In this document: piece after piece, positions 1 to 64,000 of the stretch
How positions within the stretch are numbered: the first letter of the stretch is position 1
Layout of the letters: each line of letters starts with the position of its first letter
From: Escherichia phage FL04
Sequence record: PP358550
Length of the DNA stretch: 64,000 nucleotides
Strand: one strand, 5' to 3'
Notes under the pieces: model-generated
What the model was told of the DNA's origin: nothing
The model's database searches: none
Seen by the model: only the letters and a program-made list of their open reading frames with translations
Made by a program: the position numbers and the translations under genes

Positions 1-2
1 CT

Positions 3-629
3 AATGCTTTACCGCCAAAATGGATCGTAAGTCGCTTTTATACTCTCAAGGAAGGTAACGCACCTGATGGTCGTCCGATCCGAGATCTGTTTCTGGAGAT
101 GACTACAGCCGAAGCACAGTTTTATAATGATCTGACAGACGATAAGCCATTTCTCGTAAATTCGGTGGACCTTGATGGCAATGTCACATCAATCATCACA
201 CATGGTGGGGGAGTGAAAAATATTACTTCTCTGCGTGATCACGGTTGGGAAATTGCTTGTGTATTTCCTGCGGATGTACGCGGATTCTTTGATGAGGTAT
301 CTGATATTAAAGTAAATGCACTGGAACCATATGACGAGATCCCACCACTGAAAGAAGAAAAAGAGTTGACACCAGAAGATGTAGATAGTACACTACACCC
401 AGACCTATTTAAGAAGATTAGCGGTTTATGGACTGTTACCCTGTATCCAACCGCATTAGGTCTAGAATTGGGTATGCCAACTTATTCTGATATTGATAAC
501 TGGAATAAGAGCATTGATAAAGAGGTTACAAGAGAGCGAAATAATGCTAAAATGCAACTTAAAGAGAAACGCAAAAATCTTGAACGACAACTGAAAGAAA
601 CAAAACATTTGCTTTCTACATTCGATTGA
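3..629 (+). CDS. hypothetical protein, 5-prime partial (reading frame open to window start)
   Basis: No stop codon in this frame between position 3 and 629; internal Met at 99; same orientation as downstream primase gene. Identity not recognised. Confidence 0.5.
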   Translation, partial: NALPPKWIVSRFYTLKEGNAPDGRPIRDLFLEMTTAEAQFYNDLTDDKPFLVNSVDLDGNVTSIITHGGGVKNITSLRDHGWEIACVFPADVRGFFDEVSDIKVNALEPYDEIPPLKEEKELTPEDVDSTLHPDLFKKISGLWTVTLYPTALGLELGMPTYSDIDNWNKSIDKEVTRERNNAKMQLKEKRKNLERQLKETKHLLSTFD

Positions 630-659
630 TCTATAATGAAACTCTAAGGAGACTATATT

Positions 660-1037
660 ATGAAAAATATGATTACGCCGGAAGATGTAGCATTCAAAAC
701 CGCATTCAACGGAGATATTCTTATTTTTATCGACGGTAAACACGCCGGAATGATTGAACCGGAAGGTCGCTGGGGTGTTGCTGAACTATATAACGTGGCG
801 GGTGTAGAAGGTCATAAAACAGCACTTGTTTTCTTGTCAGATAAAGATCAAATGCGTCGAAAAATTGCTGCGCTCTATAATGAAGCAGTATATTTCTACG
901 AACCGTTTCATCGTATTAAAACGATCTCCCGCGTGACTCGAAAAGATGTTAATGCTTGTGTTATCAAGATTGTAGAGAATCAGGATAAACTGACGAAAGA
1001 CCAGATTGTTGACTTACTGAAAGAGATTATTCTATGA
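660..1037 (+). CDS. hypothetical protein (125 aa)
   Basis: ATG preceded by AGGAGA; stop overlaps next start (ATGA). Confidence 0.65.
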   Translation: MKNMITPEDVAFKTAFNGDILIFIDGKHAGMIEPEGRWGVAELYNVAGVEGHKTALVFLSDKDQMRRKIAALYNEAVYFYEPFHRIKTISRVTRKDVNACVIKIVENQDKLTKDQIVDLLKEIIL

Positions 1038-1210
1038 TTGGATTTAAACAGTTTGTTGAAGAAAATAAACTCAAAGAAGATATGACCGCTGGCGATGCTG
1101 GCGGCAATCCTGAGAAGATCGCAGCAGGGGAAACGAGCGGATCTATTACCAATCGTGGACCTAGTGTAGCGGGTAAAGAAAAACGCAAAAAGGAGAAAGA
1201 CGGTGCTTAG
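1034..1210 (+). CDS. hypothetical small protein (58 aa, Lys-rich C-terminus)
   Basis: ATG overlapping upstream stop (ATGA); not in the ORF track (under 60 aa); part of a chain of translationally coupled small ORFs. Confidence 0.4.
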   Translation: MIGFKQFVEENKLKEDMTAGDAGGNPEKIAAGETSGSITNRGPSVAGKEKRKKEKDGA

Positions 1211-1361
1211 TATCATCATGTTTATCGTTGGCTTGCTGTCCGCTATTGTCGGTGTTGTTGTTTTCGGATTATCTGGACACAAAACAAAAACAGAAAAGTT
1301 ATCCGAGATCACAATGTATGTTGGTGTAGTTCTCATTCTGTTGTCGGTGGCGCTTAAATGA
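1203..1361 (+). CDS. hypothetical small membrane protein (about 52 aa, GTG start; alternative ATG at 1218)
   Basis: AAGGAG 7 nt upstream of GTG 1203; hydrophobic segments; stop overlaps ATG of next ORF. Confidence 0.35.
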   Translation: MLSIIMFIVGLLSAIVGVVVFGLSGHKTKTEKLSEITMYVGVVLILLSVALK

Positions 1362-1561
1362 TTACGATGAAATGTCTTAAAAGCACATATGCACTTTTTG
1401 AAGCCGGAAAAGAATATGAATTTACAGAACTTGATTCGGTAGGCCGTTTTCGTGTATTCTCTTACACATCGCCAGATGGTAGTGTCTACAAATTTGGCTT
1501 AGATGAGAACGGAGAGAATGAAAATGAAAGTGTGGGAACTTTCATGAAATTTGAGCTATAA
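1358..1561 (+). CDS. hypothetical protein (67 aa)
   Basis: ATG overlapping upstream stop; ends 10 nt before primase start. Confidence 0.55.
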   Translation: MITMKCLKSTYALFEAGKEYEFTELDSVGRFRVFSYTSPDGSVYKFGLDENGENENESVGTFMKFEL

Positions 1562-1570
1562 GAGGTTAAT

Positions 1571-2599
1571 ATGATTTACTACGCAGATTATGAAATAGCG
1601 GAAAAAGCCATATACGGCGAACGAAATTTTAAACGGTTGCATACTAGCTCATTTACGCTGGTCTGTAGTTGTCCGATCTGCGGTGACTCAAAGAAAAATC
1701 ATACTCAAGCGCGATTCCGTATCTATACCTATAAGGATAGTTTGCGTTGCGGCTGTTTCAACTGTAACTACAATCAGCCGTTAGGTGAATTTCTCAAACA
1801 GTATAAGCCGGACCTATTCAGGGAATGGCTTATGGAACGACGGAAGGAACAAGGCGACCACAAGAACACCACGTTCAAGCCACTGAAAAAGGTAGAAAAG
1901 CCGGAGATTAAGAAAGTGCAAACATTGCCTTTCTGCGAGAGATTAGATACTCTTCCGGCTAATCATCCTATAATAAAGTATGTCAGTGATCGCTGTATTC
2001 CTCACGATAAATGGGATCTTCTGTATTTCACTAGAGAATGGCAAAAGGTAGCAAATCACATTAAGGCTGATACTTTCAAGAATCCACAACCTGAACCGCG
2101 TTTAGTGATTCCTATCTTTAACCGCGAGAACAAGATAGAATCCATTCAGGGGCGAGCATTGAGAAAGGATTACGGAAAGACCAAATATATGACGATTAAA
2201 ACTCATGAGTTAGCGAGTAAGGTCTATGGTCTTGAACGCGCCGATCCGAGTAAACCAGTGTATTTCTTAGAAGGTCCGATCGATTCATTGTTTATTGATA
2301 ACGGGTGTGCAATTACTGGCGGTACTTTGGGATTAGATGAAATCCCTTTCCCAGACCAGCGAGTGTTTGTACTTGATGCGGAACCACGGTCTGCCGATAC
2401 AATGCACCGACTGGAAAAGTTTATCAATGCAGGTGAAAAGATTGTATTGTGGGACCGTTGCCCGTGGCATTCTAAAGACGTTAACGCCATGATTCAGGAC
2501 GAGGGCGCTACACGCGACCAGATCATGGAATATATCAAAGAGAACACCGTACAAGGTCTGATGGCTAAAATGCGGTTTATGAAATATTGTAAATTTTAA
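1571..2599 (+). CDS. 61: DNA primase gp61
   Basis: 342 aa; N-terminal Zn-ribbon CPICGDSKK...CFNCNY, conserved PIIKYV, LEGPIDSLFI, KDVNAMI..GAT motifs matching T4 gp61 along its length. Confidence 0.93.
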   Translation: MIYYADYEIAEKAIYGERNFKRLHTSSFTLVCSCPICGDSKKNHTQARFRIYTYKDSLRCGCFNCNYNQPLGEFLKQYKPDLFREWLMERRKEQGDHKNTTFKPLKKVEKPEIKKVQTLPFCERLDTLPANHPIIKYVSDRCIPHDKWDLLYFTREWQKVANHIKADTFKNPQPEPRLVIPIFNRENKIESIQGRALRKDYGKTKYMTIKTHELASKVYGLERADPSKPVYFLEGPIDSLFIDNGCAITGGTLGLDEIPFPDQRVFVLDAEPRSADTMHRLEKFINAGEKIVLWDRCPWHSKDVNAMIQDEGATRDQIMEYIKENTVQGLMAKMRFMKYCKF

Positions 2600-2607
2600 T
2601 TAATGAG

Positions 2608-3132
2608 GTGAATATGTCAGAATTTAATTCTTGTGCTGGTCTGGTTAACGAAAAAGATATTAACGCGGCTATCGCCGCATATCATCACGCTATTGCAGAA
2701 GGTAAAGATCCGTTTCAGGTGATGCTAGAAATGCAAACTGGTTTGCAGGTTGCATTATCAGAAAAATTTGATTGGGTCCCAAATCCAACTAAGCTAGAGA
2801 CTTGCGGTGAAATGCTGGATTGGATGCAGCGGATGGATGACGCTATCGCAGACGAAACACGAGAGCTTTACACATCGCTGGGTGGAATGTCCAATGGTAA
2901 AGATGCAAGTGCAATCTGGAAAATGTGGAAAAAGAACCACGGGGAAGCGCGAGCGCGTAAATTCTCTGAACTGTCACCGGAAGATCAGCTTGAAGTGAAA
3001 TTTGAATTTGTGGATGCGATCCACTTCATTCTGTCAAAGATGATCCCGCTGGGTATTGACGCTCAAGAACTCTTTATTCTGTACTATCTGAAAAATGCTG
3101 AAAACTTCGCCCGTCAAGAACGCGGCTACTAA
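2608..3132 (+). CDS. hypothetical protein, possibly all-alpha NTP-pyrophosphatase-like (candidate dCTPase gp56 analogue)
   Basis: 174 aa; acidic ExxxE / ExxD patterns (ETCGEMLDWMQRMDDAIADETRE, EDQLEVKFEFVD); T4 gp56 is recalled as a similar length, but that match is from memory and unverified. Confidence 0.35.
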   Translation: MNMSEFNSCAGLVNEKDINAAIAAYHHAIAEGKDPFQVMLEMQTGLQVALSEKFDWVPNPTKLETCGEMLDWMQRMDDAIADETRELYTSLGGMSNGKDASAIWKMWKKNHGEARARKFSELSPEDQLEVKFEFVDAIHFILSKMIPLGIDAQELFILYYLKNAENFARQERGY

Positions 3133-3139
3133 AAATTAG

Positions 3140-3168
3140 TTGACACTACTCTATAATGGTTTTATTAT
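3140..3168 (+). promoter_or_regulatory. sigma70-type early promoter (TTGACA-17-TATTAT)
   Basis: -35 TTGACA 3140-3145, -10 TATTAT 3163-3168; immediately followed by hairpin plus T-run. Confidence 0.5.
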
Positions 3169-3198
3169 GCCTCCCGTCGAAAGATTGGAGGCTTTTTT
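3169..3198 (+). terminator. hairpin plus T-run (terminator/attenuator) whose 3-prime arm contains the GGAGG Shine-Dalgarno of the next gene
   Basis: GCCTCC...GGAGGC stem followed by TTTTTTATT, 4 nt before ATG 3202. Confidence 0.55.
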
Positions 3199-3201
3199 AT
3201 T

Positions 3202-3705
3202 ATGCAATTTACACCAGAAGAACTTAACATCATTGATGAATTGATGAACTCTAAAGAAAATATCGATATGTCGATCCTTAATGGATTGATCGAAAAGACT
3301 GAACGGTTAGTGCATCATGAAGCCTTGTATCGCGGTGTGAGCAAAAGAGAAGGCCGTAAGCTGGATACCTTAATTGTAGGTGATTCTTTCGTTGTAGATC
3401 GTCCTATGAGCTTTACGCCACTGCAATCAACAGCAGAGGACTTTGCAACCGATGTTTATGCAACAGGAAAGATTATTGCAATAAAACCTACCAAGCCTTG
3501 CATGAATTATTACGAACATGCTATTGACCGAGTGGTGTCTAAAGAGTATGACAATCCGACTACTCGACTGTCTTTGTATGCTATGTTGGCAGATGAGCGC
3601 GAGTGCATATACAAGACAGGGACGACCATGATCCTTGATGAGATCGAGGAAGTTTACGCGTGTAATGGCGATCTGATAGAGATTTACAAATTTTCTTTAA
3701 TTTAA
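3202..3705 (+). CDS. putative ADP-ribosyltransferase (ModA/ModB-like)
   Basis: 167 aa; R (LYRGVS), S-x-T (MSFTPLQST) and E-x-E (ADERECI) motifs in the order expected for R-S-E type ARTs. Confidence 0.4.
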   Translation: MQFTPEELNIIDELMNSKENIDMSILNGLIEKTERLVHHEALYRGVSKREGRKLDTLIVGDSFVVDRPMSFTPLQSTAEDFATDVYATGKIIAIKPTKPCMNYYEHAIDRVVSKEYDNPTTRLSLYAMLADERECIYKTGTTMILDEIEEVYACNGDLIEIYKFSLI

Positions 3706-3708
3706 GTG

Positions 3709-3738
3709 TTGACAGCACAAACCAGATAGACAATAATA
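3709..3738 (+). promoter_or_regulatory. sigma70-type early promoter
   Basis: TTGACA 3709-3714, 17-nt spacer, AATAAT-like -10 at 3732-3738. Confidence 0.55.
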
Positions 3739-3766
3739 CACACATACCAACTAAGGAGAATCAATT

Positions 3767-4522
3767 ATGAAACTGTTTGCTTTTAAATCTAACGAAGAAT
3801 TGGCGCTGGTTGTTTTCCGGCTGAACTCTATCATGGCTGGCGCTTCACGTCGCAACAAAGACTTCTCTATGAGCTTAGTCACTGTTCGTAACATTTACCG
3901 TCAGACTCATTGTGTCTATTCAGGTGAGGCTTTCGGTGAAGGTGATGACGGACTCTCCTTAGAGCGCATTGATTGCAATCTGGGATATGTTGATGGCAAT
4001 GTAATTCCGGTTAAACTGAAATACAATTCTTTCCGTGGCAATCACACTATCGAATCTCTTAAAGAGATCCAAGAACTAGGAACTAACGGTAAACTTTCTG
4101 ATGATGAAATTGCCCTACGTGCGAAGTACATCGAGTGGATCGAACTTAACGAGAATCGCATCAAAAATCAGGAAATGGCAATCGAAGAAAAGAAATTAGC
4201 AATCGAGCGCCACAAAAAGCACAACGAACCGGAGAAAGCAGAGGCAGCCGAGCGAGCGATTAAAAATACTCTCTTCCGTATGGAAGAACGTTATCAGAAA
4301 ATTGCAGATCTCAAGCAAGCCCTTAGCGAAATCAACAAGAAAGAAGAAAAACTTAAGGCTATTGCAAACAATACCGAAATCGTGCTAAAATATACCAGCG
4401 TTTTGATTGAATCTCTTTCTAAGTATGAGAACTTAACGCCAGCACAAAAAGAACGCGTGAAATACGGGCTTCCGATTGATGCGTCGTGGATTGAATTGAT
4501 GAAAGCGAAGGTAGGTTTATAA
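3767..4522 (+). CDS. hypothetical protein with C-terminal coiled coil
   Basis: 251 aa; RBS AAGGAGA; N-terminal region has a degenerate HNH-like stretch (SLERIDCNLGYVDGNV) without His; C-terminal half is K/E-rich. Confidence 0.6.
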   Translation: MKLFAFKSNEELALVVFRLNSIMAGASRRNKDFSMSLVTVRNIYRQTHCVYSGEAFGEGDDGLSLERIDCNLGYVDGNVIPVKLKYNSFRGNHTIESLKEIQELGTNGKLSDDEIALRAKYIEWIELNENRIKNQEMAIEEKKLAIERHKKHNEPEKAEAAERAIKNTLFRMEERYQKIADLKQALSEINKKEEKLKAIANNTEIVLKYTSVLIESLSKYENLTPAQKERVKYGLPIDASWIELMKAKVGL

Positions 4523-4836
4523 TGCATGTATTTGCTGTATGTTATCGTGATAAAGACGGATTCTTTCAATACTCAGTGGACGCGAAAGGTCGCGTCCTAA
4601 CTTGCGAAACACATGATGCTGCGTTAGCGTCAATGTGTGATCAGATAGATTATTGTGAGAGTCTATTGGCGGGTGAACCGAAATACAAGGTTGTACCTAA
4701 ACGAAAATTTGGCATAATCCGGTCTTCTGAAATTGTTCGGGATGGTATAGAATATAAAATTCCTGAATATGAAAAAGAACGGGTACGGCGAGAACTCAAT
4801 ACTATCTGTGTTCGCAAGGTGAGGATTTTAGGATAA
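4522..4836 (+). CDS. hypothetical protein (104 aa)
   Basis: Start overlaps upstream stop (TAATG); stop overlaps dda start. Confidence 0.55.
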   Translation: MHVFAVCYRDKDGFFQYSVDAKGRVLTCETHDAALASMCDQIDYCESLLAGEPKYKVVPKRKFGIIRSSEIVRDGIEYKIPEYEKERVRRELNTICVRKVRILG

Positions 4837-6227
4837 TGAGCAGAGTATTAACTTTCGATATGTTAACAGACGGGCAAAAACATGCTTTTGATGTTCTAAT
4901 GAAACGCATTGAACAAAAGAAGCATACAACTGTCCGGGGTGCGGCGGGTACTGGTAAAACCGCAATGATGAAATTCATTGTTCAGGAAATGGTCCGCCGT
5001 GGTGTAACTGGTGTGGTTTTGGCAACGCCTACCCACCAGGCTAAAAAAGTTTTGAGTAAAGCGGTAGGTCGTCAAGCATTTACTTTACATGCACTACTGC
5101 GACTAAACCCGACCAACTATGAAGATACTCAAGTATTTGAGCAAAAAGATACTCCTAAGCTAGATGATGTTCAGATCATCATTGTTGATGAAGCGAGTAT
5201 GGTCGATAAGAAACTATTTGATATTCTCATGAAGAGTATCAACGGTCGAATTGTTATTATTGCCGTGGGTGATCTGTACCAGTTACGACCAGTTGATCCG
5301 AGCGGTGCAACGTCGATCTCTCCTTTCTTCACCGATGAAAGGTTTCAGAATGTAGAACTTACAGAGATTAAACGATCTAATGCGCCAATAATTGATGTGG
5401 CGACCGCTGTCCGTAATGGTAAATGGGTATTCGAAAAGCAGTGCGGTAACGAGGGTGTATTCCATAGCTCAACTCTGCCGGAGTTTATGAAGCATTATTT
5501 CGAAACCGTTAAAACGCCGGAAGACCTTCTAGAAAACCGTATTCTGGCCTACACTAACAAGAGCGTCGAAAAACTCAATGAAATTGTGCGTAAGCGCGTT
5601 TATAACACCGATGAACCAGTGATTGTAGATGAAATTCTGGTTACTCAGGAACCATTGATCGAATATCTGCGAGATGAACGCGGGAAGAAGATTCCCAATG
5701 TTATTTTTAACAATGGTGAGATGATCCGAGTTAAAGAGGTCATCCCGCGTGAATTTACATTACGTTGCACGGGTGTAGATCCGCAACCAGTTTTAGGATA
5801 TACTCTGAAAGTGGAAAGCGTCGATGATGACGAAGACAAAGAAATCCTAAATCAGAAAGTCGGTTTAGATGCAGTCGGAATAACTACAGATAAACCAGAT
5901 TTAGTAGAAATCAACATTCTGACAGAACAACGTCAGAAGAACATTTTCTCTATCTATCTGAATACGGTCGCCGGACAATATCGCGAAATGAAGAAAGAGA
6001 ATCCGAATTTTAAACCGGATTGGGATTCTTTCTGGACGATGAAGCGTATGTTCTTGAATGTAAAAGCATTACCAGCTTGCACTATTCATAAGTCACAAGG
6101 AATCAGCGTAGACCGCGTGTTCCTGTATACCCCTTGCATGTGTACAGATAATGTTGACTTTGAATTGGCAATGCAGTTATTATATGTGGGTGTTACCCGT
6201 GCACGGTATCGTGTAGACTATATTTGA
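4836..6227 (+). CDS. dda: DNA helicase Dda (SF1B)
   Basis: 463 aa; Walker A GAAGTGKT, IIVDEASMVD, VGDLYQLRPV, RSNAPIIDVAT, LYVGVTRARY; collinear with T4 Dda. Confidence 0.93.
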   Translation: MSRVLTFDMLTDGQKHAFDVLMKRIEQKKHTTVRGAAGTGKTAMMKFIVQEMVRRGVTGVVLATPTHQAKKVLSKAVGRQAFTLHALLRLNPTNYEDTQVFEQKDTPKLDDVQIIIVDEASMVDKKLFDILMKSINGRIVIIAVGDLYQLRPVDPSGATSISPFFTDERFQNVELTEIKRSNAPIIDVATAVRNGKWVFEKQCGNEGVFHSSTLPEFMKHYFETVKTPEDLLENRILAYTNKSVEKLNEIVRKRVYNTDEPVIVDEILVTQEPLIEYLRDERGKKIPNVIFNNGEMIRVKEVIPREFTLRCTGVDPQPVLGYTLKVESVDDDEDKEILNQKVGLDAVGITTDKPDLVEINILTEQRQKNIFSIYLNTVAGQYREMKKENPNFKPDWDSFWTMKRMFLNVKALPACTIHKSQGISVDRVFLYTPCMCTDNVDFELAMQLLYVGVTRARYRVDYI

Positions 6228-6238
6228 GGAATATTATT

Positions 6239-6406
6239 ATGATTATGCGAAGTATCCCAGAATTTGACGAAGTGAAAGTATCGTATCATGGCGAATGTGT
6301 ATACATGCATTTCAGGTGGGGTAACTACGGATGGGGTATATCTGGAATCAGCGAGGCCGATTGTATTAATTCCATGATAGATCACTTCACTAAGCGGGGT
6401 TACTGA
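6239..6406 (+). CDS. hypothetical small protein (55 aa)
   Basis: ATG 6239 with GAGGA 8 nt upstream; track ORF begins at an upstream TTG. Confidence 0.45.
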   Translation: MIMRSIPEFDEVKVSYHGECVYMHFRWGNYGWGISGISEADCINSMIDHFTKRGY

Positions 6407-6407
6407 T

Positions 6408-6647
6408 ATGATGATTATTGATGAACTTGATAAACTGTTATGTTTAGATGCCATCGTAACATTCCATCGTGATAAAATTCACGCTGATTATGCACAACAT
6501 GTAATGTCTTTTCGACATAAAGTACAGTCGGTACAGGCGATGGAAAGTTTACTGATTAATGTTTGCAATTATCGGTCAACCAAATGCAATCTAGTGTTAG
6601 ATAAAAACGATCTGGAGTTATTCCGGCACATCGCGGAGGATATTTAA
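6408..6647 (+). CDS. hypothetical protein (79 aa)
   Basis: Tightly packed between upstream ORF and dexA. Confidence 0.5.
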   Translation: MMIIDELDKLLCLDAIVTFHRDKIHADYAQHVMSFRHKVQSVQAMESLLINVCNYRSTKCNLVLDKNDLELFRHIAEDI

Positions 6648-6648
6648 A

Positions 6649-7317
6649 ATGCTTCCAGTGGATTTAATGATTGACTTTGAAAGTTTAGGTTATCCGCCTG
6701 ATGGGGCGGTTATCAATATGGCGGCAATCGGATTTAAAGAAGATCCGCACAATCCACCTACATTTAAAGAACTGGTCGACAATTCCTTTCTGGTAAAATT
6801 TGATATTCCTTCCCAGAAAGGTGTAAGGGTGTTTGATCATGGTGTGGTTGAATGGTGGAAGAATACCGCCTCAGAAGGCATGAGAAAGCAATTAATCACA
6901 AATGGTACGGAAGTATCAACTAAAGAAGGTTTAGCGCGTTTTAACGCATTCTGTGAAGCCGTAGGAGTAGATCCGGTTAAATCCGTAATGTGGTCACGCG
7001 GTAATGCGTTTGATATTCCGTTACTAGTTGATATGATCCGCCGTGCACACAATACACGAGAGACGTTCAGCCTTGAACCTGTGCGATTCTGGAATATCCG
7101 AGATGTTCGCACCGCCATTGAGCGTACATTGATGCATCGCGGGATGTGTGAGTGTCCGTTACCAATGGGTACGCTAGATGGTTTTATCGCACATGATGCA
7201 ATTCATGATTGCGCTCGCGATATTCTTATGCTAATCTATGCACAACGTTATGCTATGGGTCTGGAAGACCTACCAGAAAATCCAGATCCAAATTCAGTTA
7301 AGAAACAAAGGGGATAA
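6649..7317 (+). CDS. dexA: exonuclease A (DexA, DnaQ-like 3-prime to 5-prime exonuclease)
   Basis: 222 aa; N-terminal DFESLG exonuclease motif, later HDAIHDC; T4 synteny (dda-dexA). Confidence 0.8.
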   Translation: MLPVDLMIDFESLGYPPDGAVINMAAIGFKEDPHNPPTFKELVDNSFLVKFDIPSQKGVRVFDHGVVEWWKNTASEGMRKQLITNGTEVSTKEGLARFNAFCEAVGVDPVKSVMWSRGNAFDIPLLVDMIRRAHNTRETFSLEPVRFWNIRDVRTAIERTLMHRGMCECPLPMGTLDGFIAHDAIHDCARDILMLIYAQRYAMGLEDLPENPDPNSVKKQRG

Positions 7318-7318
7318 T

Positions 7319-7492
7319 ATGCCATTATACGATTATTCTTGTGAAGAACACGGTCAATTTCAGAAAATCCGCAAAATTTCCGAACGTGAAAAGGCAGAAT
7401 GCCCTGAATGTGGTAAAGAATGCAAACAGGGATTAACTGCCCCGCGCGGTATTAATGGCGGGTACTATGATAAAAATGTGCGCGTGTCATGA
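7319..7492 (+). CDS. FmdB-like zinc-ribbon protein (57 aa)
   Basis: MPLYDYSCEEHGQF...CPECG pattern typical of FmdB-family Zn-ribbons; not in track at this start (track ORF starts further upstream). Confidence 0.5.
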   Translation: MPLYDYSCEEHGQFQKIRKISEREKAECPECGKECKQGLTAPRGINGGYYDKNVRVS

Positions 7493-7595
7493 GTCATATA
7501 CTTGACAATCACTCAATTTTTAATATGATTGTTGCAGCCGTCTTTGTGGCGGTTGCAGTAAGTTATGGTTATGTTATGTATTGGAGAGAGAAAAA

Positions 7596-8324
7596 GTGAA
7601 CATCAAAAAGTTTATTGTTGATGTTCTGGAGGCGAAAAGCGGAAATAGACTAAACTCAAATCTTTTTAAAGAAAATAAAATTCCAGAAATGGAAAAATTG
7701 TATCCTGCGGAATTTCAGATTATAAGGAATGAGTTTAAGTTCTGTAATGGAGGTCTCAGAAATCAACAACCATATAACGAGGCTGTTTATAGATTGCGCC
7801 ACGGAATAACAGGAAGAGTTAAATGTGCAAGATGCCCAAATCCTGTAAATTATCATACATACTCTAGAGGCTATCATAAATTTTGCTGTTCTCGTTGCGC
7901 ATCGTTGGACCAGGCACAAAACATAAAGATTGAACGAGAATGCGCTAAATGTGGTAAACCATTTGTTGCAATAAACGTATCTCAAAAGTATTGTTCTGAT
8001 GAGTGTCGATTGTTCGAGAAGCGAGAGCGAGAACTAGATAGGCCATATCATCATGCCGAAAATGGTATAAAAATATCAAAAAGAGAAGCGTTAGAAATTT
8101 TAGGCAGAGTTGACAATTGCGAGATATGCGGTGTAAAATTCATAAATGAACGATGCGGCGTGAGAAAACGCCAAAAGTGGAAACATCTTGACCATAATCA
8201 TAAGACTGGTAAGATAAGAGGTGTTCTTTGTGGAAAATGTAATGCCGGATTAGGGATGTTCAAAGACGATCCTCAAAGATTATATGCGGCATTGGAATAC
8301 CTGAAACGAACTGACGGAGAATGA
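7596..8324 (+). CDS. Endonuclease VII-domain (HNH-like) nuclease with N-terminal Cys-rich zinc-ribbon repeats; putative homing endonuclease
   Basis: C-terminal HLDHNHKTGKIRGVLCGKCNAGLG matches Endo VII catalytic motif; several CxxC pairs upstream; probable GTG start at 7596 after GGAGAGAG (track starts at TTG 7581). Confidence 0.7.
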   Translation: MNIKKFIVDVLEAKSGNRLNSNLFKENKIPEMEKLYPAEFQIIRNEFKFCNGGLRNQQPYNEAVYRLRHGITGRVKCARCPNPVNYHTYSRGYHKFCCSRCASLDQAQNIKIERECAKCGKPFVAINVSQKYCSDECRLFEKRERELDRPYHHAENGIKISKREALEILGRVDNCEICGVKFINERCGVRKRQKWKHLDHNHKTGKIRGVLCGKCNAGLGMFKDDPQRLYAALEYLKRTDGE

Positions 8325-8330
8325 TATAAT

Positions 8331-10154
8331 ATGTCTGAATTTTTGCTGTTAGATGATCGCGCTCACTGTCTTAAGAGACCTTCAATGTACATCGGGTCAA
8401 CGACTTATGAATCACACAATCGTTTCCTATTTGGAAAATGGACCAAAGTTTCATACGTTCCTGGTCTAGTTAAAATTATTGATGAAATTATCGACAATTC
8501 TGTAGACGAGGCGATCCGCACTAATTTTGAGTACGCTAATGTTATTAGTGTGGATATAAAAGATAACATTGTGTCAGTAACAGATAATGGTCGCGGTATT
8601 CCGCAACATATTGTTACGACGCCAGAAGGGAAACAGATTCCACAACCAGTTGCTGCATGGACACGAGCTAAAGCAGGGTCTAACTTTGATGATACAAATC
8701 GTGTTACTATGGGTATGAATGGGATCGGAAGCGCGCTCACATCATTTTTCTCGTCCTGGTTTACTGGTGTGACGTGTGACGGAGAGAATGAACTGACCGT
8801 TCAATGTACCAATGGTGCAGAAAATATTAGCTGGTCATCTAAGCCGTCAAAACTGAAAGGAACTAAGGTTACGTTCTGCCCCGATTTCGATCATTTTGAA
8901 GGTATGATCATGTCACAAGAAATTTCAGATGTAATTTGTGACCGTATGTATTCCTTAAGTGTAATCTTTCCTAAGATCACGTTTAAGTTTAATGGCAAAA
9001 AGATAACCAGCAAATTCAAGGATTATGCTAAACTATACAATGATGATCCGTTTGTCATTGAAGATAAAAACTTTTCACTTGCCCTAGTTCCTGCGGTTGA
9101 AGGTGAAGGTTTTAAATCAGTATCATTTGCTAATGGTCTGTTTACCAAAAACGGGGGAACACACGTTGATTATGTGACAGATGATCTTTGTGAAGAGATT
9201 GTAAAACGAATCAAGAAAGAATATAAGGTTGATGTTACTAAAGCTGCGGTTAAGTCTGGATTGACCTGTATTCTTATTGTTCGTGAATTGCCAAACCTCC
9301 GTTTTGATTCACAGACAAAAGAACGATTGACTAATCCAACTGGTGATATCAAGCGTCATATTGATCTTGATTTTAAAAAACTGGCTAAAGTCATTGCGAA
9401 GAAAGAAAACATTATCATGCCTATTATTGCTGTAGTCCTGGCACGCAAAGAGGCAGCAGATAAAGCGGCAGCGACTAAGGCAGCAAAGGCAGCGAAACGG
9501 GCTAAGGTGGCAAAACACGTTAAAGCTAACCTTATTGGAACTGACGCAGAAACTACCCTGTTTTTGACGGAAGGTGATTCCGCGATCAACTATCTGATCT
9601 CTGTACGTGATCAAGATTTACATGGCGGTTTCCCGTTGCGAGGCAAAACTCTTACAACGTGGGAACAACCGGAGGCAAAGATCGTTAAGAACGCCGAAAT
9701 TTTTAACATCATGGCGATCACTGGCTTGCAATTTGGTGTTGATGCATTGGAAGTTATGCAATACAAAAATATTGCGATTATGACAGACGCTGATACTGAC
9801 GGGATTGGGTCTATTAAGCCTAGTCTGATCTCTTTCTTTGCACGTTGGCCTGAATTGTTCGAAGATGGACGAATCCGGTTTATCAAAACACCTATTATCA
9901 TTGCGGAACCAAAGAAAGGTGATGATGTTCGATGGTATTATGACCTAGAAGATTTTGAGAACGACCGAGATAATATCAAAGGTTATAGCATTCGATATAT
10001 CAAAGGGTTAGCATCGCTTACAGAATCAGATTATCATCGCGTGATCAACGATCCTGTAATGGAAATCATCACGTTACCGGAAAACTATAAAGAGCTATTC
10101 GATTTGCTCTATAGTGAAGATGCAGATCAGCGCAAAATTTGGATGCAATCATAA
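8331..10154 (+). CDS. 39: DNA topoisomerase II large subunit gp39 (unsplit, GyrB-like ATPase)
   Basis: 607 aa; Bergerat ATPase motifs (IDEIIDNSVDEAIR, DNGRGIP), Toprim region (LTEGDSA, MTDADTDG); length matches a fused gp39+gp60 as in T2-type phages. Confidence 0.93.
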   Translation: MSEFLLLDDRAHCLKRPSMYIGSTTYESHNRFLFGKWTKVSYVPGLVKIIDEIIDNSVDEAIRTNFEYANVISVDIKDNIVSVTDNGRGIPQHIVTTPEGKQIPQPVAAWTRAKAGSNFDDTNRVTMGMNGIGSALTSFFSSWFTGVTCDGENELTVQCTNGAENISWSSKPSKLKGTKVTFCPDFDHFEGMIMSQEISDVICDRMYSLSVIFPKITFKFNGKKITSKFKDYAKLYNDDPFVIEDKNFSLALVPAVEGEGFKSVSFANGLFTKNGGTHVDYVTDDLCEEIVKRIKKEYKVDVTKAAVKSGLTCILIVRELPNLRFDSQTKERLTNPTGDIKRHIDLDFKKLAKVIAKKENIIMPIIAVVLARKEAADKAAATKAAKAAKRAKVAKHVKANLIGTDAETTLFLTEGDSAINYLISVRDQDLHGGFPLRGKTLTTWEQPEAKIVKNAEIFNIMAITGLQFGVDALEVMQYKNIAIMTDADTDGIGSIKPSLISFFARWPELFEDGRIRFIKTPIIIAEPKKGDDVRWYYDLEDFENDRDNIKGYSIRYIKGLASLTESDYHRVINDPVMEIITLPENYKELFDLLYSEDADQRKIWMQS

Positions 10155-10157
10155 CAC

Positions 10158-10185
10158 TTGACATACAAGGGAGATTCTCTATAAT
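10158..10185 (+). promoter_or_regulatory. early promoter cassette with hairpin (PeSL-like)
   Basis: TTGACA 10158-10163, TATAAT 10180-10185; inverted repeat AGGGAGA/TCTCCCT brackets the -10. Confidence 0.6.
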
Positions 10186-10219
10186 GGGAGTCTCCCTTTT
10201 CTTTTATGAGGATTTAATA

Positions 10220-10519
10220 ATGAGCAAAAAGAATAACATGATGATGAGTATGGCAAAGTTCATGGAAGCAGACCTGATCAAAAATACAGTACAGCATGAA
10301 CGCCAGAGAGAAGCCGCAGTGATTGCAGAACAAGGTTTTCAGGTTATCCACAATCCACCTAAAGACACGGTTAAATCGAAATACAGAGACGATCTGAAAG
10401 ACCATGAAGTACGGGAACTGGTTAATGATCTGCGTGACATTGCCATCAAATATCATGGTTATCAGTGCTTACGAGAACTGATCGCAGAGCGAGTAATGGA
10501 TGCATTGAAAAAAGATTAA
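10220..10519 (+). CDS. hypothetical protein (99 aa)
   Basis: ATG 10220 with GAGGA upstream, downstream of promoter cassette. Confidence 0.55.
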   Translation: MSKKNNMMMSMAKFMEADLIKNTVQHERQREAAVIAEQGFQVIHNPPKDTVKSKYRDDLKDHEVRELVNDLRDIAIKYHGYQCLRELIAERVMDALKKD

Positions 10520-10526
10520 AAATCTG

Positions 10527-10555
10527 TTGACACTGGATCGGGGATATATCATAAT
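10527..10555 (+). promoter_or_regulatory. early promoter cassette with hairpin (PeSL-like)
   Basis: TTGACA-17-CATAAT; GGGGA/TCCCC inverted repeat spanning the -10. Confidence 0.6.
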
Positions 10556-10585
10556 GTCCCCATCGAAAACAAAAGGTTGACTTAT

Positions 10586-10780
10586 ATGAAACCGTTTAAG
10601 AATGAAGAAACTCAAAAATTTTGTGAAAAAATTGCAGAAATCTACTTGACAGGGAATAAGGAAAAAGCTAATATTATGTTCAAAGAGTCGGTTTCCATGA
10701 TGAAAGTAGCACGCTGGGAACTGATCGCAATGCAAGACCAAATTCGTTATCTAGTAACAAAGGAGAATCAAAATGCGTAA
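10586..10780 (+). CDS. hypothetical protein (64 aa)
   Basis: ATG 10586 downstream of promoter cassette. Confidence 0.5.
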   Translation: MKPFKNEETQKFCEKIAEIYLTGNKEKANIMFKESVSMMKVARWELIAMQDQIRYLVTKENQNA

Positions 10781-10967
10781 CCATTACATCGAACTGGCAA
10801 GCCGTAAAGTTTCAGACCTGAAAGGCGTAATTGCTTACTATGAAGAAGTCCTGAAAAACAAAATTGCTGATTGGGAACGTAAAGAATACAGCAAGTGCTT
10901 AGAGAAAAGCCGCGCTGAACTGGTTGACGCAGAAGCCCATCTGCAATGGGTAATTGAAAATGTATAA
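10773..10967 (+). CDS. hypothetical protein (64 aa)
   Basis: AAGGAGAATCAAAATG initiation region. Confidence 0.55.
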   Translation: MRNHYIELASRKVSDLKGVIAYYEEVLKNKIADWERKEYSKCLEKSRAELVDAEAHLQWVIENV

Positions 10968-10978
10968 GGAGTAGAAAA

Positions 10979-11236
10979 ATGAGTCGAAGTTTTGATTTTA
11001 TGATCGCCAAGTGTCATCGAGAAAAGAAATCGATGGACCTGTTTATGAAATGTCTGAGGTATGAATATGCACACCTTCGTAAACACAAAATTGATCCGCA
11101 AGTTTCCTACGAAAACATCAAGAAATATGCGAAAGAAGTGATTGACAACGATTGCACCGTGACATATAATGCGTTTATTGATTTATGGGCGTGGGATGTA
11201 ATCTACGCAGAGATGGACAAAGAAGATTTTAATTAA
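10979..11236 (+). CDS. hypothetical protein (85 aa)
   Basis: RBS GGAG upstream; precedes rIIA. Confidence 0.55.
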   Translation: MSRSFDFMIAKCHREKKSMDLFMKCLRYEYAHLRKHKIDPQVSYENIKKYAKEVIDNDCTVTYNAFIDLWAWDVIYAEMDKEDFN

Positions 11237-11250
11237 GTGAGGATTATATT

Positions 11251-13359
11251 ATGAAAATGCATATTGATAATGAAGAAGTATTTGGCAGTGACTTGAGCGG
11301 TGCGGTTGATTTTTCTCTGAAAGCAAGTAGCAAGGCTTTTATGGTGCTTTCTAAAAACACTTATCAATATTGTGAACGTGCTTGTGTCCGTGAGTATTCA
11401 TGTAATGCCACCGACACCCACAAAGAAGCCGGAACCTTAGATCGTCCGTTTGACATTCATTTACCGACTGCAATCGAACCGTATTTTTCTGTGCGCGATT
11501 ATGGTACTGGTATTCCGTCTAAGAAAGAATTAGAACAACTGTTTACGGTTTACTTTGAATCAACAAAAGACCAGACTAATGATTATATCGGATCTTTTGG
11601 TTTAGGTGCGAAGTCTGCTTATAGCTATACCGACACCTTTACAATCGTAAACTATTACAATGGTCGCGCTTATGGCTTTACGGCATTTGTGCAAAACTCT
11701 ATGCCGAAAATGGTGCAGATTTTCGACGAACCGACCTGTGAAGACAATGGTCTGAAAATCACTATTCCGGTGAAAGAAAAAGACATTCAGACATGGCATC
11801 GAGAAGCGCAATTTGTACTGCGTCATTTTGGGGAACACAAACCGAATATCAATGCAATCGAAATTAATTATTTCCCTAGCTTTGATAATTATTATGTTTG
11901 TAATGGGCGTGATAACGATTCCTATGTAGTATATGCAATCATGGGTAAGATCCAGTATCCGATCCCGTATGAATATGTTCGCGGAACATGGTTAGAAGCT
12001 GTAAACCGCCAGCACCAGACCATTTACATTAATTTTGAGTTGGGTGATCTAGACCTTATGCCATCGCGTGAAGAAGTTCACTTGTCAATTGAGACTAAAG
12101 CGAACATCGAAAAACGCATTGCAGAAATCAATGAAATGATGTTGGAAAAGGTTAAAGAAAAGATCGCCAACATTAAAACAGAGCGTAAACTTGCGCAATT
12201 TATGAGCGAGTATTCATCGACTCAACGCAATATTATTAGCAAGATGGGTAAGATCGGACAATGGGATGATCCGGTAGCAATCTATAATAAGTTTGTGAAT
12301 GCGGGTAAAGATTCGCCTAATGACGTAGAAGGTCAGGTGTATACTCTGTATCGTACTCGTCACACAATCAGTAAATTGCGCCCTGCTTTCGTTAGCAGTC
12401 AATACAACATTACGCATTTTGTATGGATGCATAAAGAAGATATTCTGTGTGTAATTGATGATACCGATAAACCGAAACTGCGTGCACTGACTCTTAACGG
12501 CATGGTCCAGGAATACGGAATCAATAAAAAGGTACTGGTGTTCCGTCAGCGCAACGAAAAACATATGGAGACTTTCGAGTACATCAAACAGTATTATGAT
12601 GATTCTGAAATGACCGTGATTAAGGTATCAGAGGCCGATGATCTGCGTGCTAAAGCAGTTAAACCGGAGAAGACCGAGCGTACACAACGTGAAGCTACTC
12701 CCAAGCTGCCTAACGTGTATATTATGGAAAAGATTGGTGACAGTTGGCATAAAACCAGCCATCACATGAAAGCGGCAGAGATTCGCGAGTTATCAGGCTT
12801 GCACATGTTCCGCGTAGGTGATGCATTCGAAAGCCGTAGTCGTAAATCGATCTATAGTGAAAATACATTACATACGGCGCTTGACTACTTCGGGGTAACA
12901 AAGTATATTATTACTCGAAACGAGACACAAAAATATCTCGTTGACGAACAATTGGAATGTGCGCTAGAATTTGTTCGCGGTAAGCTGGCTGGTCTGGCTA
13001 AGAAGGTTAAGACCAATCATCTGGGGTATGGCGAATATCTGGGTGTGATCACTATGTTGTTTCATGACGATGAACTAGAACGCTGTGTTCCAGAATTTAT
13101 TGACAGACTGTACGGTCGTCATTATAATAAAGAGGTTTCCAAGTTACTCCTTCGTACTCGTTGGATTATGGACGAAGAAACTAAAAAGATCTGTGATGAA
13201 AAATTCACGGCAGCAAACGAACGAATTAAAGCAGTTTGTGCGAAGTTTAAAGAGAATAGCCCGTTACTGTATGATATTGTAGATAACTGGTATCGTATTC
13301 TGCACAACGACAAACGCGCACAAGACTTTATGAAACTGGTTAAGAATGTTAAATTTTAA
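11251..13359 (+). CDS. rIIA: rIIA protein (lysis inhibition / membrane integrity protector)
   Basis: 702 aa; N-terminal region and overall length similar to T4 rIIA; adjacent to rIIB in conserved order. Confidence 0.8.
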   Translation: MKMHIDNEEVFGSDLSGAVDFSLKASSKAFMVLSKNTYQYCERACVREYSCNATDTHKEAGTLDRPFDIHLPTAIEPYFSVRDYGTGIPSKKELEQLFTVYFESTKDQTNDYIGSFGLGAKSAYSYTDTFTIVNYYNGRAYGFTAFVQNSMPKMVQIFDEPTCEDNGLKITIPVKEKDIQTWHREAQFVLRHFGEHKPNINAIEINYFPSFDNYYVCNGRDNDSYVVYAIMGKIQYPIPYEYVRGTWLEAVNRQHQTIYINFELGDLDLMPSREEVHLSIETKANIEKRIAEINEMMLEKVKEKIANIKTERKLAQFMSEYSSTQRNIISKMGKIGQWDDPVAIYNKFVNAGKDSPNDVEGQVYTLYRTRHTISKLRPAFVSSQYNITHFVWMHKEDILCVIDDTDKPKLRALTLNGMVQEYGINKKVLVFRQRNEKHMETFEYIKQYYDDSEMTVIKVSEADDLRAKAVKPEKTERTQREATPKLPNVYIMEKIGDSWHKTSHHMKAAEIRELSGLHMFRVGDAFESRSRKSIYSENTLHTALDYFGVTKYIITRNETQKYLVDEQLECALEFVRGKLAGLAKKVKTNHLGYGEYLGVITMLFHDDELERCVPEFIDRLYGRHYNKEVSKLLLRTRWIMDEETKKICDEKFTAANERIKAVCAKFKENSPLLYDIVDNWYRILHNDKRAQDFMKLVKNVKF
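13100..13128 (+). promoter_or_regulatory. internal sigma70-type promoter near the 3-prime end of rIIA
   Basis: TTGACA 13100-13105, 17-nt spacer, TATAAT 13123-13128. Confidence 0.45.
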
Positions 13360-13370
13360 GAGGTGATATT

Positions 13371-13502
13371 ATGACTAAACTGACCGCTATCCAGAAAGAA
13401 ACCATCCGTAAACAATACGCTCGCGGCTTGACTAAAGGCGAACTGGCACGAATCTATAATGTATCAGACCGCACAATCCGCAAGGTTGTAGAAGCAAAAT
13501 AA
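13371..13502 (+). CDS. small helix-turn-helix protein (43 aa)
   Basis: ATG after GAGGTGA; HTH-like GLTKGELARIYNVSDRTIRKV; not in track (under 60 aa). Confidence 0.45.
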   Translation: MTKLTAIQKETIRKQYARGLTKGELARIYNVSDRTIRKVVEAK

Positions 13503-13514
13503 TTCTGGTATAAT
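13486..13514 (+). promoter_or_regulatory. promoter with extended -10 (TTGTAG-17-TGgTATAAT) followed by leader hairpin
   Basis: TGGTATAAT at 13506-13514; hairpin GGGCG...CGCCC at 13525-13542 in the rIIB leader. Confidence 0.5.
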
Positions 13515-13564
13515 GATGTGAATCGGGCGGCGATAGTCGCCCAACTAATAGAGGAATGAATACT

Positions 13565-14557
13565 ATGACTAAAGCAAAAATCACCGTCTCTGACCGTAAC
13601 GTTCAATGCCTGGATTCTGCGAAACAAATCAAACTGGCTAAACAGTGGGGCGAAGGTAAGTTTACTACCCGCGAAGCACTTGCGGCAGCATTTGGTGTAT
13701 CTCGTCGCACTGCCTCCCGTGTATTACTGATTCAGAAAGACGCAGTAGCGGAAGGTCGCCAGGCACTAGAAAAACGTAAAGCACGCCGTAAAACCAGTAA
13801 AGGAAAAGGCGGTGAACGCGCAAAAAAGCCCGTGACTACTTCCTCAAAAATCGTAGCAATAGCCTCAACTAAGTTTATTACTATTACATGCGGTGACATT
13901 GTTTATACTGCTGATCCGTCGCATGTTAACTTTAATGAAGCACTGGAAGCGATTAAACATAATGATTTCATCAAAGCTATTACGCTGATTGACATTAAGA
14001 AAGCGGTTGAAGTATATTATCACGGCGCTTTCCGTATCGAAAATGGTATTGTGTATTATCATAATATTGTTCTTGATAATAATCTGACTCGTCGAGTTGT
14101 GGAGTCGATTAAAGAGAATAAGCCATATACGCACTATCTGAACTTCTTTGAGAAGTGCAAGAAAAACCCTAGCCGTAAGGCCGTAGATCGTCTATTTGAC
14201 TTCTTAGAGCACAACGACATTGAGATCGTGGAAGATGGTTGTTTCTATGCATGGAAACGTGTTGATGTTGATTATAAAGATTTCTTTACGCATACGTTTG
14301 ATAATAGCCCAGGTCGCACGGTTAAAATGAAGCGTAAAGACGTGGACCCAGATGATGATCGCACTTGCTCTAATGGACTCCACGTTGCAGCGAAACACTA
14401 TATTCCGCACTATGGCGGTGGACGAGGCCGAATCATTAAATGTAAAGTTGATCCGCGTCACGTTGTAAGTATCCCGAAAGATTATGCGAATGCCAAAATG
14501 CGCTGTCATCGTTACTATGTGGTTGAAGATGTGACCGAAGGGTTTAGCCATTACTAA
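13565..14557 (+). CDS. rIIB: rIIB protein
   Basis: Conserved blocks SRLFDFLEHNDIEI, FYAWKRVD, FDNSPG, SNGLHV, PRHVVSIP, AKMRC..Y.VVEDVTE matching T4 rIIB; start 13565 preferred over 13556 (RBS spacing). Confidence 0.88.
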   Translation: MTKAKITVSDRNVQCLDSAKQIKLAKQWGEGKFTTREALAAAFGVSRRTASRVLLIQKDAVAEGRQALEKRKARRKTSKGKGGERAKKPVTTSSKIVAIASTKFITITCGDIVYTADPSHVNFNEALEAIKHNDFIKAITLIDIKKAVEVYYHGAFRIENGIVYYHNIVLDNNLTRRVVESIKENKPYTHYLNFFEKCKKNPSRKAVDRLFDFLEHNDIEIVEDGCFYAWKRVDVDYKDFFTHTFDNSPGRTVKMKRKDVDPDDDRTCSNGLHVAAKHYIPHYGGGRGRIIKCKVDPRHVVSIPKDYANAKMRCHRYYVVEDVTEGFSHY

Positions 14558-14571
14558 CAGAGGAATTAATT

Positions 14572-14898
14572 ATGATTGATATGAAAGTTACTTGCGAAAG
14601 TGCACATGTTGAAGTTGAAAGTAGCCAATATTCATTGCGTCCGTCCGGTCGCGTTACTGTGACTATGGATGATGTTGATTTGGTTAATAATGTTAGTGTT
14701 GAAGATATCGTTAATGAGTATGATCATAGCGAACTGCTAGACGCAATTCCTGAACATGTTGTGATCCAGCACGTAGTAAGCAATAATGATCCATCGACTT
14801 TCATTAAAGAATATGGCGCTGATGAAATGCTCGATGAAATTGGTGAAAAGATTGTTATTGCATGGCTTGAAAACAACGGTTATACTGTAGAACAATAA
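14572..14898 (+). CDS. hypothetical highly acidic protein (108 aa)
   Basis: About 20 percent Asp+Glu, few basic residues; followed by terminator. Confidence 0.6.
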   Translation: MIDMKVTCESAHVEVESSQYSLRPSGRVTVTMDDVDLVNNVSVEDIVNEYDHSELLDAIPEHVVIQHVVSNNDPSTFIKEYGADEMLDEIGEKIVIAWLENNGYTVEQ

Positions 14899-14906
14899 TC
14901 AACATA

Positions 14907-14930
14907 GGCCGCTTTGCGCGGCCTTTCTTA
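14907..14930 (+). terminator. rho-independent terminator
   Basis: GGCCGC-TTTGC-GCGGCC hairpin followed by TTTCTTA. Confidence 0.6.
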
Positions 14931-14943
14931 GAGGGAATACATT

Positions 14944-15237
14944 ATGACGGTCACGGTTATTACCAAATACGACGACGAAAATGTGATTTACGGTGATGTG
15001 GTTGTTGTTCACGGTCGTAGCATGAAAGTTACTGGTAATTGTAAAGATGGTGCTATTATTTGCGGTGAATTGGTGAGAACAGTCAATCCTATCACCGACG
15101 AACAAAAGCGAGTCATTATCAGAAAACTTAAAGACAGTGGATATTGTAACGTCGTGGTGATTCAAGAAAAAATTGAAGTAGGCCAGTTATACACAAATCA
15201 GAAAACAATTCCAGTATCAATGATGAAAGGCGGTTAA
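14944..15237 (+). CDS. hypothetical protein (97 aa)
   Basis: RBS GAGGGA upstream of ATG. Confidence 0.55.
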   Translation: MTVTVITKYDDENVIYGDVVVVHGRSMKVTGNCKDGAIICGELVRTVNPITDEQKRVIIRKLKDSGYCNVVVIQEKIEVGQLYTNQKTIPVSMMKGG

Positions 15238-15239
15238 TA

Positions 15240-15602
15240 ATGCTAGGTCATTCTAAAATAGAAGATTGCTCATTCAGAGCAATGAAAGATGATTTTTCGG
15301 TCCTGTACGCGTCTATCCGAGAGTTGTTTGTAGATTTTAAGCAATTCAGGGAATACAAAGGCGTTAAGATGCGGGAGTGGGTATTCTGGCCTTTCTATAT
15401 CATTACTCTGTTTTCTATGGTATTTTGTTTTGTCGGGATCACTATCGCTAGTTTTGTCACTTGCGTTTTCCTGATTATCAGGTGTATCATGTTTGCTTTG
15501 ATTGCTGCCCCGTTTATTGTGTCAATCCTTCCGTTAAAATGGCTATTGGATTGGGCTGATAAATCTGATAAAGTAAAGAATGTGATTTGTAAGCGTGTAT
15601 GA
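15240..15602 (+). CDS. hypothetical membrane protein (120 aa)
   Basis: Two long hydrophobic segments (WVFWPFYIITLFSMVFCFVGITIASFV, MFALIAAPFIVSILPL). Confidence 0.55.
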   Translation: MLGHSKIEDCSFRAMKDDFSVLYASIRELFVDFKQFREYKGVKMREWVFWPFYIITLFSMVFCFVGITIASFVTCVFLIIRCIMFALIAAPFIVSILPLKWLLDWADKSDKVKNVICKRV

Positions 15603-15609
15603 GGTGAAG

Positions 15610-16956
15610 ATGAATAAATCAGTTACTTACCGCAGCCTTGAAAGCATTGTACATAATGAAGCTAAGGAATATGCGATCTATTCTGCCGAGGAACGCGGGA
15701 TTCCTCAATTAGTAGATGGGCTTAAACCAGTGCAACGCTTTGTTATGGAATGTGCTTTGCAAAAGAGTAAAGGCGACCGTAAGAAATTCCGTAAGATGGC
15801 AGATATTGGATCTGGTGTTGCTGAATTGGGGTATCACCACGGCGAAACTAATGCCGTAGAAGCCGGATCACTCATGGCGAATACATGGAGCAATAATACT
15901 CCACTGCTTGACGGTCAAGGTAACTTCGGATCTCGTTTAGTCCAGAAAGCAGGTGCAGCACGTTATATCTTTGCTCGTGTGCATGAAAACTTCTTTAAAA
16001 TCTATAAAGATATGAATTGCGCACCTAAGCACGAAGATCTGGAACACATCCCGCCAGCGTTCTACTTGCCAGTTGTGCCAATGGTATTGGCTAATGGTAT
16101 TAGTGGTATTGCTACAGGGTATAAAACTGACATTTTACCGCATTCACTGGAAAGCCTCATTGAATGCACAGAGCTAGCACTTGCCGGAAAACTGGATAAA
16201 GAACCTAGTGTTCAATTCCCGAAATTCACGGGTAAAGTTATCCCGCGAGATGATCGCGATGGTGTGATTCTTGAGGGTACATATGAACTAAACGGAAAGA
16301 CTAAGCTGACAATATCAGAAGTTCCTTATAAGTTCGACCGTGAGGAATATGTAGCGGTACTGGATGCACTGGAAGAAAAAGATCTGATTGTCTCATATAA
16401 TGACCGTTGCTCTAAGGACGGATTCAGATTTGAAGTAACACTGAAACGCGATTATTTCAAAAGCGAAGATGAATCCGCTCGACATGAGCAAATCATGAAG
16501 GATTTTAAACTAACGCAGTTAGTAGCCCAGAATATCGTAGTGGTTAATGAACGTGGTTTAGTAGAAGTATTCGAGAAAGCGAGCGATCTGATCCGTCGAT
16601 TCGTCGAAATCCGATTAGGGTATGTCGATAAACGCATTGAATTGATGCAAGCGGAAACGCTGGAAGCATACAATTATGCAATGGCTAAAGCCGAATTTAT
16701 CGATCGCGTAATTAAGGGCGAAATCGAGCTACAGGGCAAGAAAAAGGCCGAGGTAATGCAATCCATCAATGGACATGAAAAACTGCGTCCATACGCCGAT
16801 AAGCTAGTTTCTATGCCATTGTATAGCGTTACTCAAGAAGAGTATGATCGACTGGTCAAAGATGCCGATAAACATCATAGTGAATATGAGTATTGGACAA
16901 AGACGACCGCAATGAAGGAATATAAGAAAGATCTTAAAGAACTTAAGAAGGGTTGA
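15610..16956 (+). CDS. 52: DNA topoisomerase II medium subunit gp52 (GyrA-like)
   Basis: N-terminal AIYSAEERGIPQLVDGLKPVQRFV matches gp52/GyrA N-terminus; ATG 15610 after GAGGTGAAG. Confidence 0.9.
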   Translation: MNKSVTYRSLESIVHNEAKEYAIYSAEERGIPQLVDGLKPVQRFVMECALQKSKGDRKKFRKMADIGSGVAELGYHHGETNAVEAGSLMANTWSNNTPLLDGQGNFGSRLVQKAGAARYIFARVHENFFKIYKDMNCAPKHEDLEHIPPAFYLPVVPMVLANGISGIATGYKTDILPHSLESLIECTELALAGKLDKEPSVQFPKFTGKVIPRDDRDGVILEGTYELNGKTKLTISEVPYKFDREEYVAVLDALEEKDLIVSYNDRCSKDGFRFEVTLKRDYFKSEDESARHEQIMKDFKLTQLVAQNIVVVNERGLVEVFEKASDLIRRFVEIRLGYVDKRIELMQAETLEAYNYAMAKAEFIDRVIKGEIELQGKKKAEVMQSINGHEKLRPYADKLVSMPLYSVTQEEYDRLVKDADKHHSEYEYWTKTTAMKEYKKDLKELKKG

Positions 16957-17156
16957 TTATGAAAGAATATCCAGAAGGCGGTTATATTGCATTTCTGTAC
17001 AACAATAAAAAGATTGTGCCAATTGTCGTTGAAACACTGGAAGAATCCAACCGGATCACCAGTGAATCTCTGAGCAAATTAGCAGAAATGACAAACACGC
17101 CAGAACACAGAGCAAAGATCGACAGCTTGATGAAAGAATTATCAGAGAGGAAATAA
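16953..17156 (+). CDS. hypothetical protein (67 aa)
   Basis: Start overlaps gp52 stop (ATGA). Confidence 0.5.
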   Translation: MIMKEYPEGGYIAFLYNNKKIVPIVVETLEESNRITSESLSKLAEMTNTPEHRAKIDSLMKELSERK

Positions 17157-17159
17157 ATT

Positions 17160-17555
17160 ATGACTGAACGACGCATCACTTCAAATGGTTTGGGTACTCA
17201 TCATGCATGGATGGTTGACCCAGACAAAAATCCTTATAAACTTTACGATACAACAATTAAACCGTGGAATAATGGTGTGTGGAAAACACCACCCACAACA
17301 GCACCTATTATGACTGATCCGAAACCGATTAGCCCGATGGCGGAACCAGTACAGATCAAGCCGTTACCTTACCAGATAACGACGAATAGCATCACCAACA
17401 AACAAGAAAATGATATTGATATGATCTACGAGATGATTAAACTTTGGCGTGATGTTTATCTGGGTGTTCTATGCAACACAGATAAAAGTGCACATGCGGC
17501 AGCGGTGCTGGCATCTCATGCAGTAGACGAAGCCAAAAAGAAATTTAGTAAGTAA
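17160..17555 (+). CDS. hypothetical protein (131 aa)
   Basis: Followed by strong terminator. Confidence 0.55.
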   Translation: MTERRITSNGLGTHHAWMVDPDKNPYKLYDTTIKPWNNGVWKTPPTTAPIMTDPKPISPMAEPVQIKPLPYQITTNSITNKQENDIDMIYEMIKLWRDVYLGVLCNTDKSAHAAAVLASHAVDEAKKKFSK

Positions 17556-17565
17556 CTGACTATTA

Positions 17566-17592
17566 AGCCGATCCTTGTGGTCGGCTTTTTTA
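17566..17592 (+). terminator. rho-independent terminator
   Basis: AGCCGATC-CTTGT-GGTCGGCT hairpin plus TTTTTT; near-identical hairpin in opposite orientation at 28821-28853. Confidence 0.75.
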
Positions 17593-17605
17593 TTTGAAAA
17601 GTTGT

Positions 17606-17634
17606 TTGACTTCCATAATCCAGCATTGCATAAT
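17606..17634 (+). promoter_or_regulatory. sigma70-type early promoter
   Basis: TTGACT-17-CATAAT. Confidence 0.55.
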
Positions 17635-17665
17635 ACACACAGTGAAACAAAAAGGAGATTCAAAA

Positions 17666-17872
17666 ATGAAAGTACGTTGCATTGAAACCGATCACATCAA
17701 TTATAGCTTTGGTGTCGGGTGTGATTATGATGTTGATGTATTCACGGACAATAGCGGAAACACATTTGATGTAGTTCATGGTGACTATATTTGGTTTTAC
17801 TTTGACAAACAACAACTTACTGCAACCAAACGAAACGGTGATCCGGTAGCAAAATTTGAAATAATCGAATAA
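17666..17872 (+). CDS. hypothetical small protein (68 aa); paralog family with 47020 and frameshifted 44474
   Basis: AAGGAGA-N7-ATG; MKVRC...FGVG..YD... KFEIIE pattern shared with 47020..47238. Confidence 0.6.
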   Translation: MKVRCIETDHINYSFGVGCDYDVDVFTDNSGNTFDVVHGDYIWFYFDKQQLTATKRNGDPVAKFEIIE

Positions 17873-17878
17873 AATCTA

Positions 17879-17913
17879 TTGACACTGAATAATGGGAGTA
17901 GTAATATACTCCC
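17879..17913 (+). promoter_or_regulatory. PeSL-type early promoter (hairpin GGGAGTA-N6-TACTCCC overlapping -10)
   Basis: TTGACA 17879-17884, 17-nt spacer, TAATAT 17902-17907 inside hairpin. Confidence 0.65.
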
Positions 17914-17938
17914 ATTCCAAACAAAAGGAGAATCAAAG

Positions 17939-18211
17939 ATGAGCAACGAAAACAGCAAAGTGTTAGCAATTGCAAATAAAGTAGGTTACTGGAAATGCTG
18001 GGATGATATGGAGAAATTAGGCGGTCGCTATCTCGATAACTTAGAGTTGCATTATTGCCAAGCGCGTAATGCAGAAGTTGCTGGAGTAGCAATTGAAGAT
18101 ATCCCGTCTAAGGTCTTCGGATTCTCTAAAGATGATACTCTAGAATATGTTTTCAAGGCTGTTATGGATCAAGCATGGGAAGACGCAGAGACACGCGCTC
18201 TTGATTGGTGA
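17939..18211 (+). CDS. hypothetical protein (90 aa)
   Basis: AAGGAGAATCAAAGATG initiation region. Confidence 0.6.
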   Translation: MSNENSKVLAIANKVGYWKCWDDMEKLGGRYLDNLELHYCQARNAEVAGVAIEDIPSKVFGFSKDDTLEYVFKAVMDQAWEDAETRALDW

Positions 18212-18215
18212 TAAT

Positions 18216-18386
18216 ATGAACTGGTATAAAATTTGGAAAAATCAGGTGGAGGCTTATCTAGGGTATAAGCCCACCGACAAAGAATTACTTGATGCAATGT
18301 ATGAAGACGGACTAAATCCGAAAGTAGCCGCGCAAGAATACGCGGAATGGGTGAAGGTCGAAGATAACCTAAAGAGGAAACTATGA
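18216..18386 (+). CDS. hypothetical small protein (56 aa)
   Basis: ATG 18216 just after upstream stop. Confidence 0.45.
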   Translation: MNWYKIWKNQVEAYLGYKPTDKELLDAMYEDGLNPKVAAQEYAEWVKVEDNLKRKL

Positions 18387-18607
18387 AGAAAATGATTGCG
18401 ATTGCTTTGTTGGCGAGCGCATGTACTGTAAATGCTAACACCGCAGCGATGGTCGCGGCTGTAACTGCCGCAAATGCTTCCGTTATGGCATCGCAAGAGG
18501 CAGCACGCCAGCAAGCACAACAAGAAGCCAAGCGAAAAGCACATGAGGCGACGAAAAATTTTCACGAAAATAACAAAAAACTAGTTGACGCCAAAGGTCA
18601 TCGGTAG
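18383..18607 (+). CDS. hypothetical secreted protein (74 aa)
   Basis: Signal-peptide-like N-terminus MKKMIAIALLASACTVNA; Ala/Gln-rich mature part. Confidence 0.55.
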   Translation: MKKMIAIALLASACTVNANTAAMVAAVTAANASVMASQEAARQQAQQEAKRKAHEATKNFHENNKKLVDAKGHR

Positions 18608-18613
18608 TATTAT
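18585..18613 (+). promoter_or_regulatory. PeSL-type early promoter (degenerate hairpin)
   Basis: TTGACG-17-TATTAT; imperfect GGTAGTA/TACTCCC repeat. Confidence 0.55.
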
Positions 18614-18647
18614 ACTCCCATACCGAAACGAACTGGAGGAAATAAAA

Positions 18648-18890
18648 ATGGTTAAAGTGAATGTTATCGAAGTTGCACTGTACGACGCTGGGATCTTCCT
18701 GAATGAAAAAGAAGCTGCCGTGCTCGATGAACTGAAAACTGTTTTTGTTCCTGTAGTCGAAGACGATGAAGCAATCAAAATCGCTTCTCGTAAACTGTCC
18801 CGCGAAGCATTCGACATGATTGATCCGGTTTTCAAAGTTATGCACGAATGCGCGGTTATGATGACCGAAGAAGAAGCGAAAAATTTCTAA
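18648..18890 (+). CDS. hypothetical protein (80 aa)
   Basis: GGAGGAAATAAAAATG initiation region. Confidence 0.6.
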   Translation: MVKVNVIEVALYDAGIFLNEKEAAVLDELKTVFVPVVEDDEAIKIASRKLSREAFDMIDPVFKVMHECAVMMTEEEAKNF

Positions 18891-18897
18891 AAACTAG

Positions 18898-18932
18898 TTG
18901 ACGTAAAGATAAGGGAGTAGTAATATACTCCC
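18898..18932 (+). promoter_or_regulatory. PeSL-type early promoter
   Basis: TTGACG-17-TAATAT with GGGAGTA/TACTCCC hairpin. Confidence 0.65.
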
Positions 18933-18955
18933 ATACCAAACGAAAGGAGAATCAC

Positions 18956-19168
18956 ATGAAATCTATTGAGCAAGTAGTGACTGAATTTATGAGCTACGAA
19001 GGAAACCGCATCTTTGGACGTTCTCAAGTTCGCGAGATCGTAGAAGAAGTTGCGGGAGAGTTTGCGGAATCTGGTCACGTTATCACGCAAGAACGTAAAG
19101 AAGAAGCAGTAAGCCAGATCATGGCTATGCAGAAAATGCGTATTAATGCACGAGCGGGTAAAAATTAA
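18956..19168 (+). CDS. hypothetical protein (70 aa)
   Basis: AAGGAGAATCACATG initiation region. Confidence 0.6.
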   Translation: MKSIEQVVTEFMSYEGNRIFGRSQVREIVEEVAGEFAESGHVITQERKEEAVSQIMAMQKMRINARAGKN

Positions 19169-19178
19169 AAAATAGTTG

Positions 19179-19207
19179 TTGACAGGGGATCGCCGATCCC
19201 CTATAAT
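19179..19207 (+). promoter_or_regulatory. PeSL-type early promoter with palindromic 17-nt spacer
   Basis: TTGACA-GGGGATCGCCGATCCCC-TATAAT. Confidence 0.7.
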
Positions 19208-19238
19208 GAACTCATCAAGACAACGAAGGAGAATCAAA

Positions 19239-19394
19239 ATGAAACATACTCACAAATTAATGGTTAAATTTGAAGGCGCTAAGGGATATGAACGTTACGG
19301 TGTATTCTTCTCTGAGGATGATGCATGGGATGCTGGTTTGGCGACGTTCGCCGAGCACAACAACATTGAAGACTTTACTGTAGAAGAAATTTAA
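19239..19394 (+). CDS. hypothetical small protein (51 aa)
   Basis: AAGGAGAATCAAAATG initiation region. Confidence 0.5.
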   Translation: MKHTHKLMVKFEGAKGYERYGVFFSEDDAWDAGLATFAEHNNIEDFTVEEI

Positions 19395-19401
19395 AAAGTA
19401 T

Positions 19402-19436
19402 TTGACATCGGATTAAGGGAGTAGTAAGATACTCCC
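19402..19436 (+). promoter_or_regulatory. PeSL-type early promoter
   Basis: TTGACA-17-TAAGAT with GGGAGTA/TACTCCC hairpin. Confidence 0.65.
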
Positions 19437-19464
19437 ATCAAGACAAAACACTGAGGAATATATT

Positions 19465-20211
19465 ATGAAAAACATTATCGCTGCTATCGTTCTTTCTGCT
19501 ACTGCTTTCGGTGCTAACGCTGCGTCCTTTGATTGCGCTAAAGCTACTACCAAATCAGAGAAGTTTATTTGTGCTAATGAGTCTATCTCCGCACTGGACT
19601 CTAAACTTCATGAGGTGTATGTTAAGGCTGTTAAGATTGATCCGTCTCTGAAACAAGAGCAACGAAACTGGAATAAAACTGTTCGTGATACAATGATCAA
19701 TATCGGGCAGATTCAGCCACTGGAGGCTGTATATAACGCTCAAATCCAAAACTTGATGAATGTATTACCTAAAGAAGAAAGCGATTCAGAGACTTCTGCG
19801 AAGGTTGAAGAAGAACAACCGAAACAGGAAGCAAAAGTGGTAGAAGAACCGAAGGTCGAAACTTTTACCTATCAATGCACCGTTCGTTATGAGTGGAGTA
19901 TGAAAGATGGAATTTCCACAAAAATTAAAGAGGCTCCACTGTATGCAAAATATGGAAACCAGCCAGGGGATCTTAAAGTAACCATTAAAAATGGGAAGAT
20001 GGTTGATTTTGTATACATTGATGAATACAACGTACACAAAGCAAACGTACAAGAAACCGTTATGACTAAAGGCGGGTTTTATAAGAATGTTGGCAAGAAA
20101 GATCTATATGAATACTCCGTTTTCGAACCAAACGACGGAACTATTCGATTTGAAAAACGTCATCCTACATTCGGTGGCGCAATTGATGTAGATCAATACG
20201 TTTGCAAGTAA
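19465..20211 (+). CDS. secreted DUF1311/LprI-like domain protein
   Basis: 248 aa; signal peptide MKNIIAAIVLSATAFGANA; FDCAKATTKSEKFICANESISALDSKLHEVY...QRNWNK pattern typical of DUF1311 (LprI-like); acidic linker; C-terminal Cys-containing domain. Confidence 0.6.
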   Translation: MKNIIAAIVLSATAFGANAASFDCAKATTKSEKFICANESISALDSKLHEVYVKAVKIDPSLKQEQRNWNKTVRDTMINIGQIQPLEAVYNAQIQNLMNVLPKEESDSETSAKVEEEQPKQEAKVVEEPKVETFTYQCTVRYEWSMKDGISTKIKEAPLYAKYGNQPGDLKVTIKNGKMVDFVYIDEYNVHKANVQETVMTKGGFYKNVGKKDLYEYSVFEPNDGTIRFEKRHPTFGGAIDVDQYVCK

Positions 20212-20222
20212 GAGGTTAAATT

Positions 20223-20495
20223 ATGCAATTCAATAACATGAAGATTACAAAAGATTGGTGGAAGGCGATGCAAGATACTCCAGAAACCAAATTAAGCGAG
20301 ACAACAACCACAATACAAGTTGATTACGAAGATCCGAAAGACATATACAGAGAGCTTATAAAAGCTGGAAACTATCAAACACCAGATGGCCTTATTGACA
20401 TGATGGTTAAAGGTCTGTATAGTGGTAAAAATCCAGATATTTTACCGTGGTACGAGGGATATTTTAAAACATATCGTGACCACAACCGAAAATAA
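20223..20495 (+). CDS. hypothetical protein (90 aa)
   Basis: GAGG RBS. Confidence 0.55.
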   Translation: MQFNNMKITKDWWKAMQDTPETKLSETTTTIQVDYEDPKDIYRELIKAGNYQTPDGLIDMMVKGLYSGKNPDILPWYEGYFKTYRDHNRK

Positions 20496-20518
20496 TTTGT
20501 TGACGTGAGGATTATATT

Positions 20519-20710
20519 ATGGTAATTTTTAATCGTGATGGTATTATAGTTCGACAGCATCCATTCCTTGAATACTATCAGGTTGAACAATGGGGATATG
20601 GAGATTGCAACCGCTCATACGGTCAAAGCTGGGGATACCGTACAGTTTTTGAATCAACTAATATTGACAAAGTACGACAGAAAGTTTTAGAACTTCTTAA
20701 CGATAAGTGA
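20519..20710 (+). CDS. hypothetical protein (63 aa)
   Basis: GTGAGGATTATATTATG initiation motif. Confidence 0.55.
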   Translation: MVIFNRDGIIVRQHPFLEYYQVEQWGYGDCNRSYGQSWGYRTVFESTNIDKVRQKVLELLNDK

Positions 20711-20720
20711 GGATTACATC

Positions 20721-21089
20721 ATGGAAATTCAAAACAATTACGAAAAATGTGTTATTATCAATGATCTGCAACGTCAATTGCATCATTACGAAACCGATTA
20801 TAAAACAGCAACCAAAACCGGAAAGCTGAAAGTGTGGGAAGTCTGGTATAACCGGAACTATCTGGGAAGCATCCACAAACTTGATCGCAGTGATGTTTAT
20901 ACAATGCATGTGGGCGCGTGTGGCGAATCGGATGTAGCATCTAATTTCATGGAAGCACTTGCATTCTATGTAGAATATCTGGTAGACTATATCGAGTTGG
21001 AAGAGGAAGTGGTAGAATTGCTTCCTCCACCGGAAGAAGCGCCGGAAGCAACGATCCTGAAAGCATTAAAGAAAATCTTTGTTAAGTGA
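20721..21089 (+). CDS. hypothetical protein (122 aa)
   Basis: GTGAGGATTACATCATG initiation motif. Confidence 0.55.
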   Translation: MEIQNNYEKCVIINDLQRQLHHYETDYKTATKTGKLKVWEVWYNRNYLGSIHKLDRSDVYTMHVGACGESDVASNFMEALAFYVEYLVDYIELEEEVVELLPPPEEAPEATILKALKKIFVK

Positions 21090-21097
21090 GGTGAACT

Positions 21098-21430
21098 ATG
21101 AAAAATGTACTGATTGTGTGGGAACTGATTCCAGAAACTACTGAATTATATATGGTACAGGTTGATAATAAAGAATTTGAAATTCTGAAACGCGTCAACT
21201 GCAAATATATTAACATTGATGACATGACCCCAGAAATGGACTATGTAAACTATGCTCTCATGCAGCCTAGTTGGATTATGGATGAAACCAAAGCAGACGC
21301 CGAATCGCTGGGTGTGCCGGAAGAAGTATTAGCGAAATGGCATCAATTCAAAGTTGAAATAAAAGAGGGTGAACCGTTTATTCCTAGCGGTATGATCGAT
21401 GCGGTGATTGTAACAGGTTTTCATCTGTAA
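21098..21430 (+). CDS. hypothetical protein (110 aa)
   Basis: GTGAGGTGAACTATG initiation motif. Confidence 0.55.
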   Translation: MKNVLIVWELIPETTELYMVQVDNKEFEILKRVNCKYINIDDMTPEMDYVNYALMQPSWIMDETKADAESLGVPEEVLAKWHQFKVEIKEGEPFIPSGMIDAVIVTGFHL

Positions 21431-21442
21431 GGACATTATACA

Positions 21443-21775
21443 ATGTTTAACTATGACAAATATGAATCATGGAAAGCGACCGAATTGAAAGAGGCAGCGC
21501 GGTTAATCACACCGCGTCTTTATCCGGTGTTGTTTAGCGCCGATAAAGTAACAAGGGAAGTAAACGAGGCTCTATCGGTTTTAGGCTATCTGATCGATAA
21601 AGTAGAGAAAACATCGGTATTCACAAATAGTGTAGAATATACCCGGTATCGAGTGTTTTTAGATTCCTTGCTCGTTGTCATTAAGGCACTAAATGATCAT
21701 AACTACACCATGAACATGACGAAAATAATCGACGAAGCAAGAATTATGACAGAGAATATTTTCGGTAAATTTTGA
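21443..21775 (+). CDS. hypothetical protein (110 aa), tandem paralog of 21890..22213
   Basis: C-terminal ...DEARIMTENIFGKF versus paralog ...NDARKLAENVYGKF. Confidence 0.55.
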   Translation: MFNYDKYESWKATELKEAARLITPRLYPVLFSADKVTREVNEALSVLGYLIDKVEKTSVFTNSVEYTRYRVFLDSLLVVIKALNDHNYTMNMTKIIDEARIMTENIFGKF

Positions 21776-21889
21776 TTATGAAAGATGATGAATCATTGAA
21801 AATTGCACTGGTTATGCTATTACAAGGTATAGAATTAGCAAACCACGAAAAAATGTTGACACAACAGCGTGAAATTATGAGAGGTGATT

Positions 21890-22213
21890 ATGATCGAGTT
21901 TGAAATTGACAACTTTCACGAAAAAGCAGAAGACCTAACCAAAATTTTGATTAGTCGAGGTGCATATAATACGAAAGATATTATAAAAGAAGTTAATGTA
22001 GCGATGGACGCGATCCGAAAGGAATTTAAACATATTTCAGCGATTGGAGAAAATGGTCATCTTGAAGATGTTGAGCTGGTAGCACTGCGACGCTATTACT
22101 TCTTTGTTGATTGCATCATTGATCTAGCTAAAAATTATAGTCATTACATGAAAGATATTGTAAACGATGCACGTAAGTTGGCAGAGAATGTTTACGGGAA
22201 GTTTCCAGAATGA
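21890..22213 (+). CDS. hypothetical protein (107 aa), tandem paralog of 21443..21775
   Basis: ATG 21890 after GAGGTGA; shared C-terminal motif. Confidence 0.55.
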   Translation: MIEFEIDNFHEKAEDLTKILISRGAYNTKDIIKEVNVAMDAIRKEFKHISAIGENGHLEDVELVALRRYYFFVDCIIDLAKNYSHYMKDIVNDARKLAENVYGKFPE

Positions 22214-22458
22214 AATTAGAACAAGCGATTGTATACTTTGAGATGGGCTATGATATTGCTCGTGTAGAGTGGGAAGATGGTGATTTTGTCCGATTGATTG
22301 ATCTTCCAGAAACAGCTATTGCACTGGTCAAAGTAGAAAACGGCATACAACGAAATTACGCGTTTTCTGACGAAGACAAACAAGCCGATGACTGGTACGC
22401 TACCTGTTTTCATCATACAGCGTCAAAATGTGATTCAGGGGCTTCTATGCGCCAATAA
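22210..22458 (+). CDS. hypothetical protein (82 aa)
   Basis: Start overlaps upstream stop; last + strand gene before convergent terminator. Confidence 0.5.
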   Translation: MKLEQAIVYFEMGYDIARVEWEDGDFVRLIDLPETAIALVKVENGIQRNYAFSDEDKQADDWYATCFHHTASKCDSGASMRQ

Positions 22459-22490
22459 AAAGAAGGGGAGGCCGAAAGGCTTCCCCTTTA
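22455..22490. terminator. bidirectional terminator between convergent early (+) and late (-) units
   Basis: GGGGAGGCC-GAAA-GGCTTCCCC hairpin; T-run on - strand side (TTCTTTTTAT), short T-run on + side. Confidence 0.65.
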
Positions 22491-22492
22491 AG

Positions 22493-23149
22493 TTATCTAA
22501 TCCTTCCGAGGATTCTGGCAGATTGATTGCAAAGAGTATCTAAATTCTCAATGTCAATATCCGGTTTATTCTTCCATGAAATGGCGATACTACCAGAATA
22601 GACATTATCGAGATTGAATATAGGACAAGAATACATGAAACCTATATCGATATTCTCTAATTTCTTTTCTCTTGATGGAATATACTGGAAATCTTTATCG
22701 GTAAAATAGGATTTACCTAAAAGATGCCTACGATATTCTTCACTCGTTTTATTGATAGGGAATCCGCCTAAATTTTTTTCATCGATTGTATGCGGTAGCT
22801 TTCCTTCATATGCCACCAAATCAACAAAATAGTTTAGGTTTTTCGGACGAAAACTAAAAACAGCAGAAAAATCGGCATCAGCCGACACATGAACTATCTG
22901 TAACTGCTCCTGTGCTGCATTATCAAAATTGCGGTCTTTCTCTACCTGGAGAACGTGAGCATAAGTCTCATAACGAGTCTCTTTATACAAGGCAAATAAC
23001 TCGTTTTTACTATAGACGACAAATGCTAATATGGACAACACGACGGCAGCAAAAACACGAAGTACGAGCAACTCCGTGCTTTTAGTTGTGAAAATAGCGC
23101 GCAGGACATTTGAGATAGCAAAGTCTTTCCCTTTTTCAGAAACTTGCAT
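22493..23149 (-). CDS. t: holin T
   Basis: 218 aa, same length as T4 holin; conserved blocks EQLQIVH.S..ADFSAV.SFRPKNLNYFVD..AYEGKLP, MYSCP.FNLDN.Y.G, ARILGR; single N-terminal TM. Confidence 0.9.
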   Translation of the reverse strand: MQVSEKGKDFAISNVLRAIFTTKSTELLVLRVFAAVVLSILAFVVYSKNELFALYKETRYETYAHVLQVEKDRNFDNAAQEQLQIVHVSADADFSAVFSFRPKNLNYFVDLVAYEGKLPHTIDEKNLGGFPINKTSEEYRRHLLGKSYFTDKDFQYIPSREKKLENIDIGFMYSCPIFNLDNVYSGSIAISWKNKPDIDIENLDTLCNQSARILGRIR

Positions 23150-23182
23150 ATAATGCCCTAAGATAACTATGACAGTGTACTC

Positions 23183-23422
23183 TTATTTAGGTACTTGACT
23201 ATCACTATTTTTATTTTGCTCGTTGCTATCTTCTGACTGATCTTTATTAAACTCCTTATAAAGTTCTTCCACAAAACGATCATCAATTGGCGTATTGGTA
23301 TAAGCCGCAAGACGACGAGCGCAATAGAAGAAAATTTTAGTGAGCATCTTTTCACTAATTAACTTTGACAATAATTTCATTCCGAAATTAGACAAAGCAC
23401 CAATGACGATATTATAGACCAT
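23183..23422 (-). CDS. hypothetical small protein (79 aa) between adhesin and holin genes
   Basis: AAGGAG 7 nt upstream of ATG on - strand; hydrophobic N-terminus, acidic C-terminus. Confidence 0.5.
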   Translation of the reverse strand: MVYNIVIGALSNFGMKLLSKLISEKMLTKIFFYCARRLAAYTNTPIDDRFVEELYKEFNKDQSEDSNEQNKNSDSQVPK

Positions 23423-23487
23423 AGCCGTTTCTCCTTAGTAGTTTCCCCTTCCGTGGGAGTTTTCCTTAATTCTTTTTATAATTGCGT

Positions 23488-24270
23488 CTAAACAGCCGGT
23501 CCGTAAATAGCTCCGCGATTTTGCCACGTTGGAGAAGACCCTATAACAGCATATCCAGAATCGCCGCCATTATATTCAGATCCTTGACCACGAATATTAC
23601 ATCTACCTCCTGCGGCGCCTACCTCACCACCGCTTCCACCATTATAGATACCGTTCACGGACCCCGAACCGGGCGCATAAAGAGTACCAGCAGTTGCGCC
23701 TGATTGCATATCAATAGATCCGCCCGGCGCACCAAACGGACGCCCACCGCCACCGCCAAAGGTTAATCTCATTTGTGAAAAAGGAGAATAATACCCACCA
23801 CCGCCACCGCCACCGCCACCTGCAATAGCTCCACCATTATTAATTCTTAGTCTCCCACCAATATCATTTTGAATACAATGCCCACCGGCTGATCCAGGAC
23901 CATTGCTACCGCCATTCCCGCCACGACCATACATCGTTACGCCATGTATATTCAACTGAACATATTCATTCGGTGTATCTCCGTACATAAAGAATAAAGG
24001 AACATCTTTAGAATATGATACTAAATCTCCAGTGATATTAAACACTATAGGTGTACTACCTGCTTCAAAGCATCTATCACGGAACCACTGACCGTTGAAG
24101 TTATGGTCTGCACCAAGTGTATGAATAATTTCTCGCGAGCGACCTGCAAATTGACTCATCCAGCAAGGAACACCCAATCTTAATTGACCAGCCGCTTGAC
24201 TCATCCATCTTTGTCCTGTTTCATTTGCGGCTGAACTTCCAATCCAACCAGGAACACCAACTACTGCCAT
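23488..24270 (-). CDS. 38: receptor-recognising tail fibre adhesin gp38 (T2-type, glycine-rich motifs)
   Basis: 260 aa; N-terminus [48 protein letters not shown] matches T2-type gp38 attachment domain; poly-Gly motifs ([11 protein letters not shown]). Confidence 0.88.
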
Positions 24271-24285
24271 AATTTATACTCCAAA

Positions 24286-24300
24286 GGGGGCGTTGCCCCC
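24286..24300 (-). other. GC hairpin (GGGGGC-N3-GCCCCC) in the 37-38 intercistronic region, no U-tract
   Basis: Perfect 6-bp G/C stem; member of a recurring hairpin family (also 30017, 42099, 54848). Confidence 0.5.
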
Positions 24301-24306
24301 TTGTTG

Positions 24307-27105
24307 TTAGAATTTAAAATATTTACTAATTTTGCGAGCAATTTTAGTAAAGAGAGGCGTTTTCAATTCTTTAATTTCTTCACTCATTTCCTGAATAGCC
24401 TTAATTAAAAGAGCATTCACAGCGGAGTTAGAAATTGTCAGAACATCAGATCCATCAACTTCAACTTTAGACACAGCTTCCGGTAATTCTTTTTCAAGAT
24501 CCTGAGCAATAATACCAACTTCGCGTTTAATCACGCTACGATCTTTAATAGACTTAACTTTATCGTAAGTATAAACTTTCAGTCGGCAAACTTTTTCGAC
24601 CGCTCCATATTCTAATTCTTCTTTATTAATCTTGAGACGGGAGTCAGAACGAATATACACATCGCTAAAGCTACCATTTCCTGGTGTATAAAAGAATCCA
24701 TCATGATGGAATTCAAATATAGCTTGTGGGTGTCCAGCATCAGGAGAAGCCTCCGTGGATCCGACGCGAATGATTGCTTGCCCCCACTGTGATGGAATAC
24801 GACGCATACCAAAGTCAACAGCGGTGCTATATCCTTGATTGGTTATAACGCTTCTTGCTTTAAGAATAGGATAATAACTATCTTGACCAACATAACCATG
24901 ATCAACGAATAATGGAGCTTCTACTCGCCATTGGTTGCCCCAATCACCCGGTTGTCTAGCAATCCATCCAGAACCGTTAATGTGTACACGGTCGCGGTTA
25001 ACGTTAACCATTAAGGTATTTTGCGGGTTTAACGCAATCTCACCATTGTTTGTTATATGTACTGCCGCCTGAGTAGCATAGCTATAAAATGCTAGCGAAT
25101 TATCAGCACCACCTTTACCAATATACCAGTTACCATTCCCGTCTACGTCACCGCGAATATGCAAAGCGTTGCTGGCTGTAGTCGATAATACAATAGCATC
25201 ACCCGGACGTTTAATAGTCAATCGACCAGTTGATTCAACTTCACCAAAGAATTTAGTTTTAATTGCACCAGTCGCTAAAGTACGTTCAGTGGAAAAATGA
25301 GCGCCTTTACTATCTTCTAACTGAATAATGTTATCACGAGCGTTATTGCTATCACCCCAATGATTAAACCGGAAATAATCGCGTGATTGCTTACCACCCG
25401 CTTCAAACGTCAGCGTACCTTTACTTAAATTAACATCACCGCTAAAGGTAGCAGCAAGAGAACCGCCTTTTAATACTAAAGCGTTAGCACCGCTAGTGCC
25501 ACCCAAAGTAACATCGCCAGTTTTTAATTGATAGCGGAAAGGTCTATTTGTATTAAAGTTTCCATCTTGATCATTTTCGTCGGTGGAAAGAATATAAAGA
25601 CTTTCACCATCATTACGGAAAATTGTGCCAAATTTACCGCCATACATACGGAATGCATTAGATGAGCGGAATTTAACTTCTGTTTTAAATGTGGTAGTGT
25701 TATTAAGGTTAACAGTAGAGTTAAAATTGGTAGGAGCACCGAAGTTAACAGCACCATTAAAATCTTGTTGAGCTGTCCATGTGTGGCGACCATCTTCAAG
25801 AACAACACGGCGGACTGTGTAAGTTCTATTTCCAGAATTACCGAACACACGAACGACAAAATAACGGTAGTTTGTCTGGGATACAGTACCGCGCCAAACC
25901 TGAACAGTACGCCCTGTGCTAGTGTGTTCACTAGGACCAACGGAAAACATAACCAGGTTTCCGTCAATCGTCCCCCAATCCATATTTGCTGGCATGTTCT
26001 TTATTTTGTTCAAAGGAACGCTAAACATACTACCAGGAACAAAATCAAAGGTTTGCCAATCTAACTCCGCTAATTGAGCTTTAATACCACCCATACCCAA
26101 AGTAATTGGAAGAGAATAAGATGTATATACTTCGTTCCATACACCCCACGCACCACCAGTATATGCACGCTCAAAAATACGATCGCGAGTAGTTGCACCC
26201 GTTCCGGCAGTAGTAAATTTTTGGAAAATAGCACCACCAGAAGCACGCTGTTTAACTTCCAGCAAACCAACAATAACGGCTGGTAAACCTTCACCAGTAG
26301 GACAGTTAATAACGGCATCAGTGCCTAAAATGTTATATAACCCAGGAGTTTTAAAATCATTCAGATCTCCATCATAGAAAGTCGCTGGTGTGCCATGACC
26401 AACCTGCTTCCATTCCTCCCACTTAGGTGCACTAGCATCCCATGCAGCAGCGAGACAACGAGTATAAACCATACCCATGCGGGTAGTATAACGCTGCGTT
26501 CTTGTGTAGAAACCACCTTCAAATATTTCTAAAAATCCTTGTGCGGCTGATCCTTCTTCTGGATAATGGCGATCAAATGATGCGATTGCGCTTGAACTGT
26601 TTCTCCATAAGCCACAATGTTCTAATTCTCCCAAGCTATCAAGGTCAATCGTTTGTGAAAGTGGACGAGTTGACGCTTGAACATTACGCCACACACCCCA
26701 TGGACCATCTACACCATTCCATTTCGCAGACAAAGAACGGATATAAACGTTACCAGACCGAACAGTATAACGCTGAGTGCCAGCAAATTGACCAGCCACA
26801 AATACTTCTAATACACCTACAGCATTCTCTTCTGGGAATTTATTTGCTGGCTGCGCATTTGTTGAAGTTGATTTAGACCAAACGCCAGTAAATTTACCAG
26901 TAGGTCCATAATTATCTAAATTTGCATCAGATGGCAACTCACCGCGAAAGTGTCCCAAAGTAATTACATTATTGCTGTCATCTTTTGTATATAGTTCTCG
27001 ATCCGCTAGGTTAATAGCAAGTTCACCCGGAGTTAGAATATTCGCATCCGGCTTGCGACCTGCCGTACTTGTTCTTTTAAATTGGATTCTCTGTAAATCT
27101 GCCAT
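24307..27105 (-). CDS. 37: long tail fibre distal subunit gp37 with C-terminal intramolecular chaperone (S74-like) domain
   Basis: 932 aa; N-terminus MADLQRIQFKRTSTAGRKPDANILTPGELAINLADRELYTKDD matches gp37; C-terminal SDVYIRS/DSRLKINKEE...AVNALLIKAIQEM resembles autoproteolytic chaperone domain. Confidence 0.88.
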   Translation of the reverse strand: MADLQRIQFKRTSTAGRKPDANILTPGELAINLADRELYTKDDSNNVITLGHFRGELPSDANLDNYGPTGKFTGVWSKSTSTNAQPANKFPEENAVGVLEVFVAGQFAGTQRYTVRSGNVYIRSLSAKWNGVDGPWGVWRNVQASTRPLSQTIDLDSLGELEHCGLWRNSSSAIASFDRHYPEEGSAAQGFLEIFEGGFYTRTQRYTTRMGMVYTRCLAAAWDASAPKWEEWKQVGHGTPATFYDGDLNDFKTPGLYNILGTDAVINCPTGEGLPAVIVGLLEVKQRASGGAIFQKFTTAGTGATTRDRIFERAYTGGAWGVWNEVYTSYSLPITLGMGGIKAQLAELDWQTFDFVPGSMFSVPLNKIKNMPANMDWGTIDGNLVMFSVGPSEHTSTGRTVQVWRGTVSQTNYRYFVVRVFGNSGNRTYTVRRVVLEDGRHTWTAQQDFNGAVNFGAPTNFNSTVNLNNTTTFKTEVKFRSSNAFRMYGGKFGTIFRNDGESLYILSTDENDQDGNFNTNRPFRYQLKTGDVTLGGTSGANALVLKGGSLAATFSGDVNLSKGTLTFEAGGKQSRDYFRFNHWGDSNNARDNIIQLEDSKGAHFSTERTLATGAIKTKFFGEVESTGRLTIKRPGDAIVLSTTASNALHIRGDVDGNGNWYIGKGGADNSLAFYSYATQAAVHITNNGEIALNPQNTLMVNVNRDRVHINGSGWIARQPGDWGNQWRVEAPLFVDHGYVGQDSYYPILKARSVITNQGYSTAVDFGMRRIPSQWGQAIIRVGSTEASPDAGHPQAIFEFHHDGFFYTPGNGSFSDVYIRSDSRLKINKEELEYGAVEKVCRLKVYTYDKVKSIKDRSVIKREVGIIAQDLEKELPEAVSKVEVDGSDVLTISNSAVNALLIKAIQEMSEEIKELKTPLFTKIARKISKYFKF

Positions 27106-27140
27106 TTTATAAAATCCTTAACGGTTGTTAGAATAATATT

Positions 27141-27167
27141 ATTTAGAAAAGCGGGGATAATCCCCGC
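27141..27167 (-). terminator. rho-independent terminator after gp36 (- strand)
   Basis: GCGGGGA-TTA-TCCCCGC hairpin followed on - strand by TTTTCTAAAT. Confidence 0.6.
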
Positions 27168-27172
27168 TAGAA

Positions 27173-28663
27173 TTAGAAAGTACCAAAATCAATTACCGCA
27201 TTAAGCGGAACAGCGCCAACATCATCAGGAGTTGGTTTGTGTCCTTCGTGGTATAATTCAAATGTATCGGTGTCCTGAGTATTGTTGCGTGATTTAACGA
27301 AAATAATTTTAGAATCATGTGTGATGCCTAGTTTCTCGTGCGCTTTAATATCACTAACACGATGAATCATTGCTGTGCCATCTAAGCTATTAAGTCCAGC
27401 GTAGCAATTATCACCATTATAGTTAGCTTTTGCGGTACGAACGCCGTTTGCCGCCGGAACAGTTAACGGTCCTGTCATGGTATCGCCAGTTACGTTAACA
27501 TAGCGAATATCAGCCAATTTACGGTGATCTACATAGTTCCATGCAGTCCATGATTCATTAGAACACGAACGCCAGCACATCGGATGGTCAATAGATTCAG
27601 GATAATACACCTGAACAATTCGACGAGTACCGACCGCATCTTCTGGGCGATATACCATCAAAACGCCGTTATAATAGCTATCAGACGGTTTATTAGTACC
27701 TGATCCAGCATTTTCCACACGATAGATACCGCGATTAATAAGAGTGTTCCAATCAACGTTTCCAATGATTGTTGGATTTGCTACCATTGATTTTTTCTCA
27801 AAGTAGCTCAAACGAACCAATTCATTCGGACCAGCAGGATCGTTTGTCGCCAACATTCTAGGCGCTTGCAAGTTACCTTCCATAATATCACCAGCACGTT
27901 TAACCTGTGCATCATTGGTGACATTACCTAGTCCAACATCGGCTTTAGTTGGTTTATTGTTGGTGTGATAAAAACGACCTTCTTTGCCATTAACAAAAAT
28001 GGTAGGCTCATCTTTGCTACGGAATACCAACGTATCAAGAACGTTACCATAATAGATCTTAGTCGCATCAAAATTAATTAAATCACGTTCCCTTGCAATT
28101 AATTTCGAATCAACCGATAGTTTAACAGTGACAGTGTTTAAATTATATGTTCCTGTGAGAGTATCACCGCGACGAGACACCAAATCTAAATCATTATTCG
28201 TTGGTTTATTAACAGGGCTATAGACGCGTTGACCTGTGTCTTTAATGGTTGTCCCTTCGATAGTCCCTTTAGACTTAAATTCGCCCGTTGTGGTGTCAAT
28301 ATACGCCATAATAACGCCATCACGGGCATTAACAAAGCCTATTGACTTCCATGAATGCAAACCCCAGCTTACGCCGTCAAAATTAGCAGCGTCGCTCTGA
28401 CCTTTAAAGATACCATTCTTTTTGGTTTCCCCAGCCGATGCGCTACCTACGCTTAAACCTTCCTCGAAATGAACTTGCTTTTGAAATGTGCCACCTTCGG
28501 ATGCACTAACAGCATCAAAATCGGTAGCCGAAGGTCTATCAAAAGCGGTATAGATTTTATGACCTTTGTAGAAAAGCTGATCCCCCGCTGGCTGGATCGT
28601 CAAGTTTCCTTGCGTCCAAATGGGAGATCCACCTACAGTAGATCCATATTTCAAATCTGCCAT
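27173..28663 (-). CDS. 36: long tail fibre hinge/distal connector gp36 (enlarged, 496 aa)
   Basis: N-terminus MADLKYGSTVGGSPIWTQGN...PAGD matches T4 gp36 N-terminus; C-terminal extension relative to T4 (221 aa). Confidence 0.8.
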   Translation of the reverse strand: MADLKYGSTVGGSPIWTQGNLTIQPAGDQLFYKGHKIYTAFDRPSATDFDAVSASEGGTFQKQVHFEEGLSVGSASAGETKKNGIFKGQSDAANFDGVSWGLHSWKSIGFVNARDGVIMAYIDTTTGEFKSKGTIEGTTIKDTGQRVYSPVNKPTNNDLDLVSRRGDTLTGTYNLNTVTVKLSVDSKLIARERDLINFDATKIYYGNVLDTLVFRSKDEPTIFVNGKEGRFYHTNNKPTKADVGLGNVTNDAQVKRAGDIMEGNLQAPRMLATNDPAGPNELVRLSYFEKKSMVANPTIIGNVDWNTLINRGIYRVENAGSGTNKPSDSYYNGVLMVYRPEDAVGTRRIVQVYYPESIDHPMCWRSCSNESWTAWNYVDHRKLADIRYVNVTGDTMTGPLTVPAANGVRTAKANYNGDNCYAGLNSLDGTAMIHRVSDIKAHEKLGITHDSKIIFVKSRNNTQDTDTFELYHEGHKPTPDDVGAVPLNAVIDFGTF

Positions 28664-28696
28664 AAAGTAACCTCAAAAATTAGTTATAGTTCCGAG

Positions 28697-28704
28697 TATT
28701 TATA
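28697..28704 (-). promoter_or_regulatory. T4-type late promoter TATAAATA (for gp36)
   Basis: Exact TATAAATA on - strand about 35 nt upstream of gp36 ATG. Confidence 0.6.
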
Positions 28705-28820
28705 GAATGTTAACAAAATATCGCTTCGCGACGTGCCGTAGGCACTGACTAATTTTTAACCGAAACAAATTTCTATTATTCTAAAGATCTTTCTTCGTTT
28801 TGGTTACATTTTAACCAACT

Positions 28821-28853
28821 GTATAAAAATAAAGCCGACCACATGGATCGGCT
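28821..28853 (-). terminator. rho-independent terminator after gp35 (- strand)
   Basis: Hairpin AGCCGACC-ACATG-GATCGGCT (reverse complement of the 17566 terminator) followed on - strand by TTATTTTTAT. Confidence 0.7.
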
Positions 28854-28864
28854 TGTTAAAAATG

Positions 28865-30004
28865 TTAATCAACATCGAACTCTTTAAAGTTGTTGGATGT
28901 GATGTGTTTATTATCTCTAGGCAGTTTAAGAAGACTCATTACAGGGTTAGTAAAATCACCGTTATCCTGAATATGAGTTGTTCTAACACCATTAACACCA
29001 AATGAAGTAGGACCAGTAGTTTTGACGACTCCACTGATCGGCGTTATTAGTATGTTTCTAATTTTAACAATACCTTCATTGGAGTTGGTTGGATATCTGA
29101 TACAACCAGTTACTACACTATCAACTCCTTCCGGTACGGTATAGACGGCTTCAAACTTTTCCCATTGGTCTTTTTTGCTGGCATTGTATCGAACACCAGT
29201 TTGATATTGTCCATCGGTGAAGTAGTTGTGATAGAAACGCGCTGTTACGTTGGCTGCGGCTGCGGCACTATCACGGAACAATTCAAAGGATATTGATAGT
29301 TTGTCACCTGCCTTTATGTTAAAATCCTCAAGTGGGGCGCTGGTCTCATCATGAGGCCATTGTATTAGCTCGAAATGTTCGGCATCTTCGCTAACATACT
29401 CAACCGGATAATCTAAAAATCGTTGTGGTGTTCCTGTTATAGCAAGATCATCTATAGTATCATAGACTTTCTCAATTTGTATAGATGAATCTTGTCCTTC
29501 CCCGTTGGTCGCTTGCATCCCTTCACACACAATTTTACCCATTTTAGTAGAATAAATTGCTGCATAGGATACACGAGGCATTTGCTGTAGCAAAATGTGA
29601 TTCGGGAATGATACAGATCCCATCTTAGAAAATACAACATCACTTATCGGATCTGCAAACAATTCTCCATGCGTTGCCATCGCAATGATATAGTCACCTT
29701 TCAGCAAAGAAAGATAATCACGCATTGCCAAAACAGCACCGCGACCATAGAATACCTTTTCTTCGTGTAGTTGTCCAGTTGGAGTAAGAACTTTAAAATT
29801 TAGGCCATTTTCATAGCCAGTGCCAACGATCTCCACTCCATTAAATCTAATCCTTGCTGGTTTGGTAGAATCCGCATTAGATCCGCGTACTTCCAGCTTA
29901 TACATCACAGAGTTATTTTCTGAAATGCTGGTAAATGTCGCAGAGTCTTCGTCGAAATGCGCAAACCTAATTCCAGTGTTGCGTAATTCTATATCTTGTG
30001 TCAT
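28865..30004 (-). CDS. 35: long tail fibre hinge protein gp35
   Basis: 379 aa (T4 gp35 372 aa); position between gp34 and gp36. Confidence 0.7.
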   Translation of the reverse strand: MTQDIELRNTGIRFAHFDEDSATFTSISENNSVMYKLEVRGSNADSTKPARIRFNGVEIVGTGYENGLNFKVLTPTGQLHEEKVFYGRGAVLAMRDYLSLLKGDYIIAMATHGELFADPISDVVFSKMGSVSFPNHILLQQMPRVSYAAIYSTKMGKIVCEGMQATNGEGQDSSIQIEKVYDTIDDLAITGTPQRFLDYPVEYVSEDAEHFELIQWPHDETSAPLEDFNIKAGDKLSISFELFRDSAAAAANVTARFYHNYFTDGQYQTGVRYNASKKDQWEKFEAVYTVPEGVDSVVTGCIRYPTNSNEGIVKIRNILITPISGVVKTTGPTSFGVNGVRTTHIQDNGDFTNPVMSLLKLPRDNKHITSNNFKEFDVD

Positions 30005-30016
30005 AATAACCCCATA

Positions 30017-30032
30017 GGGGGCTTTCGCCCCC
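30017..30032 (-). other. GC hairpin GGGGGC-GAAA-GCCCCC (GNRA loop on - strand) between gp34 and gp35, no U-tract
   Basis: Perfect stem; 12 nt upstream of gp35 ATG. Confidence 0.5.
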
Positions 30033-30038
30033 CTTTAA

Positions 30039-33000
30039 TTAGTCTTCCCAGATAAAGTCTACGGTACGAGTCAGATTATTGGCGATGATTTTAACATTAC
30101 CAACTTTGATCCAATCACGAACCGTCATAGAGTTCATTAAACCACCTTCTGCAACTACTGCCCCGATTTCCTGAGCGGTAGGCTTATTCTGTTTGGTGTA
30201 AATTTCACCCCATGCGGTCCATTGACCACCAGTACCGGAACGGATATAATGTTTATGAGTACCATCAGGGGACCAAAGCTGGGTAAGCCCGTCCTCGTCA
30301 GTACCCCATTGCATCAGAGTACCGTTTTTCTTCTCTGGATAAGTTTCTTTGATGTTCTGGGTAGTAACTCGCATATTCCAGAAACCGATGTTACCGATTG
30401 CCGGAGCGGTTGCCGCGCTAGCTTCATGCTTAACAGAAACAATAGGCGCATTATCCATAGTCAGCTTACCGACCATTGTATCGCCAGCATTCTTAACAAA
30501 CTGACGGTTAAGAACTTCGTCAGCGTTTCCTGCGTGTACGATCTGATATTTCTGTCCGGAGATCTCTGTAGTTAACGTTTGAGAACCTGCCTTGATGTTA
30601 ACACTTCCACCGTGACCGATATTCAGCATACCATCTGGGGAACGAGTCATTGCCGGATTAGACTGGTCAACAATGTATAAACCGCCTTGTTTCGCATACA
30701 GGTTACGACCTGCAATAAAGTCTCTATATGCTGTCGCGTCGCCATTGTGTTCCATAGCAAAGGCGTAATGCTCGACGACTCCACCATCATTGATTTTACC
30801 GAAAGCAATAGCATCACTATCAACAACTTGCGCTGTTCCAGTACCACCAACGATAATAGACCAAGAGTTTTTCATGCCTTCCGATGCGGTTGTGCCATGC
30901 AGAGTAATTCCGGTGTGACCGTCAACTCCACGCTCCCCCAACACCAGATGACCATTACTCGGAACATCGGTCGAGTTCTTAGTCACAGACAGAGTTTCAA
31001 AGGAACCTGATTTTAAGCACTCTAAATCGCCCTTCACGTTAACGTTTTTATTAAACGTGTAATTGCTCTCTATGATCTGGTCAATGTCTCTACGCGCCCA
31101 TTTAGCGGCCTCTACGTTACCCAATTTCAAACTATTCTGAGCGGTTGCCATCTTAGGTAAGAAATTAGCAAGTGCGTAGTTTAATCCTTTCGGAGTTACC
31201 GCAATCCCGTCATGCTGGTAGTTTCCTAGCTCTTGAGTAGAACCTTGCAGATTATCACCAACAAAACAGTTTTCCTGAGTAGCAACTTTCAAGAAACCAC
31301 GACGCGCTTCGGTTGCTTTCCATGTATCCTCTGTCTGAACAACATATTTGAAGTTCTTCGGAGAAATTGCTACATTAGCCAGTGCACCAGCCACGGTTTC
31401 GGCTTGAGTACCAACTCGGATAATACCTTCTTTACCTTCGGTGGCCTTTTTGCCTTGCAGCTTTTTAGGAGTGATGATTGTAGTATCATCTTGACCAGCA
31501 TCCGTAAGCTGAGTAGTAGCAACTTTAGCGACACCTTTTGTGTCTTCGGTTGCATCCAGACCGCTGATCATGATACCTTGCCACAAATCACCAGTAAGGT
31601 TAAGCCCCTGAGTCGGATCTACTTTCAAACGCTGTGCATTCTCAAAGAAGGTTTTAATCTTCAATGGGGTAGAAATGCGAGCATCGTCACGACCTGCGTC
31701 AAATTCCGACTGAGTTGCAATTTCTGCTAAACCGTGTAAAGTTTCCGTAGCACGGCGAGTATGCAGTTTTTTAGGTGTGATAATATGGTTATCACTTTGG
31801 CCTAAGTTAGTTTCTTCCTGCGTAGCAATTTCAGCGATACCAGTACGGGATTCGGTAGCAGTACGCTTGGTTAACGTGCGAGTAGTGATCAGCAATGCAT
31901 CTTGCGGGGTTGATTCAGTAGCCCCTTGCACTTCCGCGTCAGTTGCCAGATACCCAACACCACGAGAAGTTTCAGTAGCTTTAACTTCGTTGATGTTTTG
32001 CGGAGTAACGATTTTAGCGTGGTCGTCGATGTTATAGATCCCTGTACCAGCTTCACCCCTTCGAGCGGCAGCATTACCGCCTACCTGAACAATTTCAGCG
32101 ATACCAGCAAGATCCTCGGACGCGCGACGTTCTTCTAACTTCTTAGGAGTGATTGCGCGGGTATCGTCTAAACCTTCGTTTGTTTCATGTTGAGTTGCAA
32201 TTTCCATCACACCACGACGGTCTTCGGTAGCAACACAGTCATTTAACTTTTTAGGTGTAACGATAACATCATCCAGGAAGCTGGAACCAGTATCTTGATG
32301 CGTTTCCGCTTGAGTTGCAATGCGAGCAATACCGCGTCGAGTTTCGTTGGCTGTTTTATTAGCCAGAACCTTTGGGGTCACCGCAACTTCGTCGCTAGGA
32401 TTATCTTCATGGTTTTTGTTTGTTTCATCCTGGGTAGCCAGTGCAATTACACCAACACGATCTTTACGAGTCGGATCTACTCGTTCTACAATCGGGTGAG
32501 CATGTGCCACCAACCAGTATTTCTTACCATCATCACCTTCTGAATAAGAGAACTCCAGATAAGGTACATAATCATTTGCAGCGTTGAAAGACAATTCAGA
32601 CACTCCAGTCCATGTATCGGTCCCATTGAATGGGTACTCGCTACGCTTAGGAAACTGAACCATGTTTTTCTGCATAAGGATTTTTGTATCCTCTTCTGAG
32701 GTAATGATTCGGCAAGTCTGGTTTCCGTGCATATACTGCATAGAAACTTGGATACGATCACCCGGCTCGACATTGGTCGGTAAAGTCAAGGTAACATCAC
32801 GATCACCAAATACTGCAACATAGCTATTAGGGGATAAGCGAGTATCACTAATGATAGGATTCAAGCGAACAGACTGATCGCCATCCCACAAACGCCATAA
32901 GTTTTCCGGTTTGTCAAAGATGAATACACCATGACCGCTACGCTTACCAACAATTTCTTTTACCCCGAAAGTACCGATCGATTGTTCTTGCGCACCTTCA

Positions 33001-33779
33001 TGTACTTTTACTGTAACATGGTTGGTTGCAGTCAATCCGTCAAGATCGGTAGTCTGGATCATATCACCGTTATTAGCAAACTTAGGAAGCATCAAAACAA
33101 TGTTACCTAAAGAACTACGACGGAATACCTGATCACCGTTTTGCATCTGAATCGGATCAATAGATGGCTGTGCATATACCCCGCGCGGCTCCGTTCCCGT
33201 CTGGTAAACGTGCCAGCGATTGCGAACAAAAATGAAGTAGTTCATTGCATAAGGGGTAGTACAATACCATTTGCGGTTGTTTACCACACCGTTATGATAG
33301 AACTCATGACCAGCCGCAAGGAACGATAACTCATTAACACCGCACTTGCCACCGATATCTTTTACTGTTATAGTGTCGCCCTCTGCCGGATTAGTAGGCA
33401 TTGAGAATGTCAAGTTTGCAAACTGACAGTCCGCTGCGATATAATCACCGGACTTTAAAGGAGTATCGCCGGAAGTTGCTGCAACATAATCCCAACGTGG
33501 GTCCGTGCGCAGTGCTTGCCATTTAGTCGGGTCAAAGTCACCTGCTGGTTTTGCGATATCTTCTTTTGCATAATACGGACGGTTTTGATAGATTGTAGTT
33601 CCGTATTGATCATAACCGCGAGTTGTGTCATACTGAGTAATACCATTATGGTAATTGAAAAATTCAACGTTGACCGCATCCGTTGATGTGTTTTTATCTG
33701 CGTATGCTACATTGACGACCTTTTCATTACCAGCGTCAAAGCCAAATGTGGCCTTGAAATGTTGAGAAAAATCTGCCAT
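30039..33779 (-). CDS. 34: long tail fibre proximal subunit gp34
   Basis: 1246 aa; N-terminus MADFSQHFKATFGFDAGNEKVVNVAYADKNTSTDAVNVEF resembles T4 gp34; internal repeats of type G(I/V)AxIATQxET. Confidence 0.88.
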   Translation of the reverse strand: MADFSQHFKATFGFDAGNEKVVNVAYADKNTSTDAVNVEFFNYHNGITQYDTTRGYDQYGTTIYQNRPYYAKEDIAKPAGDFDPTKWQALRTDPRWDYVAATSGDTPLKSGDYIAADCQFANLTFSMPTNPAEGDTITVKDIGGKCGVNELSFLAAGHEFYHNGVVNNRKWYCTTPYAMNYFIFVRNRWHVYQTGTEPRGVYAQPSIDPIQMQNGDQVFRRSSLGNIVLMLPKFANNGDMIQTTDLDGLTATNHVTVKVHEGAQEQSIGTFGVKEIVGKRSGHGVFIFDKPENLWRLWDGDQSVRLNPIISDTRLSPNSYVAVFGDRDVTLTLPTNVEPGDRIQVSMQYMHGNQTCRIITSEEDTKILMQKNMVQFPKRSEYPFNGTDTWTGVSELSFNAANDYVPYLEFSYSEGDDGKKYWLVAHAHPIVERVDPTRKDRVGVIALATQDETNKNHEDNPSDEVAVTPKVLANKTANETRRGIARIATQAETHQDTGSSFLDDVIVTPKKLNDCVATEDRRGVMEIATQHETNEGLDDTRAITPKKLEERRASEDLAGIAEIVQVGGNAAARRGEAGTGIYNIDDHAKIVTPQNINEVKATETSRGVGYLATDAEVQGATESTPQDALLITTRTLTKRTATESRTGIAEIATQEETNLGQSDNHIITPKKLHTRRATETLHGLAEIATQSEFDAGRDDARISTPLKIKTFFENAQRLKVDPTQGLNLTGDLWQGIMISGLDATEDTKGVAKVATTQLTDAGQDDTTIITPKKLQGKKATEGKEGIIRVGTQAETVAGALANVAISPKNFKYVVQTEDTWKATEARRGFLKVATQENCFVGDNLQGSTQELGNYQHDGIAVTPKGLNYALANFLPKMATAQNSLKLGNVEAAKWARRDIDQIIESNYTFNKNVNVKGDLECLKSGSFETLSVTKNSTDVPSNGHLVLGERGVDGHTGITLHGTTASEGMKNSWSIIVGGTGTAQVVDSDAIAFGKINDGGVVEHYAFAMEHNGDATAYRDFIAGRNLYAKQGGLYIVDQSNPAMTRSPDGMLNIGHGGSVNIKAGSQTLTTEISGQKYQIVHAGNADEVLNRQFVKNAGDTMVGKLTMDNAPIVSVKHEASAATAPAIGNIGFWNMRVTTQNIKETYPEKKNGTLMQWGTDEDGLTQLWSPDGTHKHYIRSGTGGQWTAWGEIYTKQNKPTAQEIGAVVAEGGLMNSMTVRDWIKVGNVKIIANNLTRTVDFIWED

Positions 33780-33807
33780 TATTGGGTCTCCTTTTATAGT
33801 ATGTTCA

Positions 33808-33815
33808 TATTTATA
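33808..33815 (-). promoter_or_regulatory. T4-type late promoter TATAAATA (for gp34)
   Basis: Exact TATAAATA on - strand about 30 nt upstream of gp34 ATG. Confidence 0.6.
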
Positions 33816-33853
33816 AAATAAGGCTTGATAGAAACAAAAGAGGATGATATATT

Positions 33854-34039
33854 ATGGTTAAAGTTGATTTGTCAGACGGTGCAAAATGGGTAGTTGACCG
33901 AATCCCTGATAAGGATTACAATTATTTTCGCGCAGAACTAAACAATGCAATTCTGCGAGTTATGGAGAAATACGGGTATGATCGTGAAGTATCTAGCTCG
34001 TTTGATGAGTCTGTTGTTGTGAGAGTGGAGAGAACTTAA
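33854..34039 (+). CDS. hypothetical protein (61 aa)
   Basis: Immediately upstream of rnh, same strand. Confidence 0.45.
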   Translation: MVKVDLSDGAKWVVDRIPDKDYNYFRAELNNAILRVMEKYGYDREVSSSFDESVVVRVERT

Positions 34040-34041
34040 TT

Positions 34042-34989
34042 ATGACGTATAACCCGTTTACAAAAACTACCGCTACACTTAATGATTTCTTTGATGATCC
34101 AGAAGATAAACTGCCGGAAGGTGTGCATTTGATTGATATGTCGCAGCTTATGATTGCTACTATCTCGCATACCTTTAAACCGGAAGATCCTATTAATGAA
34201 GGCATGATCCGTCATCTTATTCTTGACACCATGCGTTATAATATGACAAAATTCAAAGATCAATACCCAATCACGGTACTTGCTTTTGATTCAAGCAAAG
34301 GTTACTGGCGACGTGATATCGCACCTTACTATAAACGCAACCGTAAGGAAAAACGAGACGCAGATCCTCGTGATTGGGAGATGATCTTTGCTGCGATCAA
34401 TAAGATCACCGAAGAGTTTAAAGAGAACATGCCTTATCACGTTATTAAGGTTGACAAAGTTGAAGCAGATGATATAATCGCTGTGTTAACTAAAAAGTTT
34501 TCTGTAGAAGGTCGTCAGGTGCTAATCAACTCCGGCGATGGTGACTACACACAGTTGCACAAATACAAAAATGTGAAACAGTGGGCGCCAGTACAGAAAG
34601 CATGGAAGAAATGCAAATATGGTAGCCCTTACAAAGACCTTATGGTAAAATGTGTTAAGGGTGACGCAAAAGACGGTGTGGCTTCTGTCAAGTGTCGTAG
34701 TGATTTCATTATCTCTCGACTGGAAGGGGAACGAGCTAAACCAGTTCCAACCAAATGGTTGGAGCAAATTTTCGATGCCGAAGATCCAAAGTCTTTGATG
34801 ACAGAGGAAGAAGCACGACGATTTGACGAAAACCGCGAACTTATTGATTTCGATTACATCCCAGATGATATTCAGAATCAGATTCTGGAGTCATGGGAAA
34901 AATCTAAACCAGCACCACGCGGTAAAATTTATAACTATTTTGTAACAAATGCGTTAGTTAAAATGTTGCAGAAAATTGGTGAGTTCTAA
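34042..34989 (+). CDS. rnh: RNase H (5-prime to 3-prime exonuclease, FEN family)
   Basis: 315 aa; GYWRRD, MPY.V.K.DK.EADD.IAVL.KKFS.EG, DGD.TQLHKY.NVKQW, KDNVASVK.RSDF, LIDFDYIPD, PRGKIY.YFV matching T4 RNase H. Confidence 0.93.
   Translation: MTYNPFTKTTATLNDFFDDPEDKLPEGVHLIDMSQLMIATISHTFKPEDPINEGMIRHLILDTMRYNMTKFKDQYPITVLAFDSSKGYWRRDIAPYYKRNRKEKRDADPRDWEMIFAAINKITEEFKENMPYHVIKVDKVEADDIIAVLTKKFSVEGRQVLINSGDGDYTQLHKYKNVKQWAPVQKAWKKCKYGSPYKDLMVKCVKGDAKDGVASVKCRSDFIISRLEGERAKPVPTKWLEQIFDAEDPKSLMTEEEARRFDENRELIDFDYIPDDIQNQILESWEKSKPAPRGKIYNYFVTNALVKMLQKIGEF
34451..34478 (+). promoter_or_regulatory. internal sigma70-type promoter within rnh
   Basis: TTGACA 34451-34456, 16-nt spacer, TATAAT 34473-34478. 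Confidence 0.4.
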
Positions 34990-34999
34990 GGGTTGACAT

Positions 35000-35599
35000 A
35001 TGAAAGAACTTGAATTAAAATGCTATGCACACTCACAAATTGGCGTCGAAACCATCTGTGATTTGTGGGTGGCAATGTATGACGGATACAATCTCTTAGA
35101 CCGAGATAACATTCTAAAACACGAATTTTATTATGATACCGAAGATCATGCGCTACGTCAAAAAGGAATTTATGCACGACTTGACTGTCGAAAATCAGAG
35201 ATCATGGTCAAAATGGGTGATAATGAATCTGGACTATTCAACCGCGAGGAAATTACATTTTCAAATTGGGATGAGTTTGTCCATTTTATTGATAGTATAG
35301 GGGTAAACTCAGACTATATCACTACAACAATGCAAGTAATGACATATCGCAAGTCATTGACTATAGATATGGGTTGTGGTATAGTGGAAATGTGCAAAGA
35401 CACTTTCTATTATGGCAAAGTAGGCGAAGGATTGGGCGACACTGCTCATTATGAACTTGAGTTCGAGTTAAAATCAGGTGATGAAAAAGCACTTGACATT
35501 ATCCGAGAAATGATGCTAGAATATGTGGGTGACGATTTACGTCCTAGCGAAATCTCAAAAGCTGAACGTGGTTTTCAATTAATGACGAAAGAGGGTTAA
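35000..35599 (+). CDS. CYTH-like domain protein (triphosphate tunnel metalloenzyme family)
   Basis: 199 aa; N-terminal ExExK (KELELK), HEFYYDTEDHALRQKGIYARLD, REEITF, C-terminal HYELEFELK acidic strand motifs in the order typical of CYTH domains. Confidence 0.65.
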   Translation: MKELELKCYAHSQIGVETICDLWVAMYDGYNLLDRDNILKHEFYYDTEDHALRQKGIYARLDCRKSEIMVKMGDNESGLFNREEITFSNWDEFVHFIDSIGVNSDYITTTMQVMTYRKSLTIDMGCGIVEMCKDTFYYGKVGEGLGDTAHYELEFELKSGDEKALDIIREMMLEYVGDDLRPSEISKAERGFQLMTKEG

Positions 35600-35603
35600 T
35601 ATT

Positions 35604-36128
35604 ATGACTGAACAGAAAAAAGAAAAAGTAGTATTTGACGAAAATGTACACGGAAATACCCTGGCACAACTGATTAAAGAAGCCAGCGATCAGAAAACCA
35701 TTCAAGAAGCATACGGCGATAAGATCAAAGAGATCAAACAGCGTGCTAAAGAAGAATTAGGCGTAGACGGTAAAATGTGGGGCATTCTGTTTAAACTGTG
35801 TATCACCAGCAACAGCGCGAAACCTTCGAAGCAGAACGCGATGAAGCGGCAGAACTCTATGATCGGGTGTTCAATGCTTAATGAACATGCGGTAAAAGCC
35901 GCGAATAAAACAGCAAACGGTCTTGCAATCGAAAAACTGGTTGTTGAAGAGGGATTGACTTATCTTGAAGCGACCACTCAGTTTGTAGAGGAAAACTCTA
36001 TCGAATATGGTCACTATCAGAAATATATTCCGGTGTCCATTATTGACAAGATCACACAAGAATGTATAGTAAATAGAACGCTCAGGAAGGGAGTGATCGA
36101 CGAACCGACCAACACTCTCGATATTTAA
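35604..36128 (+). CDS. hypothetical protein (174 aa); positional equivalent of T4 gene 33
   Basis: Located between rnh-proximal gene and gp59; C-terminus ...TNTLDI; function not verifiable from sequence. Confidence 0.5.
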   Translation: MTEQKKEKVVFDENVHGNTLAQLIKEASDQKTIQEAYGDKIKEIKQRAKEELGVDGKMWGILFKLCITSNSAKPSKQNAMKRQNSMIGCSMLNEHAVKAANKTANGLAIEKLVVEEGLTYLEATTQFVEENSIEYGHYQKYIPVSIIDKITQECIVNRTLRKGVIDEPTNTLDI

Positions 36129-36137
36129 GGGGTATGT

Positions 36138-36818
36138 ATGATCAGAAACCGTCTTCCTCCAGATCCAGATATGCGAATTAATGCTAAATCTGTGTATATG
36201 TTATATTGCATGATGAAAGCTCACATGAACGGGCGTTATGATTGCGTAAAATATAATTGGAGGATGCGGTTGTCTGATGCCGCATTCAATAAACGCAGAG
36301 ATAAGTATTATTTCGCAAAATTAGCGGAAAAGTACAATCTAAGAGAATTATACTTCCTATTCCTAAGCAATCTGGTAGCTAATACCGATGCATGGGTAGG
36401 TGAAATCACCGATGTTGACGCATACGGGTTTTACATGGAGTACATCGGTAAAATCACTGATGCGGCAACACGATTTGACGATGACATTAAAAGTCTTGTA
36501 TACTTCTCAGAGAAACGCGGGGTTACTCTTAAAGAGCTAATTACATATAATCCCGCAACCGAAACTAGCGGTATCTTTAAACTACTGCAAAATCGGATTA
36601 TATCGTTTGAGTCGTTTATGTTGTTAGATAGCTTTCTAAATATAATCGACGAACACGACAAGGTAGCCAAAGACTTGATTTGGCAAACTTATAGTGTTAA
36701 AATGAAGGCGTACAAGAAACTACTTGTTATTGACGTCGCAAAAGCAAGAGCATTATTTGTTAAAGTAGTTAAAGAGTGTAAAGAAATATCTCAATTAAAA
36801 GCCGAAACAAATAGTTGA
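36138..36818 (+). CDS. 59: helicase loader gp59
   Basis: 226 aa; KSVYMLYCMMKAHMNGRYD.VKYNW.MR.SDAA..KRRDKY.F.KL.EKY.L.EL, LSNLVAN.DAW.G.I.D.DA matching T4 gp59. Confidence 0.92.
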   Translation: MIRNRLPPDPDMRINAKSVYMLYCMMKAHMNGRYDCVKYNWRMRLSDAAFNKRRDKYYFAKLAEKYNLRELYFLFLSNLVANTDAWVGEITDVDAYGFYMEYIGKITDAATRFDDDIKSLVYFSEKRGVTLKELITYNPATETSGIFKLLQNRIISFESFMLLDSFLNIIDEHDKVAKDLIWQTYSVKMKAYKKLLVIDVAKARALFVKVVKECKEISQLKAETNS

Positions 36819-36842
36819 CAAGTAAATTTAAATCTGTATAAT
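36815..36842 (+). promoter_or_regulatory. sigma70-type promoter upstream of gene 32
   Basis: TTGACA 36815-36820, 16-nt spacer, TATAAT 36837-36842. Confidence 0.55.
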
Positions 36843-36872
36843 AGTCTAGTAAATTAATCAAAAGAAGGAATA

Positions 36873-37847
36873 GTGAATATGTTTAAACGCCAAGATTCTT
36901 CCAAACTGCAAGCTCAACTGGCCGCACTGAAAGGTGGCAACGGTTTCTCCAAAGAAGATCCGAAAGAGTGGAAGATTAAGACTGATGCAGCAGGTAACGG
37001 TGAAGCCCTGATTCGCTTCCTGCCGTCTAAGACAGAAGACGGTCTGCCGATTGTGAAACTGGTAAACCATTCCTTCAAAGTTAATGGCAAATGGTATTGG
37101 GAAAACTGCTCCAGCACCCACGGTGATTTTGATTCTTGCCCTGTGTGCAAATATATTAACGAAAAAGACTTGTACAATACCGATAAAACCGAATGGCAAC
37201 TGATTAAGCGTAAAGCGTCTTACTACGCAAACATTCTGGTACTGAAAGATCCTCAAGCACCAGAAAATGAAGGTAAGGTATTCAAATTCCGCTTCGGTCA
37301 GAAAATTTATGATAAGATCGTTGCAATGGTGAACGTGAATACCGATATGGGCGAAGTTCCGGTAGATGTAACTTGTGTGTTCTCTGGTGCTAACTTCCTC
37401 CTGAAAGCTAAGAAGGTTGATAAACACCAGAACTATGATGATTCTCGTTTCATGCAGCAATCACAGCTTCCGAAAATTGAAGACGAAGCATATCAGAAAT
37501 ATCTGATGGAAAACATGGTTGATCTGAGTGAGATTGTAGCGCCTAGCCAGTTTAAACCGTTCGATGAACTGGAAACCAAATTTAAGAAAACTATGGGCGT
37601 TTCTATGGTAGCTGGTGCTGCGGCTTCCAGTGCTGCGGCAGCGATTAACAGCCAGCTTGACGATTTTGACGCACAGATGAATGCATTCGATTCTGGTATG
37701 ACCGCAGCTAGCACTGTAGTTGGTATTAACGCAGCTAGCACGGCGTTAGATTCTTCCGCTGATGACCTGATGGCATCTCTGGACCTGGGTGGCGGTACTT
37801 CCTCCGCTTCTGATCTGGATGATCTTGACGCTCTGTTAGGGATGTAA
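36873..37847 (+). CDS. 32: single-stranded DNA-binding protein gp32
   Basis: 324 aa; MFKR...EWK.K.D.AGNG.A.IRFLPSK, NHSFK.NGKWY.E.CSSTHGD.DSCPVC.YI...[19 protein letters not shown], acidic C-terminus (DLDDLDALL). Confidence 0.95.
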
Positions 37848-37858
37848 TGAATTTTACA

Positions 37859-37882
37859 GCCTCCCTCCGGGGAGGCTTTTTT
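37859..37882 (+). terminator. rho-independent terminator after gene 32
   Basis: GCCTCCC-TCCG-GGGAGGC hairpin plus TTTTTT. Confidence 0.75.
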
Positions 37883-37908
37883 ATTGCCTAAAATTTTATG
37901 AAAAGGTG

Positions 37909-37936
37909 TTGACATGCTTATGTGGTAATGTATAAT
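37909..37936 (+). promoter_or_regulatory. early promoter cassette (TTGACA-16-TATAAT, type TGTATAATGCACA)
   Basis: Followed by conserved CATCGAAACAA-GGAGGA initiation region; same cassette repeated at 39170 and 39553. Confidence 0.6.
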
Positions 37937-37966
37937 GCACACATCGAAACAATGGAGGATAAAAAT

Positions 37967-39181
37967 ATGTTAGTACGTCAAGCGCATGAAATTGAATGGA
38001 CTAAGGAGAAACATAATTGTAGAGCGAAAAGCCCAACAGATTTTTATGGTAAAATTTTAGAAATATGTAAAACAGAAAATTTAGTTTTTGTCGGCTTTGT
38101 TGGGGAATGGGAAGGAAACAAAACAAAAATAAAACTTATCTGCGAACATGGTCATGAATGGATATGTTCGATAGATAAATTTGTAAGTAAAGGAACAAGA
38201 TGTTCTCATAAACAATGTAAAGGTAAACGAATATCTAAAAAATTGTCTATATCCGAAACGGAATACAAAACGAGAATTTTAGAAATATGTGAAACTGAAA
38301 ATCTAATTTTCTTAGGTTTTGTTGGTGAATGGAAAGGGTGTGATACTAAAATTCGCATAAAATGCAAATACGGTCATGAATGGGATGTATCTATATATAG
38401 CTTCACAAAAATGAATACCAGATGCCCTACATGCGCAGGAAAGAACAAGACAAAAGACGAATACAAAACGAGAATTTTAGAAATATGTGAAACTGAAAAT
38501 CTAATTTTCTTAGGTTTTGTTGGTGAATGGAAAGGATGCCGCACAAAAATAAAACTTAGCTGCAAACACGGTCATGAATGGATATCTTCCATATTACATT
38601 TTGTGTATCAAAATACTCGCTGTCCTGTATGTGTTGGTAGATTGTCTATCGACGATAGAATGATACAGATTAATCAAGTTTGCAATTCTTTAGGTTATGT
38701 AATAATTAAGATCCACGAAGAATGGAAAAACACAGAAACTAAAATTGATGTTAAATGTTTATGTGATTATATATGGACAACAACAATACATAGAGTCATA
38801 CATGGGACTACAGGTTGCAGAAAGTGTGCTACATATGGATACAATACAAAAAAATCGGGGACTCTTTATATACAGAAATTAACCAACGATGATTCCTTTG
38901 TTGGTGTGAAATTTGGAATAACAAACAGAGACACGAATGAACGAATGAAAAACCAATCATCAAAGTCTAAATTCGACCATGAGATCTTTTATGAATTGAC
39001 TTTACAAGACGGTCAAAAGATCTTAGAATTAGAGAACAAGATCAAGGAAGCGATGAAAGGTAAAACTTCCTATATCTCAAAAGAAGATATGCCGGATGGC
39101 TGGACCGAAACAGTAGCGCCGTCTGAATTGAGCACTATCATGTATATCGTAAAAACTTTTGAAAAAGAGTTGACAGCGTAA
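37967..39181 (+). CDS. T5orf172 (GIY-YIG-like) domain protein with four N-terminal zinc-ribbon repeats; putative nuclease/homing endonuclease-like
   Basis: 404 aa; four ~70-aa repeats each with C..HGHEW ... RC..C; C-terminal GTLYIQKL...VGVKFGITNRDTNERMK pattern. Confidence 0.65.
   Translation: MLVRQAHEIEWTKEKHNCRAKSPTDFYGKILEICKTENLVFVGFVGEWEGNKTKIKLICEHGHEWICSIDKFVSKGTRCSHKQCKGKRISKKLSISETEYKTRILEICETENLIFLGFVGEWKGCDTKIRIKCKYGHEWDVSIYSFTKMNTRCPTCAGKNKTKDEYKTRILEICETENLIFLGFVGEWKGCRTKIKLSCKHGHEWISSILHFVYQNTRCPVCVGRLSIDDRMIQINQVCNSLGYVIIKIHEEWKNTETKIDVKCLCDYIWTTTIHRVIHGTTGCRKCATYGYNTKKSGTLYIQKLTNDDSFVGVKFGITNRDTNERMKNQSSKSKFDHEIFYELTLQDGQKILELENKIKEAMKGKTSYISKEDMPDGWTETVAPSELSTIMYIVKTFEKELTA
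38261..38547 (+). repeat. intragenic tandem direct repeat (two near-identical ~78-bp copies 210 bp apart, 38261-38337 and 38471-38547)
   Basis: GAATACAAAACGAGAATTTTAGAAATATGTGAAACTGAAAATCTAATTTTCTTAGGTTTTGTTGGTGAATGGAAAGG present twice; more diverged copy upstream. Confidence 0.8.
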
Positions 39182-39197
39182 CGCAATAGTGTATAAT
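39170..39197 (+). promoter_or_regulatory. early promoter cassette (TTGACA-16-TATAAT)
   Basis: Overlaps 3-prime end of upstream CDS; followed by CATATCGAAACAACGGAGGA. Confidence 0.6.
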
Positions 39198-39226
39198 GCA
39201 CATATCGAAACAACGGAGGATTAACA

Positions 39227-39556
39227 ATGTTTTTGAATGCCACCCTTTCCCAGAAAAGTGATAAAATCGAACTTCTGTATGTCATTGCTGATGTGGACGT
39301 ACAACGAAGAAATATAGATTTAAAAATTCACAAATATTATACTATGAGCGAATATCATGAAATAGAGATCCCACATAGTGTGTATCCTGCATTATTGTTA
39401 GGAAAAGGAAATCTAAGTGAATATTCTTTGAAAGTCATCAAAGATTCTAAATCAATGCTTGCTCATATGGAAAAAGATTTTCTTGATGAAGTTTCCGCGC
39501 TAGTTATTAAACTGAAAGAAGAAACAGCACCGCTTTTCATGGAACAAAAAGGTTGA
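39227..39556 (+). CDS. hypothetical protein (109 aa)
   Basis: GGAGGA RBS. Confidence 0.55.
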   Translation: MFLNATLSQKSDKIELLYVIADVDVQRRNIDLKIHKYYTMSEYHEIEIPHSVYPALLLGKGNLSEYSLKVIKDSKSMLAHMEKDFLDEVSALVIKLKEETAPLFMEQKG

Positions 39557-39580
39557 CGCCGAACACAGATGATGTATAAT
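39553..39580 (+). promoter_or_regulatory. early promoter cassette (TTGACG-16-TATAAT)
   Basis: Followed by ACATCGAAACAAAGAGAGGA initiation region. Confidence 0.6.
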
Positions 39581-39611
39581 ACAAACATCGAAACAAAGAG
39601 AGGACTATATT

Positions 39612-39941
39612 ATGTGGACAGTAGAAAAAATCGTTGACGAATCAACCGAAATTGTCTCGTGTGGCACTATTGAAGAATGTCTTAAAGCCGCTAACCGTGA
39701 ATGTATTACGGTTTATGAATCCCGTCGCGGTGATGGTAGCTTGATTCAAAGTGATTATCGTTACACCGCACATAAAATTGTATTCCGTTTCTGGGAAAAC
39801 GGTGTCAATGTCGGTGTCAGCTTACTGAAAATGTGGCGTGATTATTCCGAACGCTACTATGTTTCTCCTGATGATGGTAATGAATTTAAGACAGCAATCA
39901 CAGAAGAAAATGTAAACGAAAACTATTTCAAACTGATTTGA
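39612..39941 (+). CDS. hypothetical protein (109 aa)
   Basis: AGAGAGGA RBS. Confidence 0.55.
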   Translation: MWTVEKIVDESTEIVSCGTIEECLKAANRECITVYESRRGDGSLIQSDYRYTAHKIVFRFWENGVNVGVSLLKMWRDYSERYYVSPDDGNEFKTAITEENVNENYFKLI

Positions 39942-39956
39942 TGGGAGATTTATATT

Positions 39957-40526
39957 ATGATTCAATGTGTATTTGCTATTGGTGACACTAAAATGTCAGA
40001 TGAAAATTGGGCTTTTGGTTTTAAAGGCGGTTTACCGTGGGGGCGTCCAATTAAAAAGGACATGGAAAACTTTAAAATGCGCACTATGGGAGATGTTGAT
40101 CTTGCGGCGGTTGTAATGGGACGTAATACCTTTGAAAGTCTGCCTAAAGCACTGGAAGGTCGTCTTAATGTGGTTATTAGTACCGATGCCAGCAAGCCGA
40201 CACCGAAAGCCAAAAACGGCGACCAGCCTAATGTGTATACTGGAATTGAATTAAAGGATCTGTTAAAAGTCCTGGAGAAAACGCAAGGTTTGGTAAGTGT
40301 TATCGGTGGACCTTCCCTGATTGAAAAAGCGGTTGACTTTGCGGATCGTATTGTGTTAACATATGTTCAACGAGCAGGAATTAATGATCCGTTCGAATAT
40401 GATGTTGGTATCTCTAAGGAAATGATTCAGGAATTATATTTTGACTTTGCAACAAAAGAAGAACATAATTACTTCCTTGATGATTACCTGATCAGCGAAC
40501 AAATTTTAGAACGTAAGAAGGCGTAA
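39957..40526 (+). CDS. frd: dihydrofolate reductase
   Basis: 189 aa; FGFKGGLPWGRPIKKDMENFK, VVMGRNTFESLP, VIGGPSLIEKA matching DHFR motifs; T4 synteny (frd-td). Confidence 0.88.
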   Translation: MIQCVFAIGDTKMSDENWAFGFKGGLPWGRPIKKDMENFKMRTMGDVDLAAVVMGRNTFESLPKALEGRLNVVISTDASKPTPKAKNGDQPNVYTGIELKDLLKVLEKTQGLVSVIGGPSLIEKAVDFADRIVLTYVQRAGINDPFEYDVGISKEMIQELYFDFATKEEHNYFLDDYLISEQILERKKA

Positions 40527-40527
40527 C

Positions 40528-40620
40528 ATGAAAATTCTGACAGATTATGAGTGCAAACATTGTGGTGAATCTTTGATGTTTGCTGGTAGTCGGTGCTTAC
40601 ATTGCGGACGGGAACAATAA
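40528..40620 (+). CDS. small zinc-ribbon protein (30 aa)
   Basis: MKILTDYECKHCGESLMFAGSRCLHCGREQ; start overlaps frd stop; not in track. Confidence 0.35.
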   Translation: MKILTDYECKHCGESLMFAGSRCLHCGREQ

Positions 40621-40889
40621 TGAAAGTCGGTATTATTCAATTATGGACGGCTACCAGTGAAAACTACGCAGTAGCCGTAGATTATTACGGTTTACAATAT
40701 CTCTATGATGAAGCGAGCGCATCATGGCTTCCTGTGCAAGAAAATAGCGATATCTCAAGACCTGCTACTATATTCGACCGTGGCGTTGTCTTTATCGATA
40801 TTGACGAGACAGTAGCAAAACTGCGTAAGAAAGCAATCAATAAGAAAAAGGTGATGTGGGATGAAAGAATATTTGAAACTATTGCGTGA
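40620..40889 (+). CDS. hypothetical protein (89 aa)
   Basis: ATG 40620 overlapping upstream stop; 3-prime end overlaps td start by 29 nt. Confidence 0.45.
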   Translation: MKVGIIQLWTATSENYAVAVDYYGLQYLYDEASASWLPVQENSDISRPATIFDRGVVFIDIDETVAKLRKKAINKKKVMWDERIFETIA

Positions 40890-42093
40890 TGTTCTTGATA
40901 ATGGATGGCCTCGTGAAGACCGAACTGGGGTAGGTACGCTATCTAAATTCGGCGCAGAGATGCGAATTGATTTAAGCAAGGGTTTCCCATTACTGACCAC
41001 TAAAAAGATGGCTACAGCCTCTGTAATTGGCGAATTGCTATGGTTTATGGAGGGATCACTTGACCGCCGTCGCTTACAGGAAATTACACGCGGTAAGTTT
41101 GACGAAGAAGCCTTCGACATTTGGCGCGGCAACTGTCTTGATATGAAAGAAAAGAATCCTTTGCGATTCAATGGTTATAATGTCGGCAATATGTATGGTA
41201 TGGCATGGCGACGCAAACCGATTCATCCACACGGTGAAATCAAAATTAAGCGCGTTAAGAGCAAATATGCACATACATTTAAGCACCCGTGGGTAGAAGA
41301 CTTTACGCCAACCAATGAAACAGAAGACCGTTTATGTGCTATCTGGCGTGGTATGCGTTATGAAGAGTTTGATTCTGAATATAATCAATTCTTAGTAGCA
41401 GACCACTGGAAGACTCAATCTAATTTTGTTAATGATGCATATTGCTTGTGGGGATTCCAGGAATGGGTAGATGATGGTTATTTCGGTTATCTGCTTGATA
41501 GTGATTATCTGGGCGGGGATATTTTAGCGCCAGATACCACGATCTTTGCTAGTATGGACGTAGACACATCGAGCACTAAAGACGATGAAGAATATGTCTA
41601 TCGACCGAAGATTTGGGAAGACCAGTTACAAAACGTGATTGAACAAATTAAAAACAATCCAACGGATCGACGTATCATCATTGACTCATGGAACGTACAA
41701 GGAACACATAATGCTGTATTAGGTGTATGTCATCCTTTCGTGCAATTCTACGTCAATGAAGGTAAACTGTCTTGTATGTGGTTTCAGCGAAGCGTAGACA
41801 GCTTTTTAGGCTTGCCCTTTAACGTCGCCAGCTATGCGCTGTTAACTCACATCATAGCGAAAATGTGTGATCTTGAGGTAGGAGAACTGATTTTCTCTGG
41901 TGGAGATACTCACATTTACAAAAACCATTTTGATCAAGTTATGGAACAGTTAAGCCGTGTTCCGTTTGATAAACCAACGATTGAGTTGCCGGAATTTGAA
42001 TCTTTAGATGAGGTATTGACAAAGACTCCGAAAGACTTTAAAATTCACAACTATCAAAGCCATCCAGCAATCACCGCTCAAATGGCAGTATAA
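40861..42093 (+). CDS. td: thymidylate synthase with large internal in-frame insertion
   Basis: 410 aa; TS motifs DRTG.GT, LLWF, YG.AWR, DRRIII.SWN, active-site CHPFVQFYV, RSVDSFLGLPFN.ASYALLTHIIA, GGDTHIY; residues about 119-254 have no counterpart in canonical TS. Confidence 0.88.
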   Translation: MKEYLKLLRDVLDNGWPREDRTGVGTLSKFGAEMRIDLSKGFPLLTTKKMATASVIGELLWFMEGSLDRRRLQEITRGKFDEEAFDIWRGNCLDMKEKNPLRFNGYNVGNMYGMAWRRKPIHPHGEIKIKRVKSKYAHTFKHPWVEDFTPTNETEDRLCAIWRGMRYEEFDSEYNQFLVADHWKTQSNFVNDAYCLWGFQEWVDDGYFGYLLDSDYLGGDILAPDTTIFASMDVDTSSTKDDEEYVYRPKIWEDQLQNVIEQIKNNPTDRRIIIDSWNVQGTHNAVLGVCHPFVQFYVNEGKLSCMWFQRSVDSFLGLPFNVASYALLTHIIAKMCDLEVGELIFSGGDTHIYKNHFDQVMEQLSRVPFDKPTIELPEFESLDEVLTKTPKDFKIHNYQSHPAITAQMAV

Positions 42094-42098
42094 ACAAA

Positions 42099-42114
42099 GG
42101 GGGCGAAAGCCCCC
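42099..42114 (+). other. GC hairpin GGGGGC-GAAA-GCCCCC between td and nrdA, no U-tract
   Basis: Perfect 6-bp stem with GNRA tetraloop 6 nt after td stop. Confidence 0.5.
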
Positions 42115-42161
42115 AATATGGAGGATAAACTTGTTCCTGCTAAAATATGAAGTGAGGTAAT

Positions 42162-44405
42162 ATGATTAAAAATGTTGTTAAGTCTTCCGGTCTGACTGTT
42201 CCGTTTGAAAAAGAAAAAGTAATGAAAATTCTGGAAGCGGCAGCCGAAGGTCATAACGTTGATCCATATGAATTGTTTGATATGGTTGAACCACTTCTGA
42301 CAGAAGGTATGTCTACCAATGATATCCAGAAAGTATTGATTAAGGTCGCAGCAGATAACATTACTGTCGAAACACCCGATTATCAATATGTAGCAAGTAA
42401 CCTTGCAATGTTCGCGCTTCGCAAATCAGTATACGGTCAATTCCAACCTATTGATTTTTATAGCCATATTGAGCGTAATATTGCAACCGGAAAATATGAT
42501 CGCGAAATTCTGCAAAAGTATTCCCGTGAAGAAGTGGAATATCTGGAGAAATTCATCGACCATAAACTTGATTTTAAAATGACCTATGCTGGTGCGATGC
42601 AGTTAAAAGAGAAATATCTTGTTCAGGATCGCAGCACTAAGAAAATCATCGAAACACCGCAATTTGCGTATATGCTGATCGGTATGTGCTTGCATCAAGA
42701 AGAGACCGAAAATCGACTTGAACATGTGATTGATTTTTATAATGCGGTTGCGAATAAGCAAATCTCTCTGCCTACTCCGATTATGGCAGGTGTGCGTACC
42801 CCAACACGCCAATTTAGTTCGTGTGTGGTGATCGAAAGTGATGACTCATTGCAGGGTATTAATGAAACCGCAAATGCAATCATTAAGTATATTAGCAAGC
42901 GTGCTGGTATCGGTATCAACGCTGGCATGATTCGCGCGGAAGGATCTAAGATCGGGCATGGTGAAGTTCGTCATACTGGCGTTATCCCATTCTGGAAACA
43001 TTTTCAGACTGCCGTTAAGTCATGCTCACAAGGCGGTATTCGTGGCGGGGCAGCGACACTCTATTACCCAATGTGGCATTTAGAGTTTGAAAGTCTGATT
43101 GTGTTAAAGAACAATAAGGGCGTGGAAGATAACCGCATTCGCCATCTTGACTACGGCGTACAGATTAATAACCTGATGGTAGAGCGATTCCTTAAACGGG
43201 ATTACATTACTCTGTTTAGTCCAGATGTTGCGGGTGGCTTGTTGTGGGATCTATACTTCCGAGATGAGGAAGGTTTCCGCCAACTTTACGAAAAACTGGA
43301 AAAAGATCCGAGTGTTCGTAAAACTCGTGTTAAAGCCGAAGACCTGTTTTTAGCGGTGGCAATTGAACGTTTTAACACTGGTCGAATCTACCCAACGTTC
43401 ACAGACAACATGAACAATCACGGGGCGTTTATTCGTAATGTAGCACCGATTAAACAATCTAACCTGTGTTGTGAAATTGCACTGCCTACTAAACCGATGG
43501 GTCGTGATGATTCAGAAATTAGCCTATGTACTTTGGCAGCATATGTTTTAGGTAATTTCGATATCGAAAATATGGAAGAAGTAGAACGCATTGCTATGGT
43601 TATGGTGCGTGCACTTGACAACCTGTTAGATTATCAGGATTATCCTGTAGAACAAGCTCTGACAGCCAAAAAACGTCGCTCTCTGGGTGTTGGTGTTACT
43701 AACTTTGCATCATATCTAGCAGATAATTTCTTCACATATGAAGACGCTAACGAGTTTACGCATAAAACGTTTGAACGCTTGCAATATGCTCTGATTAAGG
43801 CTAGTGTGCGACTGGCTAAAGAGAAGGGTGCTTGCGAACTGATGCACGAAACACGCTATGGTCGCGGTGAACTGCCTATCGACTGGTACAAAAAGACAGT
43901 AGATGAACTGGTTGATCCGGTGTATGAGATGGATTGGGAAGAACTGCGCGAAGACCTGAAAAAATATGGCATTCGTAACAGTACACTGTCGGCGCTGATG
44001 CCTTGTGAGTCGTCTTCTCAGGTATCTAACAGCACAAACGGTATTGAACCGCCTCGCGGGATTGTATCGGTTAAAGGATCGAAAGAAGGACAATTTAATC
44101 AGGTTATTCCGAACGTAGAGAATAATGCTGATGTTATTGACCTGCTTTGGACACTGATCAAGAAAGGTAACAAGCCTTATCTGACACTGGCAGCAATCAT
44201 GCAGAAGTTTGTGGATCAGGCGATTAGTTCCAATACATCCTATGATCCAAGCACTTATAAGACTGGTAAAGTCGATATTGCTGATGTATTAGATGATATG
44301 TTGTTTGCTCAATATTACGGTCTGAAAACCCTGTATTATGCGAACGTTCGCGACGGTGCAGATGGTACGGAAGACGCTAGCGAGTGCTCATCTTGCAAGC
44401 TGTAA
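42162..44405 (+). CDS. nrdA: ribonucleotide reductase large subunit (class Ia)
   Basis: 747 aa; N-terminal ATP-cone region, catalytic region with SNLCCEI, C-terminal CSSCKL redox pair. Confidence 0.92.
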   Translation: MIKNVVKSSGLTVPFEKEKVMKILEAAAEGHNVDPYELFDMVEPLLTEGMSTNDIQKVLIKVAADNITVETPDYQYVASNLAMFALRKSVYGQFQPIDFYSHIERNIATGKYDREILQKYSREEVEYLEKFIDHKLDFKMTYAGAMQLKEKYLVQDRSTKKIIETPQFAYMLIGMCLHQEETENRLEHVIDFYNAVANKQISLPTPIMAGVRTPTRQFSSCVVIESDDSLQGINETANAIIKYISKRAGIGINAGMIRAEGSKIGHGEVRHTGVIPFWKHFQTAVKSCSQGGIRGGAATLYYPMWHLEFESLIVLKNNKGVEDNRIRHLDYGVQINNLMVERFLKRDYITLFSPDVAGGLLWDLYFRDEEGFRQLYEKLEKDPSVRKTRVKAEDLFLAVAIERFNTGRIYPTFTDNMNNHGAFIRNVAPIKQSNLCCEIALPTKPMGRDDSEISLCTLAAYVLGNFDIENMEEVERIAMVMVRALDNLLDYQDYPVEQALTAKKRRSLGVGVTNFASYLADNFFTYEDANEFTHKTFERLQYALIKASVRLAKEKGACELMHETRYGRGELPIDWYKKTVDELVDPVYEMDWEELREDLKKYGIRNSTLSALMPCESSSQVSNSTNGIEPPRGIVSVKGSKEGQFNQVIPNVENNADVIDLLWTLIKKGNKPYLTLAAIMQKFVDQAISSNTSYDPSTYKTGKVDIADVLDDMLFAQYYGLKTLYYANVRDGADGTEDASECSSCKL

Positions 44406-44413
44406 AATAAGTG

Positions 44414-44442
44414 TTGACGCGGGGAGAAATCCCCGCTATAAT
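44414..44442 (+). promoter_or_regulatory. PeSL-type early promoter with hairpin spacer
   Basis: TTGACG-GCGGGGA-GAAA-TCCCCGC-TATAAT. Confidence 0.65.
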
Positions 44443-44473
44443 ACAACCATCAAAAACAAGTGAGGATTTTATT

Positions 44474-44642
44474 ATGACCAAATTAAAATGTGTTGCTGTA
44501 GATTTTTGAACTAGCTGATAGCTTTGTTGTTGGTGATGAATATGATGCTCGACATGATGGGACTTGCTACTACGTCGAGGATGAATATGGTGTAGAATGG
44601 GCGATTCTTCCTGATGATAAATGTTTTGAGGTTGTCGGATAA
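44474..44642 (+). pseudogene. small ORF disrupted by +1 frameshift at a T5 run (or programmed frameshift / sequence error)
   Basis: MTKLKCVAVDF-stop at 44507; continuing in +1 frame from 44508 gives ELADSFVVGDEYDARHDGTCYYVEDEYGVEWAILPDDKCFEVVG; joined product resembles paralogs at 17666 and 47020. Confidence 0.45.
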
Positions 44643-44815
44643 TGGCTACTGTATGGTTATTGATTGCAATCAGCAATTCAATGTATAATTACGGAAATAT
44701 GTCAAGCATTGAATTTGCAACAAAGCAGGATTGCGTTAAAGCTCGCGAGATTATCCGCGAAGACAATAAACGATTTATGAATCTATATTGCGTTGAAAAA
44801 CAAAAGGTGAACTAA
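44642..44815 (+). CDS. hypothetical small protein (57 aa), tandem paralog A
   Basis: MATVWLLIAISNS... ; ATG overlaps upstream stop; not in track. Confidence 0.45.
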   Translation: MATVWLLIAISNSMYNYGNMSSIEFATKQDCVKAREIIREDNKRFMNLYCVEKQKVN

Positions 44816-44982
44816 TGGCTACATTATGGTTATTGCTTTCCGTTAGCGTAGGAGTATATAATAAAGGAACTGTTACCAGCGTAGAGTTTTCATCATATCA
44901 AAATTGTTTTGAAGCTGTGCAGGAATTGCAGCAGGATAGCGAAATAAACAGAAATACTAAGTTCTTTTGTGTTAAAAAGTGA
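44815..44982 (+). CDS. hypothetical small protein (55 aa), tandem paralog B
   Basis: MATLWLLLSVSVG... similar to preceding ORF throughout; not in track. Confidence 0.45.
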   Translation: MATLWLLLSVSVGVYNKGTVTSVEFSSYQNCFEAVQELQQDSEINRNTKFFCVKK

Positions 44983-44997
44983 TAGTGAGGTGAATTA

Positions 44998-46158
44998 ATG
45001 AGCGTATTTAACCGCGAACATGTTGATATTATGAACGAACCGATGTTTCTGGGTAGTGGGTTGGGTATCGCTCGCTATGATATTCAGCGTCATCAAGTAT
45101 TTGAAGAACTGATCGAAAAGCAATTGTCATTTTTCTGGCGTCCAGAAGAAATTTCACTTGCAACCGACCGCATTCAATATCTTAATATGGGTGACGTTGA
45201 AAAGCGTTTCTTTACTGAAAACTTGAAGTATCAGACATTACTTGATTCTATTCAAGGTCGCGCACCGTCCGCAGCATTTGGTCCAATTGTATCTGATCCA
45301 ACTCTCGATACATGGTTGCAAACATGGACATTCAGCGAAACGATTCATAGCCGAAGCTATACACACATTATGCGTAACTGTTTCATTGATCCGGCTAGTG
45401 AGTTCGACCAGATCATCGATAACCCTGCTATCATGAAGCGAGCGGAATCTATCGGGAAATATTATGATGATGTTCTTTATTGGATTCGTAAGTATGAGAA
45501 TGCAAAAGAAGATCTCCGCTATTGGGAAGAACGAGACGACCAGACAGCATTAGATGATGCAAGAAGATTTTTTGAAGATACAAAACGAGATCTGATGGCT
45601 TCGATTTATCTGTGTGCACACTGCGTAAATGCACTGGAAGCAATCCGTTTTTATGTGTCCTTTGCATGTACTTTCAGCTTTGCCGAACGTGGTTTACTGG
45701 AAGGTAACGCGAAGATCATGAAATTTATTGCGCGTGATGAACAACTTCACTTAAAAGGAACACAATACATTATTCGTCAATGGCAAACGGGGGTTGATGG
45801 TGATGAGTGGAAACAGATTGCGGAAGAACTTGAAGGCGAAGCAACGAAAATCTTTCTGGATGTTGTCGAGCAAGAAAAAGAATGGGTAGACCACCTATTC
45901 GCAATGGGGGCAATTCCTAACCTGTCACCGGAAATTCTGAAAACCTATGTAGAATACCTGGCAGATTCCCGTATGCGTGCTGCCGGACTGAAAAGCCCGT
46001 TTAGTGTTCGTCGTCATCCGTTACCGTGGATGCGTAAATGGTTGAACTCTGACGAAGTACAGAATGCAGCGCAGGAAGTAGAGATTATGTATCTGGTATC
46101 TCAGGTTAATACCGATTTAACAGATGACGACTACAACCGATTCGGGAAATATCTATGA
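44998..46158 (+). CDS. nrdB: ribonucleotide reductase small subunit (class Ia), uninterrupted
   Basis: 386 aa; di-iron ligand region (SETIHSRSYTHI, EAIRFYVSFA, LHLKGTQYI); no intron-like interruption. Confidence 0.92.
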   Translation: MSVFNREHVDIMNEPMFLGSGLGIARYDIQRHQVFEELIEKQLSFFWRPEEISLATDRIQYLNMGDVEKRFFTENLKYQTLLDSIQGRAPSAAFGPIVSDPTLDTWLQTWTFSETIHSRSYTHIMRNCFIDPASEFDQIIDNPAIMKRAESIGKYYDDVLYWIRKYENAKEDLRYWEERDDQTALDDARRFFEDTKRDLMASIYLCAHCVNALEAIRFYVSFACTFSFAERGLLEGNAKIMKFIARDEQLHLKGTQYIIRQWQTGVDGDEWKQIAEELEGEATKIFLDVVEQEKEWVDHLFAMGAIPNLSPEILKTYVEYLADSRMRAAGLKSPFSVRRHPLPWMRKWLNSDEVQNAAQEVEIMYLVSQVNTDLTDDDYNRFGKYL

Positions 46159-46631
46159 TATATTTTGTCGATTTAGATTTTACGATCACAGATCCAACAC
46201 ATCGACTAGCAAAGATGCCAACCGAAAATCTTGATAAAGTCGAGTCATGGATCGAATATAACAAAGCATGTGGGGGAGATTCCCCCATTTACGATGTAAT
46301 TCGTGTTATTAATGCTCTTTCCGACAACGGGCATTTGATTTACATCCTCACCGGACGAAGTTCACATGCTTACATGGAAACAATTGATTGGTTAATTTCT
46401 AACGGGGTGTGTTTTGATAAAATCTTTATGAGAGGCCGTACCGATTCCCGTAAAGATTATCACATCAAATTAGAGGTAATTAAATCCTTTGATAAAGATG
46501 AAGTTGTCGGAGTCTTTGAGGATAACCCAGAAGTGATTAAAGTTTTGCGTGAAAATGGTTATCGTGTCTTTGACGTAGGAAATCACAAAGATAAGACGCG
46601 AGCGGATATTGCAAATCACGGTCATGATTAA
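46155..46631 (+). CDS. HAD-superfamily phosphatase-like protein
   Basis: 158 aa; N-terminal DLDFT (DxDxT-like motif I), later ILTGRS, GVFEDNP; start overlaps nrdB stop. Confidence 0.5.
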   Translation: MIYFVDLDFTITDPTHRLAKMPTENLDKVESWIEYNKACGGDSPIYDVIRVINALSDNGHLIYILTGRSSHAYMETIDWLISNGVCFDKIFMRGRTDSRKDYHIKLEVIKSFDKDEVVGVFEDNPEVIKVLRENGYRVFDVGNHKDKTRADIANHGHD

Positions 46632-46643
46632 TGTTTGTTCAAA

Positions 46644-46667
46644 GTCGCCCATAGTGGCGACTTTTTT
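46644..46667 (+). terminator. rho-independent terminator
   Basis: GTCGCC-CATAGT-GGCGAC hairpin plus TTTTTT. Confidence 0.7.
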
Positions 46668-46678
46668 GTTATTGGGTG

Positions 46679-46707
46679 TTGACAATCTGATCTTGCCATA
46701 GCATAAT
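46679..46707 (+). promoter_or_regulatory. sigma70-type early promoter
   Basis: TTGACA-17-CATAAT followed by ACGCACATCGAAACGGAGGA. Confidence 0.6.
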
Positions 46708-46731
46708 ACGCACATCGAAACGGAGGAACAT

Positions 46732-46950
46732 ATGGAAACAGAAGAACAAGTCATTGCACATTTTCATCGTAAAAAGATGAAACTTAGAATTGAAAAGCAG
46801 TACATCAATCACTACATTGACCGAGTTCACTTAACAAGTACACCTTACCTATTCCGGTTGATAAACCCTAGAAAACGGTGGGAGAAGTTGGATAGAAACA
46901 CAAAAATAATTGATAAGCTCACCCAGTGGTGGAATGAATACAACAAGTAA
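46732..46950 (+). CDS. hypothetical protein (72 aa)
   Basis: GGAGGA RBS. Confidence 0.55.
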   Translation: METEEQVIAHFHRKKMKLRIEKQYINHYIDRVHLTSTPYLFRLINPRKRWEKLDRNTKIIDKLTQWWNEYNK

Positions 46951-46957
46951 AAAGTAG

Positions 46958-46992
46958 TTGACACTGAATAACGGGGGTAGTAAGATACTCCC
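46958..46992 (+). promoter_or_regulatory. PeSL-type early promoter
   Basis: TTGACA-17-TAAGAT with GGGGGTA/TACTCCC hairpin. Confidence 0.65.
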
Positions 46993-47019
46993 ATCGAAAC
47001 GAAACAAAGGAGAATCAAA

Positions 47020-47238
47020 ATGAAATTTACTTGCACCGACTCTATCAGCAAACACTTTGTAGTAGGCGAAGTATACGAATCTACTACCATTCGCCAGCGT
47101 GACCTGATGGGTCGCCTTTACAATCAGCCAGTATTCATTATTGGCGAAGAATTGTTCTACATTGAAAACCGTCCGTGGGTTGCTTTCAATAAACGAGGAC
47201 GCAAGGTAGCAAAATTCGAACTTGTCATTAAAAAGTAG
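47020..47238 (+). CDS. hypothetical small protein (72 aa), paralog of 17666..17872
   Basis: MKFTC...FVVGEVYE...VAKFELVIKK. Confidence 0.6.
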   Translation: MKFTCTDSISKHFVVGEVYESTTIRQRDLMGRLYNQPVFIIGEELFYIENRPWVAFNKRGRKVAKFELVIKK

Positions 47239-47273
47239 TTGACAGCATGAAACGGGGGTAGTAATATACCCCC
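47239..47273 (+). promoter_or_regulatory. PeSL-type early promoter
   Basis: TTGACA-17-TAATAT with GGGGGTA/TACCCCC hairpin. Confidence 0.65.
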
Positions 47274-47296
47274 ATCGAAACGAAATACACTTTAAG

Positions 47297-47455
47297 GAGA
47301 ATCAAATGAACAACTTTGACGCGGTACTGAAAATGGCAATCGAAACTTACGCGGAGATCTCCGGCGAGAAAGTAGAGGACATTATCAAAGAATGTCAGAA
47401 CTTTGAAAGCCAGACAGCCAAGAATGTTCAAATGTTGATGTTTGCGGTTGCATAA
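47297..47455 (+). CDS. hypothetical small protein (52 aa)
   Basis: AAGGAGAATCAAATG; not in track. Confidence 0.45.
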   Translation, partial: ENQMNNFDAVLKMAIETYAEISGEKVEDIIKECQNFESQTAKNVQMLMFAVA

Positions 47456-47464
47456 AAAAAGCAG

Positions 47465-47499
47465 TTGACAGCATATCACGGGAGTAGTAAGATACTCCC
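47465..47499 (+). promoter_or_regulatory. PeSL-type early promoter
   Basis: TTGACA-17-TAAGAT with GGGAGTA/TACTCCC hairpin. Confidence 0.65.
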
Positions 47500-47526
47500 A
47501 TACCAAAACAACTAAGGAGTATCAAG

Positions 47527-47925
47527 ATGATTAAATTTCAAACTCGCAAAGACGTTCTGGACTTCGTTAAAGTTTTCGGTTACGCTGCATTGCAACATGC
47601 AATGGACAAAATGACCATCTCCCCAGATCAGACTATGCTGATCCGTATGGTTAAAGCAACCGCCTACAAAAACGACATTACCCTCTCAGAAATCAACGAC
47701 GGTAATACTGTTCGCGAGGTAATTGTTTCTTTCGAATCACCGAAAATTGGCGGTTTTCATACCACGATGTTAGGTGAAATCACTGTCACTGTATACGGGC
47801 AAGGTGGCGGAGTGTTTACCGTCAAAGAAGCAATGGAAAATGGAACGCTGAACAAAGAAAAACTGGAATTTGTCCTGAAAATCATCAAGGAGCGTAACGA
47901 AGCTCGCGATATTCTGGAAAGTTAA
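47527..47925 (+). CDS. hypothetical protein (132 aa)
   Basis: AAGGAGTATCAAGATG. Confidence 0.6.
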   Translation: MIKFQTRKDVLDFVKVFGYAALQHAMDKMTISPDQTMLIRMVKATAYKNDITLSEINDGNTVREVIVSFESPKIGGFHTTMLGEITVTVYGQGGGVFTVKEAMENGTLNKEKLEFVLKIIKERNEARDILES

Positions 47926-47932
47926 TAAGGTG

Positions 47933-47957
47933 GGCGGGAGAAATCCCGCCTTTGTTG
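47933..47957 (+). terminator. rho-independent terminator
   Basis: GGCGGGA-GAAA-TCCCGCC hairpin plus TTTGTTG. Confidence 0.6.
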
Positions 47958-47975
47958 TGACGTGAGGAAAGGATA

Positions 47976-48437
47976 ATGATTAATGAGCTAATAGAAAACT
48001 ATGGATTCGTTAAATATTCATGTTTAGAGTGTAAAGATGGTGATGTGATTCTGCCGCCTCAGAAGAACCGTTTAAATGTTCTTTACGCTATTGTTGTTGA
48101 TGATGAACTGGTATACATTGGTCAGACTGTCAATCTCAGAAAGCGGATCAATTATTACCGGACTAGCATTAACAGACAAACACCAACAGCGGATACTCGC
48201 AAGAGTAAGAATATTCATAAGGCGCTAGAGGAAGGTAAGACAGTAACATTCTATTACCGACAGTGCTTTGAGTTGTACATCGAGAATCCAACGGGTAAGG
48301 ATATTATAAGCACTGCCGATATCGAAGAACCTGTTTTGATCACCAAATTTAAACCAGAATGGAACACAAATTATGTCAACAAAAGAAAACAACAAAAAAG
48401 TTTTAGCATTGTTCAAAAATCTGATGACACTATGTGA
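47976..48437 (+). CDS. GIY-YIG-like endonuclease domain protein
   Basis: 153 aa; NVLYAIVVDDELVYIGQTVNLRKRINYY resembles GIY-(N10)-YIG...R motif; 3-prime end overlaps rnlA. Confidence 0.55.
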   Translation: MINELIENYGFVKYSCLECKDGDVILPPQKNRLNVLYAIVVDDELVYIGQTVNLRKRINYYRTSINRQTPTADTRKSKNIHKALEEGKTVTFYYRQCFELYIENPTGKDIISTADIEEPVLITKFKPEWNTNYVNKRKQQKSFSIVQKSDDTM

Positions 48438-49542
48438 CGGATCTGATACGTTCTATTACAAAGATGAAATTACGGCGATGCAAACCCGTATGCGCATTTT
48501 TAGTTATCTGTACTTGAGCAAACCGGAAATGTGGAATAAACCAGATGCGTTAGAGTGTCGCGGGATCATGTTTGAAATTGACGATAAAGGTCGTCCGGTC
48601 CGCATCGCATCTCGTCCTATGGAGAAGTTTTTTAATTTGGGTGAGAATGATCGCGCTCGCTTTAAGCCGGAAGATGTGGAAATGGTCATGGACAAAATGG
48701 ACGGTAGTCTAGTAAGCACATACATTGATAACGGCTATGTTCAGTTGAAGTCTAAAGCGGCCTTGTACTCAAGCCAGGCAGAGAGAGCAAACGGTCTTCT
48801 GTATTCAGAGAAGTATGCGGATCTACGCGCTAAGATTGCTGATATTGGGTCTGATTATACTTTCAACTTTGAATATACAGCGCCCAGCAACCGAATTGTT
48901 GTAGAATATTCTGAACCGTCGCTAACACTTCTGAATGTACGCCATAACGTCACAGGAGAGTACGTACCGCATCAAATGCTATTTTCTGACGCAATCCTAC
49001 GTCCTCATCTGGTAAATGCGTTACAGGTTGATTCAGCGCGTTTTAGCAATATTCTTGATGAAGTTCGGACCGCAGAAGGTATCGAAGGAATTGTTGCACG
49101 CACTAAAGACGGTCAAATGTTCAAAGTGAAGAGTGAATGGTATATTGGTGTGCATAACATTAAAAACACATCGATGTTTCCTAATAACCTGATCTACTAT
49201 GTCGTAGAAAGCGAAACCGATGATTTGCGTGCTGCATATGAAGGCGAACCGGAAGCACTGGAACGAATCGAGCTATTCGAGGAAGCATTCAGGTCTATTC
49301 TTCGCAATGCCTTCACGACAGCAACAGAATTTTATAACGCACACGCGGGAGAAGACAGAAAGACATATGCATCAAATGCGACTATCGAATCACGTAAACA
49401 TGGTGATGCACAAGCATATATTTTCATGTGTCTGATGATTGCATTTGATGGTCTTGATTATGACCGTATTCTGGATTCAATGAAAACTTACTATCTACGG
49501 AATTATAAGAAACTTATTCCGGCTGATAAGATTGATTGGTAA
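48373..49542 (+). CDS. rnlA: RNA ligase 1
   Basis: 389 aa; conserved blocks ALECRGIMFE, PVRIASRPMEKFFNL, active-site DKMDGSLVSTY, NFE.TAP.NRIV, LLNVR.N.TGEY, KDRKTYA, FLKNYKKFIP-like C-terminus, matching T4 Rnl1. Confidence 0.92.
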   Translation: MSTKENNKKVLALFKNLMTLCDGSDTFYYKDEITAMQTRMRIFSYLYLSKPEMWNKPDALECRGIMFEIDDKGRPVRIASRPMEKFFNLGENDRARFKPEDVEMVMDKMDGSLVSTYIDNGYVQLKSKAALYSSQAERANGLLYSEKYADLRAKIADIGSDYTFNFEYTAPSNRIVVEYSEPSLTLLNVRHNVTGEYVPHQMLFSDAILRPHLVNALQVDSARFSNILDEVRTAEGIEGIVARTKDGQMFKVKSEWYIGVHNIKNTSMFPNNLIYYVVESETDDLRAAYEGEPEALERIELFEEAFRSILRNAFTTATEFYNAHAGEDRKTYASNATIESRKHGDAQAYIFMCLMIAFDGLDYDRILDSMKTYYLRNYKKLIPADKIDW

Positions 49543-49548
49543 TAATAA

Positions 49549-49572
49549 GCGGGGCTAGTTCCCCGCCTTTTG
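49549..49572 (+). terminator. rho-independent terminator
   Basis: GCGGGG-CTAGTT-CCCCGC hairpin plus CTTTTGT. Confidence 0.6.
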
Positions 49573-49586
49573 TCGTTGGGGGTAAT

Positions 49587-49910
49587 ATGTCAAAGCTGAT
49601 ATACATTGTTATCATCTCTGTGTTGCTAGGGGTAGGTGGTAATATGTGGTGGGAAAATAAAAAGGAGGTAGATCGACTGAATCAGGAATTTACAGAGTAT
49701 AAGAAAAAGACAGATGAAAAGATGAAGGTCGTAGACTCACTACAAAAGGAGATGTACGGAATAAGAACTAAGTTTGCAGAAGAACAAAACAAAGCAATGA
49801 AAGACGCTACACGAGGCTATGTAGTAGCACAAAAACCAAAGTTGGTAGAGAAACAGCTTAATGATTCATTTAAGGAGTTTACCGAAGAATTAAAGGAGGC
49901 TACTAAATGA
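49587..49910 (+). CDS. putative i-spanin (membrane-anchored coiled-coil protein)
   Basis: 107 aa; N-terminal TM (LIYIVIISVLLGVGG), charged helical remainder; position upstream of pseT as for T4 spanins. Confidence 0.5.
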   Translation: MSKLIYIVIISVLLGVGGNMWWENKKEVDRLNQEFTEYKKKTDEKMKVVDSLQKEMYGIRTKFAEEQNKAMKDATRGYVVAQKPKLVEKQLNDSFKEFTEELKEATK

Positions 49911-50026
49911 GCATAGAAATATTGCCTACACAAGAGCAGATAAGCAATTTTAATCTGGTTGATTATCTGTGGATAGGTGCAAGCATTATTATCCTGATGG
50001 TGTTTTCAATTTTCGTGATACACTGG

Positions 50027-50359
50027 ATGTTTAAGAAAGCACATAAGAATTTTCAGACCTCCATAATCCATGTCTTCGCTTTGCCTATTGTATTTGCGCT
50101 TTCTTCGTGTACAATGGACCATTATTCACAGGAACCGAAATTACATCCTCCACTACCAGCACCAATAGAAAAAGTTGACATTGACCTGAAAGTGGATACA
50201 ATAGACGGTAAACCTAGAGTTTCTATGTCGTGGGAGGACTCCCAAAAATTCAGAGTCTGGCTTGCGGATATTAAGAGATATACACTTGAAAGTAAGTTGA
50301 TCATGTGTTATTATCGAAAAGAACTTAATGAGGAACGGTGCAAACCGAAGGAGAAATAA
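50027..50359 (+). CDS. putative o-spanin (lipoprotein); alternative upstream start at 49907
   Basis: Signal peptide with lipobox ALSSC, Pro-rich mature region (PKLHPPLPAPIEK); start overlaps i-spanin frame. Confidence 0.45.
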   Translation: MFKKAHKNFQTSIIHVFALPIVFALSSCTMDHYSQEPKLHPPLPAPIEKVDIDLKVDTIDGKPRVSMSWEDSQKFRVWLADIKRYTLESKLIMCYYRKELNEERCKPKEK

Positions 50360-51237
50360 TGCCGAAATGTGAAGTGATTTTAACCGTTGGTTGTTCTGGG
50401 TCCGGTAAAACTACATGGGCGATGGAAACATGTAAACGGTTTAGTAATTATCGTAATGTGAATCGTGATGATCTTCGTCTTATGTTGTTTGGTGTTGACT
50501 CACATTTGAAATACAAGTATACTAAGGAAAAAGAAAAGCTGGTAGAGTCTATTCAGAGAATGATTGCTCGTGAGACTCTATCACGCGGATTGAGTATCAT
50601 TATCTCCGATACCAACCTGAAAGAAAAACATCGTGTATTCTACAAAGAACTTGCAAAAGAATTTAACGCGGTGTATACTGAACAAGTGTTCAATGAATCA
50701 TTTGAGACACTAAAGAAACGTAATTTATATCGCGGTGAGAAAGCAATTCCACTTTCTCATTTGCGCAACCAATTTTATCTGATGCAGGAATATATGGGTC
50801 AAGAAGTATACAAACCGAATACCATGCTGCCAAAGGCAGTGATCTTTGATATTGATGGGACATTAGCGGATAAGGGCGGTCGTCATCCGTTTGACTGGAC
50901 AAAGGTCAAAGAAGATAAACCTCGTCCGCAAGTGGTCGAAATGCTTAAACTGTATCGTGATAATGGTTATCGTATCATTACATGCTCAGGGCGTGAGGAT
51001 GTTTGCGAAGAAGATACTCTGCAATGGTTGCGTGAACAGGGTATTGAACCGAGTGATCACTTTCAACGTGAAACTAATGATCGTCGTCCTGATCATGAAG
51101 TGAAGAAAGAGATCTTCTTCTCTGAAATTGCACCGCGTTATCATGTTGTTTTGGCGGTAGATGACCGTGATCAAGTGGTTGACATGTACCGCTCAATTGG
51201 TGTAGAATGTTTTCAGGTTAACTACGGAGAATTTTAA
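50359..51237 (+). CDS. pseT: polynucleotide 5-prime kinase / 3-prime phosphatase
   Basis: Walker A GCSGSGKTTWA, NRDD.R, IISDTNL, phosphatase DIDGTLA, SGRE, KEEIF, AVDDRDQVVDMYRSIGVEC.QV matching T4 Pnk. Confidence 0.92.
   Translation: MPKCEVILTVGCSGSGKTTWAMETCKRFSNYRNVNRDDLRLMLFGVDSHLKYKYTKEKEKLVESIQRMIARETLSRGLSIIISDTNLKEKHRVFYKELAKEFNAVYTEQVFNESFETLKKRNLYRGEKAIPLSHLRNQFYLMQEYMGQEVYKPNTMLPKAVIFDIDGTLADKGGRHPFDWTKVKEDKPRPQVVEMLKLYRDNGYRIITCSGREDVCEEDTLQWLREQGIEPSDHFQRETNDRRPDHEVKKEIFFSEIAPRYHVVLAVDDRDQVVDMYRSIGVECFQVNYGEF
51179..51208 (+). promoter_or_regulatory. internal promoter-like element at the 3-prime end of pseT
   Basis: TTGACA-18-TAGAAT. Confidence 0.3.
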
Positions 51238-51440
51238 TGTTTACCGATAAACTCAAGCAATTAGGCGAAGCACTTGCTAAACGTGGTTTTAGTGTTGATA
51301 TTGAACCAGCGCCAGTTATGCCGTTTAGCGATGAACGTCGCAGTGTATATGTCATCATGAGAAATAATCATGGTGTGAATACATTCAATGTAAAACAGTA
51401 TAGCGACGGATCAGTAGAATACTTTCGCGTATACGGTTAA
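51237..51440 (+). CDS. hypothetical protein (67 aa)
   Basis: Start overlaps pseT stop (TAATG). Confidence 0.5.
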   Translation: MFTDKLKQLGEALAKRGFSVDIEPAPVMPFSDERRSVYVIMRNNHGVNTFNVKQYSDGSVEYFRVYG

Positions 51441-51461
51441 TTACTATGTGAGGATTATATT

Positions 51462-51968
51462 ATGTTGTCACAAACTTACATGCAGATCGCCTATCTAATC
51501 GCAAAGAACTCTAAATGCGTTTCGTGGAAGGTAGGCGCACTGATCGAAAAAGACGGGCGAATCATTTCTACTGGATTTAACGGAACTCCAGCAGGGCAAG
51601 TAAATTGTAGCTGTCATGCACATAAAAACGGTTGGCTGGATGATGACGGCAAAATGATCCCAGAAAAACGACCAGAGCATAGTGCATGGTCACAGAAAAA
51701 CGAGATCCATGCTGAATTAAATGCTATTTTGTTTGCTGCCCGTAGCGGTGTATCGATTGAAGGCGCTAGTATGTGGTGTACTGCTTCACCGTGTCCAGAT
51801 TGCGCTAAAGCAATTGCAAACAGTGGTATTAAACATCTATACTATTGCGACACATATGATCGAAATGGTGGGCGTGATTGGGCTGATATTCTGAATAATG
51901 CAGATATTACAATCACGCGTATTCCAAAAGCATTATTGACTGATTTGAAGGGTATTGATAATGACTGA
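51462..51968 (+). CDS. cd: deoxycytidylate (dCMP) deaminase
   Basis: 168 aa; zinc-binding HAELNAI and SPCPDCAK motifs. Confidence 0.88.
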   Translation: MLSQTYMQIAYLIAKNSKCVSWKVGALIEKDGRIISTGFNGTPAGQVNCSCHAHKNGWLDDDGKMIPEKRPEHSAWSQKNEIHAELNAILFAARSGVSIEGASMWCTASPCPDCAKAIANSGIKHLYYCDTYDRNGGRDWADILNNADITITRIPKALLTDLKGIDND

Positions 51969-52275
51969 ACAAGTTGATAATATCGCACTTCGTGAAGCAC
52001 TAAAGAAAATGTTTTCGGTCGGTACTCACTCTTTGCAGTTTACTAAGAAAGATGGTACTGTCCGTGAGATGATCGCCACGCGAGATCCGGCACTGATGCC
52101 GTTTGAAACATACGAAAAGTGGTTAGTTCCGAATGTTGAAAAACCGCGTAAAGAATCAGAAACATCTTTGCCAGTATATGAAATTGCAGTTGAAGGTTTC
52201 CGTAGTTTTGGGCTTGATAGTCTGATTAATGTAGACGGGCTGACTCCAGCGCAGATCGTCGAAATTTATAAATAA
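51961..52275 (+). CDS. hypothetical protein (104 aa)
   Basis: ATG 51961 overlapping cd stop. Confidence 0.5.
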   Translation: MTEQVDNIALREALKKMFSVGTHSLQFTKKDGTVREMIATRDPALMPFETYEKWLVPNVEKPRKESETSLPVYEIAVEGFRSFGLDSLINVDGLTPAQIVEIYK

Positions 52276-52316
52276 TTCATCATTAAACTGTATTGATTTG
52301 AAGAGGTAATAAAATT

Positions 52317-52640
52317 ATGACCGTTAAAACTCCTAAAGCACTTGGTGACTATGTGATCATTGAAGCTAAAGCAGAAAGCGCAGGGACAGAAGTAAAAAGC
52401 TCTATGGGGATCATTATTGAGCAAAAGCGCACTATGGGCGAGATTCCGCTGGTAGGTAAGATTATTGATATCGGTGAAACGGTAGATAAAGAATTGCTGG
52501 GTAAAACTGTTTTACTGCCACATGGCAAGATGAATAAAGTTCCTCATCCAGACGTTATTAACGGCGTTAAGAAGGAAGAAGAGATCGACCTGAAATGGAC
52601 TGTAACACACAAACAGAATATTGTGGTAGTTTACGGTTAA
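52317..52640 (+). CDS. 31: co-chaperonin gp31 (GroES-like)
   Basis: 107 aa; GroES-like pattern (GDYVIIEAKAES..., IIDIGETVDKELLGKTVLLP, NKVPHPDVINGV); T4 synteny (cd-31). Confidence 0.75.
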   Translation: MTVKTPKALGDYVIIEAKAESAGTEVKSSMGIIIEQKRTMGEIPLVGKIIDIGETVDKELLGKTVLLPHGKMNKVPHPDVINGVKKEEEIDLKWTVTHKQNIVVVYG

Positions 52641-52651
52641 TGATTTTAAAC

Positions 52652-52678
52652 GGCGGGAAATAATCCCGCCTATATTTT
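52652..52678 (+). terminator. rho-independent terminator
   Basis: GGCGGGA-AATAA-TCCCGCC hairpin followed by TATATTTTGG. Confidence 0.55.
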
Positions 52679-52723
52679 GGCTATATGATTTTGTAAGTTA
52701 TTGATTATTAAGGAAATTTTATT

Positions 52724-52888
52724 ATGAAAACTATGAATGTAAACATCCACGAAATCCATACCGAAGTATTCACCGAAGAAGACCAGTTTGGTGTATGGGT
52801 AAATCCTCATTCGATTACTATCGATATTCCTAATGACGATTATGATCCGTTCTCTCTGATTAGCGAGATTAGTTTCAATGACTTCTGA
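52724..52888 (+). CDS. hypothetical small acidic protein (54 aa)
   Basis: AAGGAAATTTTATTATG; not in track. Confidence 0.4.
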   Translation: MKTMNVNIHEIHTEVFTEEDQFGVWVNPHSITIDIPNDDYDPFSLISEISFNDF

Positions 52889-53357
52889 AATTGATATCTA
52901 TGCGGGTGGACCTTATCCATCGGGTGAATTGAGTAATTTCAATAAAAGACCATTCCGTTTATTTGGCTGCGATATTAACAGCACAGAAGGATTTTTACAG
53001 GGGCTAAGATTTAAGAACCCTCAGAGACAAAGAGAAATCTTTTTGATGCACGGTGGCAAAGCAAAAAGAACCGGAAGAACTGAAAAGATTGAGAATCACA
53101 TGTTATATTTTCAGGGTCGCCCGATTCATCGAATGAGTGAGCATTATTACAGACTGGTACATCTGGCATTTGTTACGATGGCACGGAATAACCCAGAATT
53201 TTGTAAAGCATTACTTGCTACCGGAAATAAGAAATTACGTCATAGCATAGGTGGAACTGATCCGTTAAAGACTATATTGACTGAATCGGAATTTTGTAGT
53301 ATCCTCAATGATATTCGTGAACGTTTAACAAAACGAGGTGAAAATGTCAATTCTTAA
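52878..53357 (+). CDS. NADAR-family (YbiA/DUF1768-like) protein
   Basis: 159 aa; GELSNFNKRPFRLFGCDINSTEGFLQGLRF and CKALLATGNKKLRHSIGGTDPL align with NADAR signature blocks. Confidence 0.65.
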   Translation: MTSEIDIYAGGPYPSGELSNFNKRPFRLFGCDINSTEGFLQGLRFKNPQRQREIFLMHGGKAKRTGRTEKIENHMLYFQGRPIHRMSEHYYRLVHLAFVTMARNNPEFCKALLATGNKKLRHSIGGTDPLKTILTESEFCSILNDIRERLTKRGENVNS

Positions 53358-54840
53358 TATCATTAATCAGCTTGCAGCAACAGACAAAACATCGCTGAAA
53401 GAAAAGATTCTGAAAGAATCCGCGAGCAATGAAACGCTGAAAGAATGCTTTTATCTGGCATATTGCAAACAGGTTACGTTTGGCGTAAAGAAATACGATA
53501 AACCGTCTCGCTATTCGTCTGTATTGTCTTTATCCGGTGCATTACAGGTCTTTAAAAATAAACTTGCCACGCGTCAAGTAACTGGTAATGCAGCATTACA
53601 GCTAGTTACCGATACTCTGACTTGCTTGTCAGAGGATGATGCTAAAGTTGCAATGATGGTCCTGAATCGTGATCTGGAATGCGGCTGTTCCGCTACCACT
53701 GCAAACAAGGTATGGAAGAAACTGATCCCCCAGCAACCGTGCCACCTTGCATCGTCATGTTCTGATAAGACTATTGCTAATATCAAGTATCCGGCGTATG
53801 CACAACTTAAAAGCGATGGCGCTCGTGGTATGGCTGATATTGACGGGGAAACATTAGCAATCTATACCCGCTCAGGTAATACCTATCAAGGGCTTGATGA
53901 TTTGTTTGCGGTTTTAGAGCGTCTACGAGGCCGTGGAATTGTTCTAGATGGCGAATTGGTATATATGCCTACCCTTTCGCAAACACCAGCGCAGAACTTC
54001 GTTGAAAGCGTTTATGATGGTACTCTGTCATGGATATTTGAAGAAGAGGAAATGCCATTAACGCCAGTAGCGGAAGCAGTGAAAGAATCCGTTGTTGCAG
54101 ATCGTCAGACCGGAAATGGTATCCTCAACAAATCACTTAAAGGAACTATTCCAAAAGAAGAAGCCCAATGTATTGTTTACACTGTCTGGGATGTTATCGA
54201 CCGTGATGTGTATTACGGAAACGAGAAAGCAACGAAGAAATATAAAGATCGATTCGAAGAACTAAAACAGATTGTTGAAGAACTTAACGATCCTCGTGTT
54301 CAGATCATAGAAAACACTGTAGTTAACAATATCGATGAAGCTCGCGAAGTATATCATCGTTATGTCAACATGGGCTTAGAAGGTATTATCCTTAAAAATT
54401 TACATGGTGTATTTGAAGATCGCCGTAGTAAAGATCAGGTTAAATTTAAAGAAGTGATTGACTTCGACGCGGAAATTGTTGATGTATATCCGCATAGTAA
54501 AGACCCCAATAAGGTAGGCGGTTTTACTGTCCGTAGTGCGTGCGGACGAATGATGACTAACACCGGATCGGGATTAACCGACACTACAACCGAAAAAGGT
54601 GATGATGGTACTGAACGTGTAATTCCGTTCGATCGTCGAAATGAACTCGACCGAGAAATGTTATGGGCTGACCGTCATAACCTGATTGGAAAAGTCATTG
54701 AGATGACATGCAACGGGTACATTCGCAGCAAATCACGTAAAGAAGATGAACCGGAGTTCTCTTTATTTCTCCCAATCATCAAACGTATTCGCTACGACAA
54801 GACCACTGCAAATACAGTAAAAGAGGTATTCGATGTGTGA
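53338..54840 (+). CDS. 30: ATP-dependent DNA ligase gp30
   Basis: 500 aa; adenylation motif I lysine in AQLKSDGARG, downstream nucleotidyltransferase motifs; N-terminus similar to T4 ligase. Confidence 0.92.
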   Translation: MKMSILNIINQLAATDKTSLKEKILKESASNETLKECFYLAYCKQVTFGVKKYDKPSRYSSVLSLSGALQVFKNKLATRQVTGNAALQLVTDTLTCLSEDDAKVAMMVLNRDLECGCSATTANKVWKKLIPQQPCHLASSCSDKTIANIKYPAYAQLKSDGARGMADIDGETLAIYTRSGNTYQGLDDLFAVLERLRGRGIVLDGELVYMPTLSQTPAQNFVESVYDGTLSWIFEEEEMPLTPVAEAVKESVVADRQTGNGILNKSLKGTIPKEEAQCIVYTVWDVIDRDVYYGNEKATKKYKDRFEELKQIVEELNDPRVQIIENTVVNNIDEAREVYHRYVNMGLEGIILKNLHGVFEDRRSKDQVKFKEVIDFDAEIVDVYPHSKDPNKVGGFTVRSACGRMMTNTGSGLTDTTTEKGDDGTERVIPFDRRNELDREMLWADRHNLIGKVIEMTCNGYIRSKSRKEDEPEFSLFLPIIKRIRYDKTTANTVKEVFDV

Positions 54841-55309
54841 TAATGAAGGGGCGAAAGCCCCTAAACCTAAAAAATTGTCAAAGAAAGAGCAACGCCAGAT
54901 CCTGAAAATGAAATATGGTGGACGTTGTGCCTATTGTGGTGAGGAATTAGGGGATCGCTGGCACGCAGACCACATCAAACCAGTATTGCGACGCTCAAAG
55001 GTAGTCTATGATGAAAATGGACGAATTGTCCGTAATGATGATGGATCGTGGAAGTATAAGGTTGTAGGAATGCATAAACCGGAGCATGATATACTTGATA
55101 ACATGAATCCGGCATGTGTGCAATGCAATCTTTATAAAAGCTGCATGGGCTTAGAATCCTGGCGTAAGTGTATACGCGAGAACTTCCAGAAGTACATTCA
55201 GCGCAATATGGGATTGCGAGCGGCTAAACGCTTTGGCTTGCTGTCAATCCACGACCAGCCAGTAGAATTTTATTTCGAAAAGTACGATCGCGAGCATCAA
55301 GAAAAATAA
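54833..55309 (+). CDS. HNH endonuclease
   Basis: 158 aa; CAYCGEEL...WHADHIKP...NMNPACVQCN HNH motif; start overlaps ligase stop. Confidence 0.7.
   Translation: MCDNEGAKAPKPKKLSKKEQRQILKMKYGGRCAYCGEELGDRWHADHIKPVLRRSKVVYDENGRIVRNDDGSWKYKVVGMHKPEHDILDNMNPACVQCNLYKSCMGLESWRKCIRENFQKYIQRNMGLRAAKRFGLLSIHDQPVEFYFEKYDREHQEK
54848..54861 (+). other. GC hairpin GGGGC-GAAA-GCCCC within the first codons of the HNH gene
   Basis: Same core as hairpins at 30017 and 42099. Confidence 0.45.
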
Positions 55310-55321
55310 TTCAAAAAGTTG

Positions 55322-55350
55322 TTGACAGGGGATCACGTATCCCCTATACT
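55322..55350 (+). promoter_or_regulatory. PeSL-type early promoter with palindromic spacer
   Basis: TTGACA-GGGGATCACGTATCCCC-TATACT. Confidence 0.65.
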
Positions 55351-55395
55351 ACACACATCAAAACGAAACACACTTTCTTAAACGGAGAATCAAAA

Positions 55396-55707
55396 ATGAA
55401 ATACATCGTAACGCTGCCAATGATTGACTTCGACGGAACCATGAACACTCAGAAGACCATGAGCGCGGAGAACCAACTGAAAAACGCTATCCTGATTCGT
55501 GAAGTTCGCAAGGCACTGGCAAAAGAATTTAACACCAAAATTCATTCTGTAACTGGCGAACGTTTCGCGGATCATCTTGATATCAATATCAAACCAGTGC
55601 GCAACGGTGTTATCTCTGTAACAACCAACCGCCCACATGCTGACGCTGATAATCTGACCGCTCGCGCAGAAGATGTAATTATGACCGTTATCATGGAAAA
55701 ACTTTAA
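55396..55707 (+). CDS. hypothetical protein (103 aa)
   Basis: ACGGAGAATCAAAAATG. Confidence 0.6.
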   Translation: MKYIVTLPMIDFDGTMNTQKTMSAENQLKNAILIREVRKALAKEFNTKIHSVTGERFADHLDINIKPVRNGVISVTTNRPHADADNLTARAEDVIMTVIMEKL

Positions 55708-55715
55708 AAAAGTTG

Positions 55716-55745
55716 TTGACAGGGGAGGTTAAACTCCCCTATAAT
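55716..55745 (+). promoter_or_regulatory. PeSL-type early promoter with palindromic spacer
   Basis: TTGACA-GGGGAGGTTAAACTCCCC-TATAAT. Confidence 0.65.
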
Positions 55746-55779
55746 ACACACATACCGAAACGAACTAGGAGAATCAATT

Positions 55780-55959
55780 ATGAACTTCAACGAAATCATC
55801 GCTAAAATCCGCTACAACGAAGAAACCATTGAACTGATGCAAAACAATATCACCAATGGCTATATGATTGCAGCGTCACAAGAAATCATTGATTTGACAG
55901 TAGCAGAAAATGCTCAGTTGAAACATCAACTTTCAACGGCTGGCGTAATTGTTATGTAA
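55780..55959 (+). CDS. hypothetical small protein (59 aa)
   Basis: AGGAGAATCAATTATG; not in track. Confidence 0.45.
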   Translation: MNFNEIIAKIRYNEETIELMQNNITNGYMIAASQEIIDLTVAENAQLKHQLSTAGVIVM

Positions 55960-55976
55960 TAAAGAGAGGTGACTAA

Positions 55977-56297
55977 ATGGCAAAAGTTCAGGTAGGCGAG
56001 GTCTTCAAAATGGAAGACCACACCGTGGAAGATATGAAAGGCGCAGTATTGAAAGTAATTAATTCAATGTGGCGTAGTGTGCTTTACATCAACTTTATCG
56101 ACGGTGATGTGTGGTGGGCTAGCGATAGCGTTAAATGGGATGAGGAAGGTAGTCTGATTATCAAGTTCTACAAAGGTCATACTCACTGGTTAGGATCAGA
56201 GGATGTTGTAGAAGTTCTGGCGGTTGATGTTATGCCAGGAGAGATAGAGAATCTTAGCGGAACAGCAAAAGAAGCATTGACACGCCATTTTGCGTAA
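55977..56297 (+). CDS. hypothetical protein (106 aa)
   Basis: AGAGAGGTGACTAAATG. Confidence 0.55.
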   Translation: MAKVQVGEVFKMEDHTVEDMKGAVLKVINSMWRSVLYINFIDGDVWWASDSVKWDEEGSLIIKFYKGHTHWLGSEDVVEVLAVDVMPGEIENLSGTAKEALTRHFA

Positions 56298-56353
56298 TGT
56301 AGTATAACAATAATCGGGAGGGTAATACTCTCCCACAAATTGAGGATAATATT

Positions 56354-56872
56354 ATGTGTGGTCTTAAAATGGTTGCTGAATACAAGCGGTCTGGTAATGT
56401 TATGATGTATCGACGCAATACCAACGAAGACTGGAAACCTTCCAAACGAATTAAATCCATCCAGACGTTTATGAATAACATAAAAGAAAACCTTTTCGTT
56501 AAGCGTGCTCTGGTGTTGGACATTGGGAAGTTTACGAAGCTGTATAATTTTGAGGAAAATACTATGGAACATACTAATTTGTTTGTAGCCGAACCTTTCG
56601 TTGAAGGCAATAAAAATCTTGCTAAAACAATCATTTTGTATTCGGATTGGATCTTTTATATCGATGGGAATTTAGACGTATATTGTCGCACAACTCCAAA
56701 TGATTCGTTTTATATCGAAGAAAACGACACTCATAATCATTGGTATGATGGAAACGACAAAACAGAACTAGCTGTTGTCCTAGCGTCAGACGTAGAACCT
56801 GAAAACGCGGACAAAGTAGCAGACAAATTTATGACGTACGCATATCAAGATAAAGATGAAGATGAAGAATAA
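56354..56872 (+). CDS. hypothetical protein (172 aa)
   Basis: TGAGGATAATATTATG. Confidence 0.55.
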   Translation: MCGLKMVAEYKRSGNVMMYRRNTNEDWKPSKRIKSIQTFMNNIKENLFVKRALVLDIGKFTKLYNFEENTMEHTNLFVAEPFVEGNKNLAKTIILYSDWIFYIDGNLDVYCRTTPNDSFYIEENDTHNHWYDGNDKTELAVVLASDVEPENADKVADKFMTYAYQDKDEDEE

Positions 56873-56879
56873 AAAGTTG

Positions 56880-56909
56880 TTGACAGGGGATCGGGAGATC
56901 CCCTATAAT
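56880..56909 (+). promoter_or_regulatory. PeSL-type early promoter with palindromic spacer
   Basis: TTGACA-GGGGATCGGGAGATCCCC-TATAAT. Confidence 0.65.
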
Positions 56910-56942
56910 ACACACATACCGAAACGAAATAGGAGAATCAAA

Positions 56943-57110
56943 ATGTTCGAGACTAAAGCAGCATGTGAAGCATATATCATTGAAACCCACGGCGAAGATT
57001 ATCTGAAATTTGACATTGTAGTAGCACAGAAGATTGTAGGGATGGTTGCGAAATACCTCGGAGTTAAAGAAGGTTACTATCCTAGCAACGCACCAGAAAT
57101 TAACAAATAA
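56943..57110 (+). CDS. hypothetical small protein (55 aa)
   Basis: AGGAGAATCAAAATG. Confidence 0.5.
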   Translation: MFETKAACEAYIIETHGEDYLKFDIVVAQKIVGMVAKYLGVKEGYYPSNAPEINK

Positions 57111-57124
57111 TTTTATAAAAAGTG

Positions 57125-57153
57125 TTGACAGGGGAGGATAACTCCCCTACAAT
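57125..57153 (+). promoter_or_regulatory. PeSL-type early promoter with palindromic spacer
   Basis: TTGACA-GGGGAGGATAACTCCCC-TACAAT; heads a six-gene operon. Confidence 0.65.
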
Positions 57154-57193
57154 ACAACCATCAAGACTAGATACCACTTAGGAGAATCAAACA

Positions 57194-57445
57194 ATGGCTA
57201 ACATCGAAACCGCAAAGAAAATCGCTAAAGACCTGAACGTTAAAGGCTTCCGTAAACTGAAATTACAGCGTGTACGCTACACCATCGGCAAACAGTGCTC
57301 TTTCATGAGCGAAGAAGTTGCTAACAGCCTCATTGATAACCTGATTGCGGCTGGCTGGGAAGTTGCGGATCTGAAAACTTGCCGCGAACTGGCTAACAAA
57401 GGTCTTTTAGATTCTGTTACTATCAAACCAATGGGGGCAGCGTGA
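57194..57445 (+). CDS. hypothetical protein (83 aa)
   Basis: First 16 nt of the ORF (ATGGCTAACATCGAAA) identical to ORF at 59748. Confidence 0.6.
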   Translation: MANIETAKKIAKDLNVKGFRKLKLQRVRYTIGKQCSFMSEEVANSLIDNLIAAGWEVADLKTCRELANKGLLDSVTIKPMGAA

Positions 57446-57687
57446 AAAGAAAATTAATTAAACGCAATAAGGAATTTCTTAATAACTGCATTAAGGCCGC
57501 TAATGGTTGGCCTTTGTGCCTCTTCCTTTATGATTGGTATTCTAAACAATCGGCTGAGGAAGCACGACACTATAAGAAGATCAGAAAAGAATCATATACA
57601 AAACAAGGCCGCATTAATGGACTTTACTTAATGTGGCACGGCAAAGAACCTTCTAAAATCTGTGTTGGATTAAAGGGGCGTATATGA
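57442..57687 (+). CDS. hypothetical protein (81 aa, GTG start)
   Basis: GTG overlapping upstream stop; stop overlaps next ATG. Confidence 0.5.
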   Translation: MKRKLIKRNKEFLNNCIKAANGWPLCLFLYDWYSKQSAEEARHYKKIRKESYTKQGRINGLYLMWHGKEPSKICVGLKGRI

Positions 57688-58400
57688 AACAAAAATTAAT
57701 ATTCTGTAACTTTGACGGATCGGGGATAATGGGGCTAGAATGGGCTAAAGCAGGTCATAAGGTAGTCTGCTTTAATGCGGATGACGCCGACCACGGTACA
57801 TACAAAAAGTATAATACCAGATTTGAACACCCAAACATTACCTATGTAAACACATGGATTGATTTGAACTGGCTAGAAAGAGCAATGGACCTTGAATGGG
57901 GGAAACCGGATATTATCTTTGCATTCCCACCGTGCACCAATTTAGCTGTTAGTGGCGCTGCACACTTTGAACGAAAGAAACGAGAACAAGGACCATTGAT
58001 TCAAGTTCATGATGTAAGGGCAGCTAAAATAACCGCTTATTTGGGTGAATGGCTAGGAGTTCCCTACATGATAGAGAATCCTGTAAGCGTTATCTCTAGC
58101 ATGTGGCGTAAGCCTGATTACATGTTCCACCCGTGGGAATATGGCGGTTATTTGCCGGAAGATGATAAACATCCTACTTTTCCTGAGTATATCGCCGCCC
58201 GTGATATGTACCCGAAAAAGACTTGCTTATGGACCGGACAAGGCTTTATAATGCCAGAAAAGAAACCGTTGCAGATTAATAAAGGGTACAGTAAACAGCA
58301 TTCTAAGCTAGGCGGGAAAGGAACGAAAACAAAGACTATCAGGTCACTTACCCCGCGAGGATTCGCAAAGGCAGTATTTGAAGCAAATAAGGATCTATGA
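57684..58400 (+). CDS. C5-cytosine methyltransferase-like protein (minimal catalytic core, no obvious target-recognition domain)
   Basis: 238 aa; motif I-like FCNFDGSGIMGLEWAKAGHKVVCFNADD, motif IV-like IIFAFPPCTNLAVSGAA (Pro-Cys), motif VI-like YMIENPVS; no recognisable motif VIII/TRD. Confidence 0.6.
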   Translation: MKQKLIFCNFDGSGIMGLEWAKAGHKVVCFNADDADHGTYKKYNTRFEHPNITYVNTWIDLNWLERAMDLEWGKPDIIFAFPPCTNLAVSGAAHFERKKREQGPLIQVHDVRAAKITAYLGEWLGVPYMIENPVSVISSMWRKPDYMFHPWEYGGYLPEDDKHPTFPEYIAARDMYPKKTCLWTGQGFIMPEKKPLQINKGYSKQHSKLGGKGTKTKTIRSLTPRGFAKAVFEANKDL

Positions 58401-58735
58401 TGAGATTGTTTAAGTATTCGCTAACGTCAAATTACGATAAACAAGGTCATTGCATCCGTTGCCCTGATTGTCATAGCCATAACATCGAAAGCAAGATCAC
58501 CGATCATATTGATGGACTTTGGTCGCCAGCAAGTGAAATAGAATACTATTGCGCTGATTGTGGAATTGTAGTAGCATATTGGGCATACGGATCATATGAT
58601 CCATACTTCCAGATGGGAGAACGTTCAATCCCTGCGCTTATCTGGAGAATTAAGAACAATATCCGCTATTCATGGGATGAGTTCTTAAAAGATATTGATT
58701 TACGTGATGATCCATTCAGGAGAACTATATTATGA
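58397..58735 (+). CDS. zinc-ribbon protein (112 aa)
   Basis: CIRCPDCHSH ... CADCG; start overlaps upstream stop (ATGA). Confidence 0.55.
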   Translation: MMRLFKYSLTSNYDKQGHCIRCPDCHSHNIESKITDHIDGLWSPASEIEYYCADCGIVVAYWAYGSYDPYFQMGERSIPALIWRIKNNIRYSWDEFLKDIDLRDDPFRRTIL

Positions 58736-58910
58736 TAACACCACAACTACACGGTAAAGAGATTTGCGATCTTACTTGGGAAGAGTTGGTCATGTATCGC
58801 GACACCTACAAATGGTTTGAATCCATGAAAGAATTTGTAGCAGCAGTACGAGAAGAAATGAGCATTCGCCAGTATGCGGACGCATATATTGAAAAGGTAA
58901 GCACACTATG
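58731..58910 (+). CDS. hypothetical small protein (59 aa)
   Basis: Overlapping start/stop with neighbours; not in track. Confidence 0.4.
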
Positions 58911-59426
58911 AACCGTTTAACGCCTAAACGCCGTTACTATACCAATACTAAAAACTTTGTCATCTCTGTTTATGAGGCGTGGTTAGAAGATGGCTTTATC
59001 AACATGAACCCAGATTATCAGCGTCCTTTGGTATGGGACACCGAAAACAAACGTATGTTTATCGAAAACCTGATTAATGATTTTCCGGTTGGTGCTATCG
59101 CAATGGCTAAGATTGATGATGGCTCTCGCTATGAGATCGAAATCGTGGACGGTAAACAGCGTTTAAACGCAATATTCTCCTTCATGAAGGATGAGTTTAG
59201 CATTGCTGGTAATGATGATTCTATGTTGTATTACAGTGATTTTACGCCAGCAGAAAAGCGACGTTTCCGAAATCTCGGACTACCCGCGATCATGATGGAA
59301 GAGAGCACACGAGAAGACCGATTAGAGTATTTCTACAAAACAAACTTTTTCGGTGTGCCTCAATCGGAAGAACATCGCCAGCATGTGATTGCCCTATTGC
59401 AAGATGAGCAATTAAAAAATAACTAA
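58908..59426 (+). CDS. stand-alone DUF262 / ParB-like (GmrS N-terminal type) domain protein
   Basis: 172 aa; DYQRPLVW and VDGKQRLNAIF (DGQQR-like) motifs; start overlaps upstream stop. Confidence 0.6.
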   Translation: MNRLTPKRRYYTNTKNFVISVYEAWLEDGFINMNPDYQRPLVWDTENKRMFIENLINDFPVGAIAMAKIDDGSRYEIEIVDGKQRLNAIFSFMKDEFSIAGNDDSMLYYSDFTPAEKRRFRNLGLPAIMMEESTREDRLEYFYKTNFFGVPQSEEHRQHVIALLQDEQLKNN

Positions 59427-59433
59427 AAAGTTG

Positions 59434-59462
59434 TTGACAGGGGATCATCGATCCCCTATAAT
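59434..59462 (+). promoter_or_regulatory. PeSL-type early promoter with palindromic spacer
   Basis: TTGACA-GGGGATCATCGATCCCC-TATAAT. Confidence 0.65.
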
Positions 59463-59496
59463 ACACACATACCGAAACGAACTAGGAGAATCAAAC

Positions 59497-59676
59497 ATGA
59501 AACACTTAACCATCGAATCGGCAATCATCGCAATCGCTAAAGTTCAAGCGGCTTATAATTGCACTGACATTGAAGCCATTTCAAAAATGCAAGCAGAAGC
59601 AGCAAAAGCGGGTGACGAGAAATCTTTAGATGTTCTCTGCGAAATCAAAGCAGAATTGATTTCAAAAATGTTCTAA
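59497..59676 (+). CDS. hypothetical small protein (59 aa)
   Basis: AGGAGAATCAAACATG. Confidence 0.5.
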   Translation: MKHLTIESAIIAIAKVQAAYNCTDIEAISKMQAEAAKAGDEKSLDVLCEIKAELISKMF

Positions 59677-59682
59677 AAGTTG

Positions 59683-59717
59683 TTGACATAACAGAGGGTG
59701 TATATCATAATACACCC
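59683..59717 (+). promoter_or_regulatory. PeSL-type early promoter (hairpin GGGTGTA/TACACCC around -10)
   Basis: TTGACA-17-CATAAT. Confidence 0.65.
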
Positions 59718-59747
59718 ATACCGAAACGAACTACTAAGGAGTATCAA

Positions 59748-59960
59748 ATGGCTAACATCGAAATCATCATTACCGACGTAACTTATGACCGCATTAACGA
59801 AATCGGTACTGCATTACTGGAAGATGGAACAACTCGTACCATCAACTACGCAGAATACGTTGAAATGCGCGGTTGTATTAAACGAGTAGGAAAATATATC
59901 CTGATTGAAAAAGACTATTCAGGATACACCTTAGAGCAATTGCTCGATGGTGCATTATAA
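59748..59960 (+). CDS. hypothetical protein (70 aa)
   Basis: Starts MANIE like ORF 57194; followed by terminator. Confidence 0.6.
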   Translation: MANIEIIITDVTYDRINEIGTALLEDGTTRTINYAEYVEMRGCIKRVGKYILIEKDYSGYTLEQLLDGAL

Positions 59961-59965
59961 TAAAT

Positions 59966-59987
59966 GGGGGCGTTAAGCCCCTTTTTC
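59966..59987 (+). terminator. rho-independent terminator
   Basis: GGGGC-GTTAA-GCCCC hairpin plus TTTTT. Confidence 0.7.
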
Positions 59988-60027
59988 ATAAATATAGGTT
60001 TATAGGTTATCAACTAGAGGATATAAA

Positions 60028-62079
60028 ATGTTTAACTTAGAAATCGACGATCTAATGATTGAATCTTTCGAGAAATGGCTGTTGACGGAAGAGGAAGAAA
60101 ACTTTGGCAGTATTGCTCCGGTACAGTGCTTAAAGCCTAAGCAGAATCCTAAACAGCTTTTTGCAGTACAGACACGCGATAAAGATGTGATTGTCCGTCT
60201 TTGTAACTTCACCAACAAAACACCTAAAATCATTCGTATGGGTGACAAGACCGCACATGTTGTACTGTGCGAAATGAACAAAAGCGGTCGTATTGTACAG
60301 CTTAAAAATGGTCTAGGCGATAACCCGATTGCAGTTATGTCAAGTGCTTTTGATGTGGTTATGGAAACAGCCCGTAAAGCGCAATTAGACGCTGTTATGT
60401 TCCGTTTTAACGTATCCCGCATGAAAGGTAAGACCGAACTGGTTAAGCGCGTTATAGAGCGTTTGGTGCGTCGTACACCGAAGTTTGAAGTATTCCAGCA
60501 GGAAGTAATGACCAGCAAAAAGATCGCTTTAGTTGTTGTCAAGCGTCGCGGGATGGCGATTGATAAGATTAAAGGGATTAAACTTGATGAATCCTTGTTC
60601 ACTAAAGTAGAAAGTGATTTAGGTGATCGCTGGGTATCTAAGGCTACTGGTGAATCTCTGACTAAAGATGAGGCATATGCGGCTAGTCTTGTGTCAGAAG
60701 AAGAACGAAACGCGGAAGCAGAACAACGAGTAGCGGCTAAATCTCGTTTGACTAAAGAAGAAATGCTGAAAACTCAAGCGACCTATAACAGCGACTATGT
60801 GAATCATCCAGAAAAAATTAATCTTAAACCGGAAGAAGATATCACCGAAGCAGAACCTAAGAAACAGTTTAATACTCTGATTGACCGTCAAGCCTTAGAA
60901 CGTTCAACCGCTCGTTCTCTGAATGACTGGACAAGTGATATTATCACTCGCTATGGTTTCATGCGTACTATTTTTGAAAGCGAAGCCGATGCAAAATACG
61001 CAGTAAGCGAACTGGTAAAAGTTCAGGATCAATATGATCCATTGTCTGCGGAAGTTATCGCAGCATCAATCAAACGCTTAAAAGAAATCATGAGCGAGGA
61101 AGTATTCGAAAACAAGATCACCGCCCTGGCAATGGATCGAGTAGACCAGTCTATGCCAGCAGATGTAAAAGCTGAAATGCTGCGTAGTCACATCACCCAG
61201 ATTAAAACCGATGCCCTACGTAATGTTGCTTCCGGTATGTTTGAAGCAATTGCTAGCAACATGGGTGAAATGATGGCAGATATTGATCTTGATCTGCCGG
61301 GCGCGGAAGGTTTTGTGTTGAGCGAATATGCCGATGCAGCATACATCAATATGAACAACTTCCTAACCGACCGTAAGCTGGAAGAGTTTGAAGGCATCGC
61401 AGATCCAGAAGAATTGGTCAAGATGTGCGATGCATTGGATAATGCCTTCTCCAACTATGGCGTTAAACTTGATCCGGGTACTATTCTGTATCGTGGTATG
61501 GACTTCCGGTCGCAAATGTGGGAAACTGCACGTAAGCAAAAAGCGTTTTACTTTAAAAACTATGTGAGCACTTCCCTTGCACCTAACATTTTTGGCGGCT
61601 GGAATGCAAACGTGGCTAGTGCCGTTGCTGGTGTTGATTCTATGGCTGGCTCTCGCGGTGAAGGTGGCGCTAATGTTGCTTTCTCCATTGCTGGCGCGGA
61701 AAACATCCCTGTATTGCCAGTAGGTAACAAAGCATTTGCTTACAAAGAATGCGAGATTTTACTTCCTCGCGGTGTTGTGTTATCCTTTGATACGGTAACT
61801 CGTGCTACGGCATCGACGGATTCACAAGAAACTTATTACATTGAGGCACATATTATGAACAAAAATGAACTGGCAGCATTACAAGAATCTGGCGAGATGA
61901 TCGCGGACGGTGATGCATTCATCCGTGAAGGTGTTATTAAACCTGCTTCTGACCTGTCTTTCTCCAGCTTCATTAGCGAAGCTAAAACCGAACGTAAGAA
62001 AGCAGATAAGGCAACTCTACGTCAGCTTATCGCTGATCTGGTATCTGTAGACGCAATGCCAGATAAATTTAAAATGTAA
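60028..62079 (+). CDS. alt: ADP-ribosyltransferase Alt
   Basis: 683 aa (T4 Alt 682 aa); C-terminal catalytic region with R (LYRGM), STS (YVSTSL) and ExE (KECEILLPRG) motifs. Confidence 0.8.
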   Translation: MFNLEIDDLMIESFEKWLLTEEEENFGSIAPVQCLKPKQNPKQLFAVQTRDKDVIVRLCNFTNKTPKIIRMGDKTAHVVLCEMNKSGRIVQLKNGLGDNPIAVMSSAFDVVMETARKAQLDAVMFRFNVSRMKGKTELVKRVIERLVRRTPKFEVFQQEVMTSKKIALVVVKRRGMAIDKIKGIKLDESLFTKVESDLGDRWVSKATGESLTKDEAYAASLVSEEERNAEAEQRVAAKSRLTKEEMLKTQATYNSDYVNHPEKINLKPEEDITEAEPKKQFNTLIDRQALERSTARSLNDWTSDIITRYGFMRTIFESEADAKYAVSELVKVQDQYDPLSAEVIAASIKRLKEIMSEEVFENKITALAMDRVDQSMPADVKAEMLRSHITQIKTDALRNVASGMFEAIASNMGEMMADIDLDLPGAEGFVLSEYADAAYINMNNFLTDRKLEEFEGIADPEELVKMCDALDNAFSNYGVKLDPGTILYRGMDFRSQMWETARKQKAFYFKNYVSTSLAPNIFGGWNANVASAVAGVDSMAGSRGEGGANVAFSIAGAENIPVLPVGNKAFAYKECEILLPRGVVLSFDTVTRATASTDSQETYYIEAHIMNKNELAALQESGEMIADGDAFIREGVIKPASDLSFSSFISEAKTERKKADKATLRQLIADLVSVDAMPDKFKM

Positions 62080-62096
62080 TTTTTAAGAAATAATGG

Positions 62097-62125
62097 TTGA
62101 CTCAAACGGGGACTAGTTTTATACT
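62097..62125 (+). promoter_or_regulatory. early promoter overlapping a hairpin/terminator after alt
   Basis: TTGACT-17-TATACT; imperfect inverted repeat CGGGGACTAGT/ACTAGCCCCG followed by TTTTCTG. Confidence 0.55.
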
Positions 62126-62157
62126 AGCCCCGTTTTCTGTTATATGGGAGGTTTAAA

Positions 62158-62982
62158 ATGTTCAAGAAATTACAGGATTTTCGTCTTTCAGAAGAATCAC
62201 GCGAATCAATGATGGAACGTATGGATAATTACATCGAAACATATGACATTGAGGGGATTAATGGTTACATGATCACTGAGATGATCAGCGATCAGATTAA
62301 CTTTGATGATTATGTGAAGGTTATCCGCTTCCTTGAGCGCGAGACACAAGATTATGGATTTGTCAAGAAAATCATTAATGTGATGTATGAAGTACACTCC
62401 GAAGACTTTGGAGATAATGTATTCAAACATTACAAACATAACAACATAACCCCAGCAGAATATAATGCAATCTGTGATTATGTGTCTGAACAATACGAAT
62501 GGGTAAATGGTGCTCTCTTAGGGGAAGAAGACATGACCGATGAGATATCAGAGATTGTTGATTTGATGGATTGTGTCATGGATAAAACCGAAAAGTTAAA
62601 CGGTACTCTTTATCGAGGTCAACATCTTGACATTCAGACAATAGAGCGTATCATTGAAGATAAGGAGTTTACCTTTAAAAACTTTGTATCTACCAGCATG
62701 ACACCGATCATCTTTGGAGGATGGCTATCAAACAGCACTAGCCTTTATTGTGAGAATCGATATGAATCAATGACCGGAAAGATGCAACATTCTTGTAATG
62801 TATCATGGGTAATTGACGTAAAAGATCATAAAGGTTTTGTTGTTGGGTCAATTGCATGGAACCCTTGCGAATGTGAAGTAATTTTACCGCGAGGGACTTG
62901 CGTCAAGGTAAACGACGTAGTAGAATCTTTCGGCGATGAGAATCGTAGACAATTTACAATTTTCGGTGAGGTGACTAAATGA
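62158..62982 (+). CDS. Alt-like ADP-ribosyltransferase paralog (274 aa)
   Basis: LYRGQ, FVSTSMTPIIFGGW, CECEVILPRGT mirror the Alt catalytic motifs. Confidence 0.65.
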   Translation: MFKKLQDFRLSEESRESMMERMDNYIETYDIEGINGYMITEMISDQINFDDYVKVIRFLERETQDYGFVKKIINVMYEVHSEDFGDNVFKHYKHNNITPAEYNAICDYVSEQYEWVNGALLGEEDMTDEISEIVDLMDCVMDKTEKLNGTLYRGQHLDIQTIERIIEDKEFTFKNFVSTSMTPIIFGGWLSNSTSLYCENRYESMTGKMQHSCNVSWVIDVKDHKGFVVGSIAWNPCECEVILPRGTCVKVNDVVESFGDENRRQFTIFGEVTK

Positions 62983-63464
62983 AAATGATTAAACTGATTG
63001 GTCTTGCGGCTGCATTCATGCTTACTGGTTGTGCCAACATGGAAGCTATGATGAATGCTAAATCAGATCCGGTTTTCTTGCTTCGTGAATGTAAAGCAGC
63101 ATATGCAAGTGATGATCAGATCGAATCATGCTTTATTTCTAAAATGGAACGTCGAGACGTGGATCGCGTTAAAGTTGGTTTAGCACCACAAACGCAGATG
63201 TTCAAGGATGCAATCAAAGAAGCGCGGGAAGAGAAAGCACAAGAAGAAAAGAAGCGTCAAGAAGAATTGCGCAAGCAGAAAGAAGAGTCTATACAACTTG
63301 AGAAGATGAAAGCGCGGGATCGCTGTATTATCATGTCTGACATGCAGATAGAGCAAGAAGCAAGAAAGGCAGCATTAAACGGTGATTATGACCGTTATGA
63401 AGAACTTAACAGCGCAGAATTTCAAACTAAGGCACTAAAATATTGCAATGATTTAGCAAAATAA
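62979..63464 (+). CDS. putative lipoprotein with coiled-coil region
   Basis: 161 aa; signal peptide with lipobox LTGC; K/E-rich central region. Confidence 0.6.
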   Translation: MKMIKLIGLAAAFMLTGCANMEAMMNAKSDPVFLLRECKAAYASDDQIESCFISKMERRDVDRVKVGLAPQTQMFKDAIKEAREEKAQEEKKRQEELRKQKEESIQLEKMKARDRCIIMSDMQIEQEARKAALNGDYDRYEELNSAEFQTKALKYCNDLAK

Positions 63465-63467
63465 AAA

Positions 63468-63486
63468 GGCGGGGATAATCCCCGCC
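63468..63486. terminator. bidirectional terminator between convergent genes
   Basis: GGCGGGGA-TAA-TCCCCGCC hairpin flanked by AAAAA and TTTCGTTT. Confidence 0.65.
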
Positions 63487-63495
63487 TTTCGTTTA

Positions 63496-64000
63496 TCAGA
63501 ACCAGTTAGTGACAGTATTCACCACACGTCCACCAACGCCATTTAGACGCGATAAAGCATTACCAGCAGCAGATAACCCACTATCAAGTAAATTATTGCC
63601 GAAAGTGTTTGTTATTGCGTTTATTGCCTTATCCTCAATCCATTCTCGCGCGGCTTGCTCTCCTACAGCACCAGTTTGCATAGTCCTATACGCAAAAGTA
63701 ACATCGAATGTTGTAATTTCGTTGTTGTTTTCATAGGTTAATTCCGGTGCACTCACACCAACAGGAACACAACCATTAAACATCATGATCGTGTGAGGAA
63801 CTCCCATTCGGTTATGTAAGTTAACCTGAATATCTGCTTCAACGTCAACAGGAAGCGCACGAAGCCCTGTAACTGGGTCTTCTACTGAGTTAACCCAATC
63901 CTGCATTGCTCTATAGTTTGATGCGCTAGAGTCCATTCTAAAGCTCAATACAAGCGGATCAAAATCACGTCCGGTAATTCGAATGTTTGGCGCATTGTGG
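63496..64000 (-). CDS. late structural protein, 3-prime part only (gene continues past window end); possibly tail-tube/baseplate family gp54 by synteny with alt
   Basis: Frame open on - strand from 64000 down to stop at 63496; convergent with alt operon; identity not verified. Confidence 0.4.
   Translation of the reverse strand, partial: HNAPNIRITGRDFDPLVLSFRMDSSASNYRAMQDWVNSVEDPVTGLRALPVDVEADIQVNLHNRMGVPHTIMMFNGCVPVGVSAPELTYENNNEITTFDVTFAYRTMQTGAVGEQAAREWIEDKAINAITNTFGNNLLDSGLSAAGNALSRLNGVGGRVVNTVTNWF

Follow-up and report, generated by a model that had tools for sequence, protein, structure and literature searches.

The locus studied here lies in a 64,000-nucleotide stretch of Escherichia phage FL04 DNA (record PP358550), referred to as the window, and the host genome of the gene is a Krischvirus (RB49-like). 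The gene, its upstream signals, the segments of its product and the ORF that follows it are given below in the order of the DNA.

19402..19436, + strand: predicted PeSL-type early promoter with stem-loop (TTGACA, 17 nt, TAAGAT), overlapped by the hairpin GGGAGTA-gtaaga-TACTCCC
19453..19457, + strand: Shine-Dalgarno GAGGA, 7 nt 5' of the ATG, read from the sequence
19465..20211, + strand: complete ORF of 248 aa plus stop, homolog of RB49p262 and phi1 ORF262
19465..19521, + strand: Sec (SPase I) signal peptide, residues 1-19, with the predicted cut at ANA/AS
19522..19773, + strand: DUF1311/LprI-type helical domain, residues 20-103, the invariant module, with the pair Cys24-Cys36
19774..19854, + strand: acidic, E/K/P-rich disordered spacer, residues 104-130, which holds a 5' recombination breakpoint at about 19835
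19855..20208, + strand: polymorphic C-terminal beta-barrel of 8-9 strands, residues 131-248, allele type A, bracketed by Cys138 and Cys247
20223..20495, + strand: 90-aa ORF, homolog of RB49p261 (PHROG 15915, function unknown)

The ORF at 19465-20211 is genuine and intact. The 2-kb region 19000-21000 recovered 58 Krischvirus/RB49-like phage records by megablast at 90-99% nucleotide identity, the 248-aa protein matches PHROG 14799 (E 7e-151), and the protein is under purifying selection. A chance ORF is ruled out by these three results. A hitchhiking, non-functional ORF is likewise ruled out by dN/dS values of 0.03-0.23. Databases already carry an annotation for the gene, with the label LprI-like on the RB49 ortholog and on the E. 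coli copies. An NCBIfam search of the protein gave no meaningful match.

In the phage, the ORF sits in a run of small ORFs that extends from gene 52 to t, at a distance of 2.3 kb from the holin gene t. Its neighbours are all small ORFs belonging to PHROGs of unknown function, and no effector or toxin gene is found among them. A sigma-70-like early promoter and a conserved stem-loop stand immediately 5' of the ORF, as in the ORFans of the hyperplastic region that are associated with PeSL elements, a class defined in RB49 and phi1 (PMC2839356). The promoter scan scored 10/12 at 19402-19436, and the stem-loop motif is present in 6 copies in the 64-kb window compared to 0.11 expected. The run of small ORFs and the promoter with stem-loop directly upstream agree with the first-pass annotation, which had placed the gene in the early hyperplastic region. 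Judging from these sequence signals, the gene is probably transcribed early in infection.

The first-pass annotation had also described a cleavable N-terminal signal peptide, a DUF1311-type domain, an acidic linker and a Cys-containing C-terminal domain, and had proposed structure prediction as a check. All four segments are borne out, and the structure prediction returned a helical N-domain, a disordered spacer and a confident C-terminal beta-barrel. Residues 1-19 hold the sole hydrophobic stretch of the whole protein, in which K2 is followed by the hydrophobic core IIAAIVLSATAF and then by GANA/AS (the slash marks the cut). The A-x-A/ASFDC junction is invariant among distant homologs, and no lipobox was found in the signal region. 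These features point to export and to cleavage of the signal peptide after Ala19, and the protein is predicted to be soluble and periplasmic.

The N-domain matches the Pfam family PF07007 (LprI) at 24.1 bits over residues 24-76. This score is barely above the cutoff of 22, and the match extends over profile positions 1-71 of 106, about two thirds of the model. Nevertheless, the N-domain alone scores 25.4 bits, PF07007 is matched by 7 of 7 diverse N-domains (best E 1.6e-7), and a profile built from 7 N-domains finds PDB 6AR7, a tandem-DUF1311 protein, at E 8e-5. The AF2 model has a four-helix N-domain, with the helices in residues 30-98 at pLDDT 64-83. Canonical DUF1311 members possess further Cys residues beyond the 'W..R' motif. 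Cys24 and Cys36 are present in the phage N-domain, and the phage proteins lack the later pair (the third and fourth conserved Cys) that P0021 and P0022 have.

The spacer has a net charge of -6 (residues 104-131) and is predicted to be disordered, with pLDDT below 50 over residues 104-127. Its length differs between alleles, as seen from indels in the alignment. The C-domain is all-beta over residues 131-247, and AlphaFold2 models it confidently as a small beta-barrel of 8-9 strands. Cys138 and Cys247 are invariant; across the C-domain alleles only C8, G19 and C117 of the domain are so. The protein is probably stabilised by two disulfides, Cys24-Cys36 and Cys138-Cys247. A profile of 12 C-domain alleles searched against 1.84 billion representative proteins found its own family only, a sequence search of the PDB with the whole protein gave chance matches only, and Foldseek with the full-length model found no PDB entry at E<=0.001. 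The additional matches in the C-domain profile search were low-complexity/Calx-beta noise (P0023) and a fragment (P0024). Lipocalin-like, YceI and Cap15 barrels bind ligands, and the fold neighbours of the phage barrel include ligand-binding lipocalin-like proteins and Cap15. The barrel could accordingly be imagined to bind a periplasmic lipid, an isoprenoid-linked intermediate or a nucleotide and to act as a carrier or sensor, but this is highly improbable.

The chief feature of the gene, overlooked by the first-pass annotation, is that its C-terminal part is an allelic cassette. This allelic structure appears to be so far undescribed. At least five C-domain alleles are found, which are 15-40% identical to one another, compared to 88-100% for the N-domain. 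Each of the types A to E is found at this same locus in Krischvirus-like genomes. Of 58 phage records in which the N-domain reaches 95% identity or more, 44 have type A, and a further 12 have C-domains approximately 36% identical to type A. On both sides of the swapped segment nucleotide identity is 93-100%, whereas between about 19835 and 20210 or 20490 it is only 35-58%. In Phi1 and JSE, the 90-aa downstream ORF has been exchanged along with the barrel. PeSL-mediated cassette shuffling was considered as the swap mechanism and rejected because the 5' breakpoint (about 19835) falls inside the ORF, within the spacer, and is not bounded by a PeSL. Whatever the function of the protein, the locus shows intragenic domain replacement at the linker.

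The two domains also differ in their record of selection. The N-domain is homogenised and strongly constrained, with dN/dS of 0.03-0.08 even where dS is at least 1.2. In the C-domain, synonymous sites are saturated between types, and within one type dS is about 1.7 with dN/dS of 0.12-0.23. Selection on the barrel within a type is therefore purifying over the whole domain, not positive. Because dS between types is saturated and dN/dS within a type is low, it is reasonable to conclude that the alleles are ancient, functional and maintained side by side.

The step in the first-pass annotation that fails is the one from LprI family membership to lysozyme inhibitor. It is the family name that underlies the lysozyme-inhibitor reading. 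Inhibition by M. tuberculosis LprI is attributed to a separate MliC domain, and deletion of scwA, which encodes a periplasmic DUF1311-only protein of Salmonella, left lysozyme sensitivity unchanged (PMC7933661). The phage C-domain is ruled out as an MliC/PliC domain at the sequence level, since 0 of 12 C-domains match the MliC Pfam (PF09864) at E<=10 and hhalign of the C-domain to E. coli MliC gave a probability of 0.5%. The inhibitory motifs of MliC/PliC are SxSGAxY and YxxxTKG; neither motif is conserved across the C-domain alleles. In the fold comparison, many unrelated barrels score equal to or above the MliC/PliC, ACP and PhiA inhibitors. The label 'lysozyme inhibitor LprI family', which PGAP and UniProt propagate, overstates knowledge on DUF1311-only proteins, and caution in annotation is warranted.

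It is still conceivable that the DUF1311 domain or the whole protein inhibits a lysozyme, for example gp5 of a superinfecting T4-like phage, as an analog of Spackle (Sp), but this is unlikely. In addition to the family name, such a role is favoured by predicted periplasmic DUF1311 immunity proteins in the Pantoea hcp island, found next to lysozyme-like T6SS effectors (PMC9796082), and by Etsi4 of EHEC, a DUF1311 periplasmic immunity protein shown experimentally to neutralise a wall-targeting T6SS effector that acts in the periplasm (PMC12981562). No sp is annotated in the syntenic RB49 61-41 interval, and when T4 Sp was compared by tblastn with the window and with RB49 1-50 kb, only chance matches appeared, the best of which (E 0.034) lies within gene 41. 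However, the phage protein has no sequence similarity to Spackle, the barrel lacks the MliC features discussed above, and a conserved lysozyme target is hard to square with five alleles of 15-40% identity. A search of the literature on RB49 and spackle, and on LprI and phage superinfection, found nothing relevant.

The gene is also present in temperate phages. In 26 of 5426 E. coli genomes it is located at the end of a prophage of approximately 35 kb inserted in hicB, and these copies are of types D, E and a B-like type. No other gene separates the prophage copy from the truncated hicB, and its neighbours are phage genes and hicAB. Consensus scans identified a promoter-like site (L004 7934-7961) and a terminator-like hairpin (L004 8969-8993), giving the prophage copy the predicted promoter and terminator of its own and the prophage-end position that are expected of a moron. 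Behind one prophage copy is a 26-aa remnant of the downstream T4-like gene (the RB49p261 homolog). The prophage copy is without the phage partner gene, and therefore the protein likely works alone in the lysogen. The same plan, consisting of a signal peptide, DUF1311, a charged linker and an unrelated Cys-bracketed C-domain, is found in the Klebsiella phage Marfa, the Aeromonas phages AS-sw and LAh10 and the Salmonella phage SSU5. Irrespective of function, the locus shows that genes have moved repeatedly between virulent T4-like phages and temperate prophages.

The existence of at least five versions of the tail domain, common to lytic phages and E. coli prophages, suggests a role in cell-envelope protection or exclusion. 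Our tentative interpretation, which has a real though less than even chance of being correct, is that the protein is an immunity-like periplasmic factor for envelope protection or exclusion, composed of a constant DUF1311 module and a barrel that sets specificity. In the mechanism that we infer, transcription would be driven early in infection by the gene's own sigma-70-type PeSL promoter, and the product would be exported via Sec and cut after Ala19 to yield a soluble periplasmic protein with two modules linked by a flexible acidic spacer. The invariant DUF1311 helical module would provide a constant function by binding a cell-wall enzyme or envelope component, and the small beta-barrel, with its five or more ancient interchangeable alleles, would confer specificity. 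The protein may thereby intercept a variable protein that comes into the periplasm from outside. The target would most likely be a component with which competing phages degrade the wall or penetrate the envelope, or possibly a bacterial toxin, so that lytic phage and lysogen alike would benefit from the interception.

A spackle-like or exclusion role is a reasonable hypothesis given the DUF1311 immunity precedents in EHEC and Pantoea, to which DUF1311 proteins predicted as immunities beside WHIX effectors can be added, the absence of a detected Spackle homolog in the window and RB49 1-50 kb, and the retention of the gene as a prophage moron. Several results speak against protection. Selection within a barrel type is purifying and not positive, the PF07007 match is marginal and partial, no effector or toxin gene adjoins the ORF, and the PADLOC defence models gave no meaningful match to the protein. 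ScwA also argues against it, as this sole studied DUF1311-only enterobacterial protein regulates host enzymes and blocks no foreign ones.

Indeed, ScwA provides the basis for a different explanation, in which the phage protein binds or stabilises host lytic transglycosylases or endopeptidases and so adjusts the remodelling of the wall, the size of the cell or the time of lysis during infection or lysogeny. ScwA, a soluble DUF1311 protein of the periplasm whose disulfides are essential, raises MltD levels, and its overproduction causes lysis (PMC7933661). The invariant N-domain is what a conserved host target would predict, and the gene is near holin gene t. Yet a host target that is conserved would leave the many old alleles of the barrel unexplained, DUF1311 is at the C-terminus of ScwA, which has no barrel, and the link to the lysis genes is proximity alone. 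A ScwA-like modulator is quite unlikely.

Related phages could instead be excluded by masking of a receptor from the periplasmic side, as with T5 Llp, or by blocking of an inner-membrane entry factor. A periplasmic protein that has a small beta domain held by a disulfide and is encoded by prophages as well as lytic phages would be suited to this task, and its polymorphism could follow different receptors. However, the protein is not a lipoprotein, and the periplasmic faces of porins are conserved, with no call for such divergent alleles. RB49 has no adjacent gp38, whereas the window and a few relatives have a Tequatrovirus-type gp38. Receptor masking is weakened because allele A co-occurs with different tail-fibre tips and receptor-binding modules among the few genomes compared, and it is very unlikely.

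If the protective interpretation is true, the gene would represent a simple single-gene system for defence of the periplasm by phages and lysogens, with natural specificity variants suited to domain-swap work. Krischviruses are in therapeutic use, and the alleles might exclude different co-administered phages; the design of phage cocktails could therefore be affected. It is also possible, but doubtful, that the locus is a multi-allelic specificity determinant that belongs to a previously unrecognised class of periplasmic exclusion/immunity proteins, with swappable barrel 'warheads' under frequency-dependent selection. Each warhead would then neutralise its own range of phage or toxin proteins entering from outside, alleles would be traded between virulent T4-like phages and temperate E. 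coli prophages, and the class would also take in the DUF1311-linker-variable-domain proteins of phages of Klebsiella, Aeromonas and Salmonella.

Comparison with known systems places the phage protein among exported DUF1311 proteins but apart from each of them. Like LprI of M. tuberculosis (Rv1541c), it is exported and combines a DUF1311 helical domain that has an N-terminal Cys pair with a second, beta-rich domain. Unlike the phage protein, which is without a lipobox or MliC signature, LprI is a lipoprotein with an MliC domain; the DUF1311 match of the phage protein is partial (1-71 of 106) and its second domain is an orphan barrel. ScwA of Salmonella Typhimurium is likewise a soluble periplasmic enterobacterial DUF1311 protein with structural disulfides, of approximately 250-275 aa, but its DUF1311 is C-terminal and the remainder helical, it is chromosomal and not polymorphic like the phage gene, and it regulates host MltD with no effect on lysozyme sensitivity (PMC7933661). 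The DUF1311 T6SS immunities (Etsi4, Pantoea and WHIX-adjacent) are also periplasmic DUF1311 proteins that bear signal peptides. Their demonstrated or predicted role is to neutralise incoming enzymes that attack the wall, and they are often 'orphan' without a toxin. In contrast, the phage-borne gene encodes an extra spacer and a polymorphic barrel and lacks effector or T6SS context, as neither the phage nor the prophage neighbourhoods contain an adjacent effector or a T6SS/hcp/vgrG island.

The MliC/PliC, ACP and PhiA inhibitors have no sequence or profile similarity to the phage protein, and their inhibitory loop motifs are not conserved in it. T4 Spackle (gene 61.3) is, like the phage protein, a small periplasmic protein of a T4-type phage with a signal peptide. 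The established role of Sp is to protect the wall of the infected cell, the role that is proposed for the phage DUF1311 protein. Sp differs in being a single domain of 97 aa that is without sequence similarity and is conserved, not multi-allelic, across 927 phage records. T5 Llp, TP-J34 Ltp and Cor, each a lipoprotein or membrane protein, act on known targets (receptors or tape-measure proteins), whereas the phage DUF1311 protein is predicted to be soluble. Morons and lipoprotein exclusion factors are exported single-gene accessory envelope proteins. Their genes either lie at the ends of prophages, each with its own promoter and terminator, or are early genes in lytic phages. The phage DUF1311 gene likewise encodes a single-gene accessory predicted to be exported, and is found at a prophage end or in a probably early lytic position.

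The 248-aa product of the ORF at 19465-20211 is an exported-type, disulfide-capable protein of two modules, one constant and constrained, the other ancient and polymorphic. In lytic phages its gene follows an early-type promoter; in prophages it occupies a moron position. The ORF and the elements associated with it are:

19465-20211 (+), ORF of 248 aa
19402-19430, promoter TTGACA-17 nt-TAAGAT
19417-19436, hairpin GGGAGTA-gtaaga-TACTCCC
17894-17913, hairpin copy
18913-18932, hairpin copy
46973-46992, hairpin copy
47254-47273, hairpin copy
47480-47499, hairpin copy

A ribosome-binding site (GAGGA) lies 7 nt 5' of the ATG. Residues 1-17, the sole hydrophobic segment, are laid out as K2 / IIAAIVLSATAF / GANA↓AS, a predicted classical signal peptidase I signal from which a lipobox is absent. 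The A-x-A↓ASFDC junction is invariant, including in homologs whose N-domain is merely 32-41% identical. PF07007 (LprI, formerly DUF1311) matches residues 24-76 over profile positions 1-71 of 106 with 24.1 bits, barely exceeding the curated cutoff of 22. The DUF1311 assignment is firmer for the family than for the single protein; all seven diverse N-domains collected match PF07007 (7/7), and a profile built from them retrieves PDB 6AR7, which contains two DUF1311 repeats (E 8e-5). In the AlphaFold2 model of the full protein, built from a 17-sequence alignment, residues 30-98 form four helices, 104-127 are disordered and 131-247 make up a C-terminal domain that is entirely beta; the spacer has a net charge of -6. 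Of four cysteines, the N-domain contains 24 and 36; the other two, 138 and 247, on either side of the C-domain, are invariant across every homolog. The signal peptide, DUF1311-type domain, acidic linker and Cys-containing C-terminal domain described in the first-pass annotation are all upheld by these data. A weak DUF1311 match (E 0.2) was listed in RB49 in 2006 as RB49ORF260c (PMC1524935), presumably the RB49p262-type gene under older numbering. The LprI-like label is present in UniProt/BFVD and PGAP, and the first-pass observation was therefore already in databases.

The C-terminal domain is, as far as sequence comparison can tell, an orphan. Modeled alone from 12 allelic sequences, it forms with high confidence (pLDDT 90.6, pTM 0.83) an up-and-down barrel of 8-9 strands, and it superposes on the BFVD model of the RB49 ortholog with a TM of 0.92. 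The predicted barrel is a fold class and not a family assignment. No C-domain allele has a Pfam match at E<=10, hhalign against E. coli MliC gave 0.5% probability, and when 1.84 billion representative proteins were searched with a profile, the domain's own family alone was recovered.

Fifty-eight phage records, all RB49-like T4-type coliphages of the genus Krischvirus, are 90-99% identical to the 2-kb segment around the ORF. The counterparts RB49p262 and phi1 ORF262 are each annotated as a hypothetical protein. The ORF belongs to a run of small ORFs on the same strand, bordered by gene 52 (topoisomerase) and holin gene t. RB49 12621-1 (reverse) aligns with window 1-13359; by extrapolation, the window should correspond roughly to RB49 113-164 kb plus 1-12.6 kb. 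Elsewhere in the window, a gp38-type tail-fibre adhesin of 260 aa (23488-24270, -) has counterparts of at least 98% identity in no more than five Krischvirus records (LF73P4, MIZ4/5, KMB43 and FL15), and many gp38 proteins of Tequatrovirus (T-even) phages are ~95% identical to it; at this position RB49 lacks a gene. It looks like a receptor-binding module that moved between genera.

The GGGAGTA-N6-TACTCCC hairpin occurs six times in the window, versus 0.11 expected by chance. The copy 5' of the ORF contains the -10 region of the promoter in its loop, and in a scan of 16.5-23.5 kb the hairpins at 17894, 18913 and 19417 overlap the -10 of sigma-70-like promoters. PeSL ("promoter-early stem-loop") elements of the RB49/phi1 hyperplastic regions combine a strong sigma-70-like early promoter with a terminator stem-loop (PMC2839356), a description that the promoter and hairpin 5' of the ORF fit. 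Because of this resemblance, the ORF is predicted on good grounds to be transcribed early. The six copies form two groups, as would be expected if PeSL elements mark two hyperplastic regions. A 74-aa ORF (18383-18607, +), ~0.9 kb upstream, begins with the signal-like MKKMIAIALLASAC and continues A/Q/E/K-rich; it has no PHROG or Pfam match and no counterpart in the RB49 annotation of the interval, and may encode a second exported small protein. Downstream by 2 kb in the same early gene run, an 82-aa ORF (22210-22458, +) matches PF11195, "Thoeris anti-defense 2-like" (27.9 bits; cutoff 25). Judging by position and length, it apparently corresponds to RB49p255, and its product is a candidate anti-Thoeris sponge.

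Close homologs are 88-100% identical over residues 1-104 but just 15-40% identical over residues 135-248. Of the 58 phage records with N-domains at least 95% identical, 44 carry the C-domain of the window (type A) and 12 carry C-domains ~36% identical to it (types C and B). The other alleles of the barrel are distributed as follows:

Type B, UPWr_E1
Type C, Phi1, GEC-3S, MIZ2/3/6 and others
Type D, at the same locus of a 174.8-kb Krischvirus-like metagenomic contig
Type E, the fifth type, JSE; a divergent type E, another contig

In sliding-window DNA comparison with Phi1, JSE and UPWr_E1, flanks on either side are 93-100% identical and identity drops sharply to 35-58% from ~19835, within the acidic spacer. 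Divergence extends to ~20210 (UPWr_E1) or ~20490 (Phi1, JSE). The 5' breakpoint is intragenic, and therefore domains were swapped at the linker. In Phi1 and JSE, the 90-aa downstream ORF (20223-20495, +; RB49p261 homolog) was exchanged along with the barrel. This ORF (PHROG 15915, function unknown) has two forms, and the Phi1/JSE form directly adjoins or overlaps the upstream gene's stop codon. The two genes may be translationally coupled or functionally linked, though prophage copies lack the downstream ORF. The previously described PeSL-bounded ORFan shuffling was ruled out as the type of swap, with the breakpoint at ~19835 inside the ORF.

Selection, estimated by the Nei-Gojobori method, differs between the modules. 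Between the window and other phage or prophage copies, the N-domain has dS 0.15-0.24 and dN/dS 0.03-0.08; against P0020, a distant-lineage homolog, dN/dS is still ~0.05 at dS of at least 1.2, and conservation is therefore selective, not just recent ancestry. Synonymous sites of the C-domain are saturated between types (pS 0.76-0.83), and same-type phage and prophage copies have dS ~1.7 with dN/dS 0.12-0.23. The barrels are old functional lineages recombined onto a homogenised N-terminal half, a pattern typical of multi-allelic polymorphism maintained over a long time.

Of 5426 complete E. coli genomes, 26 also carry the gene, chromosomal throughout and in single copy, with DNA identity of 92-93% confined to the N-terminal half; PGAP labels these copies "lysozyme inhibitor LprI family protein". 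In four neighbourhoods examined, it is the final gene of a prophage with a lambda-type terminase and adjoins hicAB, with hicB truncated in the single annotated RefSeq locus. At the E. coli O55:H7 DEC5A locus (L009, 10034-10342) and at E. coli loci L002-L005, the prophage is inserted in the hicB antitoxin gene, whose remnant adjoins an intact hicA toxin gene. IMG/VR prophage contigs of ~35 kb likewise terminate with a homolog. The prophage copy lies between a promoter-like site and a terminator-like hairpin, the layout of a moron. Prophages carry D, E and a B-like type; both gene pools are therefore polymorphic, with overlapping allele sets. Prophage homology to the T4-like phage starts at the start codon. 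In the type-D prophage it extends beyond the stop codon and takes in 26 codons left over from the downstream T4-like gene, which indicates capture by the temperate phage from a Krischvirus-like phage. Without an intact partner gene, the protein must act alone in the lysogen.

Proteins of the same plan (232-252 aa) occur in Klebsiella phage Marfa, Aeromonas phages AS-sw and LAh10, and Salmonella phage SSU5. In each, a signal peptide is followed by a DUF1311 domain that begins ASFDC, a linker rich in K/E/P and a C-terminal domain; these C-terminal domains are unrelated, have two cysteines each and have no Pfam match. The Marfa gene (locus L010, 1501-2259) is flanked by gene 61 (primase) and gene 56 (dCTPase), on the opposite side of gene 61 from T4 sp.

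We tentatively propose that the protein protects the envelope of the infected or lysogenic cell. It would intercept something variable that reaches the periplasm, with the barrel as specificity element and the DUF1311 module as constant effector or anchor. Components of competing phages are the favoured target, because virulent phages retain the gene under an early promoter and also because a Spackle homolog was not found in RB49 1-50 kb or the window, nor sp and imm at T4-syntenic sites. Masking of the receptor is quite improbable, since allele A occurs with differing tail-fibre tips, and the window has a Tequatrovirus-type gp38 whereas RB49 has no adjacent gp38. Ligand binding by the protein is the least probable reading. 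In the literature, coverage of which was incomplete, nothing was found that describes the orphan barrel, its replacement by other alleles at the linker, the pattern of selection or virulent-temperate allele sharing.

The first-pass statement that the lysozyme inhibitor LprI belongs to this family stands for the name but not for the function. M. tuberculosis LprI also has an MliC domain, and experiments show that this domain suffices for lysozyme resistance (Cestero et al., PMC7933661), and the "lysozyme inhibitor" annotation of PF07007 lacks experimental support according to the same study. The DUF1311 protein ScwA is periplasmic and disulfide-bonded, its deletion leaves lysozyme sensitivity the same, and its role is modulation of host MltD (PMC7933661). 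Signal-peptide DUF1311 proteins are, on the other hand, encoded downstream of lysozyme-like and other wall-targeting T6SS effectors (PMC9796082; PMC12135965), and Etsi4, itself a DUF1311 protein, rescues E. coli from Etse4, an effector that acts in the periplasm (PMC12981562). On these precedents, DUF1311 is associated with antagonism of wall-active enzymes, while direct inhibition of lysozyme by the domain is unproven. It is doubtful that the phage protein is a lysozyme inhibitor or spackle analog, and a ScwA-like modulator of host enzymes is also unlikely. For an envelope-protecting interceptor, the T6SS immunity precedent makes bacterial wall toxins a possible alternative target. LprI itself shares with the 248-aa phage protein the layout of DUF1311 plus a small barrel, a likeness that serves as a lead rather than a test.

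What the first reader, a model, noticed from the sequence alone, without database searches (positions are those of the whole stretch)
21443..22213. Tandem paralog pair of ~110-aa proteins
Adjacent ORFs 21443-21775 and 21890-22213 share a C-terminal signature (...(D/N)(E/D)AR...(T/A)EN(I/V)(F/Y)GKF) and similar length, indicating tandem duplication followed by divergence, a pattern seen for anti-defence gene families.
Basis: seen in the sequence. Interest (0 to 1): 0.35.

Follow-up and report, generated by a model that had tools for sequence, protein, structure and literature searches.

The report
Polymorphic paralog pair in RB49-like phage
Two neighbouring small genes of an RB49-like coliphage are true but ancient duplicates from a family found only in this phage genus; they lie in a swap-prone early-gene cassette beside a Tad2-like gene, and their function is unknown, possibly anti-defence.

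Summary
ORFs 21443-21775 (A, 110 aa) and 21890-22213 (B, 107 aa) are real, full-length paralogues. Both match PHROG 9457 end to end. Global identity is about 31% and the C-terminal similarity beats all 2000 shuffles. They share a four-helix fold.

They are not strictly adjacent: a doubtful 41-codon ORF lies between them.

The window is a Krischvirus (RB49-like T4-type coliphage). A and B correspond to RB49p257 and RB49p256, both annotated as hypothetical.

An exhaustive HMMER search of 1.84 billion proteins, plus Pfam, NCBIfam, PDB and Foldseek, found no relatives outside this genus.

Among 58 Krischvirus records:
- 48 carry both genes and 10 carry only B.
- B occurs in at least five allelic lineages (28-53% identity between lineages), although flanking DNA is 95-100% identical.
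- A and B alleles reassort. Both genes are under purifying selection.
- In every locus where both genes are seen, B's stop codon overlaps the start of a Tad2-like (PF11195) gene.

The anti-defence reading is plausible but only circumstantial. The evidence for it is early expression, the Tad2-like neighbour, balanced polymorphism, and a position in the interval where T4 carries arn, asiA and motA.

This is an ordinary kind of feature in a T4-type hyperplastic region, but it offers a concrete, testable candidate. Interest is modest.

The parts
21443..21775 (+). Paralogue A (110 aa; orthologue of RB49p257; allele A1). It is an optional member of the cassette.
   Evidence: ORF. PHROG 9457 E=2.7e-43 over residues 7-110. 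98% identical to RB49p257. Present in 48 of 58 Krischvirus records as A1 (45) or A2 (3, about 69% identity), absent from 10. dN/dS 0.02-0.27.
21778..21903 (+). Small intervening ORF s41 (41 aa; = RB49p256.1). Its coding status is doubtful.
   Evidence: PHROG 17009 E=7.5e-33. Annotated in RB49. Seen only in genomes with the A1 allele, and absent from one of those (L004). Truncated to 36 codons in SSG23 and L014. Absent from kvi, ECD7 and L004. Four nonsynonymous and no synonymous differences between window and RB49.
21890..22213 (+). Paralogue B (107 aa; orthologue of RB49p256; allele B1). It is the constant member of the cassette.
   Evidence: PHROG 9457 E=1.4e-56 over residues 1-107. Strong Shine-Dalgarno GAGGTGA before ATG 21890. 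Found in all 58 Krischvirus records. AF2 model pLDDT 85.9, pTM 0.80, four helices at 9-22, 28-54, 59-82 and 87-102. At least five allelic lineages with 28-53% identity between lineages.
22210..22458 (+). Tad2-like (PF11195 / DUF2829) gene, 82 aa (= RB49p255). Its start overlaps B's stop codon (ATGA).
   Evidence: Pfam PF11195 E=3.4e-6, 27.9 bits against a cut-off of 25. The same overlap with the B gene occurs in RB49, ECD7, kvi, SSG23, Makalu_003, AV108, L003, L012 and L014, and a downstream ORF cut off by the contig end overlaps B the same way in L004. 98-100% identical in the five isolate genomes compared, 95-99% in metagenome loci L012-L014.
22463..22488 (.). Bidirectional stem-loop terminator between the early operon (+) and holin gene t (-).
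   Evidence: Read from the sequence: an 11-bp stem aaggggaggcc / ggcttcccctt with a GAAA loop. Homologous sites are annotated as terminators in TB34 and Makalu_003. The simple scan did not list it.
21098..21430 (+). Conserved left flank: RB49p258-like gene (110 aa, PHROG 4658), unrelated to A and B.
   Evidence: 99-100% identical across the isolate genomes compared. DNA identity drops abruptly just after its stop codon.
20395..20423 (+). Nearest upstream sigma-70-type (early) promoter-like site on the + strand.
   Evidence: TTGACA-17-TATAGT, 11 of 12 matches. This is a consensus match only. No promoter-like site lies between it and A or B.

Best explanation
A and B are two ancient paralogues of an orphan family of small (103-115 aa), soluble, four-helix early proteins. 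The family is confined to Krischvirus (RB49-like T4-type coliphages; PHROG 9457).

They lie at the end of an early, sigma-70-driven operon in the plastic interval between topoisomerase gene 52 and holin gene t. Together with a Tad2-like gene they form a polymorphic accessory cassette. B is always present and is translationally coupled to the Tad2-like gene. A is optional.

The alleles are old lineages kept functional by purifying selection. They are swapped between otherwise near-identical genomes by homologous recombination in the conserved flanks. All of this is shown by the analyses here.

The mechanism is inferred, not shown. The proteins are most likely host-interaction or counter-defence factors. 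The conserved helical core and the C-terminal AR-x-L-(A/T)-EN-(V/I)-(Y/F)-GKF(PE) motif would provide a common scaffold or function. The hypervariable N-terminus and helix 2-helix 3 loop would set specificity for a strain-variable host target, either a defence protein or an immune signal. B would be deployed together with the Tad2-like sponge.

Confidence is about 0.9 for the shown part. The figure of 0.4 applies to the counter-defence mechanism.
For: Paralogy and fold.

Genus restriction:
- The word-indexed search of 5.8 billion proteins gave only 29 clusters.
- The exhaustive HMMER search of 1.84 billion representatives gave only four small-protein clusters. Its long-protein hits are summed weak repeat matches.
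- All credible tblastn hits lie in 58 Krischvirus records.

Early operon: promoter-like sites at 19179, 19402 and 20395, with a terminator after the Tad2-like gene.

Polymorphic cassette:
- Flanking genes are 98-100% identical in the isolate genomes, while B alleles of different lineages share only 28-53% identity and A alleles 69%.
- DNA identity falls from 95-100% to gaps or about 60% exactly at 21443 or about 21880, and recovers by about 22190.
- Allele combinations reassort: A1+B1, A1+B2', A1+B4, A2+B3, A2-like+B2, and B2 alone.

Functional constraint: dN/dS is 0.02-0.37. dS between B alleles is 1-3, against 0.04-0.25 in the flanks.

Counter-defence context:
- The coupled neighbour passes the Pfam Tad2-like threshold.
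- Tad2 domains are often fused to other small alpha-helical sponge proteins, the Sequestin family (PMC12265669).
- The syntenic 52-t interval of T4 holds arn, asiA and motA.
- No motA orthologue was found in RB49, and RB49 is not among the phages listed with an asiA orthologue (PMC1524935).
Against: - Nothing ties A or B directly to defence. There is no match in Pfam, NCBIfam or the PDB by sequence, and no Foldseek match to any known anti-defence protein.
- No paper mentions these genes.
- Guilt by association with a Tad2-like domain is weak. That hit is only 3 bits above threshold, the protein has no sequence match to solved Tad2 structures, and its ligand binding is untested.
- Overall dN/dS is below 1, so there is no detected signature of positive selection.
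- Hyperplastic regions of T4-type phages hold many polymorphic genes with unrelated roles.
Confidence: 0.4

Rival explanations
1. Host-takeover factor acting on conserved host machinery. One example would be an RNA polymerase or sigma-70 modulator that stands in for AsiA/MotA, for which no RB49 orthologues are reported. Another would be an inhibitor of a host housekeeping protein.
For: B is a small all-helical early protein encoded next to t, converging on it from the opposite strand. In T4 asiA sits directly beside t, whereas here the Tad2-like gene lies between B and t. No motA orthologue was found in RB49, and RB49 is not listed among phages with an asiA orthologue (PMC1524935). B is present in every Krischvirus record.
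Against: hhalign of the family profile against T4 AsiA gives probability 0.5%. HMM scores against all T4 proteins of the 52-t interval are below 4 bits. Foldseek against the PDB does not return AsiA. Alleles sharing only 28-53% identity within one genus are unexpected for a protein that docks on an invariant host target.
Confidence: 0.15
2. B is a partner, adaptor or regulator of the Tad2-like protein. On this reading it has no target of its own. A is a spare copy.
For: B's stop overlaps the start of the Tad2-like gene in every locus where both are seen, including the diverged metagenome locus L003. In L004 the downstream ORF is cut off by the contig end. The C-terminal motif of B is the best-conserved part of the protein.
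Against: The Tad2-like protein is 98-100% identical across the isolate genomes whose B alleles share only about 50% identity. The variable surface therefore does not co-evolve with it. A is not coupled to any such gene. Characterised Tad2 proteins act alone as homo-oligomeric sponges (my reading of the Tad2 literature listed; not checked here). Part of the C-terminal DNA conservation may serve the downstream ribosome-binding site (GGGAAG).
Confidence: 0.15
3. Dispensable accessory genes with some other role, such as competition between phages, superinfection exclusion, or fitness under particular physiological conditions. On this view the polymorphism only reflects the general recombinational plasticity of this genome region.
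For: The 52-t interval is a block of 16 small hypothetical ORFs in RB49. T4-type genomes concentrate variable genes in hyperplastic regions that shuffle modularly (PMC2839356 and PMC4122927). A is missing from 10 of 58 records.
Against: Purifying selection acts on both genes, and B is retained universally. Neighbouring ORFs in the same interval are almost invariant, so the plasticity is specific to the A/B slot. No PeSL-type promoter-terminator motif lies at the cassette borders.
Confidence: 0.25
4. The similarity is chance or compositional, and the two ORFs are unrelated.
For: Pairwise similarity of the N-terminal halves is not significant on its own.
Against: Both ORFs match one PHROG profile over their full length. 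The shuffle tests give z=7-10. Invariant columns run along the whole alignment. An independent structural match gives TM 0.69.
Confidence: 0.01

Closest known systems
RB49p257 / RB49p256 (hypothetical proteins of Escherichia phage RB49) and PHROG 9457
   Same: 98-99% identical orthologues with the same gene order, p258 - A - p256.1 - B - p255 - terminator - t. Both window proteins match the PHROG profile end to end.
   Different: Nothing of substance. The family has no assigned function, and the paralogy and polymorphism were not described in any paper found.
Sequestin (Pfam PF21825): small alpha-helical phage sponges for 3'cADPR, often fused to Tad2 or Acb4 domains (PMC12265669)
   Same: A small, all-helical, phage-only protein genetically linked to a Tad2-family gene.
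   Different: No PF21825 hit at E<=1 for any of 13 family members. Longer, at 103-115 aa against 60-80 aa. Linked by translational coupling rather than fusion. Oligomeric state and ligand binding are untested.
T4 AsiA (anti-sigma-70) and T4 Arn (anti-McrBC DNA mimic), encoded in the syntenic 52-t interval
   Same: A small early protein encoded at the t-proximal end of the 52-t interval. AsiA is also all-helical.
   Different: No sequence or profile similarity and no fold match. A and B are not strongly acidic (pI 6.6 and 5.4), unlike DNA mimics. They are highly polymorphic within one genus.
Polymorphic accessory genes of T4-type hyperplastic regions (PMC2839356, PMC4122927)
   Same: Small early ORFs of unknown function that are inserted, deleted or replaced between closely related T4-type genomes.
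   Different: The cassette borders here lie at gene boundaries and inside B's 3' end, not at PeSL promoter-stem-loop motifs.

Membership tests
PHROG 9457 (unknown function) | Significant full-length match to the family profile | tested here: met
   A: E=2.7e-43, residues 7-110 on profile positions 1-105 of 107. B: E=1.4e-56, residues 1-107 on 1-107 of 107.
Tandem paralogue pair (one gene family, common fold) | Homology over the whole length and the same predicted fold | tested here: met
   Alignments with invariant columns throughout. Four-helix models for both, A at pLDDT 64 and B at pLDDT 86. The B model matches a BFVD A-type protein at TM 0.69.
Sequestin sponge family (PF21825) | Match to Pfam PF21825 | tested here: not met
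   No hit at E<=1 for A or B or for any of 13 family members.
Sequestin sponge family (PF21825) | Homo-oligomer with interface pockets that bind 3'cADPR | not testable with these tools
   No multimer or ligand modelling and no binding assay were available.
AsiA anti-sigma family | Sequence or profile similarity to T4 AsiA | tested here: not met
   hhalign probability 0.5%. HMM score 2.3 bits. The AsiA query was verified against PDB 1JR5.
AsiA anti-sigma family | AsiA-like fold | tested here: not met
   Foldseek of the pLDDT-86 B model against the PDB gave no match at E<=0.001, and AsiA entries are absent from the 50 best matches listed.
Arn / DNA-mimic anti-restriction proteins | Sequence similarity to Arn, and the strongly acidic surface typical of DNA mimics | tested here: not met
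   HMM score 3.5 bits against T4 Arn. pI 6.6 (A) and 5.4 (B), with net charge 0 and -5.
Tad2 (PF11195) - applies to the neighbouring gene 22210-22458, not to A or B | Pfam PF11195 match above the gathering score | tested here: met
   27.9 bits against a cut-off of 25, E=3.4e-6, residues 1-63 on profile positions 1-71 of 73. Precomputed hits for homologues are weak or faint.
Tad2 (PF11195) - neighbouring gene | Similarity to solved Tad2 structures, and gcADPR binding | tested here: inconclusive
   Neither phmmer nor a 4-sequence profile hit any Tad2 chain in the PDB at E<=10. Binding is not testable here.
Anti-defence protein (generic) | Demonstrated inhibition of a defence system, or homology to a protein with such activity | not testable with these tools
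   No homology found and no literature. This needs experiment.

The most novel reading that the evidence does not exclude
The A/B family is a previously unrecognised family of counter-defence proteins: either an immune-signal sponge or a direct inhibitor of a defence protein. It would work alongside the Tad2-like sponge. Its ancient, reassorting alleles would each neutralise a different variant of a strain-variable E. coli immune system, so that one phage locus carries balanced specificity alleles.
Probability: 0.15. Interest if true: 0.6.

Novelty: new member of a known kind. Interest (0 to 1): 0.3.

Why it matters
As it stands, this is a well-documented example of something already familiar: small polymorphic early genes in a plastic region of a T4-type phage.

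The practical value is a concrete experiment. Krischvirus phages are used in therapy collections. This locus offers natural allele series (at least five B lineages, two A alleles, and presence or absence of A) in nearly isogenic backgrounds, next to a Tad2-like gene. Allele swaps plated on diverse E. coli, or on cloned defence systems, could quickly show whether this orphan four-helix family determines host range or counter-defence.

Tried and rejected
1. Remote homology. Pfam, NCBIfam and PHROGs gave no function. PDB sequence and profile searches gave only E>=0.37 noise. An exhaustive HMMER profile search of 1.84 billion representatives found only the family itself, plus three long repeat proteins. 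Their scores are sums of domain hits below 13 bits in rhodanese, LRR and other repeats, so I rejected them as spurious.

2. Fold comparison.
- The A model was too weak to use (pLDDT 64).
- The B model (pLDDT 86) matched only designed helical repeats in the PDB (best E=0.38, TM<=0.51).
- In BFVD it matched only its own family.

3. AsiA/Arn analogy suggested by synteny. There is no similarity to any T4 protein of the 52-t interval.

4. A Morganella phage MP1 tblastn hit (E=1, 28% identity) lies inside a 221-aa ORF in an unrelated locus near primase. I rejected it as chance.

5. Sequestin (PF21825) in A, B or neighbouring small ORFs, or in T4 arn.1-4 and asiA.1: none found.

6. PeSL-type promoter-terminator motifs at the cassette borders: none.

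7. Literature on RB49p255-257, or on Krischvirus and Tad2: nothing.

8. Positive selection: pairwise dN/dS is always below 1, and synonymous sites are saturated between allelic lineages. Site-wise tests were therefore not attempted.

Full report
**Identity of the window.** The region 20700-22500 is 98-99% identical to 52 of 58 matching phage records, and all the hosts listed are Escherichia or Shigella. The seven matching records I opened are classified as Krischvirus, the RB49-like T4-type coliphages of Straboviridae. In RB49 the two ORFs are RB49p257 (A) and RB49p256 (B), both annotated as hypothetical proteins. The local gene order is:
- gene 52 (topoisomerase), followed by 16 small + strand ORFs;
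- these end with p259, p258, p257 (A), p256.1, p256 (B) and p255;
- then a terminator;
- then holin t and the tail-fibre genes on the opposite strand.

The window has the same order.

**Check of the observation.** Both ORFs exist at the stated coordinates, and B has a strong Shine-Dalgarno sequence before ATG 21890.
- BLASTP aligns the C-terminal 43 residues at 37% identity, E=3e-8.
- The local score of 78 exceeds all 2000 shuffles (mean 28, sd 5). A global alignment gives about 31% identity, z=7.
- The N-terminal halves are not significant pairwise.
- Both proteins nevertheless match PHROG 9457 end to end (E=2.7e-43 and 1.4e-56).
- Family alignments have invariant columns along the whole length.
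- AlphaFold2 gives a four-helix protein for both: A at pLDDT 64 and B at pLDDT 85.9, pTM 0.80.
- Foldseek of the B model against BFVD returns only an ECD7 B-type protein (TM 0.83) and a JEP8 A-type protein (TM 0.69, 24% identity, probability 1.00).

The paralogy is therefore real and covers the full length. One correction: a 41-codon ORF (21778-21903, RB49p256.1, PHROG 17009) lies between the two genes.

**How wide the family is.** It is very narrow.
- Three word-indexed searches of 5.8 billion proteins found 29 clusters, all A-type or B-type.
- An exhaustive HMMER profile search of 1.84 billion representatives found four small-protein clusters. It also found three long repeat proteins whose scores are sums of weak per-repeat hits, so these are spurious.
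- tblastn against 50,697 phage records finds B in 58 records. With A as query, the only hits outside those 58 are chance-level, at E of 1 or worse.
- No Pfam, NCBIfam or PDB relative exists for any member.
- The confident B model has no meaningful PDB fold match: best E=0.38, to designed helical repeats.

**Copy number and polymorphism.** The 58 records include some RefSeq/GenBank duplicates.

| Arrangement | Records |
|---|---|
| A1 plus a B gene | 45 |
| A2 (about 69% identical to A1) plus B3 | 3 |
| B only | 10 |

 B itself occurs as B1 in 43 records, and as B2, B2' or B3 in 15. Two further lineages, B4 and B5, appear in metagenome contigs. B alleles of different lineages share 28-53% identity; B2 and B2' are 70% identical.

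- The flanking genes (p259-like, p258-like, Tad2-like) are 98-100% identical in the isolate genomes compared, and 95-99% in metagenome loci L012-L014.
- DNA identity to the window is 90-100% up to 21440. It collapses exactly at the start of A, or of B where A1 is retained. It recovers gradually inside the last 60-70 nt of B.
- Allele combinations reassort: A1+s41+B1, A1+s36+B2', A1+B4, A2+B3, A2-like+B2, and B2 alone.
- Nei-Gojobori estimates give dN/dS of 0.02-0.37 for A and B.
- dS between B lineages is 1-3, against 0.04-0.25 for the flanks.

The alleles are therefore old, functionally constrained lineages moved by recombination. They are not the product of recent in-situ divergence. The small ORF s41 behaves differently. 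It shows four nonsynonymous and no synonymous changes against RB49. It is truncated in SSG23 and L014 and absent from several genomes. Its coding status is doubtful.

**Context.**
- Promoter-like sites with 10-12 of 12 consensus matches lie upstream on the + strand at 19179, 19402 and 20395.
- A stem-loop that related records annotate as a terminator follows the last gene. These are early-type genes, as reported for novel ORFs of T4-like phages (PMC1524935).
- The gene after B (22210-22458, 82 aa) passes Pfam's gathering score for the Tad2-like domain PF11195 (27.9 against 25 bits).
- Its start overlaps B's stop (ATGA) in every locus where both genes are seen, including the diverged locus L003.
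- In T4 the syntenic 52-t interval holds motA.1, motA, arn.4 to arn.1, arn, asiA.1 and asiA.
- No motA orthologue was found in RB49, and RB49 is not among the phages listed with an asiA orthologue (PMC1524935).
- A and B show no similarity to AsiA, Arn or any other T4 protein of that interval.
- A and B are not markedly acidic.

**What it most likely does.**

*Shown:*
- two real, expressed-type, constrained paralogous genes;
- a four-helix fold;
- restriction to one genus;
- B constant and A optional;
- ancient alleles that reassort;
- translational coupling of B to a Tad2-like gene.

*Inferred:* the family consists of host-interaction or counter-defence proteins.
- The conserved core and the C-terminal motif AR-x-L-(A/T)-EN-(V/I)-(Y/F)-GKF(PE) would provide a common function.
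- The hypervariable N-terminus and the indel-rich helix 2-helix 3 loop would give specificity for a strain-variable host target.
- There is a precedent for the association. Tad2 domains are frequently fused to other small alpha-helical sponges (Sequestin, PF21825), which were discovered through exactly that linkage (PMC12265669).
- However, A and B do not match PF21825.
- I put this mechanism at about 0.4.

*Rivals:*
- a takeover factor acting on conserved machinery such as RNA polymerase (0.15);
- a partner of the Tad2-like protein (0.15), which is disfavoured because that protein is nearly invariant while B varies;
- a dispensable accessory gene with another role (0.25).

**Comparison with what is known, and novelty.** The genes are already in public genomes as hypothetical proteins and are grouped in one PHROG. 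No paper found discusses them. Polymorphic small early genes in T4-type hyperplastic regions are a known phenomenon (PMC2839356 and PMC4122927), although no PeSL motif flanks this cassette. I file this as a new, uncharacterised member of a known kind of feature, with orphan sequence and fold. Interest is modest at 0.3. It would rise to about 0.6 if the family proved to be a new counter-defence family with specificity alleles, to which I give a probability of about 0.15.

Noticed in passing
window 22210-22458 (+): An 82-aa gene (= RB49p255) passes the Pfam threshold for the Thoeris anti-defence Tad2-like domain (PF11195, 27.9 bits against 25). It is 98-100% identical in the Krischvirus isolate genomes compared. 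It has no sequence match to solved Tad2 structures. No paper found links Krischvirus to Tad2.
   Followed up: partly
window 21778-21903 (+): A 41-codon ORF (RB49p256.1, PHROG 17009) lies between the paralogues. It shows 4 nonsynonymous and 0 synonymous differences against RB49. It is truncated to 36 codons in SSG23 and L014, and absent from kvi, ECD7 and L004. It may not be a real gene.
   Followed up: partly
window 19465-20211 (+): A 248-aa early protein has an apparent N-terminal signal-peptide-like sequence (judged by eye) and an LprI (lysozyme inhibitor) domain (PF07007, 24.1 bits against a cut-off of 22). It may be a secreted or periplasmic phage protein.
   Followed up: no
window 23488-24270 (-) and 24307-27105 (-): A glycine-rich 260-aa ORF and a 932-aa distal tail-fibre gene lie downstream of t. 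At the same position kvi annotates a 259-aa receptor-recognition protein, and L014 has a 259-aa product with GP38 Pfam domains. RB49, ECD7 and SSG23 instead have a longer gp37 (about 2.9 kb) and no such gene. There is thus a second polymorphic module next to the A/B cassette, and B allele type does not track it. The window ORF itself was not compared with these proteins.
   Followed up: partly
protein P0013: An 81-aa fragment 99% identical to A is annotated in NCBI as a partial hypothetical protein of Bacillus atrophaeus. This is almost certainly coliphage contamination of that assembly.
   Followed up: no
window 20721-21089 (+); L012 1563-1931, L014 1088-1456: The p259-like protein carries a precomputed hit to PF26821 (Phage_T4_Y16F) in the contig look-up, and RB49's note calls it similar to a T4 12.8-kDa protein of the asiA-motA region. 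The local Pfam scan gave no hit at E<=1. Local phmmer found only a weak match to T4 Arn.4 (E=0.009).
   Followed up: partly
window 18383-18607 (+): A 74-aa ORF with a signal-peptide-like N-terminus gave a weak phmmer hit to T4 MotA (E=3e-4 in a tiny database, 11 bits). This is probably compositional.
   Followed up: no
L003 (ENA ERZ27254724 k141_1959): A metagenome contig from a more distant relative keeps the arrangement B-type gene, Tad2-like gene, then convergent holin t. Here the Tad2-like protein is only 49% identical to the window's, and B5 is about 42% identical to B1. The linkage therefore predates the sequenced Krischvirus isolates.
   Followed up: partly

What the first reader, a model, noticed from the sequence alone, without database searches (positions are those of the whole stretch)
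23183..23422. Unassigned small gene inserted between the gp38 adhesin and the holin
A 79-aa ORF with a strong RBS (AAGGAG) lies on the late strand between gp38 and t, where T4 has no gene that I recall. It has a hydrophobic/amphipathic N-terminus and an acidic tail; its position suggests a role in lysis timing (antiholin-like) or fibre assembly.
Basis: inference. Interest (0 to 1): 0.35.

Follow-up and report, generated by a model that had tools for sequence, protein, structure and literature searches.

The report
PM2 P18-like lysis gene beside holin
The small gene between the tail-fibre adhesin and the holin is real and conserved, and it belongs to a known family of small phage lysis helper proteins first described in the marine phage PM2, so it is an unannotated member of a known kind, not a new system.

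Summary
The 79-aa ORF at 23183..23422 (-) exists as described. AAGGAG lies 8 nt before the ATG, gp38 adhesin is upstream and holin t downstream. T4 has only a 20-bp gap at this position.

It is a genuine gene. dN/dS is 0.13-0.24 against diverged orthologues. All 58 of 58 phage records with an RB49-type t carry it, always as "hypothetical protein" (RB49p252/Dc5).

It belongs to Pfam PF26925 "Phage_PM2_Gpl" and PHROG 402. PM2 gp l hits the same PHROG, and a profile comparison with gp l gives 96% probability, E 1.6e-9. From memory, gp l is PM2 P18. The literature describes P18 as a non-structural lysis factor needed to disrupt the outer membrane, alongside the holin-like P17.

In RB49-like genomes the upstream fibre module varies, but the downstream neighbour is always holin T. 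The family also occurs in tailless phages and beside lysozymes, spanins or single-pass coiled-coil proteins in other lineages.

Best reading: a small three-helix accessory lysis protein working with the holin at envelope disruption. A fibre-assembly role is rejected. An antiholin role is unsupported but not excluded. The mechanism remains inferred. Novelty: new member of a known kind. Interest is low to moderate.

The parts
23183..23422 (-). Gene for a 79-aa protein of the PM2 gp l family (PF26925 / PHROG 402). It is the orthologue of RB49p252 ('Dc5').
   Evidence: ORF; PHROG 402 E 5e-20; orthologues carry precomputed PF26925 = Phage_PM2_Gpl; dN/dS 0.13-0.24; present in 58/58 Krischvirus-type records.
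23246..23377 (-). Conserved core, residues 16-59: end of helix 1, S-E turn, aromatic/basic helix 2 (KIFFYCARRLAAY), T-N-T-P-I-D-D helix-cap motif, and acidic amphipathic helix 3. This is the part that aligns with PM2 gp l residues 8-51.
   Evidence: hhalign of the family profile against PM2 gp l: probability 96.3%, E 1.6e-9. Residues conserved across the family are T42, D47 and D48. AF2 helices at 2-21, 24-41 and 45-71, mean pLDDT 87.6.
23186..23245 (-). Lineage-specific polar, mildly acidic C-terminal tail (residues 60-79). It is absent from the Felix O1-type and PM2 proteins.
   Evidence: Alignments; pLDDT about 70.
23431..23436 (-). Shine-Dalgarno sequence AAGGAG, 8 nt upstream of the ATG.
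   Evidence: Read from the sequence; conserved in RB49 and L012.
23443..23459 (-). Small conserved hairpin (…TCCCACGGAAGGG…) just 5' of the ribosome-binding site. No U-run follows it on the sense strand, so it is not a terminator for this operon. Its role is unknown.
   Evidence: Detected as an inverted repeat; the sequence is conserved in 4 of 5 orthologous loci although the upstream gene differs.
22493..23149 (-). Holin t, the invariant downstream partner of the gene.
   Evidence: PF11031 E 1e-60 and PHROG 860 E 8e-88; always directly downstream of the gp l homologue in RB49-like genomes.
23488..24270 (-). T2-type gp38 adhesin. It is context only and part of the exchangeable fibre module, not of the feature.
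   Evidence: PF05268 and PF21721. RB49 has no gp38 here. Similarity to RB49 resumes at about 23478, just downstream of the gp38 stop.

Best explanation
The ORF is a real late gene. It encodes a small three-helix protein of the PM2 gp l family (Pfam PF26925, PHROG 402). In this RB49-like (Krischvirus) phage it forms a fixed two-gene block with holin t.

Proposed mechanism, by homology. The protein is made late together with T and is not part of the virion. It has no signal peptide, no lipobox and no strong membrane span. It is therefore likely to sit in the cytoplasm or at the inner face of the membrane until T opens holes and the endolysin cuts the wall. It then helps the last step of envelope breakdown, which in PM2 is destabilisation of the cation-stiffened outer membrane. 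It would act through its hydrophobic N-terminal helix and amphipathic helices 2 and 3. Because RB49-type phages also carry T4-type spanins, it is probably auxiliary or conditionally needed, not essential.

Shown here: the gene is real, the family membership, the linkage to t, and the lysis-gene neighbourhoods in other lineages. Inferred: the timing, the location and the step at which it acts.
For: (1) Family membership. ORF79 hits PHROG 402 at E 5e-20, and PM2 gp l hits the same PHROG at E 8e-14. The family profile against gp l gives hhalign probability 96.3%, E 1.6e-9. Orthologues 64-96% identical carry precomputed PF26925, named Phage_PM2_Gpl.

(2) Function of the founding member. [quoted passage not shown] P12-P18 are non-structural (PMC5656799).

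(3) Linkage. In five RB49-like genomes the upstream gene is gp38, gp37 alone, an S74 fibre plus three small ORFs, or a Gp10_C fibre. The downstream gene is always Phage_holin_T. All 58 of 58 records with this t also carry the gene.

(4) Other lineages place homologues next to a lysozyme, next to a P5-type wall hydrolase plus small membrane/coiled-coil proteins in a tailless autolykivirus, directly before an Rz-like spanin (PHROG 1152, E 3e-23) and a lipoprotein, and beside single-span coiled-coil proteins that resemble PM2 P17.

(5) Purifying selection: dN/dS 0.13-0.24.

(6) Apart from one doubtfully labelled record, the cultured hosts named in the tblastn hit lists are Gram-negative, that is, they have an outer membrane.
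Against: Function has been tested in only one, very distant member (pairwise BLASTP to gp l is not significant, E 0.57), and in a spanin-less marine phage.

RB49 and Felix O1-type phages have canonical two-component spanins. One lineage even has the homologue adjacent to Rz/Rz1-like genes. The protein is therefore not simply a spanin substitute and may act at another step.

The equation gp l = P18 rests on my recollection of the 2007 abstract plus gene order; that paper was not readable here.

The local Pfam copy lacks PF26925, so that model could not be run on the window protein itself.

Some contexts show no adjacent lysis gene (Aeromonas LAh_8).

No expression or phenotype data were found. 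The Bas63 gene-essentiality paper does not mention the homologue bas63_0028.
Confidence: 0.6

Rival explanations
1. It is a holin modulator: an antiholin, or a cytoplasmic or peripheral cofactor. It would bind T, or the single-span holin-like partner in other phages, and tune the timing of hole formation instead of attacking the outer membrane.
For: The gene lies invariably next to t. In several lineages it sits next to single-span coiled-coil proteins. It coexists with spanins, so an outer-membrane role would be redundant. Small helical cytoplasmic antiholins exist (T4 RIII; my own knowledge).
Against: There is no similarity to any antiholin family in PHROGs, Pfam or NCBIfam. The studied member is described as acting on the outer membrane, not on timing. 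The adjacent holin-like proteins are unrelated to one another (T, P17-like, none), which is hard to reconcile with a specific binding partner. There is no dual-start arrangement: Met15 is not conserved and has no Shine-Dalgarno sequence.
Confidence: 0.15
2. It is itself a small membrane-permeabilising protein (holin- or pinholin-like, or a membrane-active peptide) that contributes holes in the cytoplasmic membrane.
For: About two thirds of family members have an N-terminal helix above the usual membrane-span threshold; the median best 19-residue hydropathy is 1.75. In L009/L016 the homologue (hydropathy 2.29) occupies the position before Rz/Rz1 where a holin usually lies. In Vibrio phage 1.038.O it follows the lysozyme with no other obvious holin nearby.
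Against: The window protein's own helix scores only 1.31 and carries two lysines. The phage already has a full T holin next door. In PM2, permeabilisation of the cytoplasmic membrane is ascribed to P17, not P18.
Confidence: 0.1
3. It is a tail-fibre or adhesin assembly factor, or a fibre accessory protein, as its position after gp37/gp38 might suggest.
For: It lies immediately after fibre genes in Krischvirus, Felixounavirus and some podophages.
Against: Homologues occur in tailless Corticoviridae and Autolykiviridae. Within RB49-like phages it is unchanged while four different fibre or adhesin modules are swapped in upstream. The Bas63 virion structure paper makes no mention of the homologue gp28 (no occurrence of 'gp28' in its text). 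It has no similarity to Tfa/gp38-type chaperones.
Confidence: 0.03
4. It is not a functional gene, only a chance ORF in AT-rich DNA.
For: Many spurious ORFs of similar length occur nearby.
Against: dN/dS is 0.13-0.24. Profile E-values reach 1e-20. An exhaustive search found 98 cluster representatives at E <= 0.001. It is conserved in 58 of 58 records and has a good ribosome-binding site.
Confidence: 0.01

Closest known systems
Pseudoalteromonas phage PM2 gp l (ORF l; protein P18 by my recollection), Pfam PF26925 'Phage_PM2_Gpl', PHROG 402
   Same: Same sequence family: shared PHROG and 96% hhalign probability. Both are small proteins with the same layout of hydrophobic helix, S/T-E turn, helix, T-x-T/N-x-x-D-D cap and amphipathic helix. 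Both lie at the end of a late operon beside a holin-type gene, and neither has a signal peptide or lipobox.
   Different: The window protein is 79 aa against 51, with an extra N-terminal stretch and a polar acidic tail. Its partner is the large T4-type holin T instead of the 53-aa P17. The host phage is a tailed T4-like myovirus that also has spanins, whereas PM2 is tailless and spanin-less. Pairwise identity is too low for BLAST (E 0.57).
Two-component spanins (lambda Rz/Rz1; T4 PseT.3/PseT.2)
   Same: The proposed step is the same, final disruption of the outer membrane after holin and endolysin have acted. They are sometimes encoded side by side (L009/L016).
   Different: It has no N-terminal membrane span with a long periplasmic coiled coil and no lipoprotein signal, so it cannot bridge the periplasm in the same way. 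It coexists with spanins instead of replacing them.
Spanin-independent outer-membrane disruptors such as phiKT gp28 'disruptin' (my own knowledge; phiKT is listed as spanin-less in PMC6139136)
   Same: A small helical amphipathic protein proposed to attack the outer membrane from within.
   Different: Not cationic: net charge is 0 overall and +3 for residues 1-60, and the family median is 0. No sequence relationship was tested or seen.
T4 antiholins RI and RIII
   Different: No sequence similarity was detected to any annotated family. The gene family is shared with phages that have unrelated holins. The studied relative is not a timing regulator.

Membership tests
PM2 gp l family (PF26925 / PHROG 402; gp l = P18 by my recollection) | Significant match to the family profile | tested here: met
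   ORF79 matches PHROG 402 at E 5e-20, residues 9-62 against profile positions 4-57 of 58. PM2 gp l matches PHROG 402 at E 8e-14. Orthologues 64-96% identical carry precomputed PF26925. The PF26925 model itself is missing from the local Pfam copy.
PM2 gp l family (PF26925 / PHROG 402; gp l = P18 by my recollection) | Detectable homology to the founding protein, PM2 gp l | tested here: met
   hhalign of the 68-sequence family profile against gp l gives probability 96.3%, E 1.6e-9 over 44 columns. A chain of pairwise links also exists. Direct BLASTP is not significant.
PM2 gp l family (PF26925 / PHROG 402; gp l = P18 by my recollection) | Size and architecture: 50-85 aa, hydrophobic helix, turn, helix, T-x-T/N-x-x-D-D cap, amphipathic helix | tested here: met
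   Family alignments. AF2 model with three helices, pLDDT 87.6. T42, D47 and D48 are conserved across the family.
PM2 gp l family (PF26925 / PHROG 402; gp l = P18 by my recollection) | Encoded within or beside lysis genes, next to a holin-type gene | tested here: met
   Always directly upstream of t. Lysis-gene neighbours are seen in 6 of 8 lineages examined.
PM2 gp l family (PF26925 / PHROG 402; gp l = P18 by my recollection) | Required for outer-membrane disruption at lysis; non-structural | not testable with these tools
   Known only for PM2 from the literature. No phenotype data were found for RB49-like or Felix O1-like homologues.
Spanins (i-spanin / o-spanin / u-spanin) | N-terminal membrane span plus periplasmic coiled coil, or a lipoprotein signal with lipobox cysteine | tested here: not met
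   Best 19-residue hydropathy is 1.31. The only cysteine (C34) lies inside helix 2 with no lipobox. There are no spanin PHROG hits.
Antiholins (RI, RIII, dual-start S107 type) | Homology to RI/RIII, or an alternative start of the holin gene itself, or a signal-anchor-release domain | tested here: not met
   It is a separate gene. There are no hits to lysis-inhibition families in PHROGs, Pfam or NCBIfam. The internal Met15 is not conserved.
Tail-fibre assembly proteins / chaperones (T4 gp38, Tfa) | Homology to Tfa/gp38 chaperones and co-variation with the fibre tip they fold | tested here: not met
   There are no such hits. The gene is unchanged across four different fibre modules and is present in tailless phages.

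The most novel reading that the evidence does not exclude
P18-like proteins may be a widespread, overlooked additional component of Gram-negative phage lysis, functionally tied to the holin and not a mere spanin substitute. They persist in phages that have full spanin sets and even sit next to Rz/Rz1. The RB49-like and Felix O1-like homologues would then make this unexplained PM2 function testable in E. coli. The same logic points to the Felix O1-type 123-aa single-span coiled-coil neighbour as that group's missing holin.
Probability: 0.3. Interest if true: 0.5.

Novelty: new member of a known kind. Interest (0 to 1): 0.3.

Why it matters
Every public RB49-like and Felix O1-like genome examined labels this gene 'hypothetical protein'. 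Recognising it as a PM2 P18-family lysis factor gives it a testable function. It also provides genetically tractable E. coli phages in which to work out how P18-type proteins act, which has not been resolved since the PM2 work of 2007. Finally, it shows that the boundary of the exchangeable host-range (fibre/adhesin) cassette lies just upstream of this gene, so engineering of gp37/gp38 should leave the ORF79-t block intact.

Tried and rejected
- The local Pfam and NCBIfam scans of the protein gave only sub-threshold noise (TPR_LAA1_C, DUF1287), because PF26925 is not in the local copy.
- Foldseek of the AF2 model against the PDB and BFVD returned nothing informative beyond the ECD7 orthologue. 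A three-helix protein is too simple for fold matching.
- Full-text searches for 'PF26925', 'phrog_402' and 'gp l' found no paper. The key 2007 PM2 lysis paper is not held.
- The search for related loci with the broad family alignment failed for lack of a conserved 7-10-column stretch.
- The Bas63 essentiality paper has no held supplements and does not mention gp28/gp29. The Bas63 structure paper does not mention them either.
- A late-promoter-like TATAAAAA at 23480..23473 (-) is not conserved in RB49 or L012, and no exact TATAAATA lies nearby, so I do not claim a dedicated promoter.
- The long repetitive 'hits' in the exhaustive search (P0041, P0057, P0122) are low-complexity repeats, not family members.
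- The Photobacterium phage PhCF1.2 context was uninformative because the gene sits at the genome end.
- The 'Listeria' host of one hit is doubtful. That genome is an Ounavirinae with Felix O1 synteny.

Full report
**Observation**

The window is an RB49-like T4-type phage (Krischvirus). The best match to the ORF is Escherichia phage FL20 at 100% identity; RB49 is at 94%.

On the minus strand the gene order is:
- gp37 at 24307..27105;
- a T2-type gp38 adhesin at 23488..24270 (PF05268 E 4e-71);
- the 79-aa ORF at 23183..23422;
- holin t at 22493..23149 (PF11031 E 1e-60).

The ORF starts with ATG, and AAGGAG lies 8 nt upstream. In T4, genes 38 and t are only 20 bp apart, so T4 has no counterpart. 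The description of the protein is also accurate. It has a hydrophobic/amphipathic N-terminal helix and a polar, mildly acidic tail.

**Is it a gene?**

ORF length alone proves nothing here, because many spurious ORFs of 60-100 aa overlap the region. Four lines of evidence show it is real.
- The protein matches PHROG 402 at E 5e-20.
- An exhaustive profile search of 1.8 billion cluster representatives found 98 at E <= 0.001. Nearly all are 55-85 aa and share one architecture.
- Codon comparison with RB49 and three diverged metagenomic orthologues gives dN/dS of 0.13-0.24 wherever there is enough divergence.
- All 58 phage records that carry this type of t gene also carry the ORF-t block at 95% identity or more. 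In every annotated record the ORF is a 'hypothetical protein'. RB49 lists it as RB49p252, with a shorter alternative called Dc5.

The longer start is the better one. Homology to distant relatives begins at residue 2. Met15 is not conserved and has no ribosome-binding site.

**What family is it?**

The precomputed Pfam label on orthologues is PF26925, which a later tool output names Phage_PM2_Gpl. The local Pfam copy lacks this model, so I tested the link independently in three ways.
- PM2 ORF l (51 aa, the last gene of the PM2 late operon) hits the same PHROG 402 at E 8e-14.
- A 68-sequence family profile aligns to it with hhalign probability 96.3%, E 1.6e-9. ORF79 residues 16-59 align to gp l residues 8-51.
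- A chain of pairwise links runs through an autolykivirus protein.

Direct BLASTP is not significant, as expected for proteins this short and this diverged.

The shared layout is a hydrophobic helix, an S/T-E turn, an aromatic/basic helix, a T-x-T/N-x-x-D-D helix cap (the most conserved residues) and an amphipathic helix. AlphaFold2 with the family alignment gives three helices (2-21, 24-41, 45-71) at mean pLDDT 87.6. Fold searches were uninformative.

**What is known about the family?**

Reviews citing Krupovic et al. 2007 state the following. In PM2, P17 perforates the cytoplasmic membrane as a distinct kind of holin. [quoted passage not shown] P12-P18 are non-structural. From memory, the 2007 abstract says that gp k is the holin-like factor and the 51-aa gp l is the outer-membrane factor. 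This fits what I see: gp k has a strong membrane span (hydropathy 2.19) followed by a coiled coil, and gp l has none. I could not read the original paper. PM2 is listed among spanin-less phages.

**Genomic context**

Within RB49-like genomes the upstream neighbour varies:
- gp38 adhesin (this window, and L014);
- gp37 alone (RB49);
- an S74-domain fibre followed by three roughly 100-aa paralogues (L012);
- a Gp10_C-type fibre (L013).

The downstream neighbour is always Phage_holin_T. Similarity between this window and RB49 resumes at about position 23478, just downstream of the gp38 stop. The gene therefore belongs to the conserved t block and not to the exchangeable fibre cassette.

Other lineages show these arrangements.
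- PM2: wall hydrolase P5, P6, gp k, gp l.
- A tailless autolykivirus: P5-like hydrolase, gp l-like protein, and two small membrane/coiled-coil proteins.
- Vibrio phage 1.038.O: the homologue directly follows the lysozyme.
- A 70-kb uncultured phage: it directly precedes an Rz-like spanin (PHROG 1152, E 3e-23) and a lipoprotein with weak Rz1/LysC similarity.
- A group of podophages with an SU10-type capsid: it sits with a single-span coiled-coil protein and often a DUF5675 protein, embedded among tail genes.
- Felix O1-type phages: it follows the long tail fibre and precedes a 123-aa single-span coiled-coil protein.
- Aeromonas phage LAh_8: no obvious lysis neighbour.

The cultured hosts named in the hit lists are Gram-negative. 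The one exception is a 'Listeria' label on an Ounavirinae genome with Felix O1 synteny, which I regard as doubtful.

**Interpretation**

The best-supported reading is an accessory lysis protein of the P18 family that works with holin T at envelope disruption.

A fibre-assembly role is rejected for three reasons. The family occurs in tailless phages. The gene ignores fibre swaps. The Bas63 virion structure paper, which models the structural proteins, makes no mention of the homologue gp28.

An antiholin role is not supported. There is no similarity to antiholin families, the adjacent holin types are unrelated to one another, and there is no dual start. It cannot be excluded, however.

A caution applies to the simple 'outer-membrane disruptor' model. 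RB49 and Felix O1-type phages carry canonical spanins. One lineage has the homologue next to Rz/Rz1. The protein is therefore not merely a spanin replacement. It may be conditionally needed, or it may act in concert with the holin. In this window the N-terminal helix is too weakly hydrophobic to be called a membrane span (1.31, against 2.86 for T), although two thirds of relatives exceed the usual threshold.

**Expression signals**

The three genes are co-oriented with short gaps. A TATAAAAA upstream is not conserved, and no exact late-promoter box lies nearby. Co-transcription with the fibre genes is therefore the simplest assumption. A small hairpin just before the ribosome-binding site is conserved in four of five orthologous loci. 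Its role is unknown.

**Verdict**

The feature is an unannotated member of a known, experimentally anchored family. Its value is mostly in annotation, and in offering E. coli phages in which to study the P18 mechanism. Interest is low to moderate.

Noticed in passing
window 22210..22458 (+): The 82-aa ORF convergent with t matches the Thoeris anti-defence Tad2-like domain (PF11195) at 27.9 bits against a cut-off of 25, E 3e-6. Its orthologues in L012 and L014 carry the same weak label. It is a possible anti-Thoeris gene next to the holin.
   Followed up: partly
window 23488..24270 (-) versus L001 (RB49) 1019..3958: This phage has a T2-type gp38 adhesin where RB49 has none (gp37 runs straight into the ORF79-t block). 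Other relatives have still other fibre tips. The swap boundary lies at about window 23478.
   Followed up: partly
L002 5187..5558 (wV8 gene 85); L020 9323..9694 (bas63_0029): In Felix O1-type phages the gp l homologue is followed by a 123-aa protein with one N-terminal membrane span and a long coiled coil (PHROG 4038, unknown function). This resembles PM2 holin-like P17 in layout. Bas63 has an annotated endolysin and spanins but, in the regions I retrieved (14-30 kb and 44-87 kb), no annotated holin. This protein is therefore a candidate holin.
   Followed up: partly
L009 6001..6905; L016 1662..2566: An uncultured ~70-kb phage with beta-helix tail proteins has the order gp l homologue, Rz-like i-spanin (PHROG 1152, E 3e-23), lipoprotein (o-spanin-like). 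The P18-like gene thus sits where a holin usually lies.
   Followed up: partly
L003 3587..3976; L015 4624..5010: DUF5675 proteins next to the gp l homologue in SU10-capsid-type podophages carry an H-x-G...G-C-I motif and a weak Tlde1 (L,D-transpeptidase-like) match. This suggests an unrecognised cell-wall hydrolase serving as the endolysin.
   Followed up: no
window 23443..23459: A small hairpin (TCCCACGGAAGGG) just upstream of the ribosome-binding site is conserved in 4 of 5 orthologous loci even though the upstream gene differs. Its function is unknown.
   Followed up: partly
L012 4047..4950: Three tandem ~100-aa paralogues (G-W-x-x-I-P-N-G-W motif, glycine-rich) lie between an S74-domain fibre and the gp l homologue in a metagenomic RB49 relative. 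They may be adhesin-like or fibre-tip accessory proteins.
   Followed up: no
L022 (OK283618.1, 'Listeria phage LPML1'): This genome is classified in Ounavirinae and has Felix O1 synteny around the gp l homologue (thymidylate synthase downstream). The Listeria host label looks doubtful.
   Followed up: no
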